In this document: in pieces, positions 1 through 64,000 of the stretch
Numbering within the stretch: the stretch's first letter is position 1
How the letters are laid out: each line of letters begins with the position of its first letter
Assembly (NCBI GenBank): GCA_026707815.1
Contig: JAPOWB010000008.1
Span: forward strand, 62,230 to 126,229
Direction: 5' to 3'
Origin: Candidatus Saccharimonadota bacterium
GTDB lineage: Bacteria; Patescibacteriota; Saccharimonadia; Saccharimonadales; VXPC01
Length of the DNA stretch: 64,000 nucleotides
The notes under the pieces: generated by a model
Databases searched by the model: none
Told to the model about the DNA's origin: nothing
What the model saw: the letters and a program-made list of their open reading frames with translations, nothing else
Made by a program: the position numbers and the translations under genes

Positions 1-272
1 TAGAGGAGATTAATTTGATGGTTAGAATTATGTAAATATAGATAAGTTTGAGCCAGTATAGTGGTTTTGCCCACGCCTCTGAGTCCTGGTATGACAATCC
101 ATCTGTTTTTTGTCTTATTTTTTAGAAAATTATCAACATGTGATTCAATCTGTTGTTGTAGCAATCTTTGAGGCAATAAAGTATCACCGCTACCGATTAT
201 ATCTTGAAGTAGTTGAGGAGTAACATTAATTTGTCTTCTCAGATAGTTGAGTATAATAGTTTCCTGATCCAT
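1..272 (-). CDS. AAA_14/DUF4143-family ATPase paralog, N-terminal part; C-terminus lies beyond the window start
   Basis: The minus-strand ORF starts with ATG at 272 and continues off the window edge. Translation is MDQETIILNYL...WIVIPGLRGVGKTTILAQTY (Walker A), the same N-terminal architecture as the ORFs at 3287-4711, 11107-12555 and 39539-41071. Confidence 0.6.
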   Translation of the reverse strand, partial: MDQETIILNYLRRQINVTPQLLQDIIGSGDTLLPQRLLQQQIESHVDNFLKNKTKNRWIVIPGLRGVGKTTILAQTYLYLHNSNHQINLL

Positions 273-480
273 ATCTTTCTTTGGTTAAGGGCATTATACC
301 AATAAGTGGGTATATTAGTCAATTATACTTTACCAATGAATAAGATTAAAAATCTATTATTGGAATTTTGATTCGATCCAAGCATTTGATAGCCCAGCTT
401 CTTTTCTATATCTCGCTCCGCCTGTAGATTTATAGAGTTATAGAGTTATAGATTAGTATGATGCTTATTCAGTGCATATG

Positions 481-507
481 AAACCCCCCCCCTAATGAAA
501 GGGGGTT
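481..507 (-). terminator. Rho-independent terminator downstream of pilin cassette 1
   Basis: Read on the minus strand there is a CCCCC/GGGGG(G4) hairpin followed by a T-run, immediately 3' of the pilin stop at 525. A homologous module follows pilin cassette 4 at 6600-6624. Confidence 0.55.
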
Positions 508-524
508 ATTAGGGTTAGAAGGGG

Positions 525-1210
525 TTAGTTGATATCGTCAACACAATAAGTAACTGAATCTCCTTCAAGCATATAAAAGATGGCTAGACTACTGCTGATA
601 CCAGATGGAGCAATGTCAGTAGCTTTAACCTCCTTAGAAGTTGCTGCTCTTTGGGGAGATGCTGTGCTACTACATTTCGAACCAGTTATGATAAGCAGTT
701 GGTCTGCTTCATTAAAGCCGGTCCAAGTACCTGCTGTAGTAACAGAGGTTTCACCGCCATGGGGGCTTGTAGTTTCGCAATTACTTTGGGAAGTGCTAGC
801 CACTGTATTCACAGTACCACTGCCAACTACTCGACCTTTGCAACCATTTCCACCAACAAATTTAACTATTCCATTTGTTTTAAAATTAGTTCCCTGCATG
901 TATAGAATTTGAGCTGGTTTTATCGAGTGTTGAGCATTTAGTGAAGAAGTGAGCTTTTCTAATCCAGCCGCTCCCACATGATTAACTTCATTAGGATTAT
1001 ATTGAATGGTAGTAGGTACTCGACCTCCAGCATTAGCTAAAGATTGGTCGTACTGAGTTCTAATAAAAGCTCTATCATTATTTCTGCCACTATTCCTCTG
1101 ATTTCTATTCAATGCCGGAACAGCTACAAAAACCACCGCCAAGATCAAGCCAGCAATGGCGAGGACAATCATGACCTCGACGATGGTGAAGCCTGATATC
1201 TTGGGGTTAT
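525..1210 (-). CDS. Type IV pilin-like protein, cassette 1. It has no start codon in its present orientation; its 5' end is the left inverted repeat
   Basis: It encodes ...HNPKIS|GFTIVEVMIVLAIAGLILAVVF..., i.e. a class-III prepilin cleavage site (G|F, Glu at +5) and a hydrophobic helix. The C-terminus carries cysteines and the motif LEGDxxxYCxD. The upstream in-frame sequence runs to a TAA with no ATG/GTG/TTG; the ORF track starts at an internal Met (1172). Confidence 0.8.
1132..1210. repeat. Left arm of a 79-bp perfect inverted repeat, within the pilin N-terminal coding sequence
   Basis: The reverse complement of 1132-1210 is identical to 1953-2031 (ATAACCCCAAGATATCAGGCTTCACCATCGTCGAGGTCATGATTGTCCTCGCCATTGCTGGCTTGATCTTGGCGGTGGT). 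An imperfect extension to about 1088 has 5 mismatches in 44. Confidence 0.9.
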
Positions 1211-1952
1211 GGGAGGCAAGATATTCTAGAATATCTAAATTATTAATGTATAATGCTAAAAATTGAATTTAACCCTTGGCAGTGAATATATTATTAATTC
1301 AATAAATTCTTATTGATTTTAGTATTATATAAATGCATCTAGCATCTGTAGAGATGAAAGTGTAGCAATACATTGAATAAAATTTATATGCAGATATAGA
1401 AAGTATCTGAAAGGCAAAATGTATAAGTCATTATTCAAGCTATCTAAAAACAATTTTGACGATGTTCAAGCTTAATGCAATCAAGAGTATTTAGTCTGAC
1501 TGCAATAATTCACACGACGACCCCACCCCAGCATCTTATAGCAGAATAATACATTTTGATTATGGCGAGGGAGGGTAAATATTTAAAATGGACAATTAAG
1601 ATTAAAGCTATGAAATATTTAAATATCAAACCCCTTAATTGAATAATTAGATTGCTAGATTAATACAATTTTATCTCTATGTAGTCTAAGTTTTACAGGT
1701 TTCAAATTTTACTTTATAGAGATAGATCCTTTATATAGTTAGTACTGGCTTTATCATGGGAAGTTTCATCTATTGTATTTTTAACTAATATACACCTATT
1801 GACTTATAAGAGCATTTAGATAGACTGGAGGATAACGATATTAAAAAATAAATATAAGAGAAATAGGGGAGTTTATATTATGAATATATCTAAGATATTA
1901 AGGAGTATTTCTTCTTTCATTAATAAGAAGAATACTAATAAAACCAAACTTG
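1211..1952. promoter_or_regulatory. Putative invertible promoter/RBS/leader segment between the inverted repeats
   Basis: This 742-bp AT-rich segment has no ORF of 60 aa or more. It contains the RBS GGGGAG and the ATG (1880) plus 26 leader codons that feed the plus-strand pilin. Inversion would fuse the same leader in frame to cassette 1. Confidence 0.5.
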
Positions 1953-2509
1953 ATAACCCCAAGATATCAGGCTTCACCATCGTCGAGGTCATGATTGTCC
2001 TCGCCATTGCTGGCTTGATCTTGGCGGTGGTCTTTATTGCTGTTCCGGCATTGCAAAGAAATCAGAGGAATAGTGCGAGACGGAATGATGTGGCATATGT
2101 TAAGGCTCAACTTAATCAGTTGGTTGCCAATCGGGGCAACAGAATTCCAGCAGCTAACGAAAATACCCAAATTGCTGGGATTTTGCAAGATGATGAATTG
2201 AATTATTTGGGATCTGCAGATAACACAGGTCGTCCAACTGTTACTCCAAAAGCTCATGGTGATGCTATAGCTATTGGTGATGCTCAAACAATACTGTGGT
2301 ATGCTGCTGAGCCTACTGGGACTACAGCGCTGAATGTCGGAACAGACATTTTGGTTTTAGTGCGTGGAGAAAGTTGTGGGGGTAACAATATTTTGAGCAA
2401 TGCAAATACTGCTAACATTGCGGGTTTAGTTGAAGCCAACAGAAATATAGCCATCATCTATACATTGGAAGAAGATACCAATGTTTACTGCGAAGATACC
2501 ACTCTCTAG
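1880..2509 (+). CDS. Type IV pilin-like protein, cassette 2; the currently expressed orientation, with a 31-aa leader
   Basis: MNISKILRSISSFINKKNTNKTKLDNPKIS|GFTIVEVMIVLAIAGLILAVVFIAVPALQRNQRNS. It has an RBS upstream and a C-terminal ...VYCEDTTL. Confidence 0.85.
   Translation: MNISKILRSISSFINKKNTNKTKLDNPKISGFTIVEVMIVLAIAGLILAVVFIAVPALQRNQRNSARRNDVAYVKAQLNQLVANRGNRIPAANENTQIAGILQDDELNYLGSADNTGRPTVTPKAHGDAIAIGDAQTILWYAAEPTGTTALNVGTDILVLVRGESCGGNNILSNANTANIAGLVEANRNIAIIYTLEEDTNVYCEDTTL
1953..2031. repeat. Right arm of the 79-bp perfect inverted repeat
   Basis: Identical to the reverse complement of 1132-1210; it encodes NPKISGFTIVEVMIVLAIAGLILAVV. Confidence 0.9.
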
Positions 2510-2533
2510 CAACGCCTAACAGAAAGTTAAGAA

Positions 2534-3253
2534 TTGACTGCTATGAAAAAAATAAATTCAAAAGGCTTCACCATCGTCGAGGTCATGATTGTCCTCGCCA
2601 TCGCTGGCTTGATCTTGGCGGTGGTTTTTGTAGCTGTGCCTGCACTGCAAAGGAATCAGAGAAATAGTGCGAGACGGAATGATGTGGCTTATCTGAAGAC
2701 TGCCTTTACTACAACTGTTAGTAATTTGGGCAACCAGATTCCCTCTGCTTCGCAGTTTGGAAGTGCTTTAAAATCTGATGAAATGAATTATATCAGTAGT
2801 ATTACCACCAATCTTGTAAGCACAGTTGCTTTACCGAGTGCGGCTGCAATAAACGCTCAGAATATATGTGAAGCGGCTGGATTGTTTTACAATGCCCATG
2901 CACCTCCCAATGCTAATAAATGCAGCAGTGCTGATGGTGGTAATGCATTTGCCCAAGCTTCAGCTACTCAAGTTTGCGCTGGTCTGAATGGCAATTTAGC
3001 TGGAACAAACTGCTCGAATATAGAGGTGCTTTATTATATGCCGTCTACAACTGCTTCAGTACAAAGAACACTGGCAGATACTGGTAATTCAGCAATGATT
3101 GTCACAAAAGCCCAGTGCGGTGGATTAGTTCACTCATTAACTATAGATACAGATACTGGATCTAGTAATGTGAATCTTCCCGCCTATGCTCAACAATCAG
3201 CTATATTCTTTAGATTAGAGGGAGATGATAACGTTTATTGCGAGAACATCTAA
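2534..3253 (+). CDS. Type IV pilin-like protein, cassette 3; it has its own short leader and ATG
   Basis: MTAMKKINSK|GFTIVEVMIVLAIAGLILAVVFVAVPALQRNQRNSARRNDVAYL. The N-terminal 120 nt are about 90% identical to cassette 2, and the C-terminal motif is EGDDNVYCENI. Confidence 0.85.
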   Translation: MTAMKKINSKGFTIVEVMIVLAIAGLILAVVFVAVPALQRNQRNSARRNDVAYLKTAFTTTVSNLGNQIPSASQFGSALKSDEMNYISSITTNLVSTVALPSAAAINAQNICEAAGLFYNAHAPPNANKCSSADGGNAFAQASATQVCAGLNGNLAGTNCSNIEVLYYMPSTTASVQRTLADTGNSAMIVTKAQCGGLVHSLTIDTDTGSSNVNLPAYAQQSAIFFRLEGDDNVYCENI

Positions 3254-3286
3254 TCTCAATCAGCTGCATAGCTCCCATTGATTTAT

Positions 3287-4711
3287 TTAGATTAAAAGAA
3301 AATACTTCAAGGGTATGAATAAACAGTTATTGTCTATTTGCAGGGGCGTATTGGAAAAAGTGATTGCCCAGTTGCAATCAGTATTCTGTAAAGTATATTC
3401 CATTTGTGAGCCACCTTTCTGCCCTAATCCAAATTCGACAGCCAATTTATGACCATTATTAACCTGTAGAATAAAATCTGTCTGTCTGTCTTTGCCATAA
3501 GTTAAATTACCTTCATAAATAGATATGAAGTGCTTGTAAAAATGTAGCCCGGCAATATCTTCCAGCAACAATCCTTGGCGCATGCTCTTAGTCCGCTCAC
3601 TGGCAATACCATGGTAAAAATTTCTAATAACTGGAGACATAAATAAATACTTAGCTGGATTACGATTATTCACGACTGTGTTCCCTTGAGAAGATATCTT
3701 GATTAATAGTTCTGTTTGATTTAAGGCATCAAGGAAACTGAATATTTGATTGCGACTGCAAGCCAAAATTCGGCTTAGCTTTTCAACGCTGATAATATCA
3801 TTGCTATCTGCTAGGATCGACATCAAGTTATTGATGGCTGTCAAGGAACTAGCTTCAAATTGTTTAATCTTTCTTAAATCGGTATTGATAACTTTATCAA
3901 GCATAGCTTTAATATTATGATTCATACGAACAATATTATTTTGACTATAATTAAGAGGTAAAGTCCCGCTTTCTAAATAAGTTGTCAAATGATTCAATGA
4001 ATATTTAATCCAAGCTGTCTGCATCGTTGAATCTAGCTTTTTCAACCGATTATAAGAATCTTTTGGATTTTGGGCATAATAAATGGCTTGAAATATTTTT
4101 TGTCCTAAATCAGCATCAATAGGCTGGTTATGATAGATGTTTTGGAATTCAACGAAGCTTAAAGGATATAATTTCTCTATGTAAGCTCTTCGACCGGCAA
4201 TATCGGCATCCATTTGCAGATGAACAGCTGATGAGCCTGTGCAGAAGAAAAATATATGAGAGGTATTATCATAAAAAGTCTTCAAAGTTCTTGCCCATTT
4301 GGGATCAATTTGGACTTCATCTATGAATATGAAAGTTGGAATTTTTAGAGCTTCCAAATCTTCACCTAAAATTTTTTCATAGGCCTTTAAAACTTCATAC
4401 AGATTAGAATTTAAATTATTTACCACTTCTTCCAAAGAAAAGTGCAGGAGATTAATTTTGGCTTGGCTATTAGCTAACTTTAAATAAATCTGAGCCATTA
4501 AAGTGCTTTTTCCTACACCCCTCAAACCGGGCATAACCAACCATTTAACTGAATTGCTGACAGATTTCAAAAATTGGTTAATATGTTGTTCAACTGTGAC
4601 AACAGCTTTTCTTTCGGGCAGAGGTTTATTATTGAAGTCCACTGTTCGCAGAGATAGTAAATCATAAGCTCGATTTAGTCGCCTCTGTAAATAATCTATA
4701 ATATCTATCAT
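3287..4711 (-). CDS. AAA_14/DUF4143-family ATPase (P-loop ATPase with a predicted nuclease-like C-terminal domain)
   Basis: It has a Walker A (PGLRGVGKSTL) and a Walker B (FIFIDEVQ). The stretch TGSSAVHLQMDADIAGRRAYIEKLYPLSFVEF matches the AAA_14 consensus. It is one of five paralogs in the window. Confidence 0.7.
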   Translation of the reverse strand: MIDIIDYLQRRLNRAYDLLSLRTVDFNNKPLPERKAVVTVEQHINQFLKSVSNSVKWLVMPGLRGVGKSTLMAQIYLKLANSQAKINLLHFSLEEVVNNLNSNLYEVLKAYEKILGEDLEALKIPTFIFIDEVQIDPKWARTLKTFYDNTSHIFFFCTGSSAVHLQMDADIAGRRAYIEKLYPLSFVEFQNIYHNQPIDADLGQKIFQAIYYAQNPKDSYNRLKKLDSTMQTAWIKYSLNHLTTYLESGTLPLNYSQNNIVRMNHNIKAMLDKVINTDLRKIKQFEASSLTAINNLMSILADSNDIISVEKLSRILACSRNQIFSFLDALNQTELLIKISSQGNTVVNNRNPAKYLFMSPVIRNFYHGIASERTKSMRQGLLLEDIAGLHFYKHFISIYEGNLTYGKDRQTDFILQVNNGHKLAVEFGLGQKGGSQMEYTLQNTDCNWAITFSNTPLQIDNNCLFIPLKYFLLI

Positions 4712-4851
4712 CTTTGTTAATTTGTTAGAATATTTAATAAATCTAATTTCATACTATATTAGCTCATTCAATTTATCTAGTCAATCAATCCCTATCCAAT
4801 AGAGGAGTATCTTGTAAAATCTCGAATTTCTCGATTATTAATATCCAAATG

Positions 4852-4873
4852 CTAGGATTTAATTTAATCCTAG
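4852..4873. promoter_or_regulatory. Inverted repeat CTAGGATT-N6-AATCCTAG in the divergent intergenic region
   Basis: It has perfect 8-bp arms and sits between the divergently transcribed ATPase (minus) and dprA-like (plus) genes, so it is a candidate operator. Confidence 0.3.
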
Positions 4874-4904
4874 ACATATATTTTTATGTTAATATTTTAA
4901 TAGG

Positions 4905-5807
4905 ATGAATCATAAGCAGAGTTTTGCCATAAATCCACTAGAAGAGGCAATTGCTTACGAAGCTTATATTGCTCTTGAGAAAGATCGCTCTGAACAAAAA
5001 TTAGAACAGCAATTTCAGCTACATAATACTGATAACGAGTTAATTCAAATCCAGGCTAATCAACCTACCATCAGTCAGTTTCTAGATGAGCTACATATTA
5101 GTAGTGATTATCATAAACTAAAACAAGTGATTGCTAAAGAATTAAAGAAAGGAACTGGCTTCTCCATTTGCACCTTTATGAGTTATCACTATCCTCAAAA
5201 GTTGAGAGACAATAAATATCCTTTAAAGTTATTCTACTATCGGGGAGATATAAATCTATTAGATACAAGATGTGTTTCTATTGTTGGCAGCAGACAAGCT
5301 AGCGAAGCTGGTTTGAAAGACACTCAGCAAATCGCTCAATATTTAATAGAAAAGAACTATACGATTATTTCGGGTCTAGCCCAAGGCATAGATACAGTTG
5401 CTTTAACAACTGCTATAAAAACTCATGGGAGAATTATTGGTGTTATTGGCACTCCAATAGATCAATATTACCCCAAAGATAATAAAGATTTACAGGATGA
5501 AATTGGCAGACGACATTTACTCTTAAGCCATGTGCCTTTTTATAAGTATGATAAAGAGCCATTTTCGGCGAGGAGAAATTACTTTCCTCAGAGGAATATT
5601 ATTATGGCTAGCATTAGCCAAGCTACTATTATAGTCGAAGCATCAAATACTAGCGGGACTCTCCATCAAGCTAAAGCAGCCTTAGATCAAGGTCGGCAAT
5701 TATTTATTTTGGATAGATGTTTTAAAACCGCTACTTGGCCAGCTAGATTTGAAAGACAAGGAGCTATTAAAATAAATAATATTGATGACATCAAGGAAAA
5801 TTTCTGA
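4905..5807 (+). CDS. dprA: DprA/Smf-like DNA-processing (Rossmann-fold) protein
   Basis: It has the IVGSRQASEAG...ISGLAQGIDTVALTTAI...IGVIGTPID motifs typical of the DprA/Smf family. Confidence 0.6.
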   Translation: MNHKQSFAINPLEEAIAYEAYIALEKDRSEQKLEQQFQLHNTDNELIQIQANQPTISQFLDELHISSDYHKLKQVIAKELKKGTGFSICTFMSYHYPQKLRDNKYPLKLFYYRGDINLLDTRCVSIVGSRQASEAGLKDTQQIAQYLIEKNYTIISGLAQGIDTVALTTAIKTHGRIIGVIGTPIDQYYPKDNKDLQDEIGRRHLLLSHVPFYKYDKEPFSARRNYFPQRNIIMASISQATIIVEASNTSGTLHQAKAALDQGRQLFILDRCFKTATWPARFERQGAIKINNIDDIKENF

Positions 5808-5981
5808 TTATAAATGGCATCTGATTACAGATAAAGATAATATTAAACACATAACAGATACTGACTGCTTTGGAAAAATGAAGCATCAAATTCCTATGAT
5901 TGGTTTATTTTGGTCAAAAACCGTCCAAATGGAATAATTTACAATTCTTTTTGGGATTAATATATGTTTTGCCAAAAATAA

Positions 5982-6581
5982 GACCATAACCCCAAGATAT
6001 CAGGTTTCACCATTGTCGAGGTCATGATTGTCCTCGCTATTGCTGGGTTAATCTTGGCGGTGGTCTTTATTGCAGTGCCTGCACTAAACAGAAATCAGCG
6101 TAATAGTGCTAGAACAGCAGATAGAAACAATATCAGACAAGCTGTCCTGCAAGTTCAAGCTAATACTGGTGGACGAACAGCCGCCGACCACACCGTAGTT
6201 GGTGGGGCGTTAACAGGACTAGAAGTTGCTCACGTTGGAGATGGGAATGGTTCATATAACAACTCAATCGAAGTAGCTAATGTGAAAGCCTTCACAGTGG
6301 CAGCTCCGCAAATTGATGATGGTGAAATAGAATATATCAGGAGAACCTCTACTGTTACCACGCATACCACCACTGGTACTCCCGGTGATTTCCATTATAA
6401 TGGCTTAGTAATCATTGGGGATGCAAGATGTGCCAAAGATATAATTTCATCTGATGGAAAATTTCCCACTGCTGGTGCTAATATTGGTGGTGGTATTCAG
6501 GGAGCTGCCAATAGAGGCGATATAGTTGTTCTCTATAGGATAGAAGGTGATAATAATATTTATTGTGACGATAATGTCTAA
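5982..6581 (+). CDS. Type IV pilin-like protein, cassette 4. It is a complete pilin body with no start codon, so it is a putative silent cassette
   Basis: The frame opens right after a TAA: DHNPKIS|GFTIVEVMIVLAIAGLILAVVFIAVPALNRNQRNS. Homology to the other cassettes begins exactly at ATAACCCC (5986). There is no ATG/GTG/TTG or RBS upstream. The C-terminus is ...EGDNNIYCDDNV. Confidence 0.75.
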   Translation, partial: DHNPKISGFTIVEVMIVLAIAGLILAVVFIAVPALNRNQRNSARTADRNNIRQAVLQVQANTGGRTAADHTVVGGALTGLEVAHVGDGNGSYNNSIEVANVKAFTVAAPQIDDGEIEYIRRTSTVTTHTTTGTPGDFHYNGLVIIGDARCAKDIISSDGKFPTAGANIGGGIQGAANRGDIVVLYRIEGDNNIYCDDNV

Positions 6582-6599
6582 CCCCCCTCTAGCCCTAAT

Positions 6600-6624
6600 A
6601 ACCCCCTTTAATTAGGGGGTTTTG
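6600..6624 (+). terminator. Rho-independent terminator after cassette 4
   Basis: AACCCCCTTTAATTAGGGGGTTTTG. The 3' flank TAACCCC..CTCTA.CCCTAATAACCCCCTTT.ATTAGGGGG is shared with cassette 1. Confidence 0.6.
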
Positions 6625-6931
6625 TTTAAAAGAAATTATCATGTACCAAAATAAAATAGAAGAAATACACATCAAAAACATTATAGGAAACGTGCAAGTT
6701 GATCCAATTTCACAAGTAATTCTAACCAACCAATTCAACTTAGGCAGAAAGCTGGATCAATTGAGTAAAATGCTTGAACAAAAACTCAGCTAAACTCATT
6801 TTTGGAACTATTAAAATTATCTGTTTTATGGTATAATTATAGATATGAAAGAAGTTTATTTGTTGGTTTGCAAATTTTTAATGAAGTATTATAATTTAAT
6901 AAAGAGTACAATGGCGGGTGGGTGATTTAAA

Positions 6932-7435
6932 ATGCAAAAAGAACTTAAATCTCCCTATCAAGCTATGGATATAGCGGATTGGTTTATCGATCGAGCCAAT
7001 AAGGATTTGACAAATAACAATCCTAAATCAACCGAAAAAGAATATGCTGAATATATTAGCCATTTAAAATTGCAAAAATTACTTTATTTTACTCAAGCAG
7101 CTCACTTAGCTCTTTATGAAAGAGCATTGTTTAAAGACAAAATAGAGGCGTGGGATTATGGTCCTGTTATCCCCAGCGTATATCAACACTTCAAATCTCA
7201 GAGAAGTCGATTCATTAGAAATCCAAAAAGCCTCCAATATAAGAAAATTGATAAAGATGCCCAAGAGTTTTTAGAACAAATATGGCAAATATTTGGCAAA
7301 TTTTCAGCAAGTAAATTAGTGAATTTAACCCACAGTCATGAGCCTTGGAAATCTGCTTGTAAAAAAACAAACAGGATAATCACTCAGGATGCCTTAAAAG
7401 CTTACTACAAGAACATTTTTAGTTTCAAAGACTAA
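6932..7435 (+). CDS. Panacea-domain (DUF4065, SocA-like) protein, a putative antitoxin
   Basis: ADWFIDRA...KLQKLLYFTQAAHLALYERALFKDKIEAWDYGPVIPSVY matches the Panacea consensus (KLqKLLY...AW.yGPV.p.vY). Confidence 0.65.
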   Translation: MQKELKSPYQAMDIADWFIDRANKDLTNNNPKSTEKEYAEYISHLKLQKLLYFTQAAHLALYERALFKDKIEAWDYGPVIPSVYQHFKSQRSRFIRNPKSLQYKKIDKDAQEFLEQIWQIFGKFSASKLVNLTHSHEPWKSACKKTNRIITQDALKAYYKNIFSFKD

Positions 7436-7436
7436 T

Positions 7437-7595
7437 GCCTAAGAAAAAATCAAGACGGATCGGAGTTGATTCGAAGCAAATAGATGAGGGTTATCAATCA
7501 GAGCGAATAGATGCAGGAGAACAAGACTATTTATCCCGCCAAGTAAGGTTTAGCTTGGCTTATGCTGCTAGAAGCACTAGATACGGTATCTAGAA
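7437..7595 (+). CDS. Small basic ORF (52 aa) translationally coupled to the Panacea gene
   Basis: Its ATG overlaps the Panacea stop (tAATGcc). It encodes MPKKKSRRIGVDSKQIDEGYQSERIDAGEQDYLSRQVRFSLAYAARSTRYGI. It is not in the ORF track because it is shorter than 60 aa. Confidence 0.25.
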
Positions 7596-8975
7596 AGTAT
7601 CTAGGGGCTTTTGGAAACATTTGTGTTCTAGGTTGGGGCATTTTGAAAGAATGACTAATCAGAAAATCCAAAGTATTCCCCACCAAAATGGCTTGAGTAT
7701 TGAGGGAAAAAGTAATCCCACCCATACAAAATTGCAAAATGAATTTACTGAATTCAGCACTTTTGGACATTTTAGAGTTAGCAATAAAAGCAGTAAGCCC
7801 TCTAGGATTTTTGTGGGAATACAGGATGGATTACTCTATTTACTGCTTTTCGATGAAGCTGGTGAAGTGCATCACAAATAATTGGATGGTGTATAATGCT
7901 CCCCAATGAATCAAGCAAATAATCTTGAGCAAAAACTACAGCTCATAAATGACAATCTAACGGAAATTAAGTTCTTGTTACAAAGAATAGCTGTAGCTAC
8001 TGCCGTTGATATGCATATTAATGGAGTTGAGATGGGATATATGAAAGCGGGAGCTAGAAAACAGCAGTCTGAGATTGCCATTTTAGATATTTTGGATACA
8101 CTAAAACAATGCAACTGTCAGAAAAAGAAAGAGAGTTAATAGGAAAACTAGAGAAAATCGAAGCAGACATCCGAGCATTTATCAAGGATGCAGTCAAAAC
8201 GCATGATGCGATATTACCGTCAGAAGTTCATATGAAGTGAGGTCTTGTTAAGGGGCTGACATCCGACGATAAAGTTCTTCGATATCAAATAGATATTGGG
8301 TTGCAGTATATCGATCATTCGCTCAAAATGATAATTTTAGATCAATCTGATCGGCGAAATTTTCACAATAGGCCACCCTCCGTAAGTTGAGGTAATTTAT
8401 AATTGAAGGACATGACAGTCCTCTCATGTTTTATATTTTTTTGGAGGGGTTGCTCCAATCTTTTTCTGAATCTGTCTCCCAGTAAATTCCAATTCTCCAA
8501 GTCGATTTCATATGAAAATCTTGTTGCAGTGGCATCTGCAATTTTGAGTATTGCGCAGATCCATCCCTTAGCACCGCTATTAGCATAGAGGAATTAAAAT
8601 GACTCGAAGCATGCGAAAAAATTCTAAATAGTAATATATTGAACGCCAACCAAGCAGAAAAATTTAAAGAAGTTCTAAGAGAGCGAATGACTCTCAATAA
8701 AATATTGAATAAGGAATCAATTGAGATTAAACAGCTGATACAGAAACAATATGATGATTTAGTGAGGGCAACTAAATAACTCCTATTGATTTAAGGGGCC
8801 TTGTTTTAAAAGTGCAAGTTTGCACCTTTTTTGATGGAGAGAATAGAAACACATATTGCTATATTTATTCTCTTTCTTGTCAAGGGGTCAATAAGATTCA
8901 TTATTTTATATCTGCCAATCGCTGGATTTGAAGTATAATTTGTCATTCAAGCCATGAATAGATATAATTCATAGT

Positions 8976-10196
8976 ATGAATAGATATTCATTAATCTCTC
9001 GCTTAGCTCAGCAAGTAGTTCAAAATCACTTAAAAACAATGCCCGTAGCAGTCATTACAGGAGCTAGACAGACTGGCAAAAGTACTCTTGCCAAAGATTT
9101 AATTAGTCCCTCTCGGCAGTTTTATAGCTTAGATGATTTTGAGATTCTGAGCAATTTCTTGCAATACCCTAGGCAATTATTAAGTAGTGACCTACCAATT
9201 ACTATTGATGAAATACAATTAGCCCCCAGTTTATTAAAAGAGATTAAATTGGCGGTAGATCATCATCGCATCGAAGGGCAATTTTTACTGACTGGCTCAG
9301 CTAATCTGCTGCTAATGAAGGATATATCCGAATCATTGGCTGGTCGAGCCAGCTACATAACTTTATGGCCAACAACTCGGCGGGAGCGACTACAGGTAAA
9401 TCCCCCCAGTCTTTGGCAGGAATTATTGAGCTTAGCGGATAGAGATTGGCTGGCATTTTTTAAAAGCCAAAAATTATATCGGGATGATTGGCGAAAATTA
9501 GTTTTAAGAGGTGGTTTCCCAACCCCAGCTTGGCAGCTCAAAACAAACCCGCAATGTTCTATTTGGTTTGATAGCTATATTAAGACCTACTTGGAGCGTG
9601 ATCTTCGGAATATATCATCGATATCATCTTTACCTGATTTTCGTCGCATAATGCAAATTTTATGTCTGAGAATCGGACAATTATTAAATCAAGCAGAAAT
9701 ATCTAGAATAACTGGCATACCTCAACCAACAATTTGGAGATATATTAACTTATTGGAAATTTCCTATATGTTAATTCGCTTACCCGCTTATACATCCAAT
9801 AAGGGGAAAAGTCTATTAAAAACTCCTAAAATATATTGGGCGGATACGGGTTTAGGCTTGCATATTTCTAAGGGTCAAATCAATGGCTTTCATTTAGAAA
9901 ATTTAATCTTAACTGATTTCATGAGCTGGAATGATGCTTCAACTTTGAATGCAGAGATATTCCATTGGCGAACTACATCAGGTCAAGAAGTGGACTTTGT
10001 TATTGAATATAACGGTAATTTATTGCCAATGGAAATCAAAGCTTCAAATTTACCAACAGCTAAAGATATTAAAAATATTCATGTATTCCAAGAGATGTAT
10101 CCTCAGTCTAGATGCGGAATACTACTACACAGTGGTCAAACTTTAGAGTGGCTTAGTCCAAAAGTTTTAGCTTTGCCATGGTGGTATTTAATTTAA
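8976..10196 (+). CDS. AAA_14/DUF4143-family ATPase (shorter paralog type)
   Basis: It has ITGARQTGKSTL (Walker A) and TIDEIQLAPSLLKEIK...LLTGSANLL...SLAGRASYITLWPTTRRE. Confidence 0.7.
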   Translation: MNRYSLISRLAQQVVQNHLKTMPVAVITGARQTGKSTLAKDLISPSRQFYSLDDFEILSNFLQYPRQLLSSDLPITIDEIQLAPSLLKEIKLAVDHHRIEGQFLLTGSANLLLMKDISESLAGRASYITLWPTTRRERLQVNPPSLWQELLSLADRDWLAFFKSQKLYRDDWRKLVLRGGFPTPAWQLKTNPQCSIWFDSYIKTYLERDLRNISSISSLPDFRRIMQILCLRIGQLLNQAEISRITGIPQPTIWRYINLLEISYMLIRLPAYTSNKGKSLLKTPKIYWADTGLGLHISKGQINGFHLENLILTDFMSWNDASTLNAEIFHWRTTSGQEVDFVIEYNGNLLPMEIKASNLPTAKDIKNIHVFQEMYPQSRCGILLHSGQTLEWLSPKVLALPWWYLI

Positions 10197-10404
10197 ATGA
10201 AGAGATTATCATATGTATAGTTAAGTTTCCAAAACTGGCAGTTAGATTACAAAAAATTCAGAATATATCTAAAGAATCTTATCTCTTTTATTGAGCGAAG
10301 CATTGCCAAGGTTTATCCTCACCTTGATTTGAAACTAAACAAATAAAATGTATATTAGGAAGTGAAGTAATGTTTAGAAAAATAAAACTATAAGTGGAAC
10401 TAAA

Positions 10405-10626
10405 TTGAGGCAGAATCTTGCTGATATTACTCAAGTTGTCGCTAATGACACAGATGTAATTATCACTTATAGAGGTGTTCAAAAACAGGTAATTATGAGT
10501 CTAGACAGATATGAAGATTTGCTAGCTTCATCGAATCCCAAGTATTTAGCAGATATTAAACAGGCTCGTCTTCAAACTAAATCTGGGCAATATTTAAAAT
10601 TTGATGAAGTCTTCGATAATTTGTAG
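10405..10626 (+). CDS. Phd/YefM-family antitoxin
   Basis: It is a 73-aa protein with LADITQVVANDTDVIITYRGVQKQVIMSLDRYEDL (Phd/YefM fold), and it lies immediately upstream of a RelE-like ORF. Confidence 0.6.
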   Translation: MRQNLADITQVVANDTDVIITYRGVQKQVIMSLDRYEDLLASSNPKYLADIKQARLQTKSGQYLKFDEVFDNL

Positions 10627-10890
10627 ATGGCAAAATATCAAGTCATTTTGATCAAGAATACTATTAAAAATTTGGAAAAATTGGATAGAATCATTCTTCA
10701 GCGTATCAAACAAAGATTAGAATATTTCAGAAAGAACAAACCTCTTAGCCAAGCGATTCAACTAACCAAACCAGCAGATGCCCAGTATAGTTGGCGGCTC
10801 GGAGATTATAGAATCTTATTTGATTACAGGAAATCAGATCAAACAATTATTATTTTAAAAATCCAGCACAGAAAAGAAATCTATCGCTAA
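10627..10890 (+). CDS. RelE/ParE-family toxin
   Basis: It is an 87-aa protein with ...WRLGDYRILFDYRKSDQTIIILKIQHRKEIYR (RelE/ParE C-terminal signature). Its start abuts the antitoxin stop. Confidence 0.65.
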   Translation: MAKYQVILIKNTIKNLEKLDRIILQRIKQRLEYFRKNKPLSQAIQLTKPADAQYSWRLGDYRILFDYRKSDQTIIILKIQHRKEIYR

Positions 10891-11106
10891 AATTGATGCA
10901 AATGTGAACTGAATGGGTTTTACACTAGCTCCCATAAATCAAAGCTGCTTATTCATCTAAATGCACCTCACTCCATCATCGTAAGAAAATTTGTTGAATT
11001 AAAATTAGTGGTACACTGAGTAGATATTAACTTACTGTTGTATTCTAAAACACCAAAAGATTATTTCGTTGTTGAATCTTAATACAACAGCATATATAAT
11101 AAAGAT

Positions 11107-12555
11107 ATGGACAGCGAACTATATATTAGACAATATTTAAACCAACAACTAGAACATGGACATCAAGCCCTGAGCCTCAAGCTGATTGACTCGCAAAAAT
11201 CAAGACTACTAATCAGAAAACTCCAACGATATATTCAGCAATTTCTTGGTGGCGAAAAACAGGCTGATCGATGGGTTATTATCCCCGGTCTAAGGGGGGT
11301 GGGTAAAACCACCATATTAGCTCAAACTTACATTTGGCTGGAAGCAACGCATAATATTGAAGATATAAATTTAATCTATATTTCCTTGGATGAAATCATC
11401 CCGCAACTTAATTCTAATCTAAATCAGGTTATGCAAGTTTACGCTCAAGTATTGGGACACGATTGGATTAATTGTAAAAAACCCACCTTCGTCTTTATTG
11501 ATGAAGTTCAGCTTGATATCAATTGGGCGCAAACTTTGAAAGTGATATATGATAAAAACCCTAATCTATTTTTTATTTGCAGCGGCTCATCAGCTACATA
11601 TTTACAACTGAACGCTGATGTTGCGGGACGAAGAGCTATCATTGAAAGGCTTTATCCTTTGGCTTTTACTGAATATCAGTTATTAGCCTATGACAAAGAT
11701 AGCTCCCCTCATTTTAAAGATGAACTGATGACTATTCTTTATTATTCAGATTCAGCTGACATAGTTTTTAAAAAGCTAAAACAAAAACGACTGCTACTTG
11801 ATCGAGCTTGGGCAAAGTATGACAGTAATAATCTTGATCACTACTTAACAATGGGAACTATGCCTTTTGCTCTGCATCAAACTAATAGAGAGAAAACTTA
11901 CATAGCCTTAAGAGGTATGATTGATCAGGTAATTAATAATGATATACAGGCTGTTAAGAACTTTAATCAAGGTAGCCTAGCTGTCATCAGAAGATTGATG
12001 TTTTTATTAGCTGATTCCGGTGATGTTGTTAGCTTAGAAACATTGGGCAAGGTATTGGGGGTAGATAAAAAGCAAATTTGGGAAATGCTAGATACCTTAC
12101 TTAAAACTGAATTATTAATAAAAGTTAATGCTTATGGCAATCATTATACTGCAACCCGCAAACCAGCTCGCTATCATTTTATGAGTCCAGCTATCCGATT
12201 GACTTTAGCTAGCAGTATCAGTAATCGCAACCTGACGATAGCTAGAAGAGGACGATTATTGGAAGATATAGTCAGTTTGTATTATTATCAAAACTTTGCT
12301 ATTAATCATAAAGCTGATTTAACTTATCCTTACAGTGTTAATAACCAGAAAAACTGTGATTTCATTTTAAAGATACTCAATAGCCATAATATAGCTTTAG
12401 AATTTAGTCTTGGTAAAAAGGACATTAAACAATTGGTTGCCACCATGAAGACAATCGATTGTCGTTATGGGTTGATGTTTTCAGATTCTAATCTGAAACT
12501 GATCAAAGATCAGAATATTATTAAGATTCCCATACATTACTTCTTTTTGTCTTAG
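11107..12555 (+). CDS. AAA_14/DUF4143-family ATPase paralog
   Basis: It has IIPGLRGVGKTTILAQTY and FVFIDEVQLDINWAQTLK...CSGSSATYLQLNADVAGRRAIIERLYPLAFTEY. Confidence 0.7.
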   Translation: MDSELYIRQYLNQQLEHGHQALSLKLIDSQKSRLLIRKLQRYIQQFLGGEKQADRWVIIPGLRGVGKTTILAQTYIWLEATHNIEDINLIYISLDEIIPQLNSNLNQVMQVYAQVLGHDWINCKKPTFVFIDEVQLDINWAQTLKVIYDKNPNLFFICSGSSATYLQLNADVAGRRAIIERLYPLAFTEYQLLAYDKDSSPHFKDELMTILYYSDSADIVFKKLKQKRLLLDRAWAKYDSNNLDHYLTMGTMPFALHQTNREKTYIALRGMIDQVINNDIQAVKNFNQGSLAVIRRLMFLLADSGDVVSLETLGKVLGVDKKQIWEMLDTLLKTELLIKVNAYGNHYTATRKPARYHFMSPAIRLTLASSISNRNLTIARRGRLLEDIVSLYYYQNFAINHKADLTYPYSVNNQKNCDFILKILNSHNIALEFSLGKKDIKQLVATMKTIDCRYGLMFSDSNLKLIKDQNIIKIPIHYFFLS

Positions 12556-12559
12556 GATT

Positions 12560-12738
12560 TCATAACCCCAAGATATCCGGCTTCACCATTGTCAAGATCA
12601 TGATTGTTTTGGTGGTTGCTGGCTTGATCCTAGCGGTAGTCTTTATTGCTGTTACGGCTCTGCAGAGGAATCAGAGGAATGGTGCTAGGCAGAATGATGT
12701 GGCATATCTAAAAGCTCAATGTGACACTGTCTTTTAAT
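12560..12738 (+). pseudogene. Truncated type IV pilin cassette 5 (N-terminal ~57 codons only, no start codon, E+5 replaced by K)
   Basis: HNPKIS|GFTIVKIMIVLVVAGLILAVVFIAVTALQRNQRNGARQNDVAYLKAQCDTVF*. Homology starts at the same ATAACCCC boundary (12563). It lies 10 bp after the ATPase stop. Confidence 0.7.
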
Positions 12739-12873
12739 GCCATAAATTCGGAAGATCTTAATTAGTCTAATCAGGCTGCTGCTACCCCCCCCCCCTTTTT
12801 TTTAAAAAAAAATGGGAGGTTTTGATTTAAGAAAAAGAACTTAGAATCCCTAAGAGATATATCATATATACAC

Positions 12874-13944
12874 CTAGTGCCTGAACTTAAACAATAAGTG
12901 TCTCAATAAAGTATTTTTCTCTAAACGAGTTAAAATCCAAAAGAATAAATAATGAAGTTTTTTAATACTTAAAGTATAAGTTGGTAAATAATCATAACGT
13001 GTTCGGGTAAATTTTGATTTAAAGATGGTCAGGCCATAGAAATTATGTTTACTGGTAGCTTTGGGTGGAGCTACGCCCCATAGATTATAAACAGATAGAC
13101 CCTGTTTGAGAGCATCTGAGATAGCTTGCTTTTGCAATAAATAGGAAGCCCCCACAGTTTGTCCCCTAGTTGAAGATCCGCCATATAAATAGCTTCTCTC
13201 CCCCTCTAGATCAATCATCACTGCTGAAGCCAAAGCTTCGGAGTTGTCCTCCTCATGCACCAAATAAAGATGCAACTTATTGGCTTTAAAAAACTCTAAG
13301 GCTTGGATTTTAATAAAGCTTAAGGGCTCTTGAACAAATTTTTGGCGATGTTGAGTTAATTGATGAATCTTCAAAAAAGATTCTATACCACTTAAACTAT
13401 TATCAACAGTTACTGATAGATTATTATCTTCGGCTTGTCTAATTTCATATCTTAGTTTGGCGTATCTTTTACCTCTAAATAAAGATTCCTCACTCAAATC
13501 GGTTAAATCCAACTTTAAAGTGCTAGGTGTAGTTAGATTAATTAGGCTTAATCTCAATTTAAACTTAGTCATCAAATCCACATTGTTGGCAGTATTCATT
13601 AAGCAACTGGCCAAATTAATAAAAATAGCTGAAGTCTCTGAAGCTAAAGACTTTAATCTTTCGATTAATGATCTGAAGAGAGCTTCGGGTGGTGAATCGT
13701 CCGAGAAATTGACGAAGACTTTCAAGAAGCGTCCCCGTTTGGCGGGAGTATTAATAACTAAAATTAAAGCCTTTGGTTTTTGATTTTCATAAATCCCCAG
13801 CCTAAAAATCTCAAAGCCAGCCTTTTTGAAGGCTTGACCTTGCTCCCAAGCAGTTAATAAACTGCGTTTGTGAATATCTAAGCTTTTATAAGCTGATTGC
13901 CACTGCTGACTTGTAAAATTAGTTTTCCAAACATATTCAGGCAT
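12874..13944 (-). CDS. FemAB-like / GNAT-fold acyltransferase (tentative)
   Basis: It is 356 aa. Length and composition fit a two-lobed FemAB/BioF2-like fold; the assignment comes from overall resemblance only. Confidence 0.3.
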   Translation of the reverse strand: MPEYVWKTNFTSQQWQSAYKSLDIHKRSLLTAWEQGQAFKKAGFEIFRLGIYENQKPKALILVINTPAKRGRFLKVFVNFSDDSPPEALFRSLIERLKSLASETSAIFINLASCLMNTANNVDLMTKFKLRLSLINLTTPSTLKLDLTDLSEESLFRGKRYAKLRYEIRQAEDNNLSVTVDNSLSGIESFLKIHQLTQHRQKFVQEPLSFIKIQALEFFKANKLHLYLVHEEDNSEALASAVMIDLEGERSYLYGGSSTRGQTVGASYLLQKQAISDALKQGLSVYNLWGVAPPKATSKHNFYGLTIFKSKFTRTRYDYLPTYTLSIKKLHYLFFWILTRLEKNTLLRHLLFKFRH

Positions 13945-14073
13945 ATTCTGAAATTATCTGTCAAACCCTCATCTTTATGCAAAACAATCTTAAAATTATC
14001 TAATGTAGTAAATTCAGCTAATTAGAATATAGTAGCTTCAAAATTCTGCTAACATACTAGTTACTAAATACAG

Positions 14074-14535
14074 TTGAAAATGAAATCTGGTACGTTGCAA
14101 ACTAAGTTCAAAGAATATTCCTATGCTCGCAAACTAGATTTAATTACCTCCAACGAACGAGATTTTTTTCATACCCTCAGAAGAGCTGTTAATATTGAGC
14201 ATTACTACATTTTCGTTCAAATTCATTTGTCTGCTTTATTTAAGCATCAAGTTAGGGGGCAAGACTGGCAAAAAGCTTTATCTAAGATTGATCGAAAATC
14301 TGTTGATTATGTAATCTGCACTTTTAAGAGACTTAATCCAGTTTGTGGGATTGAATTAGATGATCTAAGTCATAATCAGCCTGATAGAATCAAAAGAGAC
14401 CAATTTGTCAATGGTCTTTTTCAACGAGCTGGCTTGCCTCTGCTTCGTATAAAGCAATCTGACAAAAATAATTTGGAGTCTTTAAGGGAAAAATTAGGAC
14501 AGATTGAAATTCCACAAAACTTCAGTTTTTATTAA
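14074..14535 (+). CDS. DUF2726 (NERD-like) domain protein
   Basis: SNERDFFHTLRRAV...HYYIFVQIHLSALF...SVDYVICTFKRLNPVCGIELDD matches the DUF2726 pattern. Confidence 0.55.
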   Translation: MKMKSGTLQTKFKEYSYARKLDLITSNERDFFHTLRRAVNIEHYYIFVQIHLSALFKHQVRGQDWQKALSKIDRKSVDYVICTFKRLNPVCGIELDDLSHNQPDRIKRDQFVNGLFQRAGLPLLRIKQSDKNNLESLREKLGQIEIPQNFSFY

Positions 14536-14972
14536 CCTAGCAACCAATAAGTGAGACTAGTCCAAGCTAAACCAACCATAAAACCACCAAAAACTTGAGA
14601 CGGTGAATGACCTAAGGCTAGAGAATAAGCTTTTTTCTGATCACCCAGTTTTAAAATTTCAGCAATTTGTCGCAAAGTTTTAGTGTTTTCACCGGTAGCC
14701 CTTCTAACTCCCATCGAATCATAAACTACCACTCCCCAGACGGTTAATGCCAAGCCAAAAATAGTTGAATCAAAGCCTTGATCCAATCCGACCAGCAAGG
14801 CAACTGAGGTTACTAAAGATACATGAGAAGAAGGCATGCCCCCCGAAGTCAGTAAATCATACCAATTTAAGCCGTCTTGTCTCAAAGAAAGAATGATTTT
14901 AATCAGCTGGGCAGTAATCCAACCACCTGTTGCCACGACTATATAAATGTAATCAGATAAGAATTCAATCAT
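14532..14972 (-). CDS. Divergent PAP2 / YuiD-like membrane protein
   Basis: GGMPSSHVSLVTSVALLVG...VVYDSMGVRRATG matches the acid phosphatase/vanadium haloperoxidase-related (DUF212) family. Confidence 0.55.
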   Translation of the reverse strand: MIEFLSDYIYIVVATGGWITAQLIKIILSLRQDGLNWYDLLTSGGMPSSHVSLVTSVALLVGLDQGFDSTIFGLALTVWGVVVYDSMGVRRATGENTKTLRQIAEILKLGDQKKAYSLALGHSPSQVFGGFMVGLAWTSLTYWLLG

Positions 14973-17521
14973 GATTTCTGTTTAGAAGCTTGAGATTTCT
15001 TAGATTTTGGTTTAGTCAACTCAGTCCGGGATTCCTCTTCTTCGTTGGCTAAAACAATAGCTGAAACAACTTGATCATCAGCATCAACCTTCATTAAGCG
15101 TACTCCCTGAGTGGCTCGTCGCAAACATCTAATATTCTTAGTTGCCACTCTAATGGTTTTACCTTTTTCTGAAATAGCAACAATTTCAGATTTTGAGGAT
15201 GTTAGACTATGAACGAAAACTAAATTACCAATTTTTTCATTAATAACCAAAGATTTTACTCCATAACCGCCTCGTCGATGAGTGGTAAATTCCTCAATCT
15301 TAGTCCGCTTACCATAACCATTCTGACTTAAAAAGAGTAAGGTCATATCCGGTTCAACTAAATCCATACCGACGACATAATCATCTTGTCTGAGTCTGAT
15401 GCCTCTCACTCCCCTAGCAGTTCGACCCATAGTTCGAACATCTTTTTCTGAGAAGCGATTGGATTGACCTTGAGCGGTTGAAATAATAACTTCATGATCT
15501 CCAGAACTTAGGCGAACATATTTCAGTTCATCTCCTGCCTGTAAATTAATAGTGATTAAACCGTTTTGTCTTAAGTTCTGATATTGGCTTAAAGCCGTCT
15601 TTTTGACAACTCCTTTTTTAGTACACATAAACAGATTGCCTTTAATATCTTCCGCTTTAAAAGAACCTTTATCTATTTTAAACATGGCACTAATAGTTTC
15701 ATCACTTCTCAAAGCTAAAAGATTAGCAATGTTGACTCCCTTAGCATCAATTTTAGCCACAGGAATTTCATGACATCTTAAACTAAAAACTCGACCCGTA
15801 TTAGTGAAAAATAATAAAGTGTCATGAGTATTAGCTTGAATTAAGTCTTGGACTAAATCCTCATCCCGAGTAACAATGCCTCTTCTACCCTTACCACCCC
15901 GTCGTTGTTGCTTATAATCACTGGCTTGGGTTCGCTTAATGTAATTAATAATAGTCAAAGTCACTATAACTTCTTCGTTGGGGATGAGGTCTTCATCACT
16001 GAATTTGTCTAAATCATGAGGAATGATCTGACTCCTGCGTTGATCTTGGAATTTATCTTTTAATTCCAATAATTCTTCTCGAACAACTTTTAAAATTAGT
16101 TTGTCTGAAGCTAGGAGTTTTTCTAATTTGGTAATTAATTTACGTAAATCAGCTAATTCGTCAATAATTTTCTGTCTCTCCAAACCAGCTAGACTACGCA
16201 ATTGCATAGCTAAAATAGCCGAAGCTTGAATATCTGTTAATTTGAATTTTTTAATCAATTGAGCTTTAGCTTCATCTGAAGTTTCAGCCACTCTAATGAG
16301 TTTAATGATGGCGTCAATATGATCTAGGGCAAGGTTTAAGCCTTCAAGAATATGAGCTCTATTTTGAGCTTTATGTAATTCATATTCCGTCCGCCTTCTG
16401 ACAACTGTTTGGCGATGCTTAATATGTTCTTTTAAGATATCCAGTAAGCCTAAAACTCTAGGTTGAATACCATCGATTAAGGCCAGCATATTAAAATGAA
16501 AGGCTGTCTGAAGTGAAGTATATTTATAAAGCTGATTTAAAATCTTCTTAGGGTAAGCATCTTTTTTCAAATCAATGACAATTCTAATTTTGCCTCGAGC
16601 GGATTCATCACGAATATCGGAAATGGCGGTGATTTTTTTATTCCTAACTAAATCAGCAATTCTCTCAATCATGTTAGACATATTGATAGCGTAAGGAATC
16701 TCGGTGATTATAATCCGACTAGTTTTTCTATCTTTTTCCTCTATTTCAGCTTTAGCTCGAATGATAACGCTCCCTCGCCCAGTAGCATAGGCTTTATACA
16801 TATCCTCACCAGCATAGACTAAGCCACCCGTTGGAAAATCTGGGCCCTTAATAAACTTTAAAGCGTCTTCAATTTTCGATTCAGGCTCATCAATTAGAGC
16901 AACTGTCGCATCAATGACTTCAGAAAGATTATGGGGCGGAATGCTAGTCGCCATCCCAACGGCAATCCCAATTTGACCATTGAGCAATAAATTAGGCAGT
17001 TTGGCCGGCAAAACCTCGGGTTCAACTTCTGTGCCATCATAATTGGGTCGAAAATTAACTGTCTCTTTGTCTAAATCATCAAGCAAAACCTCAGCATGTT
17101 TACTAAGCTTAGCTTCCGTATAACGATCAGCGGCAGGAGGATCGCCATCCATAGTCCCAAAATTACCTTGACCAATAATTAGGATATAGCGAGTTGACCA
17201 ATCAACTGCTAATCGAGCCATAGCATCATAAATAGCCAGATTGCCATGAGGATGATACTTGCCCATAACATCGCCAATAATTCGGGCGCTTTTTACGGTC
17301 TTGCTGCCTGATTTGATGCCGTTTTTATTCATGGAATATAAAATCCGTCGATGAACGGGCTTTAAACCATCCCGAACATCCGGCAAAGCTCTGGCGATGA
17401 TGACACTCATGGAATAACGCAGGAAGTTATCTTCCATAGTCTGGGTGATGGACGAAGCTTTGATTTGAGAATTTTGATCTTCTAAATTAGAGTCTGGTTG
17501 ACTGGTTGAATCTTTGTCCAT
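14969..17521 (-). CDS. gyrA: DNA gyrase subunit A
   Basis: It has [33 protein letters not shown] and the C-terminal beta-pinwheel repeats; it is 850 aa. Confidence 0.95.
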
Positions 17522-17522
17522 T

Positions 17523-19550
17523 TTAAATATCTAGATCCTTGACAAATTTGGCGTGCGTCTGAATAAAATTTTTACGCAATTCGACTTCTTCACCCATTAA
17601 TTTATTAAAAACCGCATCGGCTTTTTCAGCATCCTCAACCTTTATCTGAAGCAAAATGCGATTGGTTGGATCCATAGTTGTCTCCCATAGTTGTTCAGCA
17701 TCCATTTCTCCTAAACCCTTGAAGCGAGTTACAGAAACTCCAGCTTGTTTTTCTAGTGTTGTTTGCAAAATAGCCTCAGCTTCTGACGAATTATTATTTA
17801 ATTCTGCCGATGGTTGTTGAGGGCTGTTTTTAGCCGAAAATTTCTTAGTCTTTTCGGCAACTAATTTTTCTAATTTAGTCTGATACTCATCATCACTGTA
17901 GATATAGTGGATTTTCTTACCCAGCTTCAAAGCATGAGTTGGGGGCTGAGATAAATATAAATGACCAGCTTCAATAACCGGTCTCATATACCTGAAGAAG
18001 AAAGTCATTAATAAAGTAGCAATATGTGAACCATCAACATCAGCATCTGTCATGATAATAATCTTATGATATCTTAAAGCTTCCAAATCGAATTGTTCAT
18101 CTATGCCAACACCGATGGCTTTAATTAAAGCAACAATCTCTTTATTAGCTAACATTTTATCTAAGCGAGCTCTTTCAACATTTAATACTTTACCCCTCAG
18201 AGGCAAAATGGCTTGGGTCTTGGAATCTCGACCCGTTTTAGCTGAACCACCAGCTGAATCACCTTCGACAATAAATAATTCACTCTCAGCCGGATTGCGG
18301 CTGGAACAATCCCACAATTTACCAGGCATACTAGCGCCTTCTAGAACCCCTTTGCGAATAATGTTATCTCGAGCAGCTCGAGCAGCTCGACGAGCTCGAG
18401 CAGACAGAATAGCCTTAGCGATAATCCCCTGACCTATCTTCGGATTCTCGGCTAGAAAATAACCTAGATACTCATTGACCGTTTTCTCAACCACTCCTCT
18501 GACTTCAGGATTGCCAAGTTTATTCTTGGTTTGACCTTCAAATTGGGGATCAGAAATCTTAACTAAAATAACCGCTGTTAAGCCTTCTCTGACATCTTCC
18601 CCTGTCAGATTTTCATCTTTCTCTTTCAGCAAGCCATTAGATCGAGCATAGTCATTTAAAACTCGGGTTAAGGCTGTTCTAAAACCGACCAAATGCGCCC
18701 CTCCGGCTGAATTAAAGACATTATTGGCGAAAGCTTTGGCTATTTCATTAAAGCCATCATTATATTGTAAAGCGACTTCGACGGAAATTTTATCAACGAT
18801 TTTATCAACATAGAAAACCTTCTCTCCTACAATATCTTTGCCATAATTAAGATGTCGAACATAGGATTGAATGCCCCCTTCAAAATAAAAAGCTCCCCTT
18901 AGATTAGTTTTTTCATCGACCAATAATGTTTTAACTCCCTTGGTCAAATAAGCCTGATGCCGTAAATAATCTAGGATAACTTCAGGGTTGAGTTCTTCCT
19001 TCTTCATAATGCTGTAATCAGGCCAATAAGTAATAATAGTCCCATTCTTATCTGATGCCCCTATTTTCTCAACTTTTGTCTTTGGTTTCCCTTTAGCATA
19101 TTCTTGCTTAAAGACAGAACCCTCGCGATGAACCTCAGCGATAAGCTTACTAGCTAAAGCATTGACAACACTGATGCCCACTCCATGTAGACCACTAGAG
19201 ACTTTATAGCCTGAATCGTCGAACTTACCCCCAGCATGCAAGACTGTCATAATGGTCTCTAGAGCACTCTTATTAGTCTTAGCATGTTTGCCAACCGGAA
19301 TACCTCGCCCATTGTCTTCGACTTTAACTCCACCATCAGCTAACAAAGTGACTTTAATCTCACTGGCAAAACCGGCTAAAGCTTCATCTATACCATTATC
19401 TGCCACCTCCTTAACCATATGGTGCAAGCCCTCTAGACCGGTGCTACCAATATACATGCCCGGTCGCTTACGTACCGGTTCCAAACCTTCTAGAACTTGA
19501 ATAGAGTCTGAGCTATATTGATTAGTTGACTGACTTTTTTTTGTTGACAC
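17523..19550 (-). CDS. gyrB: DNA gyrase subunit B
   Basis: It has the GHKL ATPase motifs and the TOPRIM domain (EGDSAGGSAK, LPLRGKVLNVE). It is 675 aa and sits directly upstream of gyrA. Confidence 0.95.
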   Translation of the reverse strand: MSTKKSQSTNQYSSDSIQVLEGLEPVRKRPGMYIGSTGLEGLHHMVKEVADNGIDEALAGFASEIKVTLLADGGVKVEDNGRGIPVGKHAKTNKSALETIMTVLHAGGKFDDSGYKVSSGLHGVGISVVNALASKLIAEVHREGSVFKQEYAKGKPKTKVEKIGASDKNGTIITYWPDYSIMKKEELNPEVILDYLRHQAYLTKGVKTLLVDEKTNLRGAFYFEGGIQSYVRHLNYGKDIVGEKVFYVDKIVDKISVEVALQYNDGFNEIAKAFANNVFNSAGGAHLVGFRTALTRVLNDYARSNGLLKEKDENLTGEDVREGLTAVILVKISDPQFEGQTKNKLGNPEVRGVVEKTVNEYLGYFLAENPKIGQGIIAKAILSARARRAARAARDNIIRKGVLEGASMPGKLWDCSSRNPAESELFIVEGDSAGGSAKTGRDSKTQAILPLRGKVLNVERARLDKMLANKEIVALIKAIGVGIDEQFDLEALRYHKIIIMTDADVDGSHIATLLMTFFFRYMRPVIEAGHLYLSQPPTHALKLGKKIHYIYSDDEYQTKLEKLVAEKTKKFSAKNSPQQPSAELNNNSSEAEAILQTTLEKQAGVSVTRFKGLGEMDAEQLWETTMDPTNRILLQIKVEDAEKADAVFNKLMGEEVELRKNFIQTHAKFVKDLDI

Positions 19551-19635
19551 AAAAAACCCTTATGATTTCACGTATTTATCCGATATAAATGTCTGTTATA
19601 ATTTGCTTATATTTTAACTTGAAAGAGAGTTTTTT

Positions 19636-22356
19636 TCAACTCTTGGGCAAGTCTTCTTTAGAGGTTTTAGTGAAGTTTGGTGGGGGTGGATTGCCTGGAT
19701 TGTGTTGGGCTTGTCGCTTCAAATCGTGCAACTGCTTCAAGCGTTCATCTAAAAGCTGACCTTGTCGATTAGCCTGCTTCTGTAAAGCCTGCTTACGCTT
19801 TAGCCAGCCATCTATAAATTGTTGATTGTTAATATTTTGAGCTGGGGGTTTTGGGGACTTGTCTAGAGCGGGATTTAATCTAGGTGGCATTTTGGAGGGC
19901 GGAAATTCTGATCTAGGTAACTTACTAGGATCAACCTCAAGGCGTTTGAAAATTTCAGTTTCAACTTCATCTCTTGGGCGAGAATGTCTTTTTAAAACAT
20001 ACTCAGTAGCTTGATTAATCTGGTCTTGATTATAGTCAATTGCCGGAGGCAGAGTTGTCATATTAAACGGCGGGGTTGGACTGCCATCAACTAGAGTCCT
20101 GACCACTGTATGCCCCAAGGATAAAGCTGTTAAATCATCTATTTTAAAAGCTGGACTATAAAATTGTTTGGTCAAAGCTTCCGCATCCGAAGCACTAATT
20201 CGAAAACTTACAGCTGTGCCGACATTGCCGAAAACTGCCTCACGTATTTCTTCTTTCAGTTGAGAAGTATATTGATTGGCCACTACTAAAGCTAGACGAT
20301 ATTTCCGAGCTTGGGATAAAATATTCTCAAAGCTGTCGGTGGCGAAATTTTGAAACTCATCAACATACAGCGTAAAATTGGTTCTCTGATCTTCACTGAC
20401 ATCAGCTCGACTCATAGCTGCCATTTGAAATTTAGTCACAAAGAGCATACCCAAGAGTTTCATATTTAACTCCCCCGTCCGACCGAAGCTTAAATTAATA
20501 ATCATGATTTTACCGTCATCCATAATCTGTCTCAGATCAAAAGAACTTTTAGTCTGACCGATAATATTTCTCATCATGCTGTTAGAAAGAAAGGCGGAGA
20601 ATTTAGAAATGAACCAGCTTTTCATATCCCCGAATTCACTGGAACGAGAAGCATCCAAAATCTCTTTCTTCCAAAAATCAATTACTGTCTTATCTGTGAC
20701 ATGAAGTAGCTTTTGTTCGACGTAACTACGATCATTGAATAATTGGGGTATGTCAATAAAACTGCCCCCTTGAGGATCAGCCATGATTAATTTGGCAGCA
20801 TTGCGAAACATATGTTCATAGCGTGGTCCCATAATACCCTGGTGATGAGGATCATAGAGTTTATACAGCATGGCAATAGCTTCTTGAATAAGTAAATCCT
20901 GTTGATCAACAGTGTCAGCCTCAAAAATATTCAAGCCCAAGGGATAATCAATATTAGCTGGATTAAAATAAATAACATCGTCTAATCTTTCTTGAGGAAT
21001 TTGGCTGATAATCTTATCAGCTAATTCTCCGTGGGGATCAACAACAGCAAAGCCTTTACCAGCTTGAACATCTTGCAAAATTAAATTTTCCAAAAAAACT
21101 GATTTACCTGTTCCAGTTTGACCAACGACATACATATGCCTTTGTCTATCTTGATCGCTAAGATAAATTGGGCGTTTCTGATCACGAAAGATGTTATAAC
21201 CTAACAGTAAACCTTCTTGGGAAAAATTGCGGGGTCCATCAACTTGTTTGGATGTTTGGCGTTCTAATTGTGAGGTCGGAATATTGGCTTGATCAGGAAT
21301 ATGAAAAATAGTAGCTAATTCGGTAGTATTTAAAATATTTTTCTTAGCCGATTGGGGGAAAAGCCTTAAATTGAAATTGTTCATGAACTGCTGTCGATCA
21401 TTGGTTTTGACAATTTTAAAGCCATTACTGCTTGGATCATCCAACAGTGAAAAAGTGGCTATAATATTCTGATAAACATTCTCCGTCAATTGAGCATCAT
21501 GAGTTACAGCTAAAACTCTGATTAGAGTCTCAAATCCAGGTTGACTAATTTTTTCGCCAATAGCTTCGACTTTCGCTTTTTCTAAACTGCTTAATTCTTT
21601 AGGTTTATTATCTTTGGTCTCTTCAGGAGATTTAACAGCACTAATCAACAAATCCTTGGCTAAATTATTAGATTTCTTTTGCTCGGAGATATTTCGTGCT
21701 ATCTTCTCAGCAGTTTTAATCCAGCGTGGATCAGCCGGTCTTAATAAAAGCTGAATAACCGCTCCATCTGATTCTTGCAAATTAGCTAAAGAACCCAGCA
21801 AAGATTTCATGATATCTTGTCGGGTTTTCACATAAGTAGCAATTGGATAAGCAAAATGCTCCTTAAGAGCTAATTCTCCACCCCGGGCATTTTCTAAAGT
21901 TGCAGTCTCAGAAAAAATATTATATTCATCGACTTCTTCTATTTTAGCTTCCTTATAGGTTGATGAAACTGCATGCTTAATAACCTCCACTAATTGCAAG
22001 GGGGCAATAGCATAAAAATAGATTTGACCGGCTTGGAGAACAATCTCAAAACCAAAATGAGATTGCCCCAAATAATTGGTCTGAAAACTCTGCTTTTCGG
22101 CAGTTGAAGTCAGGATGTTGTACAGCACTGAAGCCTTTGAGACATTCTCTTCAACAACCGTACGAGAATCTTTGTTCTCTGAAGTAACATCATCACTAAT
22201 CGGAGGTAAATGAATCCTTAAAGGTATCATAGATAGACCCCTTTCTAGATTAATCTGCTGACGGCGTTTATATCTGATAATTAGAAAGAGAATTAGAATA
22301 ACGACTACCGCTAGGACAAATATGCCCACCACAATTCCTAGAGTCTTAAATACCAT
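19636..22356 (-). CDS. TraD/VirD4/TrwB-like P-loop ATPase with an N-terminal TM helix and a Pro-rich C-terminal tail
   Basis: HMYVVGQTGTGKSVFLENLILQDVQAGKGFAVVDPHGELADKI (coupling-protein / HerA-like Walker A), then ALVVANQYTSQL...VSFRIS. The N-terminus has a hydrophobic helix. Confidence 0.5.
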   Translation of the reverse strand: MVFKTLGIVVGIFVLAVVVILILFLIIRYKRRQQINLERGLSMIPLRIHLPPISDDVTSENKDSRTVVEENVSKASVLYNILTSTAEKQSFQTNYLGQSHFGFEIVLQAGQIYFYAIAPLQLVEVIKHAVSSTYKEAKIEEVDEYNIFSETATLENARGGELALKEHFAYPIATYVKTRQDIMKSLLGSLANLQESDGAVIQLLLRPADPRWIKTAEKIARNISEQKKSNNLAKDLLISAVKSPEETKDNKPKELSSLEKAKVEAIGEKISQPGFETLIRVLAVTHDAQLTENVYQNIIATFSLLDDPSSNGFKIVKTNDRQQFMNNFNLRLFPQSAKKNILNTTELATIFHIPDQANIPTSQLERQTSKQVDGPRNFSQEGLLLGYNIFRDQKRPIYLSDQDRQRHMYVVGQTGTGKSVFLENLILQDVQAGKGFAVVDPHGELADKIISQIPQERLDDVIYFNPANIDYPLGLNIFEADTVDQQDLLIQEAIAMLYKLYDPHHQGIMGPRYEHMFRNAAKLIMADPQGGSFIDIPQLFNDRSYVEQKLLHVTDKTVIDFWKKEILDASRSSEFGDMKSWFISKFSAFLSNSMMRNIIGQTKSSFDLRQIMDDGKIMIINLSFGRTGELNMKLLGMLFVTKFQMAAMSRADVSEDQRTNFTLYVDEFQNFATDSFENILSQARKYRLALVVANQYTSQLKEEIREAVFGNVGTAVSFRISASDAEALTKQFYSPAFKIDDLTALSLGHTVVRTLVDGSPTPPFNMTTLPPAIDYNQDQINQATEYVLKRHSRPRDEVETEIFKRLEVDPSKLPRSEFPPSKMPPRLNPALDKSPKPPAQNINNQQFIDGWLKRKQALQKQANRQGQLLDERLKQLHDLKRQAQHNPGNPPPPNFTKTSKEDLPKS

Positions 22357-22374
22357 ATATATCAGCTATTATAC

Positions 22375-22779
22375 TCAGAATCTAAGCATAAGGATTTGAA
22401 AAGCTTTCTTGAGCTGATTAAATTCCTGACGACTTTGATGGGGATTTGACTGATTGGCTTTAAAAACAGCCCCAATCTGCCGAGAATATTTTTGAATTAA
22501 TTCTTTACGAGATAATTGGGTTTGCCTAGCAATAATTTCCCGCCATCTCCCATCAATATCTTCACCCACCGATGCATCTTGATTAATAAGCTGAGACCGA
22601 CTTAAAGCTGTTTCAACAGAGGGAGATACAGATGGTTTAGTAACATTTACAGATTTTGGGGCTGAAGATCCGGCATGGATGCGAGAAACTCCCTCTTCAT
22701 GATATTGGGAATTCAGAACTGTCTCTCGACTCTGCGCTGGTGATACTTCTCTATTTACATCTTTCATACTACGATGCAA
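22375..22779 (-). CDS. Hypothetical protein
   Basis: A 134-aa ORF downstream of the TraD-like gene with no recognisable motif. Confidence 0.3.
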   Translation of the reverse strand: MHRSMKDVNREVSPAQSRETVLNSQYHEEGVSRIHAGSSAPKSVNVTKPSVSPSVETALSRSQLINQDASVGEDIDGRWREIIARQTQLSRKELIQKYSRQIGAVFKANQSNPHQSRQEFNQLKKAFQILMLRF

Positions 22780-22791
22780 TTATACATTACT

Positions 22792-23175
22792 TCACCACTT
22801 ATTTGCATAAAACTTAATAACATATGCGAAGATGCAAAAATTCAAAAGCAAAATAATAATGATTGAATTAAAGCTTAGAAAATTGCCAGTATTAATTAAG
22901 AGTAACTGGGCAATAATCAAACTGCCTAAAATGGCTAGTTTATTGGCAGATACAGATGTCAGGAAAAATCGGCTGATAGCTTGGATGATTAGAAAGAATA
23001 AAAAGGTTATAACGCTGAAAACAATTAGAATCACTAGTGGATCTAGTGAACCATCTTCCATATAGGGTGAAAATCTAGTCATATATGTATATAAAAAGAA
23101 AATTAACCCTGCAACTAGAATCCATTTTAAGAATGACTGCCGCAAATAATCTAAAAACTGCTTTTTAAAAGACAT
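22792..23175 (-). CDS. Hypothetical membrane protein
   Basis: It is 127 aa with several hydrophobic helices. Confidence 0.35.
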   Translation of the reverse strand: MSFKKQFLDYLRQSFLKWILVAGLIFFLYTYMTRFSPYMEDGSLDPLVILIVFSVITFLFFLIIQAISRFFLTSVSANKLAILGSLIIAQLLLINTGNFLSFNSIIIILLLNFCIFAYVIKFYANKW

Positions 23176-23929
23176 AAAAGTGAGTATCTGAAATTTATTT
23201 ATTCTATTTTAGCAAGTTTTCTAAAAATAATTGAGATAAATTGCCTATCTTATAGAATCAGCTTCTATCATAAAATCGCCTTTGTAATTTTTGGAGTCAA
23301 AATGTTGTTATACAAACAACTAAAAGATAAGAAGTCTCCAAAATTTAGGATTTGCAATACTCAAATCTTCGTTAAGCTGAATGAAAAAATGATATATGCT
23401 GCAATTCCTTAGTGATTTCAAGAATCTAGGCAATATATCAGTTTAAACTGTAGAATTTTGATTTTTTAAAGCTAGTTATAAGCTCTGCTACCTAAAATTC
23501 AGTTATCTATCTTAGGCAGTCTAGGATGTTGGGTTGGAATATTCAACATAGGCAGATTTGGTCAAAACCGGACTAAATTTAAAGATTTTGGATTGACTGA
23601 AAATGTGCATTAGATTACCAAATTGATTGGAAAATAACAGAAATGATGACATGAAAATATAAATCAAAATGCTGACTAATTTTTGGGGCAAAATATTGGT
23701 TTTCCACATATTGACAATTAAACTTAAGAGTATTAAACTGAAGCTAGTACTTGACTAAAAAAGGTACTCAAAAATAAAAATATCAATATGAAAAACAACG
23801 GCTTCTCGCAGGTCGTTGTTTCTATTTTATAGAGAATGCAAAGCACCTCTGTAATCTGAGAAAAAGATTGAAGCCTAACAGATAACTTGTTACAATAAAA
23901 TATATACATGAAATCTAAGGAGTTTACAG

Positions 23930-24445
23930 ATTAGAAAAAAACCTCCCATTAATGAAGCAATTATTGCCAAAGAATTGCGGGTGATTGATGAAAATGGTCA
24001 ATCATTTGGCATAGTTTCTAAAAATGAAGCTTTAAAAATGGCAAAAGAATCTGAAGCTGATTTAGTTATAGTTTCCCCCCAATCTAATCCACCAGTAGCT
24101 AAAATTATTGATTGGGGTAAATATACTTATCAAAATAAAAAGAAGAAACAGAAGAATCTGAAAGCAAACAATAATAGATCCAGTGATTTGAAGCAAATGA
24201 GATTTGGCATGAAGATTAGTGAAAATGATTTGGATGTTAAGTTGCGAAAAGTCAGTAAGTTTTTAGAGGAGGGCAGTAAAGTGAAGCTCTTTGTTGTTTT
24301 AAGGGGGCGAGAATTAGAATATAAAGATTTGGGCTTTGAATTGGCTCAAAAACTTATTGCTAAATTAGAAGGTATTGGTATAGTTGAACAGGAGCCTAGA
24401 TTCAGTGGGCGACAGATTAATATGCTAATTAGAAGTGCAAAATAA
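23930..24445 (+). CDS. infC: Translation initiation factor IF-3, with an AUU start codon
   Basis: RVIDENGQSFGIVSKNEALKMAKE...DLV..SPQSNPPVAKIIDWGKYTY matches IF-3. The frame is open upstream to ATT at 23930, preceded by AAGGAG (23916-23921). The ORF track's TTG at 23975 would truncate the conserved N-terminus (PPINEAIIAKELRVID aligns with E. coli INGEIRAQEVRL). Confidence 0.85.
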   Translation: MRKKPPINEAIIAKELRVIDENGQSFGIVSKNEALKMAKESEADLVIVSPQSNPPVAKIIDWGKYTYQNKKKKQKNLKANNNRSSDLKQMRFGMKISENDLDVKLRKVSKFLEEGSKVKLFVVLRGRELEYKDLGFELAQKLIAKLEGIGIVEQEPRFSGRQINMLIRSAK

Positions 24446-24630
24446 TGCCCAAGCAAAAAACTCACCAAGGTGTCAAAGCTAGATTTAAAATAACTCGCAA
24501 TAAGCGAGTCTTAGCCCGTAAATCCCATGCTAATCATAATTTATCTAAGAAAAAACCAGCCCGGAAAAGAACCTTTCAAATCCCTAAAGTTATTACCGGT
24601 AAAATAAGTAAGCAAATTAAAGAAAATTAA
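24445..24630 (+). CDS. rpmI: 50S ribosomal protein L35
   Basis: MPKQKTHQGVKARFKITRNKRVLARKSHANHNLSKKK; it overlaps the infC stop. Confidence 0.85.
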   Translation: MPKQKTHQGVKARFKITRNKRVLARKSHANHNLSKKKPARKRTFQIPKVITGKISKQIKEN

Positions 24631-24633
24631 ACT

Positions 24634-24981
24634 ATGCGCACAAAACGAAGTGTAACCGCTCGGAAAAGACATAAAAAAGTTCTCAAAGCCACAAAAGGCA
24701 TGCAGAAAATCCATCGCAGCAGTTATCGTCTGGGTAAACAAGCTCTGATTAAAGCTTTGAGATATGCTTACCGAGATCGCAGAACTCGAAAACGTTCAAT
24801 GCGACAATTATGGATTATTCGAATCAACGCAGCTTGCCGACAATATAATCTAACATACTCACAATTAATTCCTCAATTAGAAAAAACCAAGATAGAACTA
24901 GACCGCAAATCTTTGGCTTATTTAGCTACTCAAGAACAACAAGCTTTTGAAACAGTTATCAAGAATCTAGATAATATTTAA
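24634..24981 (+). CDS. rplT: 50S ribosomal protein L20
   Basis: MRTKRSVTARKRHKKVLKATKG...YAYRDRRTRKR..R.LWI.RINAA.R. Confidence 0.9.
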   Translation: MRTKRSVTARKRHKKVLKATKGMQKIHRSSYRLGKQALIKALRYAYRDRRTRKRSMRQLWIIRINAACRQYNLTYSQLIPQLEKTKIELDRKSLAYLATQEQQAFETVIKNLDNI

Positions 24982-24991
24982 GAAAAACGGG

Positions 24992-25399
24992 GTGAACAAT
25001 ATGCAATCACCATTAAAGTTGGTTGAATTAATTGAGAAAGCCCCTTGGAGGGAGGCAGTTACTTTCAGAAAGACATTTCCCCATGAGTATGTTTTTTTAA
25101 TCAAGAATAAACAGGCGGAATTGTATTTAGAAATCTGCAAGAGAATGTGCGATGGCGAAGCTATTGAGGGGCAATTTTTTAGAAATAAAATGACCTATCT
25201 TTTCATTGGAGAATACAAATATTGGTTTATGGTTCCCTGCCATCAGATTCCAATTATGAATCCTGACCAAGACTATGTTCTCAATAGGTGTCCGCTTACC
25301 AGAACCCGTTATGACTTCATAATAGATGGTAAAAAGGAAGTTGTAATGACTGAAAAACAGCGTAAAGAATATTATAATAAAGTTGATTACACAGAATAA
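24992..25399 (+). CDS. Hypothetical protein
   Basis: A 135-aa ORF co-directional with the L20 operon. Confidence 0.35.
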   Translation: MNNMQSPLKLVELIEKAPWREAVTFRKTFPHEYVFLIKNKQAELYLEICKRMCDGEAIEGQFFRNKMTYLFIGEYKYWFMVPCHQIPIMNPDQDYVLNRCPLTRTRYDFIIDGKKEVVMTEKQRKEYYNKVDYTE

Positions 25400-25400
25400 A

Positions 25401-25742
25401 AAGCTAGATAGCCGATAAGCCGGGTTTTGTCGTGATCAATCATTTATCTAGGACAATGATTACTCATTACCTCTAGCGGTTCACGTAGTTTATTTAGCGA
25501 GCAACTATTTATAAACTACCCCCTTGCTACAGATAGGGTTTACCTGCTTTTATTTGTCGCCAAATAAAATTGTAAGCTCTTACCTCACTCGTTTCACCCT
25601 TGCTTAAATTCAAATTAAGCGGTACACGTTTCTGTGGCACTTTCCCTAAGGTCGCCCTCGGTTGCCGTTAGCAACTATCCTGCTCTATGTAGCCCGGACT
25701 TTCCTCCAGTTTAAAACTGGCGATTGACTAGCTATCTAGCTT
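25401..25742 (-). ncRNA. rnpB: RNase P RNA (bacterial type A)
   Basis: The minus strand reads AAGCUAGAUAGC...GGAGGAAAGUCCGGGCUACAUAGAGCAGGAUAG...GGGAAAGUGCCACAGAAA...ACAAAACCCGGCUUAUCGGCUAUCUAGCUU. The P4 strands and the ACAGAAA motif are conserved, and the 5' and 3' ends pair to form P1. Confidence 0.85.
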
Positions 25743-25786
25743 AGTTATTTTAACAATTGAAACAAAAAACTCCAAAATAACCCTCC

Positions 25787-26401
25787 CTACAAATTTTGAT
25801 TCAAAATTTGATTGACTATAGCATCAGCTTTTTGGTTGTATTTGCGAGGAATAAAAGTAATGCTATAGGTTTGCAATTGAGCTAAATAATCAACAACCTC
25901 TTGATAAATCAAACTTAAATCTGGATTGCGAACCTTGTATTGCCCTTGAATCTGCTTGACAATCAACTGACTATCCATAAAAATTTGCAAAGATTCAATT
26001 TGTTTATTCAAAGCTAATTTAACGCCTTGGAGTAAGCCTTGATATTCAGCTTGATTATTAGTGCAATATTTATAAAAAGTTCCTCCAGAATCTAAAACTT
26101 GATCATTTTTATCCAATAAAATGAAACCACAAGCTCCTGGACCTGGATTACCTCTTGAGCCACCATCACAAAATAATTTTGCGGAATCAATGGAGAAATC
26201 CTGATTAAAATATGCCTCAATAATGGGGATTAATAATCTGCCGCCAGTTTGAGTTTCAAGCTCAACTTGATGGTCTTTAAAGTAAATTTTCAAATCCTTA
26301 ATCTCAACTGATGATAGTTTTTGACTGAGATAATTTATGAAATCCCAAGCAGTCTGCCGGTTAGTAAATTCTTTTTTAAATTTATAGCTACCCAAAGACA
26401 T
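25787..26401 (-). CDS. rnhA: Ribonuclease HI with an N-terminal extension
   Basis: CDGGSRGNPGPGACGFILLD...AEYQGLLQGVKLAL (RNase H active-site region). Confidence 0.7.
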   Translation of the reverse strand: MSLGSYKFKKEFTNRQTAWDFINYLSQKLSSVEIKDLKIYFKDHQVELETQTGGRLLIPIIEAYFNQDFSIDSAKLFCDGGSRGNPGPGACGFILLDKNDQVLDSGGTFYKYCTNNQAEYQGLLQGVKLALNKQIESLQIFMDSQLIVKQIQGQYKVRNPDLSLIYQEVVDYLAQLQTYSITFIPRKYNQKADAIVNQILNQNL

Positions 26402-26520
26402 AATCCTAAAGATTTATTCTATGTAATTACTGCCAAACAACCTTCAACTGTAATTCTGATTTCCTCAAGACTCATTTAAGATATAATAAACGGATACTTA
26501 TGTATGACAAGATTAATTAT

Positions 26521-26597
26521 CGGGATGTGGCGCAGTTGGCTAGCGCGTACGGCTGGGGGCCGTGAGGTCGCAGGTTCAAGTCCTGTCATCCCGACCA
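26521..26597 (+). tRNA. tRNA-Pro (GGG)
   Basis: It has a cloverleaf with a C1:G72 acceptor pair, anticodon loop CUGGGGG, a TTCAAGT T-loop, and an encoded 3' ACCA. Confidence 0.8.
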
Positions 26598-26867
26598 TTT
26601 AATTAATTCATCTAAAAAACATAATAAAACTAGCGATGACTTTGAGTTATATCTGTTCGAAAAACCCAAGGTGGTAATTCTCATATTAGTTCTTCAACTA
26701 ATGAATATTGAATCCCATAACTATTATTTAGCAGATTAATCATAGTTTCACCGCTAGTATCTCTATTATACCAGTAATTCAATTTGTATTGACTGTCAAA
26801 TTTTTACAATTAACCTGAGATTTGCTAAAATATTGCAGAATCTAATATTAATAAGAGTATAAAAGAT

Positions 26868-27101
26868 ATGAGAAAATGTGACTTAAGTGGTAAAGGTAAG
26901 CAACACGGACATAACGTTAGCTTTTCCTTGAGACGTACCCCAAAGATTTGGAAACCTAATCTACATAAGAAAACTCTCTTCATTAATGGGCAAAAAGTAC
27001 GACTCAAGATCAGTACCCATGCTTTGAGAACATTGAAAAAGAAAAATCTGCTTGACCAACCGCCCAAAAAATATGTCACTAAGCGAAAATCTTCAGACTA
27101 A
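26868..27101 (+). CDS. rpmB: 50S ribosomal protein L28
   Basis: MRKCDLSGKGKQHGHNVSFSLRRTPKIWKPNLHKK. Confidence 0.8.
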   Translation: MRKCDLSGKGKQHGHNVSFSLRRTPKIWKPNLHKKTLFINGQKVRLKISTHALRTLKKKNLLDQPPKKYVTKRKSSD

Positions 27102-27702
27102 GAGTTTCAGATAACTCATTTCTGTTAATTTTAAAAGTGCCACTTATAGAATCAGAATCAATGGCTAGCTGTTTGACGAATTCTTTATAATCTTGTTGCG
27201 AAACTTCATATTGAAGCTTCGAATTATGGTAGTGGGTTGGAATCACGATTTTGGGATTAATGTTTTTGGTTAATTGCAAAGCTCCAGTAGCATCTAAAGT
27301 ATAACCATTATTGCCCACCGGAATGAGTAGGATATCAATAATGCCTAGTCGTTCTAGTTGATTATCTCTTAAATTCGCCTGAATATGTCCAACTACAGCG
27401 ACTGATAAATTTTCGGCTTCTATTCTATAAATAGTATTCCTCAGAATTCCAGTCTCATCCATATAGCTTTGGGCTTCAATTCCGTTAATAAAAACCTCAC
27501 CAACTTCATAACTACCAGGACTATCTAGAAGCAGTTTATACTTGTCGGGAAATTCAAATAAGTGGTTAGCCGTCAGACATAAAACATCATCAGAAGTAGT
27601 GACAGGTTTAGCGCCCAACTGCTTCAAATTATCATCAAAAATTAAGTTAGTAGAACCAACTTTAATTTTTAGACAGTTGGCGCCAAAAAAACTAATCTGC
27701 AT
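27079..27702 (-). CDS. MBL-fold metallo-hydrolase (UPF0173-like)
   Basis: It is 207 aa with ...IDILLIPVGNNGYTLDATGA...IVIPTHYH. Confidence 0.45.
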   Translation of the reverse strand: MQISFFGANCLKIKVGSTNLIFDDNLKQLGAKPVTTSDDVLCLTANHLFEFPDKYKLLLDSPGSYEVGEVFINGIEAQSYMDETGILRNTIYRIEAENLSVAVVGHIQANLRDNQLERLGIIDILLIPVGNNGYTLDATGALQLTKNINPKIVIPTHYHNSKLQYEVSQQDYKEFVKQLAIDSDSISGTFKINRNELSETLSLKIFA

Positions 27703-28336
27703 TTTTTAAAATGCTATGTTTGTCAACCTTGACAACCAATTTACTGCTCAACATTGTAGCAGTAAATCTATCCTTAATTTTTAGTCGATAATGAAATTCT
27801 TCTTCATTCATGACCAAGTACCTAATTTCGCCATCAATGGAGGCTTCTAAGTTATCTACGTAAGTTTTCAGGCTGCTTGGCGTAACATTACCAACAATTA
27901 GAACATCAGCCGGCGCCCGGGCATCAAGAGTAAAAATACCACCCAAAACAACTAGTGAAACATTACCCAAAGCTTTTTCTTGAGCAGGCAGTTTTGGAGT
28001 CGGAGTTTTAACTACTGCTTCACTTTTTGTAGTCGCTTTACTGTCTTTAGTTTTAGTCACGCCTCCACCGACGACTTTAGTTACACTATTGAATAAATTA
28101 AATAAATCTTTGTACTTATCAAACTTCTGATTAACCTCATAATACAACTTATTATTAGCACTGTCAGAAGTGATAACACCTATAGATAGCAAATTAGACA
28201 GTTCTCGGCGAACAGAATTAATTTGTTCATTAATCTTGCGAGTGATTTCTCGCACATAAAAAGACTGATTTGGATTTGATAAAAACAGTCTTAAAAGCTT
28301 ATAACGAGTTTTGGAGCCAAATAAATTTTCAATCAT
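27692..28336 (-). CDS. Hypothetical protein with an N-terminal winged-helix-like domain
   Basis: YKLLRLFLSNPNQSFYVREITRKINEQINSVRRELSNLLSIGVI. Confidence 0.35.
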   Translation of the reverse strand: MIENLFGSKTRYKLLRLFLSNPNQSFYVREITRKINEQINSVRRELSNLLSIGVITSDSANNKLYYEVNQKFDKYKDLFNLFNSVTKVVGGGVTKTKDSKATTKSEAVVKTPTPKLPAQEKALGNVSLVVLGGIFTLDARAPADVLIVGNVTPSSLKTYVDNLEASIDGEIRYLVMNEEEFHYRLKIKDRFTATMLSSKLVVKVDKHSILKNAD

Positions 28337-28394
28337 TACTTTAATAAAAGTTTAACATAATTCTGAAAATTACAACTATATTTTTTGAGAAAAA

Positions 28395-29351
28395 TTAATT
28401 TCTGAAATCAAAATAAATGACTTTATCTGAATTTTTTCTTTTAAATTTAACCAAATCTTCAGCGGGAATTAATTTGTGATTTTTGGGTGAACATAAAGTA
28501 TTCAAAAAATTAGCTGATTCCTCTTTGGTTATTAGAGTATCTAAATCTCCAGCAGATTTCTGTAAAACATACCAATTACTAGAACTTAAAGGCAATACAG
28601 CACTTAGAATCTGTAGAGCATATTCAAATGGGTAGCTGATTTTATGAAATCTTCTGGCTAACTTAAAACTTCTAAGCCAAGAAGCTGAGCGTTTGTGGAT
28701 AATCCTAAATTTGTGTTCAATTATCAATCGCTCCAAATAATTCGCTTTATAATTACGGATTAAAGTAAAATTATCATCTTTTTTTTCTAATCCCAACTTC
28801 AAATCAAGCCAATCTTTCCGCCAAACTTTAAAATTGAAAGTTAGCAAAGATTTTAAAAATAGACCAAGATGATTCTTATTTGAGGCTTGAAAAATAAATA
28901 AGCTGTTGGGTTTTAGAACTCGGAAAGTTTCTTTGAAAAATTGGCTTGGATCTTCAAGATGATGAATTAATCTAATAGAAATTAGGGATGTCTGCGAATT
29001 ATTAATAAAGGGTAAATTATAGGCATCAGCTGCAATTAGGTGTAGTTTTATGTTTTCTTTTTTAGCTGATTGCTTAGCAAGATGAAAACCATTATCAGCA
29101 TAATCTAAAATAGCAACCTCTCCAAAAGTAGTGGCGTAGAGAGGTAAAAATCGTCCAAAATTCCCACCAATATCAACTAGACATTTTGATTTATCGAATT
29201 TTGGAAAATATTTTTTAAAGTATTTTTTTAAAAGCAACGTCTCTGCCCGTTGGTCATAATTTCTGTCATCCCAAAAATGAGAATAGACTTCTTCAGCTTG
29301 CTGGACGTTGTAATCAACCACTCGAGGTTGAGTATTTGATTTCTTAGACAT
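28395..29351 (-). CDS. Class I SAM-dependent methyltransferase
   Basis: LVDIGGNFGRFLPLYATTFGEVAILDYADNG (motif I) ... LIAADAYNLPF. Confidence 0.5.
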   Translation of the reverse strand: MSKKSNTQPRVVDYNVQQAEEVYSHFWDDRNYDQRAETLLLKKYFKKYFPKFDKSKCLVDIGGNFGRFLPLYATTFGEVAILDYADNGFHLAKQSAKKENIKLHLIAADAYNLPFINNSQTSLISIRLIHHLEDPSQFFKETFRVLKPNSLFIFQASNKNHLGLFLKSLLTFNFKVWRKDWLDLKLGLEKKDDNFTLIRNYKANYLERLIIEHKFRIIHKRSASWLRSFKLARRFHKISYPFEYALQILSAVLPLSSSNWYVLQKSAGDLDTLITKEESANFLNTLCSPKNHKLIPAEDLVKFKRKNSDKVIYFDFRN

Positions 29352-29353
29352 TT

Positions 29354-30220
29354 TTACTTCTTAATATTCAATTGACGAACAATATAATTATAAGCTAAAT
29401 CAGAGGATTCAAACCATGAAATATCTGGATAACGCTTAAACCAAGTCCATTGTTTTTTTGCCAAAGCCAAATCACGTCGAATGAAGTCTGAACATGCTTC
29501 TTGAAAAGTTATCTTTTGCTCAAAATAAGGTTTGAAAGCTCTATAAATATTGCTTGTTAAAACTTCTGGCTGGACTGCTGGCATTTGCAAAACTCTTCGA
29601 ATCTCTTCCAAAACTCCCTGATTGAGCATTTCTGTTAAACGTAGTTGGATTCTCTGACTTAAAACTTCTCGATTTAAATGCAATCCAATAATTAATGTAT
29701 TGGCTCTACGATTTAGGCTGGTTTGTTGGACTTGCCCTCTTTCTAGAGTCCGAAGAAGATATCTACGATTCTGATTATTTTCAGGCATGGTCAAATTCAG
29801 TTTTTGAATTCTCTGTTGGAGTTGCGGGGTTGTGAGTTGATTTAAGGCTTGTCTATCTTGTTCGAAAACTTCCCTGCCTTCAAATTTATAGTCATTTAAA
29901 ATGCTATCCATATAAAGACCTGATCCACCGACTAAAATGGGCAATTTCGATTGACCATGAATCTGTTGAATAGCTCGAGATGCCAAGGTCTGAAATTGAT
30001 AAACATTGAATGTCTCATTCGGCTCAACAACATCAATTAAATGATGCTTAACTAATTTTTGATCAGATTTTGAAGGCTTGGCTGTACCTATATCTAAGGT
30101 TTTATAAATTGTTTTCGAATCTCCAGTAATAATTTCTGAGGGAATACTTTGAGCCACCCTTAAAGACAAAGCTGTTTTGCCAGTGGCGGTTTGACCGACA
30201 ATTGCCAATAAATCTATCAC
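29354..30220 (-). CDS. miaA: tRNA dimethylallyltransferase
   Basis: IVGQTATGKTALSL...IITGDSKTIYKTLDIGTAKPS...HHLIDVVEP...LPILVGGSGLY. Confidence 0.85.
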   Translation of the reverse strand: MIDLLAIVGQTATGKTALSLRVAQSIPSEIITGDSKTIYKTLDIGTAKPSKSDQKLVKHHLIDVVEPNETFNVYQFQTLASRAIQQIHGQSKLPILVGGSGLYMDSILNDYKFEGREVFEQDRQALNQLTTPQLQQRIQKLNLTMPENNQNRRYLLRTLERGQVQQTSLNRRANTLIIGLHLNREVLSQRIQLRLTEMLNQGVLEEIRRVLQMPAVQPEVLTSNIYRAFKPYFEQKITFQEACSDFIRRDLALAKKQWTWFKRYPDISWFESSDLAYNYIVRQLNIKK

Positions 30221-30225
30221 GTTAA

Positions 30226-30558
30226 TCAGAGACTATTCCAGAAATATACTGATATGATTAATCCAAAAATTATGAGAACTAAACCACTGAGAACAATAAA
30301 ATAAATAGAGATAGTAGCTTTTTGAGGTTCTTTTTTATTTAAAAATTCAATAAATTTAGCTCGAATTTTGAGATCATACTTCAATTCCAATTGACCCAAA
30401 AAACTAGCAGGCTTTTTAGATAGTGATCTATGAGGAATTGTTCGATTCTTCATATAAATTTCTATCCATTCCTTGGCATTAAATAACCAATGGACTAGGT
30501 AAGTCCCTATTAAAATCAATATGATAACTCCGACAACAATTAAAACTCGCCAAACCAT
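30226..30558 (-). CDS. Small membrane protein
   Basis: It is 110 aa with two hydrophobic helices. Confidence 0.3.
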   Translation of the reverse strand: MVWRVLIVVGVIILILIGTYLVHWLFNAKEWIEIYMKNRTIPHRSLSKKPASFLGQLELKYDLKIRAKFIEFLNKKEPQKATISIYFIVLSGLVLIIFGLIISVYFWNSL

Positions 30559-30645
30559 CTAAACCTCATTATAATCAAAATCTACTCTCAACCAAATAAC
30601 CAGTCATTATCCAGTATAATGGCATAGGAGTACGGAGAAATTAGA

Positions 30646-30720
30646 TGGCGCGTGGCCAAATGGTAAGGCACTTGTTTCTGGCACAAGGGATTGTAGGTTC
30701 GAATCCTACCGCGCCAGCCA
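30646..30720 (+). tRNA. tRNA-Gln (CUG)
   Basis: Acceptor TGGCGCG/CGCGCCA, anticodon stem CTTGT/ACAAG, loop TTCTGGC, T-loop TTCGAAT, and a 3' GCCA. Confidence 0.8.
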
Positions 30721-30767
30721 TATTGTAAAACGACATTTTCTCAAATTGTGACTAAATCCAAATTGCC

Positions 30768-31166
30768 TCAAGACAATCTAACAGCCCTGTCAATGAGAAG
30801 CTTTAAACCTTCTAAGTCCAAATCATCTAGAGAACTAAAATTAATGCAAGCTTTACCAATTTTAACCCGCCCTAATTTTGACTGATATCTTTCTATTAAA
30901 GATTGTTGATTTTCCCAGCCCCCAACATATAAACTGCAATATCTTTTATGATCAGCTAAACCCAAAATAAACCACTGATTTACTTTGCCACTAGATAGCC
31001 TATAAGTTGTCTGCCCCCAGCCGAGAATCTCATATCCCATAGATGACCATATTTTAATTTGCAAATCAGGATACCAAGTCGTTATCACTAAAGATAGCTG
31101 TTCAATAGTTAATTGCCAACGATTATCGACTTGTTTCAAATACTGACTAATAATTGATCTAGACAC
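30768..31166 (-). CDS. Hypothetical protein
   Basis: A 132-aa ORF downstream of thrS. Confidence 0.3.
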   Translation of the reverse strand: MSRSIISQYLKQVDNRWQLTIEQLSLVITTWYPDLQIKIWSSMGYEILGWGQTTYRLSSGKVNQWFILGLADHKRYCSLYVGGWENQQSLIERYQSKLGRVKIGKACINFSSLDDLDLEGLKLLIDRAVRLS

Positions 31167-31172
31167 AAAAAA

Positions 31173-32951
31173 TTAATTCTTATTCTCTATATCCGCTTGT
31201 ATATTCTGTAAAATCTCTGACCAATTGTATGTTGCATCAGATTTAAATTCAGATTGTCTTAAATCCTTGCGAACTTGGACTTCAAAAGCTTGACTATCTA
31301 TCTCCGCCTCCCCTAAAACTACTATGTATGGAGTATTCTCTATTTGGGCTTGTCTAATCTTTTTACCGACTGACTGAGATGACTCGTCAAGTCTTAATCT
31401 TATTCTTTGATTTAAAGCTAGACGTTTTAAGTCATGAGCATAGTCAACAATTTTTTTTGAGTGATTAACTGTAATTAATTTAATCTGGCAAGGAGCCAAC
31501 CAAACCGGCCAGCTACCTTCATAAAATTCAATTAAAAAGCCCATCAATCTTTCTATAGCTCCGATTGAGGAGCGGTGAATAACAACCACTTCTTGTGTTT
31601 CCTGCTGATCATCTATGTAATGAAGCTCAAAACGCTTGGGCATAACAAAGTCATACTGAACAGTGAAAGCTGTTTCTTCTTTGCCAGCCTGATTACGCAT
31701 TTGAATATCTATTTTCGGACCATAGAAAGCTGCTTCATTTTGAGCTTCCACAAACTGCTCACCCCGGTTTTGTAAAACTTGTCTGAGTTTTTCTTCAGCT
31801 AGATTCCACGCTTGATCATCCTTAAAATATTTCTGATTTTGATCCATTCTATCCCCCAAAGACAATCTATAAGAATAATTCTTATCCTTGATTAAGCCAA
31901 AAACTTGAGCAGCGTATTCAATCAATTGCAAGGCTTGTTCGACCTCAGCTTCTACCTGATCGACTCGGCAAAAAATGTGGGCATCAGATAATGTAAAGGT
32001 TCTAACCCTCAACAAACCACTCAGTTCCCCCGATTTTTCTCGGCGATACAGTTTAGCCAACTCAGCCAAACGAATAGGTAGTTCTCGATATGAGCGAGGT
32101 TTCTGTTTATAGATTTGAAAATGATGTGGACAAGTCATTGGTCGGAGCATGAACTTCTTATCATCAATATTTATCGGAGTGTACATATTATCCTGATAAT
32201 AGGGATAATGCCCTGATATCTGATACAAATCTAATCGGGCAATATCTGAAGTGTAAACATGGATATATCCCCTTCTAATCTCCTCGTCAATGATGAAATT
32301 CTCAATTTCTCGCCGAATAATAGCCCCATTTTCTAAAAATAGTGGCAAACCTGCGCCAATTAAATTAGAGAACATAAAGAGATTCTGATCTTTGCCGAGT
32401 TGACGATGATCTAAAGCAAATTGAGAAATTTGCTCCTCCAAATAAACTTGTAATTCCTCGGCAGAACCAAAAACAACAATCTGCAAACGCTGCAATTGAT
32501 CTTTATCGGCTTGATCTCTCCAATAAACTCCTCCCACCTTTATAATTTTGAAAAAGATTTGATCCTTGTTCTCAATAAAGGACTTAGGCACTTCCTTTAG
32601 GTCGACGACAATTTGAAAATCATTTTGCTTATATAAATATAAGACCTCTCCATCATAGTCTTTGAAGAAATCTTGGAGATAAATTTGCTGGTCTTCCTTC
32701 AAAAAGGTTAAAGCCTTGCTGGTTGTTATTTTCTCTAATTGAGGATGCTGGGGAGAAATTAATCGTTGAATTTCCCTTTCAATACGATCAAAATCTTTTT
32801 CTGAGATATTCCCTTTGCCAATGTCAACATCACAAGTCAACCCTTGAGCTGTAATTTTTGTTAAGCCAAACTTAACCTGAGGCCATAATCGCCAAAGTGC
32901 CTGCAATGATAGATATGCCAAGTGTTGATGAATTGAGCTGGATATTTTCAT
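31173..32951 (-). CDS. thrS: Threonyl-tRNA synthetase
   Basis: It has class II aaRS motifs (YRREKSGELSGLLRVRTFTLSDAHIF) and a C-terminal anticodon-binding domain; it is 592 aa. Confidence 0.85.
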   Translation of the reverse strand: MKISSSIHQHLAYLSLQALWRLWPQVKFGLTKITAQGLTCDVDIGKGNISEKDFDRIEREIQRLISPQHPQLEKITTSKALTFLKEDQQIYLQDFFKDYDGEVLYLYKQNDFQIVVDLKEVPKSFIENKDQIFFKIIKVGGVYWRDQADKDQLQRLQIVVFGSAEELQVYLEEQISQFALDHRQLGKDQNLFMFSNLIGAGLPLFLENGAIIRREIENFIIDEEIRRGYIHVYTSDIARLDLYQISGHYPYYQDNMYTPINIDDKKFMLRPMTCPHHFQIYKQKPRSYRELPIRLAELAKLYRREKSGELSGLLRVRTFTLSDAHIFCRVDQVEAEVEQALQLIEYAAQVFGLIKDKNYSYRLSLGDRMDQNQKYFKDDQAWNLAEEKLRQVLQNRGEQFVEAQNEAAFYGPKIDIQMRNQAGKEETAFTVQYDFVMPKRFELHYIDDQQETQEVVVIHRSSIGAIERLMGFLIEFYEGSWPVWLAPCQIKLITVNHSKKIVDYAHDLKRLALNQRIRLRLDESSQSVGKKIRQAQIENTPYIVVLGEAEIDSQAFEVQVRKDLRQSEFKSDATYNWSEILQNIQADIENKN

Positions 32952-33247
32952 TTATCAATATCTTATGTTGTTCGGCATCTAGCAACAAGTCTGATTTATG
33001 GATTGTTTATAATTTTCAAAAAAATAAAAAAACCGATTATCTAATCTCGCCTTTAGACAATCGAATTCTTTCGTTTTAAGAGACTCAAAAACTGGTCTCA
33101 AAACTTCACTTTTTACATATTACATTATCTAGCACTTTTTTGCTAGTACTTTTTGACTATTACAAAAATTGCATCTGTTCATCTTTGAATATATATCATA
33201 AAAGATATATGCAATATTCTGTCTATGACATAAAAAGTATAAATACT

Positions 33248-33324
33248 TGGTGGGTTCTAGAGGATTTGAACCTCTGACCTCTACAACGTCAATGTAGCGC
33301 TCTAGCCAACTGAGCTAAGAACCC
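33248..33324 (-). tRNA. tRNA-Val (GAC)
   Basis: The minus strand reads GGGTTCTTAGCTCAGTTGGCTAGAGCGCTACATTGACGTTGTAGAGGTCAGAGGTTCAAATCCTCTAGAACCCACCA. Confidence 0.85.
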
Positions 33325-33650
33325 AATTCCAATATTCGATTCTAAATTCTAGCAACTTCTATCATATCTGGCAATTATCTAATATGGATAAATAATATTT
33401 TTATGTTATAATATATTGTGGATTTTGATCCACGTACTTAAACAATAAGGAGATATATCTGAAGATGTATTTATTACAGGATTTCAAATCTTTTTATGAA
33501 GATTTAGAACTCAAATCAGTCAGTAATCCATAGAAATAAATGAGATAATTCGACAAAGTCCTTCCATTGCGAGGGACTTTTTAGATTTTTTACACGTATT
33601 GAAATCATTTTCCACATGACTTTTTATCCGAATAATGTCAATATATAGCT

Positions 33651-34055
33651 ATGGTATGTGTTTATTGCAAACAACCCACTAAGGTTACCAATACTAGACC
33701 TCGTCGCACTGGTTGGTCAATTTGGAGACGACGTTGGTGTCAAAAATGTCAACTGTCTTTTACTACCTTAGAAAACATGTCTGTCGCATCAGCAATCGCC
33801 ATAAAAAGCCCTCAGGGGCATTTGCAGCCTGCAAATTACTCGCAAATATTTATCAGCCTTTATAAGGCTCTAGGAAACACCCAGAAAGATATTGAAGAGG
33901 CGGAATACCTTACCTTAAATGTTATTGATAAATTATTCAAGCAGCAACAAGCTATCCTGACAACAAGCTTTGTTAAACAGCAAATTTTTGAAACCTTGAA
34001 TTCATATCAAACTAAAGCTGGACAACGCTATCTTTTAGAAGAAATGGATGATTAA
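33651..34055 (+). CDS. nrdR: Transcriptional repressor NrdR (zinc ribbon + ATP-cone)
   Basis: It has an N-terminal CxxC...RRRWCQKC zinc ribbon followed by an ATP-cone-like region. Confidence 0.6.
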   Translation: MVCVYCKQPTKVTNTRPRRTGWSIWRRRWCQKCQLSFTTLENMSVASAIAIKSPQGHLQPANYSQIFISLYKALGNTQKDIEEAEYLTLNVIDKLFKQQQAILTTSFVKQQIFETLNSYQTKAGQRYLLEEMDD

Positions 34056-34492
34056 ATTCTTAGCAAGGTTTCAATAATTAATAAATTGGCGCTTAAAATC
34101 ACTATTCCAAAGAATAAACTGAGATAACTTCCCAAACGATAAGAATTATATATTCTGTAAGCAATAATAAAGCTAGATAATAAACATATAATAGAGAGAG
34201 TTACTAAAGTATATAAATAATTGGCATCACCGGTATGATATTGAGATTGTCCCTCTATAATTAGATGCTGAGTTACTACATTAGTCCGATCTAAATCAAC
34301 CCTTAAAATAACTGATAAAATCGTAGATACTGTTAATGCTAAAGATGCTAGGATTACCCATAGAATCAATTTATCTCTCAAAAAGTCTCTCATTATAACT
34401 AATTTAGATTTATTATAACTTGCAAAGACAACATGGAGATTAGAAGTATTACATTCTAGGTTAATTTTTGGTAAACTGTCATAGTCATTCAA
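34052..34492 (-). CDS. Membrane protein
   Basis: It is 146 aa with several TM helices. Confidence 0.3.
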   Translation of the reverse strand: MNDYDSLPKINLECNTSNLHVVFASYNKSKLVIMRDFLRDKLILWVILASLALTVSTILSVILRVDLDRTNVVTQHLIIEGQSQYHTGDANYLYTLVTLSIICLLSSFIIAYRIYNSYRLGSYLSLFFGIVILSANLLIIETLLRI

Positions 34493-34503
34493 ATTTTAAA
34501 AAT

Positions 34504-34581
34504 GGACTCGTGGTGTAGCCTGGTTAACACACTTCCTTGTCACGGAAGAGAGCGCCGGTTCAAATCCGGTCGGGTCCGCCA
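34504..34581 (+). tRNA. tRNA-Asp (GUC)
   Basis: GGACTCGTGGTGTAGCCTGGTTAACACACTTCCTTGTCACGGAAGAGAGCGCCGGTTCAAATCCGGTCGGGTCCGCCA. Confidence 0.8.
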
Positions 34582-34665
34582 GAGCGAATGTTGTGAAACT
34601 TGCCTTTATTTTTTAACTGTTTCACTTCTGTTAATCCTGAGTTTAAACTGGTTCCACCAATACTT

Positions 34666-35199
34666 TTAAAAACTCCATTTTCTAGTCTTAAACATTCCCA
34701 ACAAATCCATACAGCTTACGCCTAAATCTTTGCAGATATCAGGAATATTTGGTTTATCAGCATTATTACTTGTTTTTTCAGAGGTAATTAAAGCCCAATT
34801 ATGATGAACAGCTAAAGCAATTAGATGTATATCTGCATCATAACCCCTTGTTGATTGAAATTTAACTACATTATCATAAGAGCTAGTAATCTGATTGATA
34901 ATGCCTTCTAATTGAATATTAAACTCTAAAAATATTTGTGAATATTTTTGTGACCAAAGAATTGGTAAATTATATTCACGAGGATAATCTCTTTCAGTTT
35001 TATTTAACCATTCTTTGGGCTTCTTTTTAAAATCAATTCCCAATTCTCCCAAAACTTCTACTGATGAAATTATAAAACCACTTTTAACTAATTCACTGAC
35101 TTGACTGTGAAGATTGGGGAATACCAACTCTGGATATAAACGTCTTGTCAAATCAAGAATAGCATTGGTATCTAGTACGTACCCTTGCCCTTTATTCAT
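34666..35199 (-). CDS. PIN-domain protein (DUF4411-like)
   Basis: It has an N-terminal YVLDTNAILDL acidic PIN motif and is 177 aa. Confidence 0.45.
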   Translation of the reverse strand: MNKGQGYVLDTNAILDLTRRLYPELVFPNLHSQVSELVKSGFIISSVEVLGELGIDFKKKPKEWLNKTERDYPREYNLPILWSQKYSQIFLEFNIQLEGIINQITSSYDNVVKFQSTRGYDADIHLIALAVHHNWALITSEKTSNNADKPNIPDICKDLGVSCMDLLGMFKTRKWSF

Positions 35200-36332
35200 A
35201 ATCTGCTCATCTGCCTCTCACCTATAAAATCAATATAACTGGCTTTGATATTTAAATAATGAGCTGCTTCACTTTGAGTCATATCTTCACTAGTTAACTG
35301 GTTAAAAATTCTTTGAGTAACCTTATGTCCATTCTCTCTCCAAGCTTTCCTAATAGGGTCAGCTTGGCGACCAAAGCTCTTCTGATTCTTATATTCTTCT
35401 TGCCATACTTCGCTTTTCTTTTCGTATTCTTTCCAAGTTGCTAAGCCTTGTTCAATCATCTTAATTAAAATAACTTCTCGACTAGTTTTAAATTGATTAG
35501 CAATTCTGCGTAAATTAGCATCCTCTGTACTATCATCTTCTATAAGAGCTTGTTTTAATTCGGTTGGAGTTATTAAAAAATTAGAAGCAAATTGATTACA
35601 CTGAGCCTCTATAGATCCCAGCCCAGATGTCAATGGTTGACAAAGACCAGTCTGCCTCTTAATAACATGAAATAATTCATGCAAGAGTGTGAATATTTGA
35701 CTCGATTTAGCGTCAGCACTAGCAACTGCTATTACAGGCAGTTGACCGATTAAGCTAAACCCCCTTAAATCATTTCTATCAAGACTTAAAGCTAAAGTAA
35801 TAACACCAAGCGATTCTATCTTCGTTCTTAACTGGGTAAATAAGTCATCAGGGTTAATTCTATCTTGAGGAGAATACTTAAACATATTTCGCATAGTCTG
35901 AGCAACTTCAATGGGTTTAAGATTGCTCAAATGTTGCAATTGAAACTGTTGCTCATCACTAAAAGATAACATCAAATCCTGAATTAGATAACCTCTACGA
36001 ATAGCCAAAATTGATTTCACACTTAACGAAGAATCAATCTTATTACGATAATCAATGGGCAACTCTTTGCCATCTGGTTGACGTTTAAGATAGAAAACCA
36101 TTAAGGGAATCTTAAGAGTTTTAGAAAGTCTGCGAACTTGAATAAGAGTTGGCTTAGTAATGCCTTCTTCTATTTTGATATAATTTTCAACCTTTTTAAT
36201 GCCCATCTTTTTGGCAATATCAACATCACTAAGTTGAAATTCCTTTTTCAACCATTTAAAAATTTGGGGATTTATAGTTAATCTTTGCTGGCTCATTTTT
36301 ACATTCTTAATTTTTATTAATGTGTATAACAA
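35196..36332 (-). CDS. XRE-HTH + ImmA/IrrE-family metallopeptidase
   Basis: It has an N-terminal HTH (DVDIAKKMGIKKVENYIKIEEG) and a LLHELFHVI HEXXH motif. Confidence 0.6.
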   Translation of the reverse strand: MLYTLIKIKNVKMSQQRLTINPQIFKWLKKEFQLSDVDIAKKMGIKKVENYIKIEEGITKPTLIQVRRLSKTLKIPLMVFYLKRQPDGKELPIDYRNKIDSSLSVKSILAIRRGYLIQDLMLSFSDEQQFQLQHLSNLKPIEVAQTMRNMFKYSPQDRINPDDLFTQLRTKIESLGVITLALSLDRNDLRGFSLIGQLPVIAVASADAKSSQIFTLLHELFHVIKRQTGLCQPLTSGLGSIEAQCNQFASNFLITPTELKQALIEDDSTEDANLRRIANQFKTSREVILIKMIEQGLATWKEYEKKSEVWQEEYKNQKSFGRQADPIRKAWRENGHKVTQRIFNQLTSEDMTQSEAAHYLNIKASYIDFIGERQMSRL

Positions 36333-36334
36333 TA

Positions 36335-36559
36335 TTATTCAATATCGTCATTTTCCTCTGTAATCTTTTGATTTTCTAACAAAGATTTGTAAAACTCTTC
36401 GGCTAATCTAGGATCTTTTTTAGCCAAGGTCTTGGCAAATTCTTGAAAGATTTCTAAAAGTTGTAAAACATATTCTCTAGTAGCATTTTGAGGATCATTT
36501 TTATCTAAATGTTCAAGAATTATTTGTATATCTTCTTCTCTAAATTTATATTTATTCAT
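36335..36559 (-). CDS. Small hypothetical protein
   Basis: A 74-aa ORF with 4-bp spacing to the downstream gene. Confidence 0.3.
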   Translation of the reverse strand: MNKYKFREEDIQIILEHLDKNDPQNATREYVLQLLEIFQEFAKTLAKKDPRLAEEFYKSLLENQKITEENDDIE

Positions 36560-36703
36560 TACTTTTAATTCTTTAACTTTTAGAATACCACTTATTGGTT
36601 AATTGATAAACTGCTACATAAATCACAAATTAGTTGCTCATTTAGAGTGATAATTTAAATTCCTCTATTGCTTCACTAATGACCAACAAATCACTATAAA
36701 GGT

Positions 36704-36731
36704 GTTCGAACTGCTTTTGGTTGAACCCGCC
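36704..36731. repeat. 28-bp imperfect direct repeat, copy A (24/28 match to 38219-38246)
   Basis: GTTCGAACTGCTTTTGGTTGAACCCGCC versus GTGCGAACTGTTTTTGGTCGAATCCGCC. On the minus strand both encode start-less C-terminal fragments ...SGGF(N/D)QKQF... Confidence 0.5.
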
Positions 36732-36827
36732 AGAACGAGTAGTTCGCACCGCTTTCTTGTTGCTTAATAATTTATCCCCTGAGCTATTGATAGTAAATAA
36801 TTAGTAAACGTTTCAGATTGCATAAGC

Positions 36828-37184
36828 TTATTTGTAGGTCTGCCAGCGACGTTTGTCCTCGGTTGGTTTTTTGCCCTTGCTGTATATTTCGATCAGGGTT
36901 AAGTCTCGGTCGTTAGCCAAATAGATGACCCGCAAACTTTTATCTCTTAAGTCAGTCGAATATAGCCGGGCTTTGATGATTCGCGCCTTATCCCTGAGTG
37001 AGCCGTGGAGAATGGTGGCATTTTTGCTACTAAAGAAATTACGACGATAGTCATCGGGCTGATTAGGGTCATTGGCAACCTGATGGGTTTGGATAAATGT
37101 CTTCAAATCTGAGGCAAGGTGCTTGTGTTTTTTATCAAGTGCCTTGATTTCTTTTTTACATTGGTCATCAACGTTATAACTCAT
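36828..37184 (-). CDS. RelE/ParE/HigB-like toxin (tentative)
   Basis: It is 118 aa with ...LRVIYLANDRDLTLIEIYSKGKK at the C-terminus. It overlaps by 11 nt the downstream-strand partner, which encodes an HTH-Panacea protein. Confidence 0.35.
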   Translation of the reverse strand: MSYNVDDQCKKEIKALDKKHKHLASDLKTFIQTHQVANDPNQPDDYRRNFFSSKNATILHGSLRDKARIIKARLYSTDLRDKSLRVIYLANDRDLTLIEIYSKGKKPTEDKRRWQTYK

Positions 37185-38025
37185 CTTCGGGTGGCATTAC
37201 GGAGGTCAAGTCAGTCCGGTACTTACTCAACTGGTAATCAATCCGTTGACCAGGCTTGGTCACCACCCATGGGGTGTCCCAATGAGCGTAGTCGCTAATC
37301 TGGCTGGCGGTCTTGTGGCTCAAGCGATCTAGAACTTCGTCAATGTGAACCAGTTCCTGACCGGTTAGGCTGGTCAAATCTGGGTCGGCATTAGCCAGAT
37401 ATTTGATCTGGGGTTTGTCGTGAAATTTAGTTTTGACAATCTGAAGCTTCCCAGCGTCAATCAGGGACGCAGTCAGTTGATTGAAGGTTGATCCAGGGGT
37501 CGGACCAAAATGATTGTGATAGTAGCTCAGTCCCGTAATCGGTCGGTCGTGCTTCTCGTAGAAATCAAAATCAATGAAGTAGAGGATTTTGTAGATTACT
37601 GTCTGACCGATATTAGGCTGGGATCCGACTTTACCCAAGACATAGAGTAAGACGGCTTCAAGTTTGTCAAGGCTGACTTTGGTTGCTAGCTTATGATTTT
37701 TCTGATTGATTTTTTCAGCAAGCTCGACAGCCTCCTTCGGTGGCTTATTGCCGTCAACAGCTTTGCTACCGATCATGTAGTCAATACCGACATCTAAGCA
37801 CTTGGCTAGTTGATTAATCTGATCTAGGGTGGGAGACTTAAGTCCCCGTTCAAGCTTGATATAGGTAGTCCTAGTTATTCCTATTTGGTTGGCCAGCTCC
37901 TTCTGAGTGTAACCGACCTGATGGCGAAACTTTGCCAAGTTGTCGCTAAAAGTACCCATGATTACTTCTTCCTTTGATTTATCTTTATTTCTGCGATTAT
38001 AATTCAAGTACACCTTTTTAGTCAA
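37174..38025 (-). CDS. XRE-HTH + Panacea (DUF4065) domain protein, a putative antitoxin
   Basis: It has an N-terminal HTH (QKELANQIGITRTTYIKLERG) and a C-terminal KILYFIDFDFYEKHDRPITGLSYYHNHFGPTP Panacea pattern. Confidence 0.6.
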   Translation of the reverse strand: MTKKVYLNYNRRNKDKSKEEVIMGTFSDNLAKFRHQVGYTQKELANQIGITRTTYIKLERGLKSPTLDQINQLAKCLDVGIDYMIGSKAVDGNKPPKEAVELAEKINQKNHKLATKVSLDKLEAVLLYVLGKVGSQPNIGQTVIYKILYFIDFDFYEKHDRPITGLSYYHNHFGPTPGSTFNQLTASLIDAGKLQIVKTKFHDKPQIKYLANADPDLTSLTGQELVHIDEVLDRLSHKTASQISDYAHWDTPWVVTKPGQRIDYQLSKYRTDLTSVMPPEDEL

Positions 38026-38218
38026 CTATGAGTATAATATCATTGACAATAATCTGCTTGGGGGATATATTTTGCTCTTTGAGTGTATGAATGACCTAAC
38101 AATGTAACTAGTTGTCGGTTTATCTTCTACATATGTCGCAGATTAGCCGGTCACTGAACTTCATTATTGAAATCTCGCCGGTCTTTTTCGAGAATCATCG
38201 CGGAGTTAATCAGTAGCA

Positions 38219-38246
38219 GTGCGAACTGTTTTTGGTCGAATCCGCC
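38219..38246. repeat. 28-bp imperfect direct repeat, copy B
   Basis: See copy A. Together they flank the two-gene toxin-antitoxin-like operon. Confidence 0.5.
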
Positions 38247-38555
38247 TGATTGAATACTATTTCTTAAATAGTGATTTCTGTTTTAGTCACAGAAAATTCT
38301 CGTCGGTGCGAGAATCAAATCTATTATTATCCCAAATATAGCTCATAAGCATATTCACACTTTTGTGCCTACTAATTTCCATAATTTATCTAATCTAGCT
38401 CCATGAATGGTTGCACTGGTCATAAATTCTAATTTTATCCAGAGATAATTTAAAGCCTGTACTAATTCTCTCATCGCCAAACATACTGCTTATCAAGTTA
38501 ACCTTGCAAATTATTAAAACACCAAATATCTCCATATCTTTAAAAAAGGAAAATA

Positions 38556-38582
38556 GGGAGAGGGGCTGTTACCCCTCTCCCC
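38556..38582 (-). terminator. Rho-independent terminator of the Calx-beta gene
   Basis: GGGAGAGGGG-CTGTTA-CCCCTCTCCC is a perfect 10-bp GC stem, followed on the minus strand by a T-rich run. Confidence 0.6.
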
Positions 38583-38604
38583 TTGTATCACCCCCTAGAT
38601 GATC

Positions 38605-39435
38605 TTAACTGTCGTGGATATCCACTCCAACAGAATGGCTTCCCATCAAGCGAACACCGTCTGGAAACTCGTATCTAACAAAGACTACTCCAAAGTGTTC
38701 CACTCCCTCGGTGAGATTGTCAGCCGCAATATGAATGACAACCTCGGCAGAGGTGCTATTAGCAGGAATATGTACCTGCTTGAAACCGCTGTCATAGTCT
38801 ACCCCATAGCCGGTGGCAGTAGAGCCGGTGGCAAGCACCCACATGTCGAACGAACGACCATTAGGAACAATCTCAATTGGTATATGGAGATCTACTCCCT
38901 CGTAGGTGTCTATATCAACAACTCCCCAAGAGACAATGGCTTGACTCTTGATAGTAGCTAGTCCAGTCGAATGACCCCCCAATCCTGCCAAGGAAGGATG
39001 ATAAGCCCGAAGTCCGAAAACTTCATTAGACTCAACTTCCTCATCAGACAAGATGCGAACGGTAACTTGAATTGAAGGAGCAGAAGTAGTCAGAATGACT
39101 GTTCCTGACGCCGACTGATAGTCAACTCCTGCCTCAGCTGAAACATCAACTGTCTCCCATTCAACCATCACTTCCAAGTCTTGTTGAGGAACTGGAATGG
39201 CTTCAATGGTGAAAACAGCAGTCGAACCTTCCCAAACCTCTACGTCGGAAACATAGATTTCAGGTATGCTCGGCAGTTGAGCAGATGAGCCTCCAACAGC
39301 ATACCACTCATCTGAGTGATAACTACCACCTGACCCATACTCATCAAACTGAGCTGAAGCTGGCATGACAGTCAAACTGAATAGGATGACTGCTCCTAGG
39401 CTTGCTATGAGCAAGCTTTTAATTTTTGGCAACAT
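38605..39435 (-). CDS. Secreted protein with two Calx-beta domains
   Basis: It has a signal peptide (MLPKIKSLLIASLGAVILFSLTVMPASA). Two stretches follow the Calx-beta pattern: VSAEAGVDYQSASGTVILTT...VRILSDEEVESNEVFGL and ATGYGVDYDSGFKQVHIP.... Confidence 0.55.
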   Translation of the reverse strand: MLPKIKSLLIASLGAVILFSLTVMPASAQFDEYGSGGSYHSDEWYAVGGSSAQLPSIPEIYVSDVEVWEGSTAVFTIEAIPVPQQDLEVMVEWETVDVSAEAGVDYQSASGTVILTTSAPSIQVTVRILSDEEVESNEVFGLRAYHPSLAGLGGHSTGLATIKSQAIVSWGVVDIDTYEGVDLHIPIEIVPNGRSFDMWVLATGSTATGYGVDYDSGFKQVHIPANSTSAEVVIHIAADNLTEGVEHFGVVFVRYEFPDGVRLMGSHSVGVDIHDS

Positions 39436-39538
39436 AATTGATTACTCCTTTCTGCTGCCGGGGTTTGTACAAAAAATGTCTGTTTTTTAGCAGACCACCT
39501 TAATGTACAAAACTTCTGCAAAAAATAAAAGAATTTAG

Positions 39539-41071
39539 CTATATTAAAAAGAAATATTTTAAGGGAATACTAACAATGTTATCTGCCTCATGAAGTCGTA
39601 GTGGTGTCTTAGAAAAAACAAGCCCATAATCACACCTAATATTCTGCATTGTCTGCTTAACTTGATCAATATTTTTAACTCCCCAGCCGAATTCTAAAGC
39701 TACCTGATGATGATTATTGACTTGCAAAATAAAATCGCAATTGGGTTGGCGCTTCTTGATATAAGGATAAGTTAAAAAACCTTTCGATGTAATGACAAAT
39801 TCCTTGTAATAATGTAGAGTCGCCACATCTTCTAATAAATCTCCCTGCTTACTAGCAAGAGTCGCTGATTTACCAACTGGACTACGTAACACACTACGAC
39901 TAGAAGAACTCATAAACTGATAGCGAGCAGGAGCTTTAATATTATATAAACTACTGCCATAGGCTGGTATTTTAATTAGTAATTCTGCTTTAACTAAAGC
40001 ATCTAACATTGATGCAATCAATGGTCGACTCACGCCTAATGCATCGCTTAAAGTAGCCAGACTGGGGGTTTCTGTATTATCAGCTATGATTAACAACAAT
40101 CTTTTGATATTAATTATAGATTCATATCTAAAATTAAATCGAGTATCAGTCATCAAATCATTGACAATTATCTTTTCAAGAGTGTTGAGTAATTCTTTCT
40201 GAAACTCAAACTTATTATCATATTTTAAAGCAAAGGGCATAATATCTGATAAAATATACGGTTCTATATTATTTTCATCATATTGACTCCATGATCTAGC
40301 AATCTGAGGCTCCAATTTTTGTAAGGCTTGATAAACTTCTCTTGCTGATTGACAATAATAAAGGCTTTGAATGATTTGATTTTTCAAATCTTTAACTGGA
40401 TATAATTTATGAGCTATTGTCTGGTATTCAGTGAAACTTAAGGGATATAAACGTTCTATACATGCCCTACGACCAGCTGTATTAGCATCCATCTGCAAAT
40501 AAGTAGCTGATGAACCAGTGCAAATCATAAATAATTGGGGTGTCCGATCATAAACAGTCTTAAGAAATTGAGACCAATTTCTGTCTGTTTGGACTTCATC
40601 AATAAACATAAAAATCGGCTGTTTAGCTTTATATAATTCGCAACCCAATATTTGTTCATAGACTTCTATAACATCACTTAAATTAGCCTTAAAATTATTA
40701 ATAATATCTAAAGAGATATAGATAATATTAAATTGTTCAGAATCTTTCTTATGTTGCACAAATTGAGAATACAGTTTAGTATAAATTTGTCCAATTAAAG
40801 TTGTTTTGCCAACACCCCTTAAACCCGGAACGACTATCCAGCGGGGTTTCCTATTATCAGCAATAAAATCCTTAACATATTTATCTAGTCTTATTTCCAT
40901 ATTTCTAGATACATACTGGCTTTGATTGATTTCATTAACAAGATGATTATCGCCAATCTGACGCAATAAATAAGCCTCTAGAAGATCTTTTTTATAATTC
41001 ATAATTATTTCTAGTAAAGGTAATTTTACTAAGAATATTATTTTAAAGCAAATTAATTTTACTAATAACAC
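39539..41071 (-). CDS. AAA_14/DUF4143-family ATPase paralog
   Basis: It has IVVPGLRGVGKTTLIGQIY and FMFIDEVQTDRNWSQFLK...CTGSSATYLQMDANTAGRRACIERLYPLSFTEY. Confidence 0.7.
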   Translation of the reverse strand: MLLVKLICFKIIFLVKLPLLEIIMNYKKDLLEAYLLRQIGDNHLVNEINQSQYVSRNMEIRLDKYVKDFIADNRKPRWIVVPGLRGVGKTTLIGQIYTKLYSQFVQHKKDSEQFNIIYISLDIINNFKANLSDVIEVYEQILGCELYKAKQPIFMFIDEVQTDRNWSQFLKTVYDRTPQLFMICTGSSATYLQMDANTAGRRACIERLYPLSFTEYQTIAHKLYPVKDLKNQIIQSLYYCQSAREVYQALQKLEPQIARSWSQYDENNIEPYILSDIMPFALKYDNKFEFQKELLNTLEKIIVNDLMTDTRFNFRYESIINIKRLLLIIADNTETPSLATLSDALGVSRPLIASMLDALVKAELLIKIPAYGSSLYNIKAPARYQFMSSSSRSVLRSPVGKSATLASKQGDLLEDVATLHYYKEFVITSKGFLTYPYIKKRQPNCDFILQVNNHHQVALEFGWGVKNIDQVKQTMQNIRCDYGLVFSKTPLRLHEADNIVSIPLKYFFLI

Positions 41072-41180
41072 TCATTTCTCAAAAAACTAATTTAGTTATA
41101 CCTTATATATCAGATTAGTTGTCATCAAACATTAAAAAATATAAGAAGCATCTTTCAATTGAAGCTCTAATAATTTTTCC

Positions 41181-43445
41181 CTAACCTTCAATAAGATCTT
41201 GATAGACTAAACGAAAGCCCAGATTAGCATGTTGTTCTTGATGATTAATTTTTAAATCTAAAGCTGGTTGTAACAACAAGAAGATATAACCCCTCACTGT
41301 AATTGCGGGAAAGCTATCTGGTGCCCAAAAACGCCACAAATTTTCTTCAGCATACCTGTTAGGATCTAAAATAGTATTTGGCAAACCAGTTTTGGGATTA
41401 ATATCTTGCAATTTCATTAGTCCGGGATGAGCATAAGGGATTTGATGATGCTTTAGTCGACCCTTAAAATTAGTATGCTTATCATTGATTTCAAGGCAAG
41501 GTTGATCTATGTATTGACTATTATTAACAATAACTGTATCTAGAAATTCTGTATAATCACTAGATGTTAACGATTGAACCATATCATCGTCATTAATAGC
41601 CATAGCATCTTTTAAGACTTGATAGTACTCAGTTAGAGTGAGCAGTCTGCAAGACTGAGATGCTAAAAGCTTCTTTACCGTTATGTAGTTAACATTAGTA
41701 ATCCAATTAATGTCTCCTCTTTCAAAATTCAAATCTTGATAAGTGGCTAAGGTGCGAGAAACATATAATTGGCAACTGTTTGAATAAAAGAATCTATCTA
41801 AATCAGAAATTATCCGAGCTATGCCTGGCCCCAATAGCAGTCTGGGGAGTTGAAAGCTGATGTTTGTATATTTAACCTCCGTATTAGTGATTTCAATCTT
41901 GGGTTGCATTTGTCTTTTACGATAATAATCAAGTATATAAGCATGAATATATTGAATTAATGATTGCCTCAGTTTAGGTAATCTATTTTTGCCTAGATAG
42001 ATTAGAAAACTGCCTTGTTTAAAATTGATACCATCGTATTGAGCTAAACTAATAATAATAGCCGCTAAATTTTGTTGATTCAAAACTGAATCCACTAATT
42101 GACTTATCTGATTATCAATATTCTGTTTGTTCGTTTGATAATATTGATTATCCAATTTAATAACTGATATCCCAAAATTGCCTAAATCCTGCTTATAATC
42201 CCTCCAAAATAGAGATTGCATTGATTCAACTGATAAAAATTTATCCATCAATGGCTGATATATCTGAGACAGATTGTCATCTGACCAACCAGCTATACTT
42301 AAAAGTTGTTGCCAAAGACATCTATCTTTAGCTGTCATATTTTTACGCAAAGAAGATAAATCTGCCTCTAAAAGAGTGGCTTTGATGATTAATCTGGCCA
42401 TATCTGCATCAATCTGAAATCCACCGGCCAAATATTTATAAACTATTTGCAAAATGCTATTCCAAGCTAATTCATTACTGCAGAATATATCTTGTCTTTG
42501 AGCATAATAATCAGGCAAAATGTGATGGTCAATGATGCCATCAATGAATTTTGGGTATTCATGATAATAAGTATCTATTAACACCCATCTCCCCAGCCCG
42601 CTATCAGTGGTTGCTTTATATAAAGCTGAATCAGTATAAATGAGTTTGTCGTCTATATTTTTGGGCAATAATTCAATTACTTCAAGAGGGAGATTGTCAC
42701 CACATATCACTGGTACAACTGTTCTAGCTTCATAAAATTGAAGTCTATAAGCTTCTAAGATGGCTCCGATGATAGCATCGGCATCTGGATGCTCATGCCC
42801 CATAACTAGAACTATGTCCGAGTTATTTTCCAAGGCTTGTTGCAACTTTAATTTAATTGTCTCTAAATAATATAAAAGATTTTGTGGAGATAAAGTCAAA
42901 TCTGATTGGTTTTTAGAAAGGAATAAATTACTGAATAGGTTATCTCGTGGAATTTCAGAATGATAAACGTAAATTGAACCGACTAGGTCTAGATAAAGTT
43001 CCCTATAATACTTTTGATCAGCTGATGCCATTTGTTGGACCTCCGCCAGCTGTCGAATTAAAATATTTCTGATGGTCGCCCAATTGATAGAAGGTTTGTT
43101 GGTTTGTGGTAGCTTAGATTTAAATTGGTCGGTGATTTGGCTTAAGTATTTATGATTATCTAAAAATTGAGAGCTCGGTTCAGTAGCCTCAATATTGTCT
43201 CTCACTTCACGAATGCATAGTGACGGTTGATGGGCATCGAGCGGAATATCCATATCTAGCGACAAGGTATCTGAAGAAAGGACATAGCCCCTAATAGCCC
43301 CTACCCACTGCTCCGTCCGATGAGGTGACCAGTATTTCCAGGCAACTCCTTGGGTTTGCAGATTAACAAAATTCTTGACTATTTTCTTCGGATAAATTGA
43401 ATCTTGAAAATTTGATTCCATAAACCAAGCTGGTCTACCAGTCAA
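41181..43445 (-). CDS. Large protein with a central DHH-family phosphoesterase domain
   Basis: It has VLVMGHEHPDADAIIGAILEAY (DHH motif I, NrnA-like) and IDGIIDHHILPD (DHH motif III). The flanking 200-aa N-terminal and 350-aa C-terminal regions have no recognised motifs. Confidence 0.5.
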   Translation of the reverse strand: MTGRPAWFMESNFQDSIYPKKIVKNFVNLQTQGVAWKYWSPHRTEQWVGAIRGYVLSSDTLSLDMDIPLDAHQPSLCIREVRDNIEATEPSSQFLDNHKYLSQITDQFKSKLPQTNKPSINWATIRNILIRQLAEVQQMASADQKYYRELYLDLVGSIYVYHSEIPRDNLFSNLFLSKNQSDLTLSPQNLLYYLETIKLKLQQALENNSDIVLVMGHEHPDADAIIGAILEAYRLQFYEARTVVPVICGDNLPLEVIELLPKNIDDKLIYTDSALYKATTDSGLGRWVLIDTYYHEYPKFIDGIIDHHILPDYYAQRQDIFCSNELAWNSILQIVYKYLAGGFQIDADMARLIIKATLLEADLSSLRKNMTAKDRCLWQQLLSIAGWSDDNLSQIYQPLMDKFLSVESMQSLFWRDYKQDLGNFGISVIKLDNQYYQTNKQNIDNQISQLVDSVLNQQNLAAIIISLAQYDGINFKQGSFLIYLGKNRLPKLRQSLIQYIHAYILDYYRKRQMQPKIEITNTEVKYTNISFQLPRLLLGPGIARIISDLDRFFYSNSCQLYVSRTLATYQDLNFERGDINWITNVNYITVKKLLASQSCRLLTLTEYYQVLKDAMAINDDDMVQSLTSSDYTEFLDTVIVNNSQYIDQPCLEINDKHTNFKGRLKHHQIPYAHPGLMKLQDINPKTGLPNTILDPNRYAEENLWRFWAPDSFPAITVRGYIFLLLQPALDLKINHQEQHANLGFRLVYQDLIEG

Positions 43446-43553
43446 AATATTTGTGGCTAAACTAGATTGATTTACAATCTTATTATCTGCAATAGTGGGA
43501 TGATTGATTAATCTAATCTCATTCTGCTGATCTCGATAATAAACAGTATCTAA

Positions 43554-43913
43554 CTATTCAGCATATTCTTTACTGGTTATTTTTTTATAGATATCAGGTT
43601 GAGTCAAGTTCTCTCTTAATAAAATTATATAGTCTTCAGTCGATAAAAAAGAACTTCCTAATTGTTCAAGCAATTTCTTAGCTTGCAAGAAAGTCAGATG
43701 GTTAATTACTCCAGCTTGATTCCAATTTAATTGAACACCAACTTGCTTGGCAGCCCTAATCACTCGGCTGCTGACAGTTAAAGGTTGTAAGGCAACATAT
43801 TTCTTAAGTTGATGAGAATAGATATAACTCATACTATTTGAGCTTGCAATATATAATAATCTAGCCCTCTTCCATATTGGATTGAACTGAGTGTCTGAAA
43901 TGTGATGTAACAT
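43554..43913 (-). CDS. Hypothetical protein (119 aa) overlapping the 3' end of the upstream YD-like gene
   Basis: It overlaps the gene at 43861-46095 by 53 nt in another frame. Confidence 0.3.
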   Translation of the reverse strand: MLHHISDTQFNPIWKRARLLYIASSNSMSYIYSHQLKKYVALQPLTVSSRVIRAAKQVGVQLNWNQAGVINHLTFLQAKKLLEQLGSSFLSTEDYIILLRENLTQPDIYKKITSKEYAE

Positions 43914-46095
43914 AGGTAAGACTATGTCTCGGCAATTCTAAGCCGAAGATTTTTCGGAATAATTGTCGTTGTTGTTGACTGGCAGATTGACCTTCTATGA
44001 ATCTCATATGATCTCTCACTAGAATCTTTTCATCAACAATCCATAGTTTATTTTCGTCTTGCTTCATTTGATATTGCTTAAAATTATTGCCGATATAACT
44101 CCTCAGTTTTCGATAAGCATCTACATGGTCTAATTTACCCAACTCATTAAATTGATAACTTATTTTGAGTTTTTCTACGTTATTTTCGTAATGATAATAA
44201 TTTTCATATCGTTTAATTCCCTTTTTATCATAAATGTGACGGACTAAGCTCTTATTGTAGATGTCATAACCCTCTATTATTCTGAGTCTACCCTGCTTGT
44301 CGAATTTGTCTATACGATGAATTTGATTGCTATCAAAGTATACTCGTTGAAGTAATTTATCATTGCTGTCATGTAGTTCTCGTTTCATTAATTGATCGTT
44401 CCTATCAAAAATATCTTTAACCAAACGACCCAACTCATCTCTGGAATATTCCTCTGAATGGAGGAGTTGATTGTGCTTGTTATAGAATTGCTTCCTTGAT
44501 GGATAATTCTTCCTTTCTATAAATTTAGATATTAACCGATTGCTATTATCGTCATACTGACAAGTTGCTGTATAGTATGTTTCTCCACTATCATCCATTT
44601 TGGTCTCGACAGTAAAATTAGAGCCATAGATTACACTTTCCCGCAATTTTTCATTTTTATCATGTAGTTGCTGAGCTATCTTTTCGGAGCCCCTGAAGAC
44701 AGTTGTAATAAGCCAACCTTTGTCATTTCTGGCATACTTTATGGCGGACTCGACGACGCCATTGATATAAAAGAAACATTCTCGTTGATGAGTATTCAAA
44801 TGATTTTCCTCTCTCATAAAAATGTAACCTTGGTCATCTCTATGATAGATCGTCTTATGCTGAAGAGCTTCTTTAAAATATCTCAAGGTTTCTATTTCGT
44901 ACTCTTCACTATCATCATAAAGATGACGAATTTCTGTTTGTCCTTGAATAACAATCAGTGGCTTATAGTGTCCTCGCTTGTTTTTCTGATACAGAACATC
45001 ACTAGTAATTACTTCGTTGCTACCATAAGGTCCGTGCTGAAAAATAAGCTTTCTGAATTGACCATTGGGCAGAGGCAGATGTTTCTCTAGTAGACTCCCC
45101 CGATTATACTCTCGGTTAGCATCTCTTTGATACACTTCAGAGCTCACATAAACCCATTGAGAATTACTTTTATCATAATCATAGTGATCAACATTAAGGG
45201 TATTTTCCTTATACTCGTAAATTTCTCGGTCTGTGGCCAGATGTTTATTCTCTATTGTTTGCGGAGAATAAAATGTCCGACTCTTTAAATTGCCATTTTC
45301 AGCAAAACGATGTAGTTCATGCAATTCGCCATTTACGAACAGGAATCGCGCTTTTTTTCTGCCTAAATTCAATGAGGTGCATTGATCTTTTTCAAATATA
45401 TCTCTATATTCCCAAACAGGTTCTTCAGTCTCATTATCTGCATAACTGTAATGATCGATGGCTATAACATTGTCTTCATATCTATAAACATCTTCAGAAT
45501 CCAGTTTTACTTGTACTTTGTCATGCATAATATTTTTAGAATAGAATTTTTGATTGCACAACCTACCAGATTCTGGATCTAAATATCGCTGCCACCGCAG
45601 ATGATTCGATGCATCTCTTAGCGTATCTATATTCCAAATCTTGCCGTTAATATTATTGCCATATTCTATGATTCTATTTTGACCATGGAAGACGGTCGAC
45701 GGCTTCTTTGGTTTGGGGCTGTGAGGATGCCATTTAGTTGTATAGGATTCTTTGCCGCTAAACCTTTCAGTCTTAGGAACAAGTTTATTGCGGTGTCTTT
45801 GCAAATATAACTCAGATCGTATTTGTTCTTTCTTGGCATCAAAAAATGTTCGTAAATATACTCCTTGCTGGGAGTTTTGTATGTTTTGTATTACAATCTC
45901 TTCATCTTCAGCTAAAACAGTTTCTCCAGCTTGATATTTGACCAGTAAATCTATCAGTCTAGAATCACGTATTCTAGCGATTGATAATGGCTGATAGTCA
46001 ATATCAACAATGGCTTCAGTATCAGAAGCAGTCTCAACGCCTTTAGCATCGTTACTATGAGGAGGGGTTCGATCTGCTTCCTTTAAGGCAGTCAT
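43861..46095 (-). CDS. YD/RHS-repeat-like protein (tentative)
   Basis: The C-terminal half has repeated about 20-aa units of the type Y.D..GRL (YSRDELGRLVKDIFD, KFDKQGRLRIIEGYD, YQFNELGKLDHVDAY) followed by a unique C-terminal ~100 aa. Confidence 0.35.
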   Translation of the reverse strand: MTALKEADRTPPHSNDAKGVETASDTEAIVDIDYQPLSIARIRDSRLIDLLVKYQAGETVLAEDEEIVIQNIQNSQQGVYLRTFFDAKKEQIRSELYLQRHRNKLVPKTERFSGKESYTTKWHPHSPKPKKPSTVFHGQNRIIEYGNNINGKIWNIDTLRDASNHLRWQRYLDPESGRLCNQKFYSKNIMHDKVQVKLDSEDVYRYEDNVIAIDHYSYADNETEEPVWEYRDIFEKDQCTSLNLGRKKARFLFVNGELHELHRFAENGNLKSRTFYSPQTIENKHLATDREIYEYKENTLNVDHYDYDKSNSQWVYVSSEVYQRDANREYNRGSLLEKHLPLPNGQFRKLIFQHGPYGSNEVITSDVLYQKNKRGHYKPLIVIQGQTEIRHLYDDSEEYEIETLRYFKEALQHKTIYHRDDQGYIFMREENHLNTHQRECFFYINGVVESAIKYARNDKGWLITTVFRGSEKIAQQLHDKNEKLRESVIYGSNFTVETKMDDSGETYYTATCQYDDNSNRLISKFIERKNYPSRKQFYNKHNQLLHSEEYSRDELGRLVKDIFDRNDQLMKRELHDSNDKLLQRVYFDSNQIHRIDKFDKQGRLRIIEGYDIYNKSLVRHIYDKKGIKRYENYYHYENNVEKLKISYQFNELGKLDHVDAYRKLRSYIGNNFKQYQMKQDENKLWIVDEKILVRDHMRFIEGQSASQQQRQLFRKIFGLELPRHSLTYVTSHFRHSVQSNMEEG

Positions 46096-46318
46096 ATTTT
46101 TATATTTGTTATGTTCCTTTAATCATAACACAGCATCCCTCCGAATAACCGTTAGCTCCTTTGTGAATATCAAAAAACAAAGTTCTGTCTATTCAAAGTG
46201 GTAAAAAACCTGATAACACTGTCAACCGATATAAATACCTTAAAACTCACTATATCGCTGACAAATGCACTAGCAAATTTAAGAATCTTAGATTTATCCG
46301 ATAACTTTTTCTGTTCGT

Positions 46319-47476
46319 TTAATATTGAGATGAATAATCTATGCCATCTATATAGATAGTGACAGGTTCTTTTTGACGAATAGCTTGTAAAACTTCGGTC
46401 AGAGGAGCATAGAAAATACGAATATGAGCTACTCGTCTTAAGCCCTCACCCTCGTTAGATAGAATCTTCAAAATCTCTAAACGTTCTCCAGTATCAATAA
46501 TATCTGAAATTTGTCCAATTGGAGTCTGAAAAGCAACCTCTAAAACTATAGGATCTTCATGGCGATCTTCTAGATCAAAGAAAAAATCATGAATGCCTGC
46601 ATTTAAGGCGGTTTGGGGATTTTCAGAAAATTCTTCGGCCAACTCTGAAAAACTAGCTCCATTTTTTAATCGGACTTCTATATCTTTCATTCTCTGAAGA
46701 GCATTATTCTTTAGTATAACGTCCATAACTCTGACAACCTTTTTTTGTAATAAATTCTCGGCGACAACTTGACGATAATCTGCAGTAGACCAATCCCAAA
46801 AATCATCTAAAATACCCTCAATCTCTTCAGGATCAGAAGCCAATTTGTTCTGCCTCCTGAGACGTTCTAATTCTTCATCTATCTCTTGTTCTGTTACTGT
46901 TAATTGATACTGGTCAGCTAATTTTTGAATATATGTCGCAGTAATAACTCTTTGCAAAGCCTGTTGCTTAAGTTCCTGCAGCGAGATTGTTGCTTGGGTG
47001 GTTGAATCATTAAAATCAACCTGTTGTTGTATTTCAAAATAGTGAATTTGGCGATGCAACTGCTTCAGATAATCTTCATAGGCAATCCAAGTGGATCCTA
47101 CTCGAGCTACGGGCAAAGGAACAAAGCGAGTGATATTGTACATAAAAACCGAATAATCTTGAGCATGATAAAGTCGCCAGTAAATAATACCTGACAAAAT
47201 CAAAAAGGTGATTGAGATAACGCCCAAAGACCATAAAACTGTTTTTTGATTGGTATGAACCAGTAAATGAGCTTTCAATTTCTGAGCTCTTCTCAGAGTT
47301 CTTTGGCGGTATTTCTCAACTGCTCGAGTCTTTAAAATTTCTTGAGCTTCTAAATCTTTTTCTAATTTAGAATCAGAAATGGGATCATCAACCTGACCGC
47401 CTGCAGATCTCTGCTCTAAAGCCTGCTTGCGTCGTTTAATAAATCTTGTTAGCCAAATAAATCGAACTTTTCTCAA
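46319..47476 (-). CDS. PrsA/SurA-like parvulin-type peptidyl-prolyl isomerase (tentative)
   Basis: It has an N-terminal TM helix and a C-terminal ...ASFSELAEEFSENPQTALNAG... PpiC-like segment. Confidence 0.35.
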   Translation of the reverse strand: MRKVRFIWLTRFIKRRKQALEQRSAGGQVDDPISDSKLEKDLEAQEILKTRAVEKYRQRTLRRAQKLKAHLLVHTNQKTVLWSLGVISITFLILSGIIYWRLYHAQDYSVFMYNITRFVPLPVARVGSTWIAYEDYLKQLHRQIHYFEIQQQVDFNDSTTQATISLQELKQQALQRVITATYIQKLADQYQLTVTEQEIDEELERLRRQNKLASDPEEIEGILDDFWDWSTADYRQVVAENLLQKKVVRVMDVILKNNALQRMKDIEVRLKNGASFSELAEEFSENPQTALNAGIHDFFFDLEDRHEDPIVLEVAFQTPIGQISDIIDTGERLEILKILSNEGEGLRRVAHIRIFYAPLTEVLQAIRQKEPVTIYIDGIDYSSQY

Positions 47477-47552
47477 AATTATATTTTCCCATTATATCAG
47501 TTAGATATTGGGAAAATCTAGCCTCGTTAATATTTTTTCAAACCTATCCTAA

Positions 47553-49406
47553 CTAGAATAAGTATTGGCGAATATCTGAAACATTAGTTCGACCTTGCTT
47601 TATGAACGCCTTAATAGTTTCTATCTGCTTCAAAGCTGAAGATTCATACCAAATAGCTTGATGGCTAACTAGGCGGGGTTTAAGGAGTTTTTGATCAGTC
47701 CAACGCCTAATGCTTGAAGCTGGTATTTGAGTTTTTTGGGCTAATTTAGAAAGAGTGAGAAGTCGTTTTTGCAAAAACATCTCAACTAGCTCTGGCTGAT
47801 TAATAATAGATTTAATAAGCTGATTATTCCTTAATCCCCCAAGCTGCAACTTTTTAATATTTTCAACCTTTGCCGAAATTGTTGCATCAAACCAAAAACC
47901 GCCATTAGTTATATGGATGGAATTCTCAACTAAGCCTTCATTAGTCCATTTCCTGATGGTTTGTTCCGCCAAATTATGTTTGACTGCTAATTGACGGAGA
48001 TCTATCAGTTTCCCAGTTATGATTAATTCTGATAAATCAGGATTATCTAAAATGCATTTAATGGATTTTAAATTAAGTTGGCAGGCTTGGAGCTGATTAA
48101 TCATGTCTAACCTTTTCAAATTCTCATCAGTATTCAAATAAATCGTTCGAGTTGGTAGCCCCATATCAGTCAAAAGCCCCATTTGATGATAGAATCTAAT
48201 TGTCCCTTCGGGAATTTGAGTTAACTGGCTGAATTGTGCTAAATTAGTTCGACCCTGATAATCATCAATATGATCTAAGATTTCATCAAAATTCGGTTTC
48301 TTGAAAATTTCCTTAATTTCATCAAAGGTAAATCCTTTGCTAAGGAAGACATGAATATTTTTGACTAGACTAATATCTGCTTGGATGAAAAAATCCCGAC
48401 CATTGAATGCAAAAGTTGGTTGAATCAAATCTTGCTGAATAAATTTTTGTATATACCCCTCTGGTATTTGGCTTTGTTTTCTAAGTTCGTAAGCTGAAAT
48501 CAGAGCTGGTCTTTGCAACCATGTTTCGGCTGTTTCTTGCAAAAGATTAGCTTGAATAATTGATTTCAAAGCTTCATTGGGTAAGCCTTTATCTTTCAAA
48601 AGCTTAATGTGTTTAAGATAGTCAATTGTCGATGGCTGGTAGCATTCAATGTTCTTCAGTTTGAGAACTTCTACTAGATTTTCTTGAAGTAAGTAATTAA
48701 AAGTAGCGGGTTTGATCTTAGTTAATCTAGTTAATTGCTCCCGATTATAAAGTTGAGGTTGGGATTTGAAAAATGCCACAGATTGCTCATCCTCTAAAAC
48801 AGCTTTGACTTCTTGATGTTTGGGAGAAAGATTGAGTAAATTCTTAATCAACTCAATCTGGGTTATAACTTCTGAATCATATCTTGGATGTTGAGCTTCT
48901 GATTGCCGACTTATAGCAATCAGTCCGGACTTAGTCAACCGTTCCAACTGAGATCTACTGCAACCAGTTAGTTCAAGTAATTGATTAATGGTATAAACAT
49001 TTTGATTCTTCAAATTATCAACAACCTGACTGATAGTCCCTTCCTTGATTAGGATTTTAATTTGTTCATATGAATAGCCAACTTGAGTCAAAGCCTTAAT
49101 TTGATTAACTTGCTCTATGTCAGTCTCTTTGTATAAACCTGTGACTTGATTGGGGTCATCTTTGATTGTTTCGATTAATTTGGCTTTTGCATAGATTATT
49201 AAGGTATTATTTCCAATATCACTCCTCTCCAATAATTCTTTTCGAGAAATCAGCTTCTGTGTAAGGGATAAAATTGTCGATTCTTGAGATATTGAATTAA
49301 ACTCAGGATTGATAGACATTGAAGAAGACTGGTTGCTTAAACAACCATTCTCTAATCTGTGAGTTGATTTCTTTTCGAACATTGAATCATAAACTCCAAA
49401 AGGCAC
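47553..49406 (-). CDS. Protein made of multiple tandem MerR-like HTH modules
   Basis: It is 617 aa with at least six recurring approximately 60-aa units, each containing an HTH-like segment (e.g. YTINQLLELTGCSRSQLERLTKSGLI, LAQKTQIPASSIRRWTDQKLL). Confidence 0.35.
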   Translation of the reverse strand: MPFGVYDSMFEKKSTHRLENGCLSNQSSSMSINPEFNSISQESTILSLTQKLISRKELLERSDIGNNTLIIYAKAKLIETIKDDPNQVTGLYKETDIEQVNQIKALTQVGYSYEQIKILIKEGTISQVVDNLKNQNVYTINQLLELTGCSRSQLERLTKSGLIAISRQSEAQHPRYDSEVITQIELIKNLLNLSPKHQEVKAVLEDEQSVAFFKSQPQLYNREQLTRLTKIKPATFNYLLQENLVEVLKLKNIECYQPSTIDYLKHIKLLKDKGLPNEALKSIIQANLLQETAETWLQRPALISAYELRKQSQIPEGYIQKFIQQDLIQPTFAFNGRDFFIQADISLVKNIHVFLSKGFTFDEIKEIFKKPNFDEILDHIDDYQGRTNLAQFSQLTQIPEGTIRFYHQMGLLTDMGLPTRTIYLNTDENLKRLDMINQLQACQLNLKSIKCILDNPDLSELIITGKLIDLRQLAVKHNLAEQTIRKWTNEGLVENSIHITNGGFWFDATISAKVENIKKLQLGGLRNNQLIKSIINQPELVEMFLQKRLLTLSKLAQKTQIPASSIRRWTDQKLLKPRLVSHQAIWYESSALKQIETIKAFIKQGRTNVSDIRQYLF

Positions 49407-49831
49407 AAGAGAAATAATTCTTATAAATCATATAATAATTTGTTAATTTTGCAAAAAGCAAACTTAATCAAATCATTTCGATAGAGTAATAAACCTTATA
49501 CACAATCACTTAAAATATTAAGAAATTGGAATTGTATAACCATCCAAATTATTAAAGATGGGATAAATGCTGTGGGAATTTAAGTCGACAATTAAGTGCA
49601 AAATTGACTCCAAAACACTAATAGTTTTCTCGTGTGATCAAATTTGAGTCGCTTGATGTGTGTTTGTAGGTAGTTTTCATACATGAAACAATGTCAGTAG
49701 TTATCTTGATTTTTAACTCAATATTAGCTAGTATGTGGGCAATGTATGATGTGCTTTAGTATGTCACTACAGGAGGGACGACTCGATTGAGCGTCGCAGA
49801 AGGACTCTTTATAGAAGAGTCTCTTTTGTTT

Positions 49832-50602
49832 TTAGGGCAATAATTTTTTGCCATTTCCTTTAACTCCTGTATTTCCTTTGTAATATTTATCTTGAATCAC
49901 TGAGATTACTTGAGCTGTAAAGTTATCGCTTAAATGATCTATATGGTTATAAGCTTTTAAGACATCTATTTTAGAACTCAGTGCAAGCAAATCAGCCATT
50001 TCCAAACCACAAATGAGATGAATCTTTTGCCTGAATTTAATTTTATTATTGGCTAATCTGAGTTGAATATTAATCGAACTAGCAAAATCTGAGCTGGAGG
50101 CATAAAATTTACTGAAAGCTTCTTGAAGTTCTCTGTCTTCTTTTTTACCTCTAGATTCCGCCATCACGTCGCCACTGCTATTTTTGCTTAGTAAAAAGGA
50201 ACAGTATCTTTCCATGATGCAACGTAATCCCCAGTGATAAGGGTGAAACGGCTTAAGATATTTATCCTGATGCTTGTTCTTGTCTATAACGACTGTAATT
50301 ATCTGATAATCCACATCCCCCACCAAAGACAAAAAATCCTGGTTAAAGCTCTGCTTTATAGTTTCATCTTTAATAGCTATAAAATTATCCTTACCAGCCA
50401 TGATATCGCTTAGATGGAGAGGAGGCTTATCATCATAATCTTCATAAAAATATGATCTGATCTTTTCAATTTTGGGAATTACTTCTTTCTGATAAACTTC
50501 TTGCTTTAAGATAATACCCGTCAAACTCAGATAGCGTTGAGCCATAATTTGGCTACGATGATATCTATGATCTCCTGATTCGTCGATATAAAGCCTATAC
50601 AC
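49832..50602 (-). CDS. DUF3800-family protein
   Basis: It has an N-terminal YRLYIDESGD motif and is 256 aa. Confidence 0.5.
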   Translation of the reverse strand: MYRLYIDESGDHRYHRSQIMAQRYLSLTGIILKQEVYQKEVIPKIEKIRSYFYEDYDDKPPLHLSDIMAGKDNFIAIKDETIKQSFNQDFLSLVGDVDYQIITVVIDKNKHQDKYLKPFHPYHWGLRCIMERYCSFLLSKNSSGDVMAESRGKKEDRELQEAFSKFYASSSDFASSINIQLRLANNKIKFRQKIHLICGLEMADLLALSSKIDVLKAYNHIDHLSDNFTAQVISVIQDKYYKGNTGVKGNGKKLLP

Positions 50603-51188
50603 AATATTTTAAGTTTAACATGATGAACCATTTGATTATGCGCCTTTGTTTGGTTTGTGATTACTGGTTACTTTGGGTAGCTAAAGATTACACTACTATC
50701 CATGGCGCAGGAAGAAGAAGTCTTGCTATTATTGTTGTAGGCTTATTTATATATCTTGTCTTGGTCTGTAAGAGCGTTCCAAGCATCATCAGTCATTTTC
50801 ACACCAAAAGCTAAGAACAATGTGTTAGTTTTATTTATCTGCGATTTACTGTTTATAACTCTGCTTGGGTTCTAGTCTCTTTTTGCTATTAATGTGTTTT
50901 GACCCGGTGTTAGAGATATTCTATGAAGTGGTATAGAAGAACTCTTACCAGCTGTTTTTTAACTTAATATAAAAGCCTCCAAGTATTAGGAGTTTGATTG
51001 TTCAAATCCTTTTATCGTTAAAAAAGTTATTGAATATTAAGTTATTCAAGGCGATCTGTTAAAGCTTTGTCAATCTTCTTATGAGATTTCTCTGTTTCAA
51101 TGACATGAATATAAGAGGCAACTGATTGAATCGATCGATATCTAGAGAAGTATTTTAAATTATCTAAGGTTGTACCTTTGGTTTTGAC

Positions 51189-51264
51189 TGGTGCTCTCGC
51201 CGGGAATCGAACCCAGAGCTATTCTTTAGGAGAGAATTGTTTTATCCATTTAAACTACGAGAGC
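51189..51264 (-). tRNA. tRNA-Arg (CCU)
   Basis: The minus strand reads GCTCTCGTAGTTTAAATGGATAAAACAATTCTCTCCTAAAGAATAGCTCTGGGTTCGATTCCCGGCGAGAGCACCA. Confidence 0.8.
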
Positions 51265-51279
51265 TTGACAAAAACTAAT

Positions 51280-51864
51280 TCAAGTAAGCATAAATTGTTG
51301 ATGAACTGATTGGTAATCAAAAATTTCGTTTGGCGAAAACCAAATTTTTATTTCTAATTCAGCTTCCTCCTTGTTGCCAGAGGCATGAACTAAATTACGA
51401 ACTGATCGTTGAGTTGAATTAGCAACATGGGAAGAATCAAAAGAATAATCGCCATTAATAGTTCCCGGTAAAGCATCTGAAGGTAAGGTCGCCCCCCTAA
51501 TTTTACGAACAACGGAAATGGCATGTGGTCCAGCTAAAACTAACGCCCAGATTGGACCTGATTGCAAAAATTCAACATTATATTTCTGAATCTGAAGACC
51601 TAATTCATAAGGATCGTCTGTACCTGAAACATTTTTTGTATCAATGCCTAATTTCTTATCTGTTTCTAAGGTTGTTCGCCCCATGTTAATCAATAATTCT
51701 CTCCTAGCTGGAGGATAATGTTGATTAATTAAATCTGCTGTAGCCTGAAGCATTTTAGCAGCTATAATCTTTAAACCAACTCTTTCGAATCTGCGAATAA
51801 TTTCGCCAGTTAGCCCCCTAGCTACGGCGTCTGGTTTTAATAAAATTAAAGTCTGTTCAATCAT
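51280..51864 (-). CDS. ndk: Nucleoside diphosphate kinase with a C-terminal extension
   Basis: ILLKPDAVARGLTGEIIRRFERVGLKIIAAKML...HY. Confidence 0.7.
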   Translation of the reverse strand: MIEQTLILLKPDAVARGLTGEIIRRFERVGLKIIAAKMLQATADLINQHYPPARRELLINMGRTTLETDKKLGIDTKNVSGTDDPYELGLQIQKYNVEFLQSGPIWALVLAGPHAISVVRKIRGATLPSDALPGTINGDYSFDSSHVANSTQRSVRNLVHASGNKEEAELEIKIWFSPNEIFDYQSVHQQFMLT

Positions 51865-51875
51865 AACACTTGTTA

Positions 51876-52661
51876 TTATAGAATATTTAAATTCAAAAGA
51901 ATCAATAAACTTCCAGCTAAAACTAATCTATATATGCCGAATATCTTCAAAGAACGAGTTTCAACAATTTTAATTAAAAAATGAATGGTGATTAAACCAA
52001 TTCCAAAAGCCACAAGATTACCGATTAAAATTAATAACCAGCCTTGTTCAATTAACTCCCAGCCTGATGGAGATAGCCAAACCCTCAAAACAGCCCCCGA
52101 GATTAAAGGTAAAGCTAGCAAAAAACTCCATTTAACTGCTAAGTCTTTTTTGAATCCCAACCACAAACCAGTTAAAATCGTTGCTCCAGATCGAGAAGTC
52201 CCTGGTATAAGAGCTAAAGCTTGAGCTGAAGCAATTAAAAGAGTTTGACGCCAAGAAATTGCTGATAAATCGGCTACTTTCACCTTTGGGGGCGTTGTAA
52301 ACAACATCAAAATACCGCCCAAACTAAGCATCAAAATTAAAATAACCCAATAAGAAGACAAATTATTAATAAAATCAATCAACCAAAAACCCAGCAAACC
52401 CGCCGGCAAAGTGCTAATAACTATTTTTAAGACTAATTGCCAGTCACCCTGTTTTAAATCTTGCAATATTGATTTTAAAATACCTCGCAGAAAAAATATT
52501 AAAGCTGCCAAAGTTCCAATGTTGAGCAAAACATAGGCTTCAAAAGATTTTTCAAATTCAAAAAATTGGCTGACTAGGAGTAAATGGGCTGAACTAGAGA
52601 TAGGTAAAAACTCGGTCAGACCCTGAATCATCCCCCAAGACAGGCTCAGCAAATATTCCAT
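51876..52661 (-). CDS. uppP: Undecaprenyl-diphosphatase
   Basis: MIQGLTEFLPISSSAHLLL...PGTSRSGATI. Confidence 0.85.
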   Translation of the reverse strand: MEYLLSLSWGMIQGLTEFLPISSSAHLLLVSQFFEFEKSFEAYVLLNIGTLAALIFFLRGILKSILQDLKQGDWQLVLKIVISTLPAGLLGFWLIDFINNLSSYWVILILMLSLGGILMLFTTPPKVKVADLSAISWRQTLLIASAQALALIPGTSRSGATILTGLWLGFKKDLAVKWSFLLALPLISGAVLRVWLSPSGWELIEQGWLLILIGNLVAFGIGLITIHFLIKIVETRSLKIFGIYRLVLAGSLLILLNLNIL

Positions 52662-52948
52662 ATTCTCTCTTATTTTATACTAAATACCTAGCTAGAGGAG
52701 ATTAATTAGCTTGATTGAAAGCCAATTGATATCATCAAATATTAATGATATGGACTGGTTAGTCAATATATTATTAGATATATTGCTCCCTAGCTCCAAA
52801 GATGCATTAGAGTGATTACCAAAATTGCTTTAATAGTCTGCGTTTTGCTTTGCTAATAGCACTGGCTTTACTATTTACTTGGATTATTTACTTAACGCTT
52901 CCCAATTTAGTCAGTTCTCTGGCATGTCATTTCTGACAAAATGACAGC

Positions 52949-54166
52949 TCAACCTGCCCCAAAGCTCGGATTATCTTGTATCAAAGAATAAACTGGTAGT
53001 AAAATAGCTAAAACAATAACTATAGCTATGCCGCCGACAGTTAAGATTAGAACTGGCTCCATAGTTGTTGTCAAAGCTTTGATTTGCTTATCGACTTCTT
53101 TTTCATAATAAACAGCTGCCTTTAAAAGCATTTCTTCAGTCCGACCAGATTGTTCACCGATACTAATCATACTGGGAACTAAATCTAGAAATAATGGCTC
53201 ATTCTCTAAAGATGAAGATAGACTTTTGCCCTCTCTAACTAAGCTGGAACTTCGGTTGATAGCAGCTTCTAGATGCATATTATTAATTCCCTTAGCTATG
53301 ATAGCTAGGGTTTCCAATAAATTAACCCCCGAAGCGAATAAAGTTCCAACCGTTCTAGTAAATCGAGCCATATAAACTTTCGACATTAAACTTTTAACAG
53401 CTGGAAATTTTAATTTGCTATGATCAGCAAAACTCTTGCCTTTGGGGGTTTTTAAAGCTCTATTAAGAGCTATCACTGCACCTAAAGCGACCAAGATATA
53501 AACGTAATAATAATCAACCAAAGAATCAGAAACAGCAATTAAAACTCTGGTAATCCAAGGTAGAGGCTTGTCAAATTGTTCATAAAAAACAACTACTTGA
53601 GGTAGGACGAAAATTAACATAAAAGAAACTACTCCAATAATGACAAAAACGACAATAATCGGATAAATTAAAGCCCCTTTGATTTTACTGACTAGATCAC
53701 CATCTTTTTCCTGTTGAATGGCAAGTCTTTCTAGAGAGGTATCTAAAGTTCCAGAAGCCTCGCCTGCTTTAACTAAATTAATATAAATCTGATCAAAATA
53801 TTTAGGATACTCAGCTAAAGCATCAGAAAACGCCGATCCTGATTCGATACTACTAACAATATCATCAATAATTCTCTTCAAATTCTTATTTTTCATCTGC
53901 AAAGATGTCTGTTGCAAGCTTTGAAGCAAAGGTAAACCGGCTGAAATTAAAGTTGACAATTGATTTGTGAAGAGAATTTTATCCCGACGTTTAATACGAC
54001 CCGTTAAACCTCCCAGCAAATTAGCTCGCTTTTGTTTGGCTTGAATGGGCTGTAAACCCCGTTCTAAAACTAAATTGGTCGCCTCATTTTGATTGTTGGC
54101 ACTAATATTGACTGAAACCTGTTTACCGGTACTAGGATCAATAGTTTTATAAATATAATCAGGCAT
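52949..54166 (-). CDS. pilC: Type IV pilus assembly platform protein PilC (GspF family)
   Basis: It has two T2SSF repeats and three TM segments; it is 405 aa. Confidence 0.8.
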   Translation of the reverse strand: MPDYIYKTIDPSTGKQVSVNISANNQNEATNLVLERGLQPIQAKQKRANLLGGLTGRIKRRDKILFTNQLSTLISAGLPLLQSLQQTSLQMKNKNLKRIIDDIVSSIESGSAFSDALAEYPKYFDQIYINLVKAGEASGTLDTSLERLAIQQEKDGDLVSKIKGALIYPIIVVFVIIGVVSFMLIFVLPQVVVFYEQFDKPLPWITRVLIAVSDSLVDYYYVYILVALGAVIALNRALKTPKGKSFADHSKLKFPAVKSLMSKVYMARFTRTVGTLFASGVNLLETLAIIAKGINNMHLEAAINRSSSLVREGKSLSSSLENEPLFLDLVPSMISIGEQSGRTEEMLLKAAVYYEKEVDKQIKALTTTMEPVLILTVGGIAIVIVLAILLPVYSLIQDNPSFGAG

Positions 54167-54169
54167 ATT

Positions 54170-55234
54170 TTACATTCCTTGGGTTAAATTCTTGAAAGCT
54201 GAAGGATTGCGAGCTACTTTCAAGCCATTGTCATAAGTTATAATGCCAGCCTGAACCATTTTTGCTAAAGTTTGATCCATGCCCTGCATGCCAAGAGCGG
54301 CATTGCCCTGAATAATAGAATCAATCTGATGAATTTTGGATTCTCGAATCAAGTTGCTAACAGCTGAATCAACGATTAAGATTTCTGTTGCTACCGATCT
54401 TGTCCCCTCAATATTGGGGACTAAGTATTGGGCGCAAGTAGCTTTTAAGGTATTACTCAATTGAATACGAATCTGAGCTTGTTGGTGAGGTGGAAAAACA
54501 TCAATGATACGATTGATGGTCTGAGGAGCTGAATTAGTATGCAGAGTTCCAAAAACCAAATGTCCTGTTTCAGCGATTGTCAATGCTGCTGAGATAGTTT
54601 CTAAATCTCTTAACTCACCAACTAAAACTATATCCGGATCTTGTCTTAATGCTGATCTTAAAGCTGCCGCAAATGAATAAGTATCATAATGGACTTCTCT
54701 TTGAACAACAATCGACCTTTTAGAGGAATGAACAAATTCAATAGGATCTTCAATGGTAATAATTCGTTCCTTACGTTCTTCGTTGATTTTATGAATTAAA
54801 GCTGCCATTGATGATGACTTACCAGAACCAGTCGGACCAGTGAATAAAACCAAGCCCTGCTTATATTGGGCAAATGTACTGACAACCGCTGGCAAACCCA
54901 AATCATCCAAACTGGGAATCCGACTGGGAATTAATCTCAAAGAAGCGGCTAAATTCCCTTTTTCGTGAAAAACATTGACTCGAAATCTACCTAACTCCCC
55001 AAAAGAAAAACCACAGTCTACTTCTTTATTCTTTAATAAAATACTCTTTTGCTCATCGTCTAAAATGGCAAAGATTAAACTCTCTATATCCGCAGGAGTT
55101 AGAGGTTTTTGGGCAATAATTTCTATTAGCTCACCTTGTTGGCGAACCATTGGCAAAGTCCCAACCTGCAGATGTAAATCAGACGCACCTAAATTAACAA
55201 CCTCCTGCAGTAATACTTCAATTCTCAAATCCAT
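54170..55234 (-). CDS. pilT: Type IV pilus retraction ATPase PilT
   Basis: LVLFTGPTGSGKSSSMAAL...ITIEDPIEF...GHLVFGTLHTNSA; it is 354 aa. Confidence 0.85.
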   Translation of the reverse strand: MDLRIEVLLQEVVNLGASDLHLQVGTLPMVRQQGELIEIIAQKPLTPADIESLIFAILDDEQKSILLKNKEVDCGFSFGELGRFRVNVFHEKGNLAASLRLIPSRIPSLDDLGLPAVVSTFAQYKQGLVLFTGPTGSGKSSSMAALIHKINEERKERIITIEDPIEFVHSSKRSIVVQREVHYDTYSFAAALRSALRQDPDIVLVGELRDLETISAALTIAETGHLVFGTLHTNSAPQTINRIIDVFPPHQQAQIRIQLSNTLKATCAQYLVPNIEGTRSVATEILIVDSAVSNLIRESKIHQIDSIIQGNAALGMQGMDQTLAKMVQAGIITYDNGLKVARNPSAFKNLTQGM

Positions 55235-55299
55235 AGTCTTTGAGTATTACCCCACCACATTTCTTGCATAAAATTAATTATAAAAAATTGTTTGAATTT

Positions 55300-57141
55300 T
55301 TACACGCTATTATGAGAGATTACTCTATCAACTTCAGAAATTGTTGTTAAACCAGCTAAAGCTTTCAAGTAGCCGTCTTGACGCATAGTGATCATACCTT
55401 CCTTCTGAGCTATTTCTTGAATTGCACTACTGGGAGCTCTTTTAATGATTAAATCTTGAATAGCTTCAGTCACAGCAAAAGCCTCATAAATACCTACTCG
55501 ACCCTTGTAGCCATTATTAGCATCATGTCGATCAATACCTCTATATAGAGTATAAGCATTATCATCTATGGATGGCAAAGTATTATAACCGAGTAATTTG
55601 TGCAGAGCTGTCAATTCCTCACCCGACACATTCTTAGAAGCTAAAACTCCCGATAAAGTCTGTTTAATACTTTCAGTTTCAATGGGATTGGATTGATATT
55701 CTTCTTGCTCATCAGTATTTTTACGAAGCAACCTCTGCCCAATAACAACTCGAATAGTGGAGGCAATTAAAAATGGCTCAATACCCATATCTAAAAGCCT
55801 AGGCAAGATTCCAGCCACCGAATTAGTGTGCAAGGTGCTAAAGACCAAATGTCCCGTCAAAGAAGCTTGAATAGCTAGTTGAGCAGTTTCAGCGTCACGA
55901 ATCTCACCAACCATAATCACATCAGGGTCTTGTCGCAAAATTGATTTTAAACCACTGGCGAAAGTTAATCCAATGCTAGGATTGACTTGAATTTGATTAA
56001 CTCCAGCTAATTTATATTCAGCTGGATCTTCTAAGGTGATAATCTTAACTGAATCACTCAAGATTTCTTGCAATAAAGTATAAAGAGAGGTCGTCTTACC
56101 CGAACCAGTTGGACCAGAAGTTAAAATCATGCCTGAGGATTGTTTGAGAGCTTCTCTAATAACCTGTAAACTTTTACCACAATAACCCAAATTCTCTAAT
56201 CTGCCTGACATAACACCAGTACGATCCAGAATTCTCATAATAACCTGTTCGCCCCAAACAGTTGGAGAGACAGCTACACGCAAATCAATATTTTTACCAT
56301 TAACATTAATGACAAATTCACCATCTTGAGGCAATCTTTTTTCATCAACTTTCAGCTGAGCACAAATTTTAACCCTAGCTATTAAGCCCGCCTCTAAGGC
56401 TTTAGGGAATTTAGTGATTGGAACTAAAACTCCGTCTATTCTTATTCTGACTCTAACATCAAACTCTTGAGATTCAATATGTATATCAGATGCTTTAGCG
56501 CCAACTGCATATTGCAAAATATTCGTCAGAGCTTTTGAGGCTGGGGATTCCTCAGCCATAGTTTCAGATACTTCAATCTCATTTTTTGTTCGCTTCAGAG
56601 GACTAAGAAAAGAAGGTTTGGGTTGATTCTGTTTAGCTTTTAATTTCTGGGCATCTCTTTCAGAATTCTCCAGTTTTTTGATTATTTCTTGAGTTTTAAT
56701 CTTAACTTCATATTGCCCCAAAACATTGCGAATACTAGTCTTTGAAGCTAAATGAATATCTAAATCTCTGCCTAAAAGTTTGGTCAAAAAATCAACTTTT
56801 TGAATATCGCCAGCTTCATACATGGCCACCAATAATTTGCCATTTGATTCGCCCACAGCTACTGCTTGATACTCCTTGGCAAGCTTTTCAGAAATTAAGT
56901 CCAAAGTTTTAGGATGGATTTCAGTGCTAGTCAAATTGACATAGGGTAAATTACTAGTTTGGGCGACTATACGAGTCAATGCTTCTTCGTCGACAAGTTT
57001 CTGTTTAATCAAGTAATCAAAGATATCTGTGCCAGCAGATTTGCTTTGATTTAGAGCTTTCTTGATTTGAGTAGCTGACAGCAGATTATCTGATTTGAGA
57101 GTGTCTAATATCTGATCTTTTTTCTGAGAGAGTAACCTCAT
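55300..57141 (-). CDS. pilB: Type IV pilus assembly ATPase PilB (GspE family)
   Basis: It has an N-terminal GspE_N domain, ILTSGPTGSGKTTSLY, ITLEDPAEY and GHLVFSTLHTNS; it is 613 aa. Confidence 0.85.
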   Translation of the reverse strand: MRLLSQKKDQILDTLKSDNLLSATQIKKALNQSKSAGTDIFDYLIKQKLVDEEALTRIVAQTSNLPYVNLTSTEIHPKTLDLISEKLAKEYQAVAVGESNGKLLVAMYEAGDIQKVDFLTKLLGRDLDIHLASKTSIRNVLGQYEVKIKTQEIIKKLENSERDAQKLKAKQNQPKPSFLSPLKRTKNEIEVSETMAEESPASKALTNILQYAVGAKASDIHIESQEFDVRVRIRIDGVLVPITKFPKALEAGLIARVKICAQLKVDEKRLPQDGEFVINVNGKNIDLRVAVSPTVWGEQVIMRILDRTGVMSGRLENLGYCGKSLQVIREALKQSSGMILTSGPTGSGKTTSLYTLLQEILSDSVKIITLEDPAEYKLAGVNQIQVNPSIGLTFASGLKSILRQDPDVIMVGEIRDAETAQLAIQASLTGHLVFSTLHTNSVAGILPRLLDMGIEPFLIASTIRVVIGQRLLRKNTDEQEEYQSNPIETESIKQTLSGVLASKNVSGEELTALHKLLGYNTLPSIDDNAYTLYRGIDRHDANNGYKGRVGIYEAFAVTEAIQDLIIKRAPSSAIQEIAQKEGMITMRQDGYLKALAGLTTISEVDRVISHNSV

Positions 57142-57657
57142 AAATTTCTTGGATAATATTTATGTTTGTTTTGAATAAATTAATACCCTAATTATACTGA
57201 ATTACCCCTAAATTAGCTGTTGTGTTTTGAGGGAATTATGTAGCAGAAGGAATTTACAGAGGGTAATTTATCGTATTTACAATTACATTACATCGGATTT
57301 TAAGGATAAAGTATGACTAAAAAGAAAGAGCCTTTAAAACTAGTTAGCCAAGTTGATGGTAAGCCTTTTATTGAGATTGATTTAGAAAGCAATGTAGCTG
57401 TCTTAAAAGCTCCTCAAATTGAGGCTACTACTTTATATGGGGTTGAGAGGATTTAGAGCTTTTTATAAGCAAGTTGCCAAGTGAGTTAACTGCCATCAAA
57501 AAGATTTTAGATGTCTATAAAGCCGAATGGCTGAAAAAAGCCTTATAAAACAAATTAGATTTTGCAACATCAAGCCTATCCCCAATATTTTTAAGATAAT
57601 TCAGTAGCCAATCAAAAAGCTCCTTTAATAAGGAGCTTTATTGATGCCTATCTAATC

Positions 57658-58800
57658 CTAGTTATTGGTATATTCGTAGCTATAAATCTTCCAAATACCC
57701 GAAGCATAGGCTGGATAATCACTAGTACCATCAGCATAAGTATTACAACCTCCTTTGGATATGGCTATTTCTGTAGTTTGCTTCCTAGCATTATTATAGT
57801 TGTACTTCTTATTGGGGTGGTGTTCATGGACAATTGAGCCAGCTTTAATAGTGATATTTGAGCTGTGCGGGGCAACACTACTTACATCGCCTTGTTGCGT
57901 CATACCAACATAGCAACGGTAAACAACTGGAGCAGGGGGAGTAGATAAACCATCTAGACAAACTTTAACTGGCATATCTTTCATACCATCTTTAATATTG
58001 GGGTATTTAAAAGCACACACTGTGGCTGTATTTGTTGGCATTTGTACTTTACTCCAATCAGCTATACCAGTCTCCTTGTTAATTACAGGATAATTGATGT
58101 TAGCAAGAACTGATCCGTTGCTATCTAAAGCCATTAAATCAAATTGCAAACCTGCAGGTCTTATCCTTTTCTCACTGATTAACCAACCATTTTTATGTAT
58201 AAAAGTACCACCACCGAATAAATCACCTGTATATTTGTTAGCTACTCTGCGCTTTTTACCAAAAGGCACACAAATCCATCGCCTCATTTTGTCATCTTGG
58301 TGATGATGTTTAGAGGTGAGACCAAAATAAACTTCTGCGAAAGTTCCGTTGTAGGGGTTGTCTACTACGCCATCACCATCGGGGTCAGGAACATAAGTGG
58401 CAGATTGTCCATTCTGATACCAAATCTGCCTACTTATTATTGGTTTCGTAGTATCACCATCTCTGTGTACATTAACAACATTAGCGATTTTATGGTAGGT
58501 ATGACAATCACCACCACTTTTATCATGGTTTTTTACATAGACTACTGATTTTGTTTGGGCTTGTATATTAATTTCACATTCAATGTTATTGTCTCTATCA
58601 GGGAGGCAAACTAATTTTGTAAGCTGTCTATTTCTGTGCAGAAATACTTGGGTTTGTTCTACGCCTGTTTTAGTTTGAGCTTTAGCTTGATGACTAAATA
58701 AGAGAACTGCTACTAAGAAAGCCAATAATAAGATAGCAGATAAAACTAGATAAACTAGTTGGGGGGGGGTATTTTTTAAAAAATTGTAAGGCTTAAACAT
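57658..58800 (-). CDS. Hypothetical exported or membrane-anchored protein inside the pilus operon. It carries a C9 tract at codons 10-13
   Basis: The N-terminal TM helix is LVYLVLSAILLLAFLVAVLLF. G9 on the plus strand at 58761-58769 is C9 in the coding strand (codons ACC CCC CCC CAA). Confidence 0.4.
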   Translation of the reverse strand: MFKPYNFLKNTPPQLVYLVLSAILLLAFLVAVLLFSHQAKAQTKTGVEQTQVFLHRNRQLTKLVCLPDRDNNIECEINIQAQTKSVVYVKNHDKSGGDCHTYHKIANVVNVHRDGDTTKPIISRQIWYQNGQSATYVPDPDGDGVVDNPYNGTFAEVYFGLTSKHHHQDDKMRRWICVPFGKKRRVANKYTGDLFGGGTFIHKNGWLISEKRIRPAGLQFDLMALDSNGSVLANINYPVINKETGIADWSKVQMPTNTATVCAFKYPNIKDGMKDMPVKVCLDGLSTPPAPVVYRCYVGMTQQGDVSSVAPHSSNITIKAGSIVHEHHPNKKYNYNNARKQTTEIAISKGGCNTYADGTSDYPAYASGIWKIYSYEYTNN

Positions 58801-58935
58801 AATTATTATTCTTTCAAAGATTGTTATTTATTGCTTTTATAATATCACATGATGGGAAACTGGCTTTAGCCCCATCTGCTACATAATTCCCTGTTTTGAG
58901 AATATATACCCAGAGTTGAGATTTTGTGAAATAAA

Positions 58936-59172
58936 TTATTGATTGCCTGGAATGCGAGTGGTTTCAAAATAATCCAAAGACTGATGATTGAAATATTTTT
59001 CATCTAATTGAAAGGCATTCTCTAAATCATGACCCCCAATATCTGTAACTGTTTGATAAGTTTCAGTTTTATTAGAATCAATTCCATCAACAAATAAATG
59101 GACTAAAAGAAAGCTAACAATAATAGCCCCCAAAGCGACCCCCATAGCTGATAGCCAATATTTCTGTGACAT
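58936..59172 (-). CDS. Small membrane protein
   Basis: It is 78 aa with one TM helix. Confidence 0.3.
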   Translation of the reverse strand: MSQKYWLSAMGVALGAIIVSFLLVHLFVDGIDSNKTETYQTVTDIGGHDLENAFQLDEKYFNHQSLDYFETTRIPGNQ

Positions 59173-59247
59173 AAATATTACCCCTTTTTTAGAGAATTCT
59201 TACATTTACTTAAATTTAATCTTATCATTTTCTCTACGCAACTCTCA

Positions 59248-59991
59248 CTAGGGATTTGGAACATTTTGAGGGATACTTTGCTCTGAAGTAATGGAAATTG
59301 GTATTTTTGGCTTGATATAGGTTTCTAAATTTAGACTAATACTGAGGCAACTATCAGAAGCATCCTCAGCGTTAGCACTGGTCGAACCTTTAAAATCTAC
59401 AGTAATCTCGGTAATCCTCATAGGTCTGATTAATTTATCTAAATCAGCAAAAAATTCTTCAAAAGTTTTACATTTAGACGACCCTCCTTCATTTAATTTT
59501 AAATTAGTAACCGTCATGGTCATATCAGAAATTGGAATAACTCCTGCTGGCAAATCTGTTCTATCAGCAGTGGCTGTATCTAAACTGATAGAATCGGGAA
59601 TTTCCACATTGCCAATATATTGTTCCTCTTTTAAGAAATTATCTAGACTTAGGCGAAAAGTTAAAGCATCATATTCTGTGGGCAAAGCTCTGAGGATTAA
59701 AACCTCATTAGTCACATCAGATTGATTGGGATGCGTGACAATTGCCCCATCTCGAAAATCTTTAAAATTCTGAACCAAAGTTTCAATGCTTTGTTTATGT
59801 TGCTGAGCTTGGTTGAGATTCTGCTGCTTTTGCAAAATTACAACCTGCTGATATTCTCGACGATCTAAATATTTTTTGGTAGTAAATAAAGTTATACAAA
59901 TTAAGGCAACTAGAACGGCTAAAATAATCAACGTAATATGATGATTGTGACTAATCTTAGTTTGTTTGGTTTGGAATGAAGTAGTTGCCAT
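59248..59991 (-). CDS. PilO-like bitopic membrane protein (tentative)
   Basis: It has an N-terminal TM helix and a coiled-coil segment, and it lies downstream of pilN. Confidence 0.3.
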   Translation of the reverse strand: MATTSFQTKQTKISHNHHITLIILAVLVALICITLFTTKKYLDRREYQQVVILQKQQNLNQAQQHKQSIETLVQNFKDFRDGAIVTHPNQSDVTNEVLILRALPTEYDALTFRLSLDNFLKEEQYIGNVEIPDSISLDTATADRTDLPAGVIPISDMTMTVTNLKLNEGGSSKCKTFEEFFADLDKLIRPMRITEITVDFKGSTSANAEDASDSCLSISLNLETYIKPKIPISITSEQSIPQNVPNP

Positions 59992-59996
59992 ATCCT

Positions 59997-60881
59997 TTAT
60001 TCCTCAGCTGGAGCTTCTATTCTTCTACTTTGACAGTTGTGTGTCGGTTTGGCATCAAAATCATCGGAAGATATAATTTCGGGAGTTACTAATGTGAGAT
60101 TGTCGAAATATTCATCTAAGTTTTTCAGAGCATGGTTATAATCCGGATGATGTTTATAGGCTGATGGAGATTCCTGACCGATCTGCGAATATTTCAAAGC
60201 TAGACTTTCAAATAATTTCGGTTCAAACCTGCCAGTAATACTGTAGTTTAAAGCTTGAGCTTCATCATCTGAAGTACTGGTATTAGCCCTGAGATTTGGA
60301 AAACTGGTTAGAGTAATTGGATATTCGCGATATTCTCTATTTTCTAAAGTACAACCCTCTTTGAGTCCAATATATAAAAGACTATCTCTCAATTGTATAC
60401 CTTCGCTCAAACTGTGCGTTTGACCACTAATACTGAAAGTTCCTTCCAAGAAATTGAAATTAATCTGTTCATATGTCCCCAAATCTTTAGAGATTAAAGA
60501 ATCTAAATAGTGTAACCGATGGAAGCTGAATAAACGCTCCACTTCGGGTTTGAGTTTATGTAAATCTCCTAAAGCTTCCAGTTGACTTCGAACAGTTAAG
60601 ATTTTGTCAAAACCTAAAGCTGGTTTATCATCATCGACTTCAACCTCAACTTCAATAACTCCAGCTGCTAAGTCATTGATTGACTTAATAACTTTAGTGG
60701 TGGTTTGATCTAATTCTTCTATTTTTGAAGGGTGGCTAATGTTGACCTGATAATAAAGCCAGCTGAAGAGACCGAGGCAAATCGGAGTGACGATAATTAA
60801 TAAACCAGTTAAAAATCTCCTGAATTTTTGGATGCGAACGAATTCTATTTTGATTTTGGGCAATAAATTGACAAAGATCAT
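59997..60881 (-). CDS. pilN: PilN-like protein
   Basis: It has an N-terminal VNLLPKIK motif (the PilN INLLP signature) followed by a TM helix. Confidence 0.5.
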   Translation of the reverse strand: MIFVNLLPKIKIEFVRIQKFRRFLTGLLIIVTPICLGLFSWLYYQVNISHPSKIEELDQTTTKVIKSINDLAAGVIEVEVEVDDDKPALGFDKILTVRSQLEALGDLHKLKPEVERLFSFHRLHYLDSLISKDLGTYEQINFNFLEGTFSISGQTHSLSEGIQLRDSLLYIGLKEGCTLENREYREYPITLTSFPNLRANTSTSDDEAQALNYSITGRFEPKLFESLALKYSQIGQESPSAYKHHPDYNHALKNLDEYFDNLTLVTPEIISSDDFDAKPTHNCQSRRIEAPAEE

Positions 60882-60885
60882 CTCT

Positions 60886-61920
60886 CTAAATTACCTGCCT
60901 TTCAGCTAAGCCCGTTGCCACAGCAAAATTGACTGACAAATCCCTTAATTCTTCTCTCATTCGAGGTGGATAAACAATATTCTGCCAAGAATTGCCAATT
61001 TCAACAGGCAGATTGATCGCCGAAGCAAGATACTCAATAAATCCAGGAACATAAACGATATCGCCCCAAAGAGTAATTTTTTCTAAATTATGATGAGTAT
61101 AACGATTAATAAAATAATCTGTGGCTTTATTAAGATTGATGATTAATAATTCTAAACTTTTAATAATTCTTGAATGAAGCTCAGGCTGACTCTTCTGATC
61201 TCTGAGACCGACTTGGAAAATTAATTGCTGGTTCTGAATTTGATCGCCATGCAGGGTATTTTCTACGGCTCGCATAATAGAAGCTAAACCAATTGGAATA
61301 GCCGATATCAATCTAGGTTGATTATGTACACTAATAACTATATCTGTATGACGAAAACCAACATCAACCAGTAAGCTAGCTTGAGAAGTGTTATTGGCAA
61401 TAGCTCTATTTAAAGCCAACCCATCCGGTTCAAAAGCTAAAACATTCAATTTAATACTCTCAAGCATCTCTAATCTAGCCTGAGCGTATTGGCTATTAAC
61501 CGAACAGATGAAAACACTTTTCTTTTTAGTTGGTGTCTTAGTCTGTTTATCTAAAACATCCCAAGCAATTTGTGAATCATCTCCTTGGGGTACAATGGTA
61601 TTAGCTTGAAATTTCAACATTTTTTTCAAATTTGAAGCTGAATTGACTTCAAATTCTTGAACAGTTGAATAAATCTTGTTATTAGGTAAGCCGACTACAA
61701 CATTTCCAGTGCTAATCTGAAAAGTTCTTAAAGTTTCTCGTATTTTCTGAGCTAGACGACGTAAACTTGCATCATCATTTTTATCAGAAAGATAATGTTC
61801 AATCGGCATCTTACCATACCTAAAGAGAGCTTTAGGATGTTGTTTACCTTTGAGTTGGACAACTCGTATAGCTGTTGTGCCGATATCTAAACCAAAAAAG
61901 TCTGAAAACCCACCTAGCAT
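60886..61920 (-). CDS. pilM: Type IV pilus assembly protein PilM (actin-like ATPase)
   Basis: FFGLDIGTTAIRVVQL...VVGLP... matches the actin-like fold; it is 344 aa. Confidence 0.7.
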   Translation of the reverse strand: MLGGFSDFFGLDIGTTAIRVVQLKGKQHPKALFRYGKMPIEHYLSDKNDDASLRRLAQKIRETLRTFQISTGNVVVGLPNNKIYSTVQEFEVNSASNLKKMLKFQANTIVPQGDDSQIAWDVLDKQTKTPTKKKSVFICSVNSQYAQARLEMLESIKLNVLAFEPDGLALNRAIANNTSQASLLVDVGFRHTDIVISVHNQPRLISAIPIGLASIMRAVENTLHGDQIQNQQLIFQVGLRDQKSQPELHSRIIKSLELLIINLNKATDYFINRYTHHNLEKITLWGDIVYVPGFIEYLASAINLPVEIGNSWQNIVYPPRMREELRDLSVNFAVATGLAERQVI

Positions 61921-62029
61921 AATAATTATTTAAAGAATACTACAATAGTATAACTTACTTCAATATGATTCCATCAAAACTAGAGTATAATGAAAATGCT
62001 TTACTTATCTGTTTTAAGAACTTGAAAAT

Positions 62030-63076
62030 ATGTCTCTCAGTATCGGTCTGGTAGGATTACCAAATGCCGGCAAATCAACTCTCTTTAATGCTTTGACTTG
62101 TCAAGAAGTTCTCATGGCAGATTACCCCTTTGCCACCATAGAACCCCATTATGGTATTGTGGCTATCCCTGATTTAAGATTAAAAGTTTTAGCCAATATA
62201 TTTAACAGCTCTAAAATTACTCCAGCAACTATAGAATTTATTGATATTGCTGGGCTTATTAAAGGAGCTCACCAAGGAGAAGGATTGGGCAATCAATTTC
62301 TCAACCATATCCGACAAACCAGTCTAATAGCTCAAATAGTTGGAGTTTTTAATCAGAATAACATCGCCGAAGACTTAGAAATTGTTCGATTAGAGCTAAT
62401 GTTAGCTGATAACCAGAGTTTAACGAGACATCAAGATAAAATTCAAAAAAATGCACGAACTGATAAACAACTGGCTAAAGTTCTAGAAATCCTCCAACTG
62501 GCTAAGGCTGAATTAGATCAAGAAATCTGGCTTTATGATAGTCCTCATCGTTTATTGTATTTAGAACATTTAAATTATTTAAATCTTTTAACTTTGAAAC
62601 CAACTGTAGCAGTGATTAATTACCAGAATTCTCAAGAACAACGAATAGACTACCAGAGCTTGGAGACTAAAAAAATTCCCTTAATTTGTTTAGATGCCAA
62701 ACTGGAGCTGGAAATTAGTCAATTACAATCTGAAGATCAAGCCTTCTTTTTAAAGGAATACAATTTAAGGGAAACTGGCTTGGATCGTCTAGCTAGACTA
62801 TGTTTTGAAACTTTAAATTTGCAAACCTTTCTAACTGCTGGTCAAAAAGAAACCAGAGCTTGGATTATTCCATCTAATTGCCCGGCTCCTGAAGCAGCTG
62901 GAATTATTCATAGTGATATGCAAACGGGTTTTATTGCCGTTGATGTCATTAATTATTCCGATTTAATTAAATTTAAATCTTGGTCTTTGGCTAAAAGCTC
63001 TGGAGTTTGTCGGACAGAAGGTAAAAATTACTTAATGAAAACAGATGATGTAGTTGAATTTAAATTCAATCTTTAA
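62030..63076 (+). CDS. ychF: Ribosome-binding ATPase YchF
   Basis: GLVGLPNAGKSTLFNALT (G1 motif) ... and a C-terminal TGS domain. Confidence 0.85.
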   Translation: MSLSIGLVGLPNAGKSTLFNALTCQEVLMADYPFATIEPHYGIVAIPDLRLKVLANIFNSSKITPATIEFIDIAGLIKGAHQGEGLGNQFLNHIRQTSLIAQIVGVFNQNNIAEDLEIVRLELMLADNQSLTRHQDKIQKNARTDKQLAKVLEILQLAKAELDQEIWLYDSPHRLLYLEHLNYLNLLTLKPTVAVINYQNSQEQRIDYQSLETKKIPLICLDAKLELEISQLQSEDQAFFLKEYNLRETGLDRLARLCFETLNLQTFLTAGQKETRAWIIPSNCPAPEAAGIIHSDMQTGFIAVDVINYSDLIKFKSWSLAKSSGVCRTEGKNYLMKTDDVVEFKFNL

Positions 63077-63800
63077 GTATGGGTTTTAAAAGATAGAATC
63101 TTTCTCTATTGCCCTTCAATCCTAAGACTTCTGAATCTATTTTAGATTCAATATGACAATTCTGATTCTTTAACCATCTCTCCAAATCTTGAAAAATTTG
63201 ACGGCGATAGGTATCATTTTTAACTATTCCCTTATTAAGATAGGTCTTCGAAGCTTCAAATTGGGGTTTAATCAAAATTAAAAGTTGAGTTTCAGATTTG
63301 CAAAAACTTAACAAACTTAACCAAATTTTTTTAATGCTAATGAAAGAAACATCAACTAAAATGATATCTGGTAAATCCAAATCTTCAGGCCAGTTAAACG
63401 ACCTGATATCTTGTTTCGGGAAAGCTCTAATTCGTTTAGATTTCAATAAGTTCTCGGCTAACAATTGACTGCCGACATCAATGGCAATAATTATTTTGGC
63501 TTGAGCTTTTAAACAGTAATCAGTAAAACCACCTTGATGAGCTCCGACATCAAGGATAATCTGATTGGCAAAAGAGATTGGAAGTTTAGAAACAACAGAA
63601 GCTAATTTATACCCCCCTCGAGAAGCATATATTTGATCTAGTAATTGAACTTGGGGTTTGGGGTTTTGTAAATTAACTCTGAAACTTGGCTTATCAATAA
63701 TTTTTTGGTTAAGTTGAACTTGTTGACGTCTAATTAAATCAGCAGCTTGGTGCCTAGATTTAACTACCTTTTTAACAACTAGATAATCATCTAGGCGCAT
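63066..63800 (-). CDS. tlyA: TlyA-family rRNA 2'-O-methyltransferase (S4 + FtsJ domains)
   Basis: MRLDDYLVVKKVVKSRHQAADLIRRQQVQLN (S4 domain) ... ILDVGAHQGGFTDY (SAM motif). An alternative GTG start at 63830 would overlap the end of efp. Confidence 0.7.
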   Translation of the reverse strand: MRLDDYLVVKKVVKSRHQAADLIRRQQVQLNQKIIDKPSFRVNLQNPKPQVQLLDQIYASRGGYKLASVVSKLPISFANQIILDVGAHQGGFTDYCLKAQAKIIIAIDVGSQLLAENLLKSKRIRAFPKQDIRSFNWPEDLDLPDIILVDVSFISIKKIWLSLLSFCKSETQLLILIKPQFEASKTYLNKGIVKNDTYRRQIFQDLERWLKNQNCHIESKIDSEVLGLKGNRERFYLLKPILKD

Positions 63801-64000
63801 CTTCTTGAAGACAATCTTTTTGTCGTTCACGATAAGCTCCTGTCAATGTATCTATAGAGATGATATCTTCACACTCAATAAAATTTGGGACTTTAACCCT
63901 TAAACCCGTTTCTAGACAGACTTCCTTGGAGACATTATTAGCAGTATTGCCCTTAACGACAGTGTCAGCTTGAATAACCTTCAGAGCAACATTTTTAGGT
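63787..64000 (-). CDS. efp: Elongation factor P, C-terminal part; the N-terminus lies beyond the window end
   Basis: The minus-strand translation is ...VKVPNFIECEDIISIDTLTGAYRER..., which is the EF-P C-terminal OB-domain signature. Confidence 0.65.
   Translation of the reverse strand, partial: PKNVALKVIQADTVVKGNTANNVSKEVCLETGLRVKVPNFIECEDIISIDTLTGAYRERQKDCLQEDAPR

Follow-up and report, generated by a model that had tools for sequence, protein, structure and literature searches.

The stretch of DNA analysed in this study (hereafter the window) comprises 64,000 nucleotides of a contig from a Candidatus Saccharibacteria symbiont found in sponge metagenomes. The pilin currently expressed here, with body E, is a prepilin of 209 aa encoded at 1880-2509 on the plus strand (ORF list; Pfam N_methyl, 9.7e-07), whose product begins MNISKILRSISSFINKKNTNKTKLDNPKISG|FTIVEV... 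and carries a 31-residue leader, G at -1, F at +1 and E at +5. The junction ...ISG|FTIVEV, with E at +5, is a class III-type N-terminus, and the protein is identical to MCY4088942.1, annotated in the NCBI MAG. It is followed by a second pilin gene, pil2 (2543-3253, plus strand; ORF list, Pfam), which starts at an ATG of its own with the short leader MKKINSKG|FTIVEV, and whose N-terminal 139 nt share 91% identity with E. Body E and pil2 form a two-gene cassette, and the two genes are still adjacent, with 98.7% identity, at a silent position in the related contig L004. The type IV prepilin signature (PF07963) scored above cutoff in the expressed pilin, in pil2 and in the leaderless pilins L and D described below. 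Pilus assembly genes, namely T2SSF (PilC), two T2SSE ATPases (PilT-like and PilB-like) and PilM_2, were marked by Pfam at 52.9-62 kb of the window, in which no prepilin peptidase was identified.

A repeat search of the window found inverted arms at 1054-1210 and 1953-2109, 157 nt long with 88% identity and separated by 742 nt. By direct count the arms differ at none of the first 79 bp, at 5 of 123 bp and at 19 of 157 bp, in agreement with an earlier sequence-only reading, which had given the first two figures. The right arm (1953-2031, plus strand) is the 5' box at the expression site, in which ATAACCCCAAGATATCA codes for the leader end NPKIS and is followed by G(-1) and the mature N-terminus FTIVEVMIVLAIAGLILAVV. 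The left arm (1132-1210, minus strand), identical to it at 79/79 positions, is the 5' box of the leaderless cassette L, and the sequence upstream of this box is unique (TATTCTAGAATATCTTGCCTCC) and without a start codon. As that reading had stated, both arms lie inside pilin ORFs in the same frame and code for NPKIS. A 26-mer from the arm gave 5 matches in the window against 0 expected from shuffles of the window. Moreover, the codons for the peptide FTIVEVMIVLAIAGLILAVVF show 0-1 synonymous differences between the two arms, compared with 10-18 per 63 nt between lineages, thus the likeness of the arms exceeds what protein constraint would maintain.

The unique part between the arms (1211-1952, plus strand; sequence, promoter scan) constitutes an expression module. 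It begins with an AT-rich upstream region and contains a promoter-like TTGACT-16-TAGACT predicted by promoter scan at 1799-1826, the RBS GGGGAG at 1866-1871, the ATG at 1880 and the unique leader codons 1880-1952. The earlier statement that the only RBS, ATG and leader codons lie in the 742-bp spacer and feed the plus-strand pilin is therefore accurate. Across four related loci the last ~200 bp of the module, which take in the promoter, the 5'UTR and the leader, hardly vary, and its upstream half varies by ~10%. According to the ORF list no ORF longer than 44 aa is present in 1211-1952, and Rfam at gathering thresholds gave nothing in 1-13 kb and only RNase P and tRNAs elsewhere.

Cassette L (525-1210, minus strand) is a leaderless full-length pilin of 222 codons counted from G(-1). 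Its frame, ...KG*IQFLALYINNLDILEYLASHNPKISGFTIVEV..., runs back to a TAA with no ATG, GTG or TTG before the G|F cleavage site, and its body is intact, with the C-terminal cysteines retained and the stop at 525, so that the minus-strand pilin is both intact and startless, as had been read. A homologue of cassette L, P0002 on contig L003, carries another leader and forms a complete prepilin; it is 79% identical in amino acids to the predicted flip product used as query, and 89.7% identical in nucleotides across the body. Copies of the box (ATAACCCCAAGATATCA plus N-terminal codons) stand at the start of four intact leaderless cassettes and of one truncated relic, with L, D and the relic in the window and Q and T 1.2 and 2.7 kb upstream of it. 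Read as ATAACCCCAAGATAT plus the pilin N-terminus, the box recurs at 5986(+), at 12562(+) and twice just upstream of the window, and its count in the window is 4 against 0.2 expected. Cassette D (5986-6581, plus strand) is again a leaderless full-length pilin, with the same box, a unique flank and no start before G(-1). The relic (12562-12737, plus strand) is degenerate and consists of the box and 52 codons, with a stop at 12735-12737 and K in place of E at +5; it begins 7 nt past the stop of an AAA_14/DUF4143 gene (11107-12555) and is also kept in the related locus L008, at 17435. Every full cassette preserves its reading frame, E5 and C-terminal cysteines. ORF calls that start at an internal ATG (MIVLAIAG...) or at ATA probably do not represent genes of their own.

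The cassettes also share their 3' ends. Cassette L is followed by a 3' box (478-527, minus strand; 3'-end alignment, terminator scan) made up of the stop codon and a conserved segment with a terminator hairpin (TAACCCCTTCTAACCCTAATAACCCCCTTTCATTAGGGGG...), and alignment of cassette 3' ends located the corresponding box of cassette D (TAACCCCCCTCTAGCCCTAATAACCCCCTTTAATTAGGGGGTTTTGT) at 6579-6626 on the plus strand. In the silent copies the promoter and the 5' end of the coding region are thus missing, and the variable part is enclosed by conserved elements on its 5' and 3' sides.

Comparative loci were obtained by exact-protein look-ups, because DNA box-pattern scans of GTDB species genomes and JGI metagenomes (twice each) and of IMG/VR gave 0 matches. 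The orientation comparison covers consensus assemblies, namely this contig, L004, L007 and L008. Among the related contigs, the leader MNISKILRSISSFINKKNTNKT(K/E)LDNP(K/Q)ISG is joined to three different bodies, that of this contig, P0006 and P0007. In L004, which diverges from this contig by ~1-10% depending on the segment, the E and pil2 bodies stand in a leaderless position, behind the flank that carries body Q here, and body D stands behind flank fT, which carries body T in this contig. Two in-silico inversions between opposite boxes (Q x E, then T x L), of 3.2 kb and ~2.4 kb, make L004 colinear with this contig over 1-944, 1447-2535 and 2955-5784, and leave over two body replacements, G for Q and D for L, which could be gene conversions; body replacement in L004 breaks at the 3' box 478-527. 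In L008 (GCA_026708245.1) the outer flanks are 99% identical to those of this contig, yet the module has a 474-aa AAA gene (98% identical) on its opposite side, where it points the other way. The rearrangements thus fit reciprocal inversions of varying size at the 5' regions, as judged between strains and not within one, and the altered gene order does not match a non-reciprocal, order-stable transfer. A fixed arrangement in all relatives would have spoken against a switch, and the gene orders instead differ, as in L004.

No instance of the 742-bp segment in flipped form was observed, and the near-identical L007 and L008 share the orientation of the module relative to L- and E-type bodies. The flip product (this leader with body L) was absent from a collection of 5.8 billion proteins, in which the best matches to the query were the leaderless ORF itself and the homologue with another leader, and no leader-bearing variant was found among cluster members of all cassettes. 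The related contigs therefore uphold the core of the earlier proposal, in which a module with leader and ATG is moved in frame onto startless pilins, though not its particular 742-bp flip; likewise, the relatives that it suggested searching for the flipped arrangement yielded the reassorted flanks and bodies of L004 and not that flip. Similar designs recur further away: L010 and L015, from other Saccharibacteria lineages, contain leaderless cassettes that keep part of the leader, and in L016 an expressed pilin and a convergent leaderless pilin are linked by inverted arms of 185 nt.

Chimeric joins through the box during metagenome assembly might create an unreal reassortment of flanks and bodies, since the boxes are repeats of 80-130 bp, several short related contigs end in or next to a box or a 3' box, and L005 and L006 begin inside the left arm. 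However, an ENA scaffold of 160,638 bp reproduces the arrangement with the expressed pilin and the neighbouring AAA gene, the same proteins are found on an NCBI contig of 160,455 bp, and the independent assemblies L007 and L008 have the same order. L004 is a k=141 contig in which the cassette boxes differ within the first 60 nt, thus unique k-mers span each junction, and an order explained by two clean inversions is not expected of random chimeras. We therefore regard an assembly artefact as extremely improbable.

The two promoter arms seem to be kept alike within each genome. The identity between the arms is 79/79 in this contig, 99.2% over 131 nt in L008 and 84/86 in L004, while the promoter arms of different genomes show 4-10 differences per 86 positions. 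Between strains, E diverges over its first ~115 nt and is 98.7% identical over the rest, and the box polymorphisms are mosaic and segregate with neither flank nor body. Mapping of the crossover points from L004 and this contig was unsuccessful, because the boxes are re-homogenised within each genome. Cassette D, which is leaderless in both this contig and L004, has accumulated 23 synonymous and 7 non-synonymous changes between them (dN/dS 0.09), implying that it is expressed often enough for selection to see.

These observations bear on whether any switch is ongoing. The leaderless copies could instead be a reservoir or duplication remnants in a hypervariable region resembling a defence island, with strain differences arising from rare homologous recombination together with horizontal transfer, and with the arms kept alike by occasional gene conversion. 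In favour of such an account, the island is variable and full of defence-type genes, among them PDC-S01-like ATPases, a ShosA-like protein, a NERD helicase, ParE/PhD and SocA, and gene content is very different between strains whose flanks are 99% identical. Furthermore, a two-gene pilin cassette with a different leader, 95% identical to that of L008, lies in a phage-like element, and each consensus assembly represents a single arrangement. Given the ~1-10% divergence of L004 from this contig, the inversions could date from rare occasions in evolution and need not reflect an active switch. However, purifying selection on the twice-leaderless cassette D, the independent origin of near-perfect arm identity in three genomes, the recurrence of the leaderless design with a partial leader in at least three lineages, and the retention of frame, E5 and C-terminal cysteines in full cassettes all argue against it, and we consider the absence of ongoing switching improbable.

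Two neighbouring gene types were also considered as parts of the system. The DprA-domain gene at 4905-5807, considered as a competence DprA linked to RecA loading, is not counted as a part of the switch, because over its full length it matches ShosA, a defence protein (3.6e-75), and because the L008 locus lacks it. The AAA_14/DUF4143 ATPases, which abut cassettes, were likewise rejected as recombination factors, as they match the PADLOC candidate defence family PDC-S01, and on these sequence matches they are treated as putative cargo.

The absence of a recombinase ORF inside the segment had already been noted correctly, and in this study it extends to ~77 kb around the segment, roughly half the 160-kb contig. 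Of the 51 window ORFs of at least 120 aa, 47 were scanned with Pfam, together with three genes 18-20 kb upstream, and none showed a recombinase domain. Phage_integrase, Resolvase, DDE and DEDD domains are also absent from the Pfam marks of related loci, and a short contig of an unrelated assembly, retrieved for the right-hand side, likewise had no recombinase. The same multi-cassette inversion might nevertheless depend on a site-specific recombinase dedicated to it, with its gene in another part of the genome and its core site in the box, whether a tyrosine recombinase (Rci, HvsR or Xer1-like), a serine invertase or a Piv-like DEDD enzyme, as in shufflons and vsa/vpma. All cassettes share exactly the same 5' homology edge (Y-ATAACCCC), including 17 nt without a coding role in silent copies, and this edge is kept in L010 (~70% nucleotide identity) despite many synonymous changes further in, as a core site would predict. 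In addition, known single-expression-site systems of such design use tyrosine recombinases (PMC2268961). On the other hand, besides the lack of any integrase, resolvase or transposase domain in the scanned window ORFs and the upstream stretch, the sole dyad of the box, the 8-nt CGAGGTCA-TGAT-TGTCCTCG, is not above shuffles (p ~ 0.16) and, judged by eye, is not conserved in the L010 and L016 boxes. The homology edge of L016 lies at another place (ATAAGTAGATTT...), and the mosaic box polymorphisms imply variable crossovers or conversion tracts. A dedicated enzyme thus seems unlikely, though less so than a locus without ongoing exchange. Because no recombinase gene and no conserved dyad were found in the ~77 kb, and because the box polymorphisms are mosaic, RecA-type homologous recombination is favoured as the putative mechanism of nested inversions and of cassette replacement via the conserved 3' box; the recA gene does not lie in the sequence covered.

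Taken together, we think it likely, from comparison of sequences, that the locus is a recombinational pilin-variation locus in which one expression module serves a library of leaderless cassettes through nested inversions of RecA type. The two-state switch proposed by the sequence-only reading gives way to nested inversions among many cassettes, of which at least four are intact and leaderless, one is the relic and one contains two genes. The module (1211-1952), with its promoter, RBS, ATG and the first 24 leader codons, would be the sole source of a long-leader full prepilin, from which pil2, with its own short leader and start codon, would be exempt. If the expression-site box recombined reciprocally with any box in the opposite orientation, the intervening DNA would be inverted, so that the leader would be fused in frame to a new body and the former one would lose it. 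As the locus now stands, a single inversion would suffice for L, Q or T, and two nested inversions for D. The 3' box with its terminator hairpin would further permit replacement of whole bodies by double crossover or gene conversion, which could draw on DNA of other strains or elements. The enzyme would be the general homologous-recombination machinery (RecA-type) working on 80-130 bp of maintained identity, with no dedicated invertase. We infer that exchange proceeds within populations at a useful rate, and that it would alter the major pilin and, through it, host attachment or phage susceptibility.

The proposed locus resembles several known systems, each in part. The nested inversion system of the Campylobacter fetus sap (S-layer) genes was reportedly described by Dworkin and Blaser in 1996-1997. 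It is RecA-dependent, its locus encodes no invertase, and its homologues share a conserved 5' region of ~600 bp. In both systems one promoter, here a predicted one, sits on an invertible segment with homologues in opposite orientation on its two sides, a cluster of homologues without a promoter has the conserved 5' region in common, any homologue can be reached by nested inversions, and the locus is without an invertase, with RecA dependence known for sap and inferred here. However, the cargo is an S-layer protein in sap and a type IV pilin here, the sap homologues keep their own start whereas here the start and most of the leader move with the promoter, the homology here spans only 80-130 bp compared with ~600 bp, and the conserved 3' box here would additionally permit body replacement. 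In Mycoplasma pulmonis vsa, M. agalactiae vpma and M. bovis vsp, an expression site contains the promoter, RBS, start and 5' coding region, silent genes are without those elements, and inversions in the 5' coding region activate a silent gene (PMC2268961). The present locus likewise has one expression site with promoter, RBS and start, and silent copies without them, but those loci have an adjacent tyrosine recombinase (HvsR, Xer1, Mbr) with short sites, none of which was found here, and lipoprotein cargo.

In Moraxella, the promoter and the N-terminal part of the pilin gene are fixed, and the invertible segment, moved by Piv, holds two C-terminal bodies and gives two states. This tfpQ/tfpI pilin inversion by Piv, in Moraxella bovis and M. 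lacunata, is mentioned in PMC4073114. The locus described here shares with it the type IV pilin and an inversion crossover inside the conserved N-terminal coding region, but its arms enclose the promoter/leader module and it involves many cassettes; an arrangement with the Moraxella geometry is found in L016, from another Saccharibacteria lineage. Neisseria gonorrhoeae pilE/pilS relies on RecA-dependent, non-reciprocal gene conversion of mini-cassettes with a G4-forming initiator, in which the silent copies keep their places and the gene order is fixed. It likewise combines one expressed pilin with multiple silent copies without promoter and 5' end, has conserved ends of the variable part including a 3' element, and can exchange with exogenous DNA, whereas the bodies here are full-length and reciprocal inversions distinguish the gene orders of related strains. 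In the R64/IncI1 shufflon, Rci acts on 19-bp sfx sites in pilV and exchanges the C-terminal segments of a minor pilin/adhesin whose N-terminus stays fixed. Both there and here multiple inversions would diversify a type IV pilus protein, with a change of recipient/host specificity in R64, but the C-terminal swapping, the 19-bp sfx sites and the adjacent Rci set the shufflon apart. On this comparison, the locus seems to be the first combination in a pilin of a vsa-like expression site carrying start and signal with sap-like, invertase-free nested inversion.

PMC12102498, which also mentions the R64 type IV pilus, cites type IV pili as the presumed means by which Saccharibacteria attach to their bacterial hosts, and TM7 pilins are clade-specific, possibly from host specificity (PMC7739484). 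A literature search for a pilin switch in Saccharibacteria or Patescibacteria, or for pilin change within a lineage, returned nothing relevant. It is conceivable, although we hold it with some doubt, that a Saccharibacteria clade possesses programmed pilin variation of a kind not reported for the phylum, combining a movable module, cassettes in a defence island, invertase-free nested inversions and exchange with other strains or phage-like elements. A leader-swapping multi-cassette locus of this kind would also account for the fragmentation of pilin loci in MAGs and for the odd start codons on annotated silent cassettes. The organism can probably change the surface fibre that it uses for host attachment, and such a locus would let reduced-genome episymbionts vary the fibre touching host or phage; if this is true, a genome of less than 1 Mb could change host-attachment specificity or escape pilus-specific phages.

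The expressed pilin gene (1880-2509, plus strand; ATG at 1880, GGGGAG at 1866-1871) encodes a 31-residue leader ending in ...LDNPKISG and then FTIVEVMIVLAIAGLILAVV, and a promoter scan placed a sigma-70-like promoter (TTGACT-16-TAGACT) at 1799-1826. A repeat search identified inverted arms of 157 nt with 88% identity, 742 nt apart (1054-1210 and 1953-2109), for which direct comparison gave 0 mismatches over 79 bp (1132-1210 vs 1953-2031), 5 over 123 bp and 19 over 157 bp. The body of the minus-strand pilin (L, 525-1210) is intact with 222 codons, and its frame runs back via ...ASHNPKISG to a TAA with ATG, GTG and TTG all absent. Both pilins have the prepilin N_methyl motif. The spacer between the arms contains no ORF longer than 44 aa. 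The sequence-only reading, which proposed a two-state pilin switch by inversion of this spacer, was accurate to the base in its description of the sequence, and right that the minus-strand pilin is intact without a start codon and that no recombinase ORF lies inside the segment. Among other lineages, the 63 nt that code for this 21-residue peptide carry 10-18 synonymous differences, versus 0-1 differences between the arms here, thus the identity of the arms is not explained by protein conservation alone.

The 5' segment shared by the arms, hereafter the box, heads a family of cassettes. The 15-mer ATAACCCCAAGATAT with the pilin N-terminal codons has four copies in the window against 0.2 expected, one in each arm, one at 5986 (plus) heading the full-length leaderless cassette D (5986-6581, plus), and one at 12562 (plus) heading a relic of 52 codons in which E5 is replaced by K. 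The fifth pilin in the window, pil2 (2543-3253), differs in having a short leader and an ATG of its own. Upstream of the window, the minus strand carries two more leaderless cassettes, Q at 1.2 kb and T at 2.7 kb from position 1. Every silent copy has a unique flank, after which the homology sets in at one and the same base (Y-ATAACCCC); at the other end most cassettes share a 3' box, in which the stop codon is followed by ...CTAACCCTAATAACCCCCTTTAATTAGGGGGTTTTGT, a terminator hairpin. G(-1), E5 and the C-terminal cysteine pair are retained in all full cassettes. Just 3' of the truncated cassette, a homopolymer block (C11 T8 A9, then GGGAGG; 12785-12825) looks like a slippage-expanded form of the 3' box hairpin AACCCCCTTTAATTAGGGGG. 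For the leaderless cassettes (525-1210, 5986-6581 and the NCBI proteins MCY4088936/39/41/46), gene callers take as the start an internal ATG (MIVLAIAG...) or, in PGAP, an ATA 9 codons earlier (ISGFTIVEV...), both choices being likely annotation artefacts of silent cassettes.

A protein collection was queried with the fusion predicted from the flip, in which the leader precedes body L. This exact product was not found, but the collection holds the same leader on two further bodies, one not present on our contig (P0006) and one E-type, that is, like the expressed body E, and diverged (P0007). In L004, a 5.9-kb contig from a different sample with 90-99% identity to ours over aligned segments, the module carrying promoter, RBS, ATG and leader (1211-1952 in ours) is joined to a body G, body E and pil2 (98.7% identical) occupy a leaderless position behind the flank preceding cassette Q in ours, and cassette D stands behind the flank that precedes T. 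After two inversions simulated on our sequence, each between oppositely oriented boxes (Q-site with E-site, then T-site with L-site), L004 aligned on one strand and was colinear over 1-944, 1447-2535 and 2955-5784, with residual differences in two bodies only, where Q is replaced by G and L by D. These exchanges break at the 5' and 3' boxes, and the 3' box accounts for the replacement of whole bodies. In L008 (GCA_026708245.1), the outer flanks are 99% identical to ours and the content between them differs, with a 474-aa AAA gene (98% identical) that has the opposite orientation and lies across the module from its place in ours. The arrangements are unlikely to be products of misassembly, since a 160,638-bp ENA scaffold, from a sponge-metagenome MAG named Candidatus Saccharibacteria by NCBI, holds both the expressed pilin and the AAA gene next to it, with the same proteins annotated on a separate 160,455-bp NCBI contig, two more independent assemblies (L007 and L008) mutually agree, the boxes of L004 are told apart by unique k-mers, and the differences in order are exactly those expected from clean inversions. 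None of the assemblies examined shows the 742-bp segment simply flipped between E and L, and the rearrangements observed are differences between assemblies. The switch interpretation is supported in part: its principle holds, its two-state picture does not.

We propose that the expression-site box would recombine with any oppositely oriented box, and that the resulting inversion would bring another body in frame behind the leader. L, Q and T would each be one inversion away from the present state, and D, in the same orientation as E, would be reachable once the module faces the opposite way, the overall logic being that of nested inversion. The two arms around the module are identical or almost so within each of three genomes (79/79 in ours, 131 nt at 99.2% in L008, 84/86 in L004), whereas comparison across genomes gives 4-10 differences in 86 arm positions, and the box of L008 has itself changed in step, with ATAACCCCCAAATATCA in both arms. 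Body E of L004 departs from ours over its first ~115 nt and is 98.7% identical to it over the remainder, and C/T variants in GGYTTCACCATYGTC track neither flank nor body, therefore the 5' ends are mosaics from repeated exchange with variable end points. As the polymorphisms are mosaic, no dyad in the box is significant or conserved, and no recombinase domain was found in the window ORFs scanned or the available upstream stretch (part of one contig), the sequences favour general homologous recombination; a site-specific enzyme, with which the sharp box edge common to lineage L010 at about 70% identity would agree, is rather improbable.

In Campylobacter fetus sap, a single promoter lies on an invertible segment, the promoterless homologues have a conserved 5' region, and nested inversions are RecA-dependent. 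The known pilin inversions, Moraxella Piv and the R64 shufflon, keep the N-terminus fixed and move C-terminal parts, which is not the case here, and our locus differs from Neisseria pilE/pilS in its reciprocal change of gene order. In Mycoplasma pulmonis vsa, silent genes receive an expression site that comprises the promoter, RBS, start and 5' coding region (PMC2268961). Sap and vsa are the closest in function to our locus, which differs from both in that its cargo is a type IV pilin and in that an apparently invertase-free module carries the start codon together with the signal peptide. We found no description of such a pilin system in the literature on Saccharibacteria/Patescibacteria, and TM7 pilins have been reported only as clade-specific, possibly tied to host specificity (PMC7739484).

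The cassettes lie in a variable island (-10476 to 15792, compared with L008) between flanks 99% identical in two strains. The island contains a NERD/UvrD helicase (DRT-associated-like), SocA/Panacea (6932-7435), PhD/ParE (about 10405-10890) and a retropepsin-like aspartic protease gene in ours, and Abi_alpha in L008, thus the region resembles a defence island. A 300-aa DprA (DNA_processg_A)-domain protein (4905-5807, plus) aligns over its whole length with ShosA of the Shosta defence system (PADLOC, 3.6e-75); the gene has no adjacent ShosT-like partner and is absent from the syntenic locus of L008. It is probably not the competence DprA. Five paralogous AAA_14/DUF4143 ATPases (3287-4711, minus; 8976-10196, plus; 11107-12555, plus; 39539-41071, minus; and 6948-8393, minus, in the related locus L001) match PDC-S01, a candidate defence family of PADLOC. 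Two of the five end 4-7 nt 5' of a leaderless pilin box, and homologues also adjoin cassettes in the distant lineage L010; these ATPases may be cargo or may take part in the rearrangements. The type IV pilus machinery (PilC-like T2SSF, PilT-like and PilB-like ATPases, PilM; 52949-61920, minus) is located about 50 kb from the pilin locus, and three ORFs of that cluster (57658-58800, 59248-59991, 59997-60881) have no Pfam match. Elsewhere in the window are a 617-aa protein of unusual architecture with four MerR-type HTH repeats (47553-49406, minus), a class A bacterial RNase P RNA (25400-25739, minus; 269 bits), an RNase H/RVT_3-domain protein listed as directly downstream of it (25787-26401, minus), and five tRNA genes scattered over 26.5-51.3 kb.

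Leaderless cassettes also occur in other lineages. In L010, which comes from another study, ATAACCCCCAGCCTGAAATATCTGG heads three cassettes, of which at least one lacks any possible start codon, and the leaderless copies of L015 and L016 retain more of the leader (ISRFNNNKTKDNHKG). L016 (NGUY21-1 scaffold_162, 9301-11215) belongs to another Saccharibacteria lineage; its expressed pilin is linked to a leaderless one, convergent with it, by 185-nt inverted arms (89%) that begin 23 nt after the ATG, with both bodies inside the invertible segment and the promoter outside, the same geometry as in Moraxella. Pilin genes with other leaders (MIKSFKSLLLADRKQKSNQRG, MRCIKKIIKSLSAGKDKNQQG) were identified in L017 (8945-10357) and L011 (7412-8077), each element encoding a phage portal protein and a phage-type integrase, and that of L011 also a prohead protease. 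The two-gene cassette of L017 is 95% identical to the chromosomal E- and pil2-type genes of L008 from the first mature-pilin codon to the 3' box, and the 3' box explains how such a cassette came to stand behind another leader. These sequences suggest that phage-like elements carry and exchange pilin cassettes.

Cassette D, leaderless in both our contig and L004, differs between them by 23 synonymous and 7 non-synonymous substitutions (dN/dS 0.09). The rate, enzyme and phenotype of switching are what we infer. Given this ratio and the residues retained in all full cassettes, the cassettes are not decaying pseudogenes and must be expressed frequently enough for selection to keep them.

Follow-up and report, generated by a model that had tools for sequence, protein, structure and literature searches.

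The window, a 64-kb stretch of DNA from a Saccharibacteria (TM7) metagenome-assembled genome, contains five type IV pilin gene copies (c1 to c5), all within its first 13 kb, and no further pilin copy was found elsewhere in the 64 kb. The 8 kb to the left of the window on the same scaffold (L001) were also examined, which brings the total to 72 kb, and this left extension carries two more cassettes, c-1 and c-2, than an earlier sequence-only reading of the DNA had listed. The copies c1, c2, c3 and c4 matched the PF07963 N_methyl profile with 28-30 bits (cutoff 21.2), and in each of them we found GFTIVEVMIVLAIAGL, the G|F-x-x-x-E motif with its hydrophobic helix. Table 1 lists the positions of the pilin copies and of the elements around them.

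Table 1. Features of the pilin locus. Positions are those of the window unless L001 is given.
Feature	Position	Strand	Description
c-2	L001 4912-5462	-	start-less; ATAACCCCAAGATATC boundary shared
c-1	L001 6363-6943	-	start-less; ATAACCCCAAGATATC boundary shared
T1, 3' module/terminator of c1	484-527	-	
c1	525-1210	-	silent start-less cassette; K1 = 1094-1210
P segment	1211-1952	+	742 bp; sole promoter/RBS/ATG/leader unit of the locus
P contents		+	promoter-like site 1799-1826; AGGGGAG at about 1865-1871; ATG 1880; leader codons 1-24
c2	1880-2509	+	currently expressed prepilin; K2 = 1953-2069
c3	2543-3253	+	second pilin with a short leader of its own, MKKINSKG|F; tandem behind c2
AAA_14 ATPase block	3278-4801	-	474 aa gene
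DprA (DNA recombination-mediator protein A) gene	4905-5807	+	inside the cassette array, just upstream of c4
c4	5985-6581	+	silent start-less intact type IV pilin cassette; no promoter, RBS or start
c4 parts		+	CAT boundary codon 5985; K4 5986-6102; variable domain 6103-6578; stop 6579-6581
T4, 3' module of c4	6579-6627	+	stop codon, CCCCCCTCTAGCCCTAAT, terminator hairpin, T-run
c5	12562-12738	+	decayed fragment: E5->K, stop after 58 codons
ATAACCCCAAGATATC sites	1195-1210(-), 1953-1968(+), 5986-6001(+), 12562-12577(+)		exact matches

In the window there are exactly four copies of the 16-mer ATAACCCCAAGATATC, each of them 8 codons ahead of the G|F cleavage site of one pilin copy. The homology of c4 to the expressed c2 begins exactly at this 16-mer, and the same is true of c1, c5, c-1 and c-2. 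Nucleotide alignment of the 5' regions of c1, c2, c4 and c5 showed unrelated sequence before ATAACCCCAAGATATC and 80-100% identity over about 120 nt after it. The remaining copy, c3, is homologous to the others only from the G codon onward, and its leader is its own. The shared part, the constant segment K (about 117 nt), starts at the same nucleotide in every cassette and codes for the last part of the leader, the G|F cleavage site and the N-terminal helix; the variable region V follows it. The sequence-only reading had described start-less but otherwise complete pilin cassettes with a common 5' boundary, a description borne out by the 16-mer map, the alignment and inspection of the open reading frames. 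It had also placed the onset of homology in c1, c4 and c5 at one nucleotide with unrelated sequence upstream, and in the five-copy alignment the breakpoints agree with this.

Only c2 and c3 have a leader with a start codon before G|F. No ATG, GTG or TTG lies between the nearest in-frame upstream stop and G|F in c1, c4, c5, c-1 or c-2, in agreement with what had been read for the first three. An in-frame stop is found two codons ahead of the boundary codon in c4 (TAA at 5979-5981), c-1 and c-2, while in c1 there are 19 in-frame codons upstream with no start among them. The beginning of c5 is only 6 nt past the stop of an AAA_14 gene; translational coupling of the cassettes to upstream AAA_14 genes was considered and rejected, as the start codon is absent. 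Five copies retain full-length open reading frames with the conserved Cys pair and C-terminus. Indeed, the Cys pair and the C-terminal end (Y..E....C), both of which had been noted from the sequence, are invariant in an alignment of 20 sequences. The locus consists of one P segment, at least five intact start-less cassettes (c-2, c-1, c1 and c4, together with whichever one P is not fused to) and a single fossil, c5. Although c5 had been counted among the cassettes, it is a decaying pseudogene and a dead remnant that is not usable, with its E5->K change and its stop after 58 codons.

Most cassettes end in a common 3' module (T), which is made up of the stop codon, about 18 conserved nucleotides and a terminator. 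At the ends of c-2, c-1, c1 and c4 it reads as the stop codon, CCCC(C)TCTAACCCTAAT and the terminator hairpin. The module is kept in c-2, c-1, c1, c4, the cassette with the variable domain X described below, L009 and L010, and its hairpin has compensatory changes in L3_c4 and L010. The module shared by c1 and c4, noted earlier as 45 bp, is real and spans 37 nt at 92% identity (488-524 and 6583-6619).

At the 5' side, K1 and K2 form an inverted repeat that brackets the promoter segment P. The arms (I1; 1054-1210 and 1953-2109) are 157 nt long, 88% identical and 742 nt apart. The last approximately 170 nt of P are nearly invariant across three strains, and an Rfam scan of positions 1-14000 (E <= 1) gave no match at all, hence no structured RNA in P. 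The leader that P supplies to c2 has 32 residues (MNISKILRSISSFINKKNTNKTKLDNPKISG|F), which is unusually long compared with related loci. To the left of P the three cassettes are all on the minus strand, and to its right the four copies are all on the plus strand, so that the 5' ends of all seven copies face P. By our own reasoning, this rule is what stays unchanged under any inversion between a K on the left and a K on the right, and gene conversion does not require it.

The NCBI annotation offers a different account of the silent copies, in which they are translated where they stand, with the ATA codon of K-I-S-G as a non-canonical start. The annotated proteins MCY4088946.1 (c4), MCY4088941.1 (c1), MCY4088939.1 (c-1) and MCY4088936.1 (c-2) are each 9 residues longer than the calls from an internal Met. 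No Shine-Dalgarno sequence lies upstream of these ATA codons, however, and most copies have the in-frame stop two codons ahead of the boundary codon. The resulting leader would be only M-S before G|F, as opposed to mostly 9-12 residues or more for the leaders that recorded starts imply in 80 related loci, and the annotation is a homology-driven gene call, not translation evidence. We rejected translation of the cassettes from ATA or from an internal Met and consider a start at ATA extremely improbable; the ATA-start annotation is best seen as an annotation artefact.

Evidence for exchange of cassettes at the expression site came from related strains. A protein search with c4 returned two proteins, P0009 and P0053. 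P0009 has the same leader, MNISKILRSISSFINKKNTNKTELDNPKISG, joined to an unrelated variable domain (X). P0053 is the c2 protein called from an internal Met, that is, c2 without a start. Both are encoded on one 5.9-kb contig (L003) from another sample, and the arrangement of L003 is repeated on shorter contigs (L004-L007) from two more samples. The start-less c2 (P0053) with an identical V is present on L003, L004 and L005. Thus, the c2 variable region is seen both expressed and silent in different strains. In L003, c2 is start-less with a different upstream flank and has not been overwritten. Its V region is identical in the reference and L003 at 426 of 426 nt, and all 12 differences between the two c2 copies fall in the first 117 nt.

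DNA comparison gave the order of L003 as follows: a minus-strand K, P (90% identical to the window) and K-X (blocks 1-3); a 75-aa ORF and an aspartyl-protease ORF that correspond, in reverse complement, to the DNA downstream of c-1 (block 4); a K with a V4-like domain, 94.7% identical to 5984-6607 (block 5); the 3' flank of c1 with a 481-aa AAA_14 gene (block 6); and a start-less K-c2 followed by c3, 98.7% identical to 1953-3043 (block 7). The c3 gene moves together with c2. We then inverted the reference in silico, once between K(c-1) and K(c2), and a second time between K(c-2) and the plus-strand K that was then to the right of P. The twice-inverted reference was collinear with L003, with three same-order, same-strand HSPs, one of them 2844 nt long at 96.9% identity. 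What did not match after both inversions was that L003 has the V4-like domain at the V1 position and X at the V-1 position. Both replaced variable regions in L003 are bounded by K and the common 3' module, which indicates that variable regions are also replaced in place or that the repertoires of the strains differ.

These replacements bear on a Neisseria-like alternative, in which non-reciprocal gene conversion would be the main route, with unchanged donors overwriting the expressed V between K and the 3' module. The K- and 3'-module-bounded V4-like domain and X speak for conversion, and the identity of the c2 V regions despite neighbouring DNA that is 5-10% different fits imported or converted tracts. 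The location of the DprA gene inside the locus and the fact that c4 and c5 are direct repeats of c2 point the same way. On the other hand, the flanking blocks of L003 are rearranged exactly as reciprocal inversions predict, and c2 was found start-less with another upstream flank instead of being overwritten. Conversion also has no need of the rule that the 5' ends face P. Furthermore, no G-quadruplex motif, (G3+N1-12)x3 G3+, was found on either strand of positions 1-14000, and the silent copies retain the N-terminal constant region that is absent in pilS. Conversion is thus unlikely to be the main route. The sequence-only reading had proposed a donor-cassette system. That silent cassettes serve one expression site holds, whereas for the main route conversion is a poorer fit than inversion, which is favoured by the geometry and the two K x K inversions; K-to-T replacement occurs as well.

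A second sister strain (L008, and L009 from GCA_026708245.1) has a syntenic locus with fewer cassettes. Its outer flanks are in the same orientation as those of the window and 98.6-98.8% identical to them, and the 1.5-kb AAA_14 block (window 3278-4801) is inverted and lies on the opposite side of P. In this strain the same leader is joined to yet another variable domain (P0004), so that the P leader occurs fused to three different variable domains (those of c2, P0009 and P0004). We found no defined series of K x K inversions that turns the reference into the L008/L009 arrangement. All of the evidence for switching is a comparison between strains that are 1-10% diverged. In two related assemblies from one sample (L011 and L013), the locus was collinear without an inversion polymorphism. 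Since c4 and c5 are in direct orientation to c2, activation of c4 needs two inversions, a deletion or conversion, and c4 fused to the leader was not found among the proteins and contigs recovered.

Close relatives came only from the protein and contig index, since scans with the constant-region DNA pattern yielded none: there were 0 matches in the species-representative genomes and 1 in the JGI metagenomes, an irrelevant ordinary pilin (L002). The leader plus K alone as a protein query returned only short fragments, and the known leader fusions were not among the matches. An assembly artefact was rejected as an explanation of the array: the cassette proteins encoded on ENA ERZ23496890 scaffold_50 (160,638 bp) are also those of the NCBI contig (160,455 bp).

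K has a history different from that of the variable regions. Of the 30 differences that separate c4 in the reference from its counterpart in L003, 15 fall in the first 117 nt, and the dS of c4 is 0.67 in K and 0.08 in V. In each genome the pair of K copies that flanks P is the most alike (0/117 in L009, 2/86 in L003 and 5/117 in the reference, where K1 and K2 are the closest K pair), while orthologous K copies differ between strains at 11-15 positions. The two K copies of L009 even share a boundary variant, CCCCCAAATATC. The K segments are mosaics with variable end points and patchy sharing of variants. From these alignments, K segregates with the upstream flank and not with V, and is homogenised within genomes by concerted evolution. 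This patchiness and segregation fit spread crossovers and conversion tracts better than a crossover fixed at the boundary. The K of c5 differs between the reference and L009 at 1/117 nt, from which it follows that the c5 K is no longer in exchange. Together with the finding of the c2 V both expressed and start-less across strains, the concerted evolution of K upholds the suggestion, made from the sequence, that the constant N-terminal segment serves as the recombination substrate.

No recombinase domain was found in the locus, the left extension or the window ORFs tested (72 kb examined), and no homologue of the integrases that occur at other pilin loci was found within the same 72 kb. That no recombinase was found in this region, taken with the pattern of K exchange, favours general homologous recombination in K, and our best guess is that switching proceeds by RecA-type recombination and not by a dedicated recombinase. 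DprA may have a role in it. A diversity-generating retroelement was also considered and discarded, as the RVT_3/RNase H ORF at 25787-26401 is RNase HI-like.

A site-specific process was nevertheless kept as a rival on two grounds: another species (L010) has retained the boundary ATAACCCC, and the two ends of the cassettes are enriched in TAACCCC. Under this alternative, a tyrosine recombinase encoded elsewhere cuts at or near ATAACCCC, and the K homology is incidental or separately maintained. L010 has the same boundary codon and ATAACCCC although its K differs, and 8 of the 11 TAACCCC matches in the window lie at cassette ends (3.7 expected). Pilin-bearing contigs of other Saccharibacteria carry tyrosine recombinases of a tight integrase subfamily (55-59% mutual identity, followed by a drop to 35%), and in L011, L013 and L014 the gene lies inside the comparable pilin locus. 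On the 160-kb scaffold of the reference, P0210, a generic Xer-like protein, is the best homologue, and it has no match in the 72 kb examined. Yet P0210 shares only 34% identity with the pilin-locus integrases and stands in an unrelated context, and no recombinase gene was found in the 72 kb examined around the locus. A fixed crossover does not predict that K goes with the upstream flank as a mosaic with variable end points, and the boundary sequences in other lineages are quite different. A site-specific recombinase acting at this locus therefore seems rather doubtful to us.

The start-less copies could also be regarded as inert pseudogenes, remnants of duplications, deletions or insertions in a plastic island without any programmed switching. 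The decay of c5 is clear, c4 was never found expressed, and the island is rich in toxin-antitoxin modules and AAA_14 paralogues; moreover, only about 3 of 80 related species loci have start-less copies. The other copies do not behave as pseudogenes. The c4 variable region has a dN/dS of 0.20 between strains, so that silent c4 is under purifying selection and is not a decaying pseudogene. Five full-length ORFs keep the Cys pair and the C-terminus, the boundary is identical in all copies, and c2 is both expressed and silent with an identical V. In addition, the K copies of the intact cassettes have been exchanged and the K of the fossil has not. We consider it very unlikely that the array is merely a set of pseudogenes.

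Taken together, the results lead us to propose, as the probable reading, a pilin-switching locus in which recombination in K moves a single promoter/leader segment by inversion, with occasional K-to-T replacement. Recombination within oppositely oriented K copies would invert the intervening DNA and place P ahead of another cassette, while the formerly expressed gene would become start-less and untranslatable as a prepilin. Nested inversions would make every cassette reachable with the 5' ends still toward P, and less often a variable region would be swapped in place between K and T. The predicted new junctions are ...AATAAAACCAAACTTG|ATAACCCC-K joined to V1, V4, V(-1) or V(-2), with reciprocal junctions such as ...TTGCCTCCC|ATAACCCC-K-V2. 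We infer that switching is frequent and takes place within populations, and that its benefit would lie in changing how the type IV pilus attaches to the host, or how it acts as an antigen or phage receptor. A broader and more tentative reading, which we regard as possible, is a nested-inversion 'pilin shufflon' with which some Saccharibacteria would re-target their host-attachment pilus. In this lineage RecA and DprA would drive recombination in the 117-nt coding repeat, and a dedicated recombinase would not be needed. Natural transformation would also pass cassettes from strain to strain, the homology arms being the constant 5' segment and the 3' module, and a sister clade would have recruited a dedicated tyrosine recombinase for the purpose.

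The proposed promoter/leader inversion has several precedents. The sap locus of Campylobacter fetus undergoes RecA-dependent promoter inversion, and a dedicated recombinase is absent. Like sap, the pilin locus has one promoter on an invertible segment between inverted homologues whose conserved 5' region has a sharp edge; whole cassettes would be carried along by nested inversions, and RecA dependence without a dedicated recombinase is the presumed mode. Unlike in sap, where each cassette keeps its start codon and only the promoter moves, the mobile segment here also brings the RBS, the ATG and 24 leader codons, and the crossover falls within coding DNA; the product is a type IV pilin and not an S-layer protein, and the phylum is another one. 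In the R64 PilV shufflon, C-terminal segments are swapped by the Rci recombinase at 19-bp sites. In the vsa locus of Mycoplasma pulmonis and the vpma locus of M. agalactiae, silent genes lack the promoter and the 5' end, and DNA inversions join the expression-site promoter and amino-terminal coding DNA to a silent gene (PMC4534519). Those systems encode lipoproteins and use a dedicated site-specific recombinase with short defined sites, whereas at the pilin locus a recombinase was not found and the end points of K exchange are variable. Moraxella bovis and M. lacunata switch two type IV pilin genes by an inversion with its crossover in the conserved N-terminal coding region (cited in PMC4073114). 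Moraxella has only two alleles, whose variable parts invert, and the Piv recombinase is adjacent. The present locus differs in its five or more cassettes and in the promoter/leader segment as the moving part, and an adjacent recombinase was not found.

In Neisseria, one pilin is expressed from pilE, and silent pilS copies without promoter or RBS supply variable sequence (PMC4534519). The K-to-T replacements between our strains resemble such cassette conversion. In pilS, the N-terminal constant region is absent; sequence is transferred non-reciprocally and in segments, which requires a G4 element. In the pilin locus, unlike pilS, the N-terminal constant region is the shared substrate and the flanks rearrange reciprocally. 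By analogy, the mechanism thus appears to be more like the C. fetus sap, Mycoplasma vsa and Moraxella inversions than the Neisseria pilS conversion. The sequence-only reading had set the locus apart from pilS for its retained N-terminal segment; the distinction stands, but the arrangement has precedents in Moraxella, M. pulmonis vsa and C. fetus sap. Since this class of mechanism is well known, the locus is an extension to a new phylum and not a new principle. A survey of gene-altering programmed inversions, each with a gene and pseudogenes and with inverted repeats in the coding sequence, found 'Pilin' enriched among the product names of predicted inversion targets (odds ratio 8.4) and has 0 mentions of Patescibacteria (Milman et al. 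2023, PMC9881135). Our literature search turned up no description of pilin switching by recombination in Saccharibacteria or Patescibacteria.

Comparable loci, in which there are silent copies, a sharp boundary within the part that codes for the leader, and copies in inverted orientation, were found with different boundary sequences in L010, L011/L013, L012, L014, L018 and L077. In L011/L013, six minus-strand copies lie to the left of the expression site, while L012 and L077, from other Saccharibacteria, have a two-cassette inverted geometry like the Moraxella inversion. Among 80 species-representative loci, the start-codon criterion identified a start-less copy in 2, one of which is a 39-codon fragment, and one inverted pair (L077) was recognised by eye beyond this criterion. 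In most of the 80 loci there is a single pilin gene or two in tandem, with ordinary starts that are mostly 9-12 codons ahead of G|F, and tandem two-pilin pairs, each gene with its own start, are the common layout in the 30 multi-copy loci. The idea that the architecture is widespread in Saccharibacteria was accordingly toned down, as only about 3 of the 80 loci have start-less or inverted copies.

Members of the Saccharibacteria live as obligate episymbionts, and type IV pili of the cultivated strain TM7x are responsible for its twitching motility, for binding to the host and for host competition (PMC11623550). If the proposed switching is true, swapping the exposed domain of the pilin would be a bet-hedging device for bacteria with tiny genomes, with host range, immune evasion or phage evasion as possible uses. 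For annotators, the locus gives a reason against forcing ATA starts on start-less pilin cassettes. Beyond the pilin copies, the window codes for four AAA_14/DUF4143 ATPases, FemAB, housekeeping genes and toxin-antitoxin modules (SocA/Panacea and PhdYeFM-ParE), and a type IV pilus machinery cluster lies at 52949-61920.

Between the window and the sister-strain contig L003, the variable region of the expressed pilin gene c2 (window 2070-2509; L003 4811-5250) had 100% identity. Because adjacent DNA diverges far more between the same two strains (identity of 90.4% in the P segment, the sole promoter/RBS/ATG/leader unit, and 94.7% in the AAA_14 block), the results suggest that a cassette was recently passed from strain to strain, e.g. 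by natural transformation.

The setting of the pilin array is a plastic island. The cassettes in the window and in L001 (the same scaffold, including 8 kb to the left of the window) are interspersed with four paralogues of an AAA_14/DUF4143 ATPase. Since two of the four stop a few nucleotides short of the boundary of K, the constant 5' segment of the cassettes, there was apparently an ancient duplication of an ATPase-cassette unit. The array also holds a gene for the DNA recombination-mediator DprA. Its position inside the array and its absence from the smaller syntenic locus of sister-strain contigs L008/L009 suggest a putative tie to competence or RecA loading. Defence or toxin-antitoxin-like genes are dense near the array, including SocA/Panacea (two copies), PhdYeFM-ParE, a NERD-helicase, and a DUF4411 PIN-like ORF that adjoins an HTH/M78 peptidase ORF.

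Features in and around the pilin cassette loci
Feature	Position	Strand	Remark
AAA_14/DUF4143 ATPase	window 3287-4711	-	
AAA_14/DUF4143 ATPase	window 8976-10196	+	
AAA_14/DUF4143 ATPase	window 11107-12555	+	ends a few nt before K boundary of c5
AAA_14/DUF4143 ATPase	L001 6948-8393	-	ends a few nt before K boundary of c-1
DprA	window 4905-5807	+	within cassette array; c4 directly downstream
TAACCCC	window 521-527, 502-508, 1203-1209	-	
TAACCCC	window 1954-1960, 5987-5993, 6579-6585, 6599-6605, 12563-12569		
Silent cassette c4			MCY4088946.1
Silent cassette c1			MCY4088941.1
Silent cassette c-1			MCY4088939.1
Silent cassette c-2			MCY4088936.1
Tyrosine recombinase by multi-cassette pilin locus	L011 7900-8829		
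Tyrosine recombinase by multi-cassette pilin locus	L013 7879-8808		
Tyrosine recombinase by multi-cassette pilin locus	L014 1584-2534		
Defence/toxin-antitoxin-like genes	window 6932-7435, 10405-10890, 34666-36332, 37174-38025; L001 1412-3133		
906-aa ATPase	window 19636-22356	-	
Type IV pilus machinery cluster	window 52949-61920	-	

The NCBI products of the silent cassettes are each nine residues longer than the call from an internal Met, which means that they are annotated as starting from ATA within K-I-S-G. This choice of start, which masks the start-less state, was probably forced by homology during gene calling.

At the cassettes, the heptamer TAACCCC lies at three places: the 5' homology boundary, the stop codon (which it overlaps) and the terminator loop. 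Eight of its 11 occurrences in the window are cassette-associated (expected, 3.7), and the heptamer is likewise found at the cassettes of another species (L010). The heptamer may serve as a recombination signal or be left over from the formation of the cassettes. Just 3' of the decayed fossil c5, a stretch of homopolymers (C11-T8-A9) and then GGGAGG and TTTT (window 12785-12812) together look like a degenerate form of the cassette terminator module.

In other Saccharibacteria lineages, multi-cassette pilin loci adjoin a distinct subfamily of tyrosine recombinases, with 55-59% identity among members and 35% to the closest XerC/D-like proteins, which is a candidate for a dedicated pilin invertase. 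In a Saccharimonadales species representative (L077 9998-11000), a tail-to-tail pair of pilin genes, only one of which carries an RBS and ATG, is flanked by perfectly identical inverted K segments, forming a compact two-allele inverton of the Moraxella type.

The type IV pilus machinery cluster, with a T2SSF platform protein, T2SSE ATPase, PilM and unannotated neighbours, lies about 40 kb away from the cassettes. A 906-aa ATPase with HerA/FtsK/TraG-TrwB-like domains may act as a coupling protein in the type IV secretion or conjugation-like apparatus of Patescibacteria.

What the first reader, a model, noticed from the sequence alone, without database searches (positions are those of the whole stretch)
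58761..58769. C9 homopolymer at codons 10-13 of an unknown gene within the pilus machinery operon: candidate slipped-strand phase-variation switch
In the minus-strand ORF 57658-58800, which lies between the pilMNO-like genes and pilB, the 5' coding region reads AAA AAT ACC CCC CCC CAA. A gain or loss of one C would shift the frame just before the N-terminal TM or signal segment. Poly-G or poly-C tracts in the signal-peptide region of pilus-associated genes, Neisseria pilC being the classic example, produce ON/OFF phase variation. This gene has no recognisable homology.
Basis: partly seen in the sequence, partly recalled or inferred. Interest (0 to 1): 0.55.

Follow-up and report, generated by a model that had tools for sequence, protein, structure and literature searches.

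The report
Slippery repeat switch in Saccharibacteria surface gene
A run of nine C's at the start of a secreted-protein gene beside the pilus genes of an uncultured Saccharibacterium is nine long (gene readable) in some strains and ten long (gene broken) in others. Its sister genes carry a variable (AT)n repeat at the same spot, so this looks like a classic on/off "contingency" switch, which I found no report of in this group of ultra-small bacteria.

Summary
The C9 tract is real: G9 on the + strand at 58761-58769, codons 11-14 of the minus-strand ORF 57658-58800. About 0.01-0.03 such runs are expected by chance in this 35% GC window.

The window comes from a Candidatus Saccharibacteria MAG, and the protein is MCY4088997.1.

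- **Effect of length.** C9 gives the full 380-aa protein. C8 or C10 stops translation after 14 or 35 codons, and no alternative start rescues the frame.
- **Strain variation.** Conspecific assemblies (97.8-99.4% nt identity) carry C9 (window and two others) or C10 (two assemblies, possibly one strain). The C10 allele is otherwise intact.
- **Paralogues.** At least two paralogues in the same genome, at other loci, carry an (AT)n repeat four codons from the equivalent position. Across strains it has 3, 4, 5, 9, 10 or 11 units and occupies all three reading frames, including one OFF allele.
- **Family.** The family is tiny and has no match in Pfam, NCBIfam or PDB, by sequence or by fold. It is over ten times more divergent than its flanks and is mosaic, with 100%-identical nucleotide blocks shared between paralogues.
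- **Link to the pilus.** The gene is a lineage-specific insertion between pilMNO and pilBTC, not core pilus machinery.

Verdict: the phase-variation reading is supported at the between-strain level. Reversible switching within a clone is untested. This is a new member of a known kind.

The parts
58761..58769 (-). C9 homopolymer (G9 on the + strand), spanning codons 11-14 (ACC CCC CCC CAA = T-P-P-Q). This is the proposed slipped-strand switch.
   Evidence: sequence, chance expectation 0.007-0.03. (C6/C9/C12 are in frame; C7/C10 give 34-35 aa; C8/C11 give 14-15 aa; no alternative start). (C10 in L044 and L045; C9 in L001 and L046).
57658..58800 (-). CDS of a 380-aa secreted or membrane-anchored, Cys-containing, beta-rich protein of unknown fold (MCY4088997.1, OXF49_02650). 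It is hypervariable and mosaic.
   Evidence: No Pfam, NCBIfam or PDB match. Mosaic identity blocks. 63 codon-path differences (Nei-Gojobori) over 1056 sites (about 6%), against about 0.6% in the flanks, in the comparison with L044.
58678..58800 (-). Region encoding the N-terminal export signal: n-region MFKPYNFLKNTPPQ (contains the tract), h-region LVYLVLSAILLLAFLVAVLLF, and an AxA motif AKA followed by the conserved QTKTGV.
   Evidence: Read from the sequence. A39, A41 and Q42-V47 are invariant in the six-sequence alignment. The AF2 model gives helix 13-39. Cleavage is inferred, not tested.
58720..58722 (-). Internal TTG (codon 27, mid-helix) that gene callers used as the start in the C10 (OFF) assemblies.
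   Evidence: P0010 and P0012 begin MAFLVAVLLFSHQAKAQ. L044 and L045 sequence.
58901..58930 (-). Promoter-like site TTCACA-18-TATATT in the 135-nt spacer upstream of the ORF. Weak evidence.
   Evidence: 10 of 12 matches, but the number of such sites in the region is not above the shuffle expectation.
57614..57639 (-). Intrinsic-terminator hairpin (AAAGCUCCUU-AUUA-AAGGAGCUUU followed by UU) 19 nt after the stop codon. It separates this gene from pilB.
   Evidence: sequence. (-19 kcal/mol, z = -4.76, 0 of 200 shuffles as stable). The homologous hairpin was detected after the paralogue in L004.
58936..61920 (-). Upstream co-directional genes: pilM (60886-61920), a PilN-like 294-aa ORF (59997-60881), a PilO-like 247-aa ORF (59248-59991) and a 78-aa TM ORF (58936-59172). 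Context only.
   Evidence: PilM_2, E = 6e-19. (tblastn synteny with other Saccharibacteria).
52949..57141 (-). Downstream pilB (55300-57141), pilT (54170-55234) and pilC (52949-54166). Context only.

Best explanation
The C9 run is a simple-sequence contingency switch in the export-signal-coding 5' end of a hypervariable secreted or surface protein gene of a Candidatus Saccharibacteria bacterium.

Proposed mechanism: slipped-strand mispairing during replication adds or removes a C. With 9 C's (or 6 or 12) the ATG at 58800 reads through to the 380-aa protein. With 8 or 10 C's translation stops after 14 or 35 codons, and no other start codon is in frame upstream of the hydrophobic segment. The protein is then not made, or at most an export-defective form is made from an internal TTG.

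The gene is one of at least three paralogues per genome. The others carry an (AT)n repeat four codons from the equivalent position, preceded by two start codons in different frames. The paralogues also exchange sequence blocks. Each cell lineage can therefore display a different subset and different versions of this protein family.

Shown here: the tract; its frame consequences; the C9/C10 difference between conspecific assemblies; an intact OFF allele; (AT)3-11 variation covering all three frames; nucleotide-identical mosaic blocks; and the lineage-specific position between pilMNO and pilBTC.

Inferred: that the changes are frequent and reversible within a population; that the protein is exported and surface-exposed; and that the variation serves interaction with host cells or evasion of phage or host defences.
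For: - **Tract and chance.**: expected 0.007-0.03 runs. G/C runs of 9 or more occur three times in the window, and none has length 7-8.
- **Frame outcomes.**
- **Length polymorphism.**. C9 in the window, L001 (ENA, SAMN13943208) and L046 (GCA_026706615.1). C10 in L044 (ENA, SAMEA7723695) and L045 (GCA_026708245.1). Both values occur in NCBI and ENA assemblies.
- **Same species.** Locus identities are 97.8-99.4%.
- **OFF allele intact.** No stop in 353 codons, pN/pS 0.51.
- **Paralogues in the same MAG.** OXF49_00110 and OXF49_01935.
- **(AT)n repeat.** It sits four codons from the equivalent position, with 3, 4, 5, 9, 9, 10 and 11 units. F0 is in frame in L003, L005, L048 and L049. F1 is in frame in L002, L047 and L004. 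Neither is in frame in L050, where the gene call starts at M76.
- **One locus, three lengths.** At the rsmH locus, (AT)9 is OFF (L050) and (AT)10 reads from F1 (L004). (AT)11 reading from F0 is inferred from the N-terminus of P0014. The L004/L050 loci are 94.7% identical.
- **SSRs are rare elsewhere.** No G/C run of 8 or more (except one at a contig end) and no dinucleotide repeat of 6 or more units in 38 other Patescibacteria pil loci of about 0.5 Mb, and no (AT) of 5 or more units in the window.
- **The two 5' modules are not detectably homologous at DNA level.** Similarity begins only at the AQTKTG codons, so the two SSRs arose independently.
Against: - No read-level data: only two length states are seen, and they are seen between assemblies, not within a clone.
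- L044 and L045 are 100% identical over 3410 bp, so C10 may rest on a single strain.
- Consensus errors at 9-10-nt G/C homopolymers cannot be fully excluded.
- The function of the protein is unknown. The AF2 model is of only moderate confidence (pLDDT 65.6).
- The mismatch-repair status of the genome is unknown.
- The transcription start of the (AT)n paralogues is unknown, so it is not known which of the F0 and F1 states is truly ON.
- Some mosaic 'alleles' (for example L047) could be assembly chimeras across identical blocks.
Confidence: 0.72

Rival explanations
1. One-way pseudogenisation. The tract is mutable, but the C10 allele is simply a dead gene in one strain. The tract is not maintained by selection as a switch.
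For: Only two states are seen, and each is fixed in its assembly. Reversibility is not observable. The gene is accessory: it is absent from other Saccharibacteria pil loci and has paralogues that could compensate.
Against: The C10 allele has no other lesion in 353 codons, despite about 6% divergence and pN/pS of 0.51. A second, independent SSR type sits four codons from the equivalent position in the paralogues, with 3-11 units and all three frames. Long G/C and AT repeats are otherwise absent from this AT-rich sequence. This pattern argues that the mutable tracts are maintained.
Confidence: 0.14
2. Sequencing or assembly artefact. The C9/C10 difference is a homopolymer consensus error.
For: Homopolymers are error-prone. 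L044 and L045 are identical over 3410 bp and could derive from related data.
Against: C9 is reproduced in three assemblies and C10 in two. Each value appears in both NCBI MAGs and ENA re-assemblies. The (AT)n differences of 1-7 units between assemblies are too large to be consensus noise.
Confidence: 0.06
3. Incidental Pro-Pro coding run with no regulatory meaning.
For: The n-region of a signal peptide tolerates many sequences. TPPQ is unremarkable as protein.
Against: The expected frequency of such a run is 0.007-0.03 per window. CCC is used for both Pro codons and is flanked by ACC and CAA, which maximises the run. Length varies between strains.
Confidence: 0.04
4. Frame restored at RNA or ribosome level. 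Transcriptional slippage or +1/-1 frameshifting on the C run makes all alleles partly ON, so tract length tunes the amount of protein rather than switching it.
For: Long homopolymers can cause RNA polymerase slippage (general knowledge, mostly for A/T runs of 9 or more).
Against: Nothing here supports it. No stimulatory structure was looked for or found, and slippage on C runs is less documented.
Confidence: 0.04

Closest known systems
Neisseria pilC1/pilC2 poly-G tract in the signal-peptide-coding region (from my own knowledge; Jonsson et al. 1991)
   Same: A G/C homopolymer lies within the first few dozen nucleotides of the CDS, in the export-signal region. A change of one base toggles translation. 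The gene is linked with type IV pili. Two or more paralogues switch independently.
   Different: No homology: there is no PilC/PilY1 domain, and the protein is 380 aa rather than about 1000 aa. The pilus link here is only positional. The organism is a monoderm ultra-small Saccharibacterium.
Campylobacter jejuni / Helicobacter pylori poly-G/C contingency genes (from my own knowledge; Parkhill et al. 2000)
   Same: An AT-rich genome in which long G/C homopolymers are far over-represented relative to composition. They sit in the 5' coding regions of surface-structure genes, and tract lengths differ between close strains.
   Different: Those genes are mostly glycosyltransferases or modification enzymes of known families. 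Here the protein is an orphan secreted protein. Only three tracts are seen in 64 kb, and only one is in a CDS.
Neisseria opa (CTCTT)n repeats in the signal-peptide-coding region, and the Haemophilus influenzae hifA/B (TA)n fimbrial switch (from my own knowledge)
   Same: A multi-copy surface-protein family in which each copy is toggled independently by a repeat in the leader-peptide-coding region (opa). An AT dinucleotide repeat controls an adhesive organelle (hif).
   Different: The hif (TA)n repeat acts by changing promoter spacing, whereas here (AT)n lies inside the CDS downstream of the -10-like box. The dual out-of-frame start codons F0 and F1 are not a feature of opa.
Segmental gene-conversion antigenic variation (Neisseria pilE/pilS, Mycoplasma genitalium MgPa/MgPar, Treponema tprK) (from my own knowledge)
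   Same: Mosaic alleles carry blocks 100% identical at nucleotide level to another copy in the same sample, next to blocks at about 50% identity. The gene is over ten times more divergent than its flanks.
   Different: All copies seen are full-length genes with their own 5' modules and terminators, not promoterless donor cassettes. The direction and frequency of exchange are unknown. Part of the mosaicism could be assembly chimerism (L047).

Membership tests
SSR contingency (phase-variable) locus | A repeat tract long enough to be hypermutable and over-represented relative to base composition | tested here: met
   C9; expected 0.007-0.03 per window; no G/C runs of 7-8 but three of 9 or more; absent from about 0.5 Mb of other Patescibacteria pil loci.
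SSR contingency (phase-variable) locus | A change in tract length switches expression (frameshift in the CDS without rescue) | tested here: met
   C8 gives 14 aa and C10 gives 35 aa. No ATG, GTG or TTG in the body frame upstream of the hydrophobic segment.
SSR contingency (phase-variable) locus | Tract length polymorphic among very close relatives, with the OFF allele otherwise intact | tested here: met
   C9 in three assemblies and C10 in two, at 97.8-99.4% locus identity. The C10 ORF has no internal stop.
SSR contingency (phase-variable) locus | Length heterogeneity within a clonal population, and reversibility | not testable with these tools
   No read data or cultures are available. Only consensus assemblies could be compared.
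SSR contingency (phase-variable) locus | Permissive repair background (for example, lack of MutS/MutL) | not tested
   The ten largest unassigned ORFs of the window matched no MMR family, but 64 kb says nothing about the whole genome.
PilC/PilY1 pilus tip adhesin | PilC/PilY1 C-terminal beta-propeller domain, protein of about 1000 aa | tested here: not met
   No Pfam family at E of 0.1 or less. No NCBIfam match. No PDB sequence or fold match. Length is 380 aa.
Type IV (minor) pilin | Class III signal peptide: G|F/M at the cleavage site, E at +5, hydrophobic N-terminal helix of the mature protein | tested here: not met
   The N-terminus MFKPYNFLKNTPPQLVYLVL... lacks G-F-T-x-x-E. The window's true pilins have ...G|FTIVEVMIVLAIAG.
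Core T4P alignment/assembly component (PilMNOP-type) | Conserved presence at this position in related pil clusters | tested here: not met
   In 11 Saccharibacteria loci pilM-N-O is followed directly by pilB, with only a few hundred bp between them and no ORF380 homologue. Paralogues lie next to rsmH and gatCAB.
Gene-conversion antigenic variation system | Mosaic alleles built from blocks identical to other genomic copies | tested here: met
   L001 and L003 (same sample) are 100% nt identical over alignment columns 101-190, with flanks at about 50%. The window differs from L001 by a patch that matches L002.
Gene-conversion antigenic variation system | One expression site plus silent donor cassettes; high-frequency unidirectional transfer | tested here: inconclusive
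   All ORF380-family copies are complete genes. Transfer frequency and direction cannot be measured. The hybrid contig L047 may be a chimera.

The most novel reading that the evidence does not exclude
This may be the first multi-gene contingency system seen in Patescibacteria/CPR. Each genome would carry three or more paralogous, orphan, exported proteins. Each is toggled independently by its own simple-sequence repeat: poly-C in the pil-locus copy, and (AT)n with two out-of-frame start codons in the others. All are reshuffled by segmental gene conversion. The three genomes examined would show different ON/OFF combinations:

- OXF49: pil copy in frame.
- OXF85: pil copy in frame, rsmH copy OFF.
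- OXF30: pil copy OFF, gatCAB copy in frame.

Together with the start-less pilin cassettes in the same window, this would mean that an ultra-small episymbiont uses stochastic surface variation to change host-cell attachment specificity or to escape phage or host defences.
Probability: 0.4. Interest if true: 0.75.

Novelty: new member of a known kind. Interest (0 to 1): 0.6.

Why it matters
Patescibacteria (CPR) are obligate episymbionts with tiny genomes, and how they recognise, change or hold on to host cells is an open question. Type IV pili are known to drive host binding in cultivated Saccharibacteria (PMC12206443). In the full-text searches run here, none of the listed Patescibacteria, CPR or Saccharibacteria papers mentions slipped-strand, homopolymeric-tract or contingency-locus variation.

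A stochastic ON/OFF switch on a hypervariable exported protein family, inserted in the main pilus locus, would show that these reduced genomes invest in bet-hedging at the cell surface, as host-adapted pathogens do. It also gives concrete loci (one poly-C, several (AT)n) at which population heterogeneity can be measured directly in existing metagenomic reads.

There is a practical point as well. These tracts make gene callers mis-start or split the genes (P0006, P0010, P0012), so such loci are easily mistaken for pseudogenes in MAG annotation.

Tried and rejected
**Searches for more homologues**
- The GTDB representative genomes scan with the family alignment found no relatives.
- The JGI metagenome scan with the alignment and with an exact 28-nt pattern across the tract found nothing.
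- An exhaustive HMMER profile search of 1.84 billion representatives returned only family members plus two weak high-GC relatives, P0007 and P0008.
- A second word-index search with an 11-sequence alignment added nothing.

**Function by sequence**
- Pfam, NCBIfam and PDB sequence searches were all empty.

**Function by structure**
- The first AF2 model, from six sequences, was unusable (pLDDT 42).
- The second, from 11 sequences, reached pLDDT 65.6. A Foldseek search of PDB gave no hit with E of 0.001 or less and TM scores of about 0.1.

**Ideas considered and dropped**
- A paralogue inside the window: none found by tblastn.
- ORF380 as a pilin or a PilY1-like protein: rejected on motifs and domains.
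- ORF380 as a conserved part of the pilMNO-pilBTC cluster: rejected.
- A DGR-type mechanism for the hypervariability: rejected on pattern only, because the differences are block-wise replacements at about 50% identity rather than adenine-specific substitutions. No RT search was run.

**Other dead ends**
- The lookup of P0014's contig failed, so its (AT)11 is inferred from the protein N-terminus.
- The attempt to confirm sample origin (a sponge metagenome?) from the literature was inconclusive.

Full report
**1. The observation**

The + strand carries G9 at 58761-58769, which is C9 on the minus strand. The minus-strand ORF 57658-58800 (380 aa) begins ATG TTT AAG CCT TAC AAT TTT TTA AAA AAT ACC CCC CCC CAA CTA GTT TAT. 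It lies immediately before a 21-residue hydrophobic segment and an AKA|QTKTG motif.

The window is 35% G+C. The expected number of G or C runs of 9 or more is 0.007-0.03. The window contains three (C9 at 484, C11 at 12785, G9 at 58761), none of length 7-8 and eight of length 6.

**2. Organism and context**

The protein is identical to MCY4088997.1 (OXF49_02650) of a 'Candidatus Saccharibacteria bacterium' MAG. The closest PilB proteins in GTDB representative genomes are from Saccharimonadales MAGs, at only 50-55% identity.

All of the following lie on the minus strand, in this order:

- pilM (PilM_2, E = 6e-19)
- a PilN-like ORF (294 aa)
- a PilO-like ORF (247 aa)
- a 78-aa TM ORF
- a 135-nt spacer
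- ORF380
- a strong terminator hairpin (-19 kcal/mol, z = -4.8)
- a 517-nt spacer
- pilB, pilT and pilC

In 11 other Saccharibacteria loci, pilM-N-O is followed directly by pilB, with no room for such a gene. ORF380 is therefore a lineage-specific insertion into the cluster, not conserved pilus machinery. It is not a pilin, because it lacks the G|FTxxE motif that the window's real pilins have. It has no PilC/PilY1 domain.

**3. What the tract does to the reading frame**

Simulating tract lengths gives these outcomes:

| Tract length | Result |
|---|---|
| C6, C9, C12 | Full-length protein, with one to three Pro |
| C7, C10 | Stop after 34-35 codons |
| C8, C11 | Stop after 14-15 codons |

In the shifted states there is no ATG, GTG or TTG in the body frame upstream of the hydrophobic segment. 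The first possible start is a TTG at codon 27, in the middle of that segment.

**4. Direct evidence of length variation**

The 90% cluster of this protein has six members. Two of them (P0010 from MAG OXF30, and P0012) start at exactly that internal TTG, reading 'MAFLVAVLLF...'. Their contigs carry C10 (L044 and L045). The window, L001 and L046 carry C9.

Across the locus these contigs are 97.8-99.4% identical to the window, so they belong to one species. Both lengths occur in both NCBI MAGs and ENA re-assemblies.

The C10 allele has no other lesion in 353 codons (pN/pS 0.51). L044 and L045 are 100% identical over 3410 bp, so C10 may represent a single strain.

**5. The paralogues have a different repeat almost at the same place**

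The family is tiny. A word-index search of 5.8 billion proteins found five clusters. An exhaustive profile search of 1.84 billion representatives added one more member and two weak high-GC relatives.

The same MAG as the window encodes two further members, OXF49_00110 and OXF49_01935. In other strains these lie next to rsmH and next to gatCAB.

Their 5' ends are not detectably similar to the window's at DNA level (blastn); similarity starts at the AQTKTG codons. At protein level the signal peptides align, and the repeat sits four codons from the poly-C position.

- L002 has ...AAC TTA ATA TAT GTA GTC..., encoding L-I-Y-V-V-L.
- The other paralogues have expanded ATA TAT into (AT)n with 4, 5, 9, 9, 10 and 11 units.

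The repeat is preceded by two start codons in different frames. F0 is [A/G]TGCTTCATT, directly after a TGGTATAAT box. F1 is ATGATAAAAAC, 10 nt further on.

| Frame state | Loci |
|---|---|
| F0 in frame | L003 (AT)5, L005 (AT)11, L048 and L049 (AT)9 plus 1 nt |
| F1 in frame | L002 (AT)3, L047 (AT)4, L004 (AT)10 |
| Neither start in frame (OFF) | L050 (AT)9, where the gene call (P0006) starts at residue 76 |

At the single rsmH locus, three strains therefore show (AT)9 (OFF), (AT)10 (F1) and (AT)11 (F0). The last is inferred from the N-terminus of P0014.

Such repeats are otherwise absent:

- The window has no dinucleotide repeat of 5 or more units.
- The 38 other Patescibacteria pil loci (about 0.5 Mb) have no dinucleotide repeat of 6 or more units, and no G/C run of 8 or more except one at a contig end.

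Two independent repeat types, four codons apart in homologous signal peptides, are hard to explain except by selection for mutability.

**6. Hypervariability and mosaicism**

Between the window and L044 the gene shows 63 codon-path differences (Nei-Gojobori) over 1056 sites, about 6%. The rest of the 5-kb alignment has about 22 mismatches, about 0.6%.

A codon-level sliding comparison gave the following:

- L001 (pil locus) and L003 (gatCAB locus), both from the same sample, are 100% nt identical over alignment columns 101-190. The flanking columns are about 50% identical.
- The C-terminal roughly 90 residues of the window gene are 84-100% nt identical to L004 and L005, although the N-terminal halves are unrelated in detail.
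- The window and L001, which are 99.2% identical overall, differ by one patch of about 25 codons. In that patch the window matches L002 and L001 matches L003.
- At the gatCAB locus the flanks of L003 and L005 are 99.1% identical, but the gene bodies are largely different.

This is the pattern of segmental gene conversion among paralogues. One caveat applies. Contig L047 joins the gatCAB-locus upstream flank and the (AT)4 module to the pil-locus gene body and pilBTC. That could be a real rearrangement or an assembly chimera across an identical block.

**7. What the protein is**

It has no Pfam, NCBIfam or PDB sequence match. AF2 with 11 sequences gives pLDDT 65.6: an N-terminal helix (13-39) followed by a mostly beta body. 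A Foldseek search of PDB finds nothing significant.

Conserved features are the AxA|QTKTGV junction, SGG(D/N)CH, ICxPFGK(K/T)RR, and the Cys residues C99, C262 and C281 (C177 in ten of the eleven sequences).

I infer an exported, disulfide-bonded surface or secreted protein. Its function (adhesion, host interaction, or a phage or defence target) is not established.

**8. Interpretation**

The best-supported reading (confidence about 0.7) is a classical translational phase-variation, or contingency, locus. It belongs to a small multi-copy variable surface-protein family.

The closest analogues are mechanistic:

- Neisseria pilC, with its poly-G tract in the signal-peptide region.
- Neisseria opa, with repeats in the leader of a multi-copy family.
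- Campylobacter and Helicobacter, with poly-G/C tracts in AT-rich genomes.
- Gene-conversion systems, for the mosaicism.

It is not a member of any of those protein families.

The rivals are one-way pseudogenisation of a mutable tract (0.14), consensus error (0.06), an incidental Pro-Pro run (0.04) and RNA-level frame correction (0.04).

None of the listed Patescibacteria, CPR or Saccharibacteria papers in the library mentions slipped-strand, homopolymeric-tract or contingency-locus variation. A recent detailed study of Saccharibacteria T4P does not mention phase variation. The mechanism is textbook; the lineage and the protein family are new. I therefore rate it a 'new member of a known kind', with interest about 0.6.

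**9. What remains open**

- Whether lengths vary within a population, and reversibly.
- Whether C10 rests on one strain or two.
- Which of the F0 and F1 starts is functional in the (AT)n paralogues.
- The mismatch-repair status of the genome.
- Whether the protein has anything to do with the pilus beyond sitting in its locus.

Noticed in passing
window 525-1172 (-), 6024-6581 (+), 12600-12737 (+); compare 1880-2509 (+) and 2534-3253 (+): Five type IV pilin copies. Two are complete genes with leaders: MNISK...NPKISG|FTIVEV, and MKKINSKG|FTIVEV. The other three share the conserved 5' DNA CATAACCCCAAGATATC(A/C)GG(C/T)TTCACC..., encoding NPKISGFTIVEVMIV. They have no ATG, GTG or TTG upstream of the G|F cleavage site, and one is truncated to 45 aa. 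They look like start-less (silent?) pilin cassettes that could act as recombination donors, in the manner of pilS.
   Followed up: partly
window 484-492 (C9), 12785-12812 (C11 T8 A9), 6582-6587 (C6): The window's other two long G/C homopolymers, plus a C6 run, all lie just 3' of the three start-less pilin cassettes. One is 33 nt after the stop of 525-1172, read as G9 on that gene's strand. One is directly after the stop of 6024-6581. One is 48 nt after the stop of the 12600-12737 fragment. The C11-T8-A9 triple homopolymer is odd. Strand orientation is not consistent between them, and no comparison with other strains was possible.
   Followed up: partly
L047 (ena:ERZ27276918:k141_90063), locus 1-7195: A hybrid contig. 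The upstream flank and the (AT)4 5' module match the gatCAB-locus paralogue (92% to L048). They are joined within the gene to the pil-locus gene body and pilB-pilT-pilC (98.4% to the window). This is either recombination between paralogous loci or an assembly chimera across an identical block.
   Followed up: partly
L003, L004, L005, L047, L048, L050: about 50 nt upstream of the (AT)n paralogues: A conserved 5' module, TTGTAACTAGTTTTAACAACGCCATCATACAATGATTATGGTATAAT (an extended -10-like TGGTATAAT). It is followed at once by a start codon (F0), and 10 nt later by a second start in another frame (F1). This suggests leaderless or near-leaderless mRNAs and a three-state switch (F0 / F1 / none).
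   Followed up: partly
window 57300-57460 (+ strand), in the spacer between the ORF380 terminator and pilB: A small antisense ORF (47 aa; also called in L001, L046 and L047) lies in the 517-nt spacer. In L044 the same spacer holds a 38-aa antisense call instead. It may be a remnant of an inserted element. It was not analysed.
   Followed up: no
window 3287-4711 (-), 8976-10196 (+), 11107-12555 (+), 39539-41071 (-); also 10405-10890 (+): Several paralogous AAA_14-type ATPase genes and a small toxin-antitoxin-like gene pair are interspersed among the pilin cassettes. Only 39539-41071 was scanned against Pfam (AAA_14); the other three ATPases are assigned by similar sequence (compare 3287-4711 with 11107-12555). 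This suggests a variable, island-like region.
   Followed up: no
window 57781-57786 region (codons 302-303, MTQQGD versus MTQGD): The window allele has one extra Gln (380 aa against 379 aa) compared with L001, L046 and the paralogues. This is a small in-frame indel in a block that is otherwise identical.
   Followed up: no
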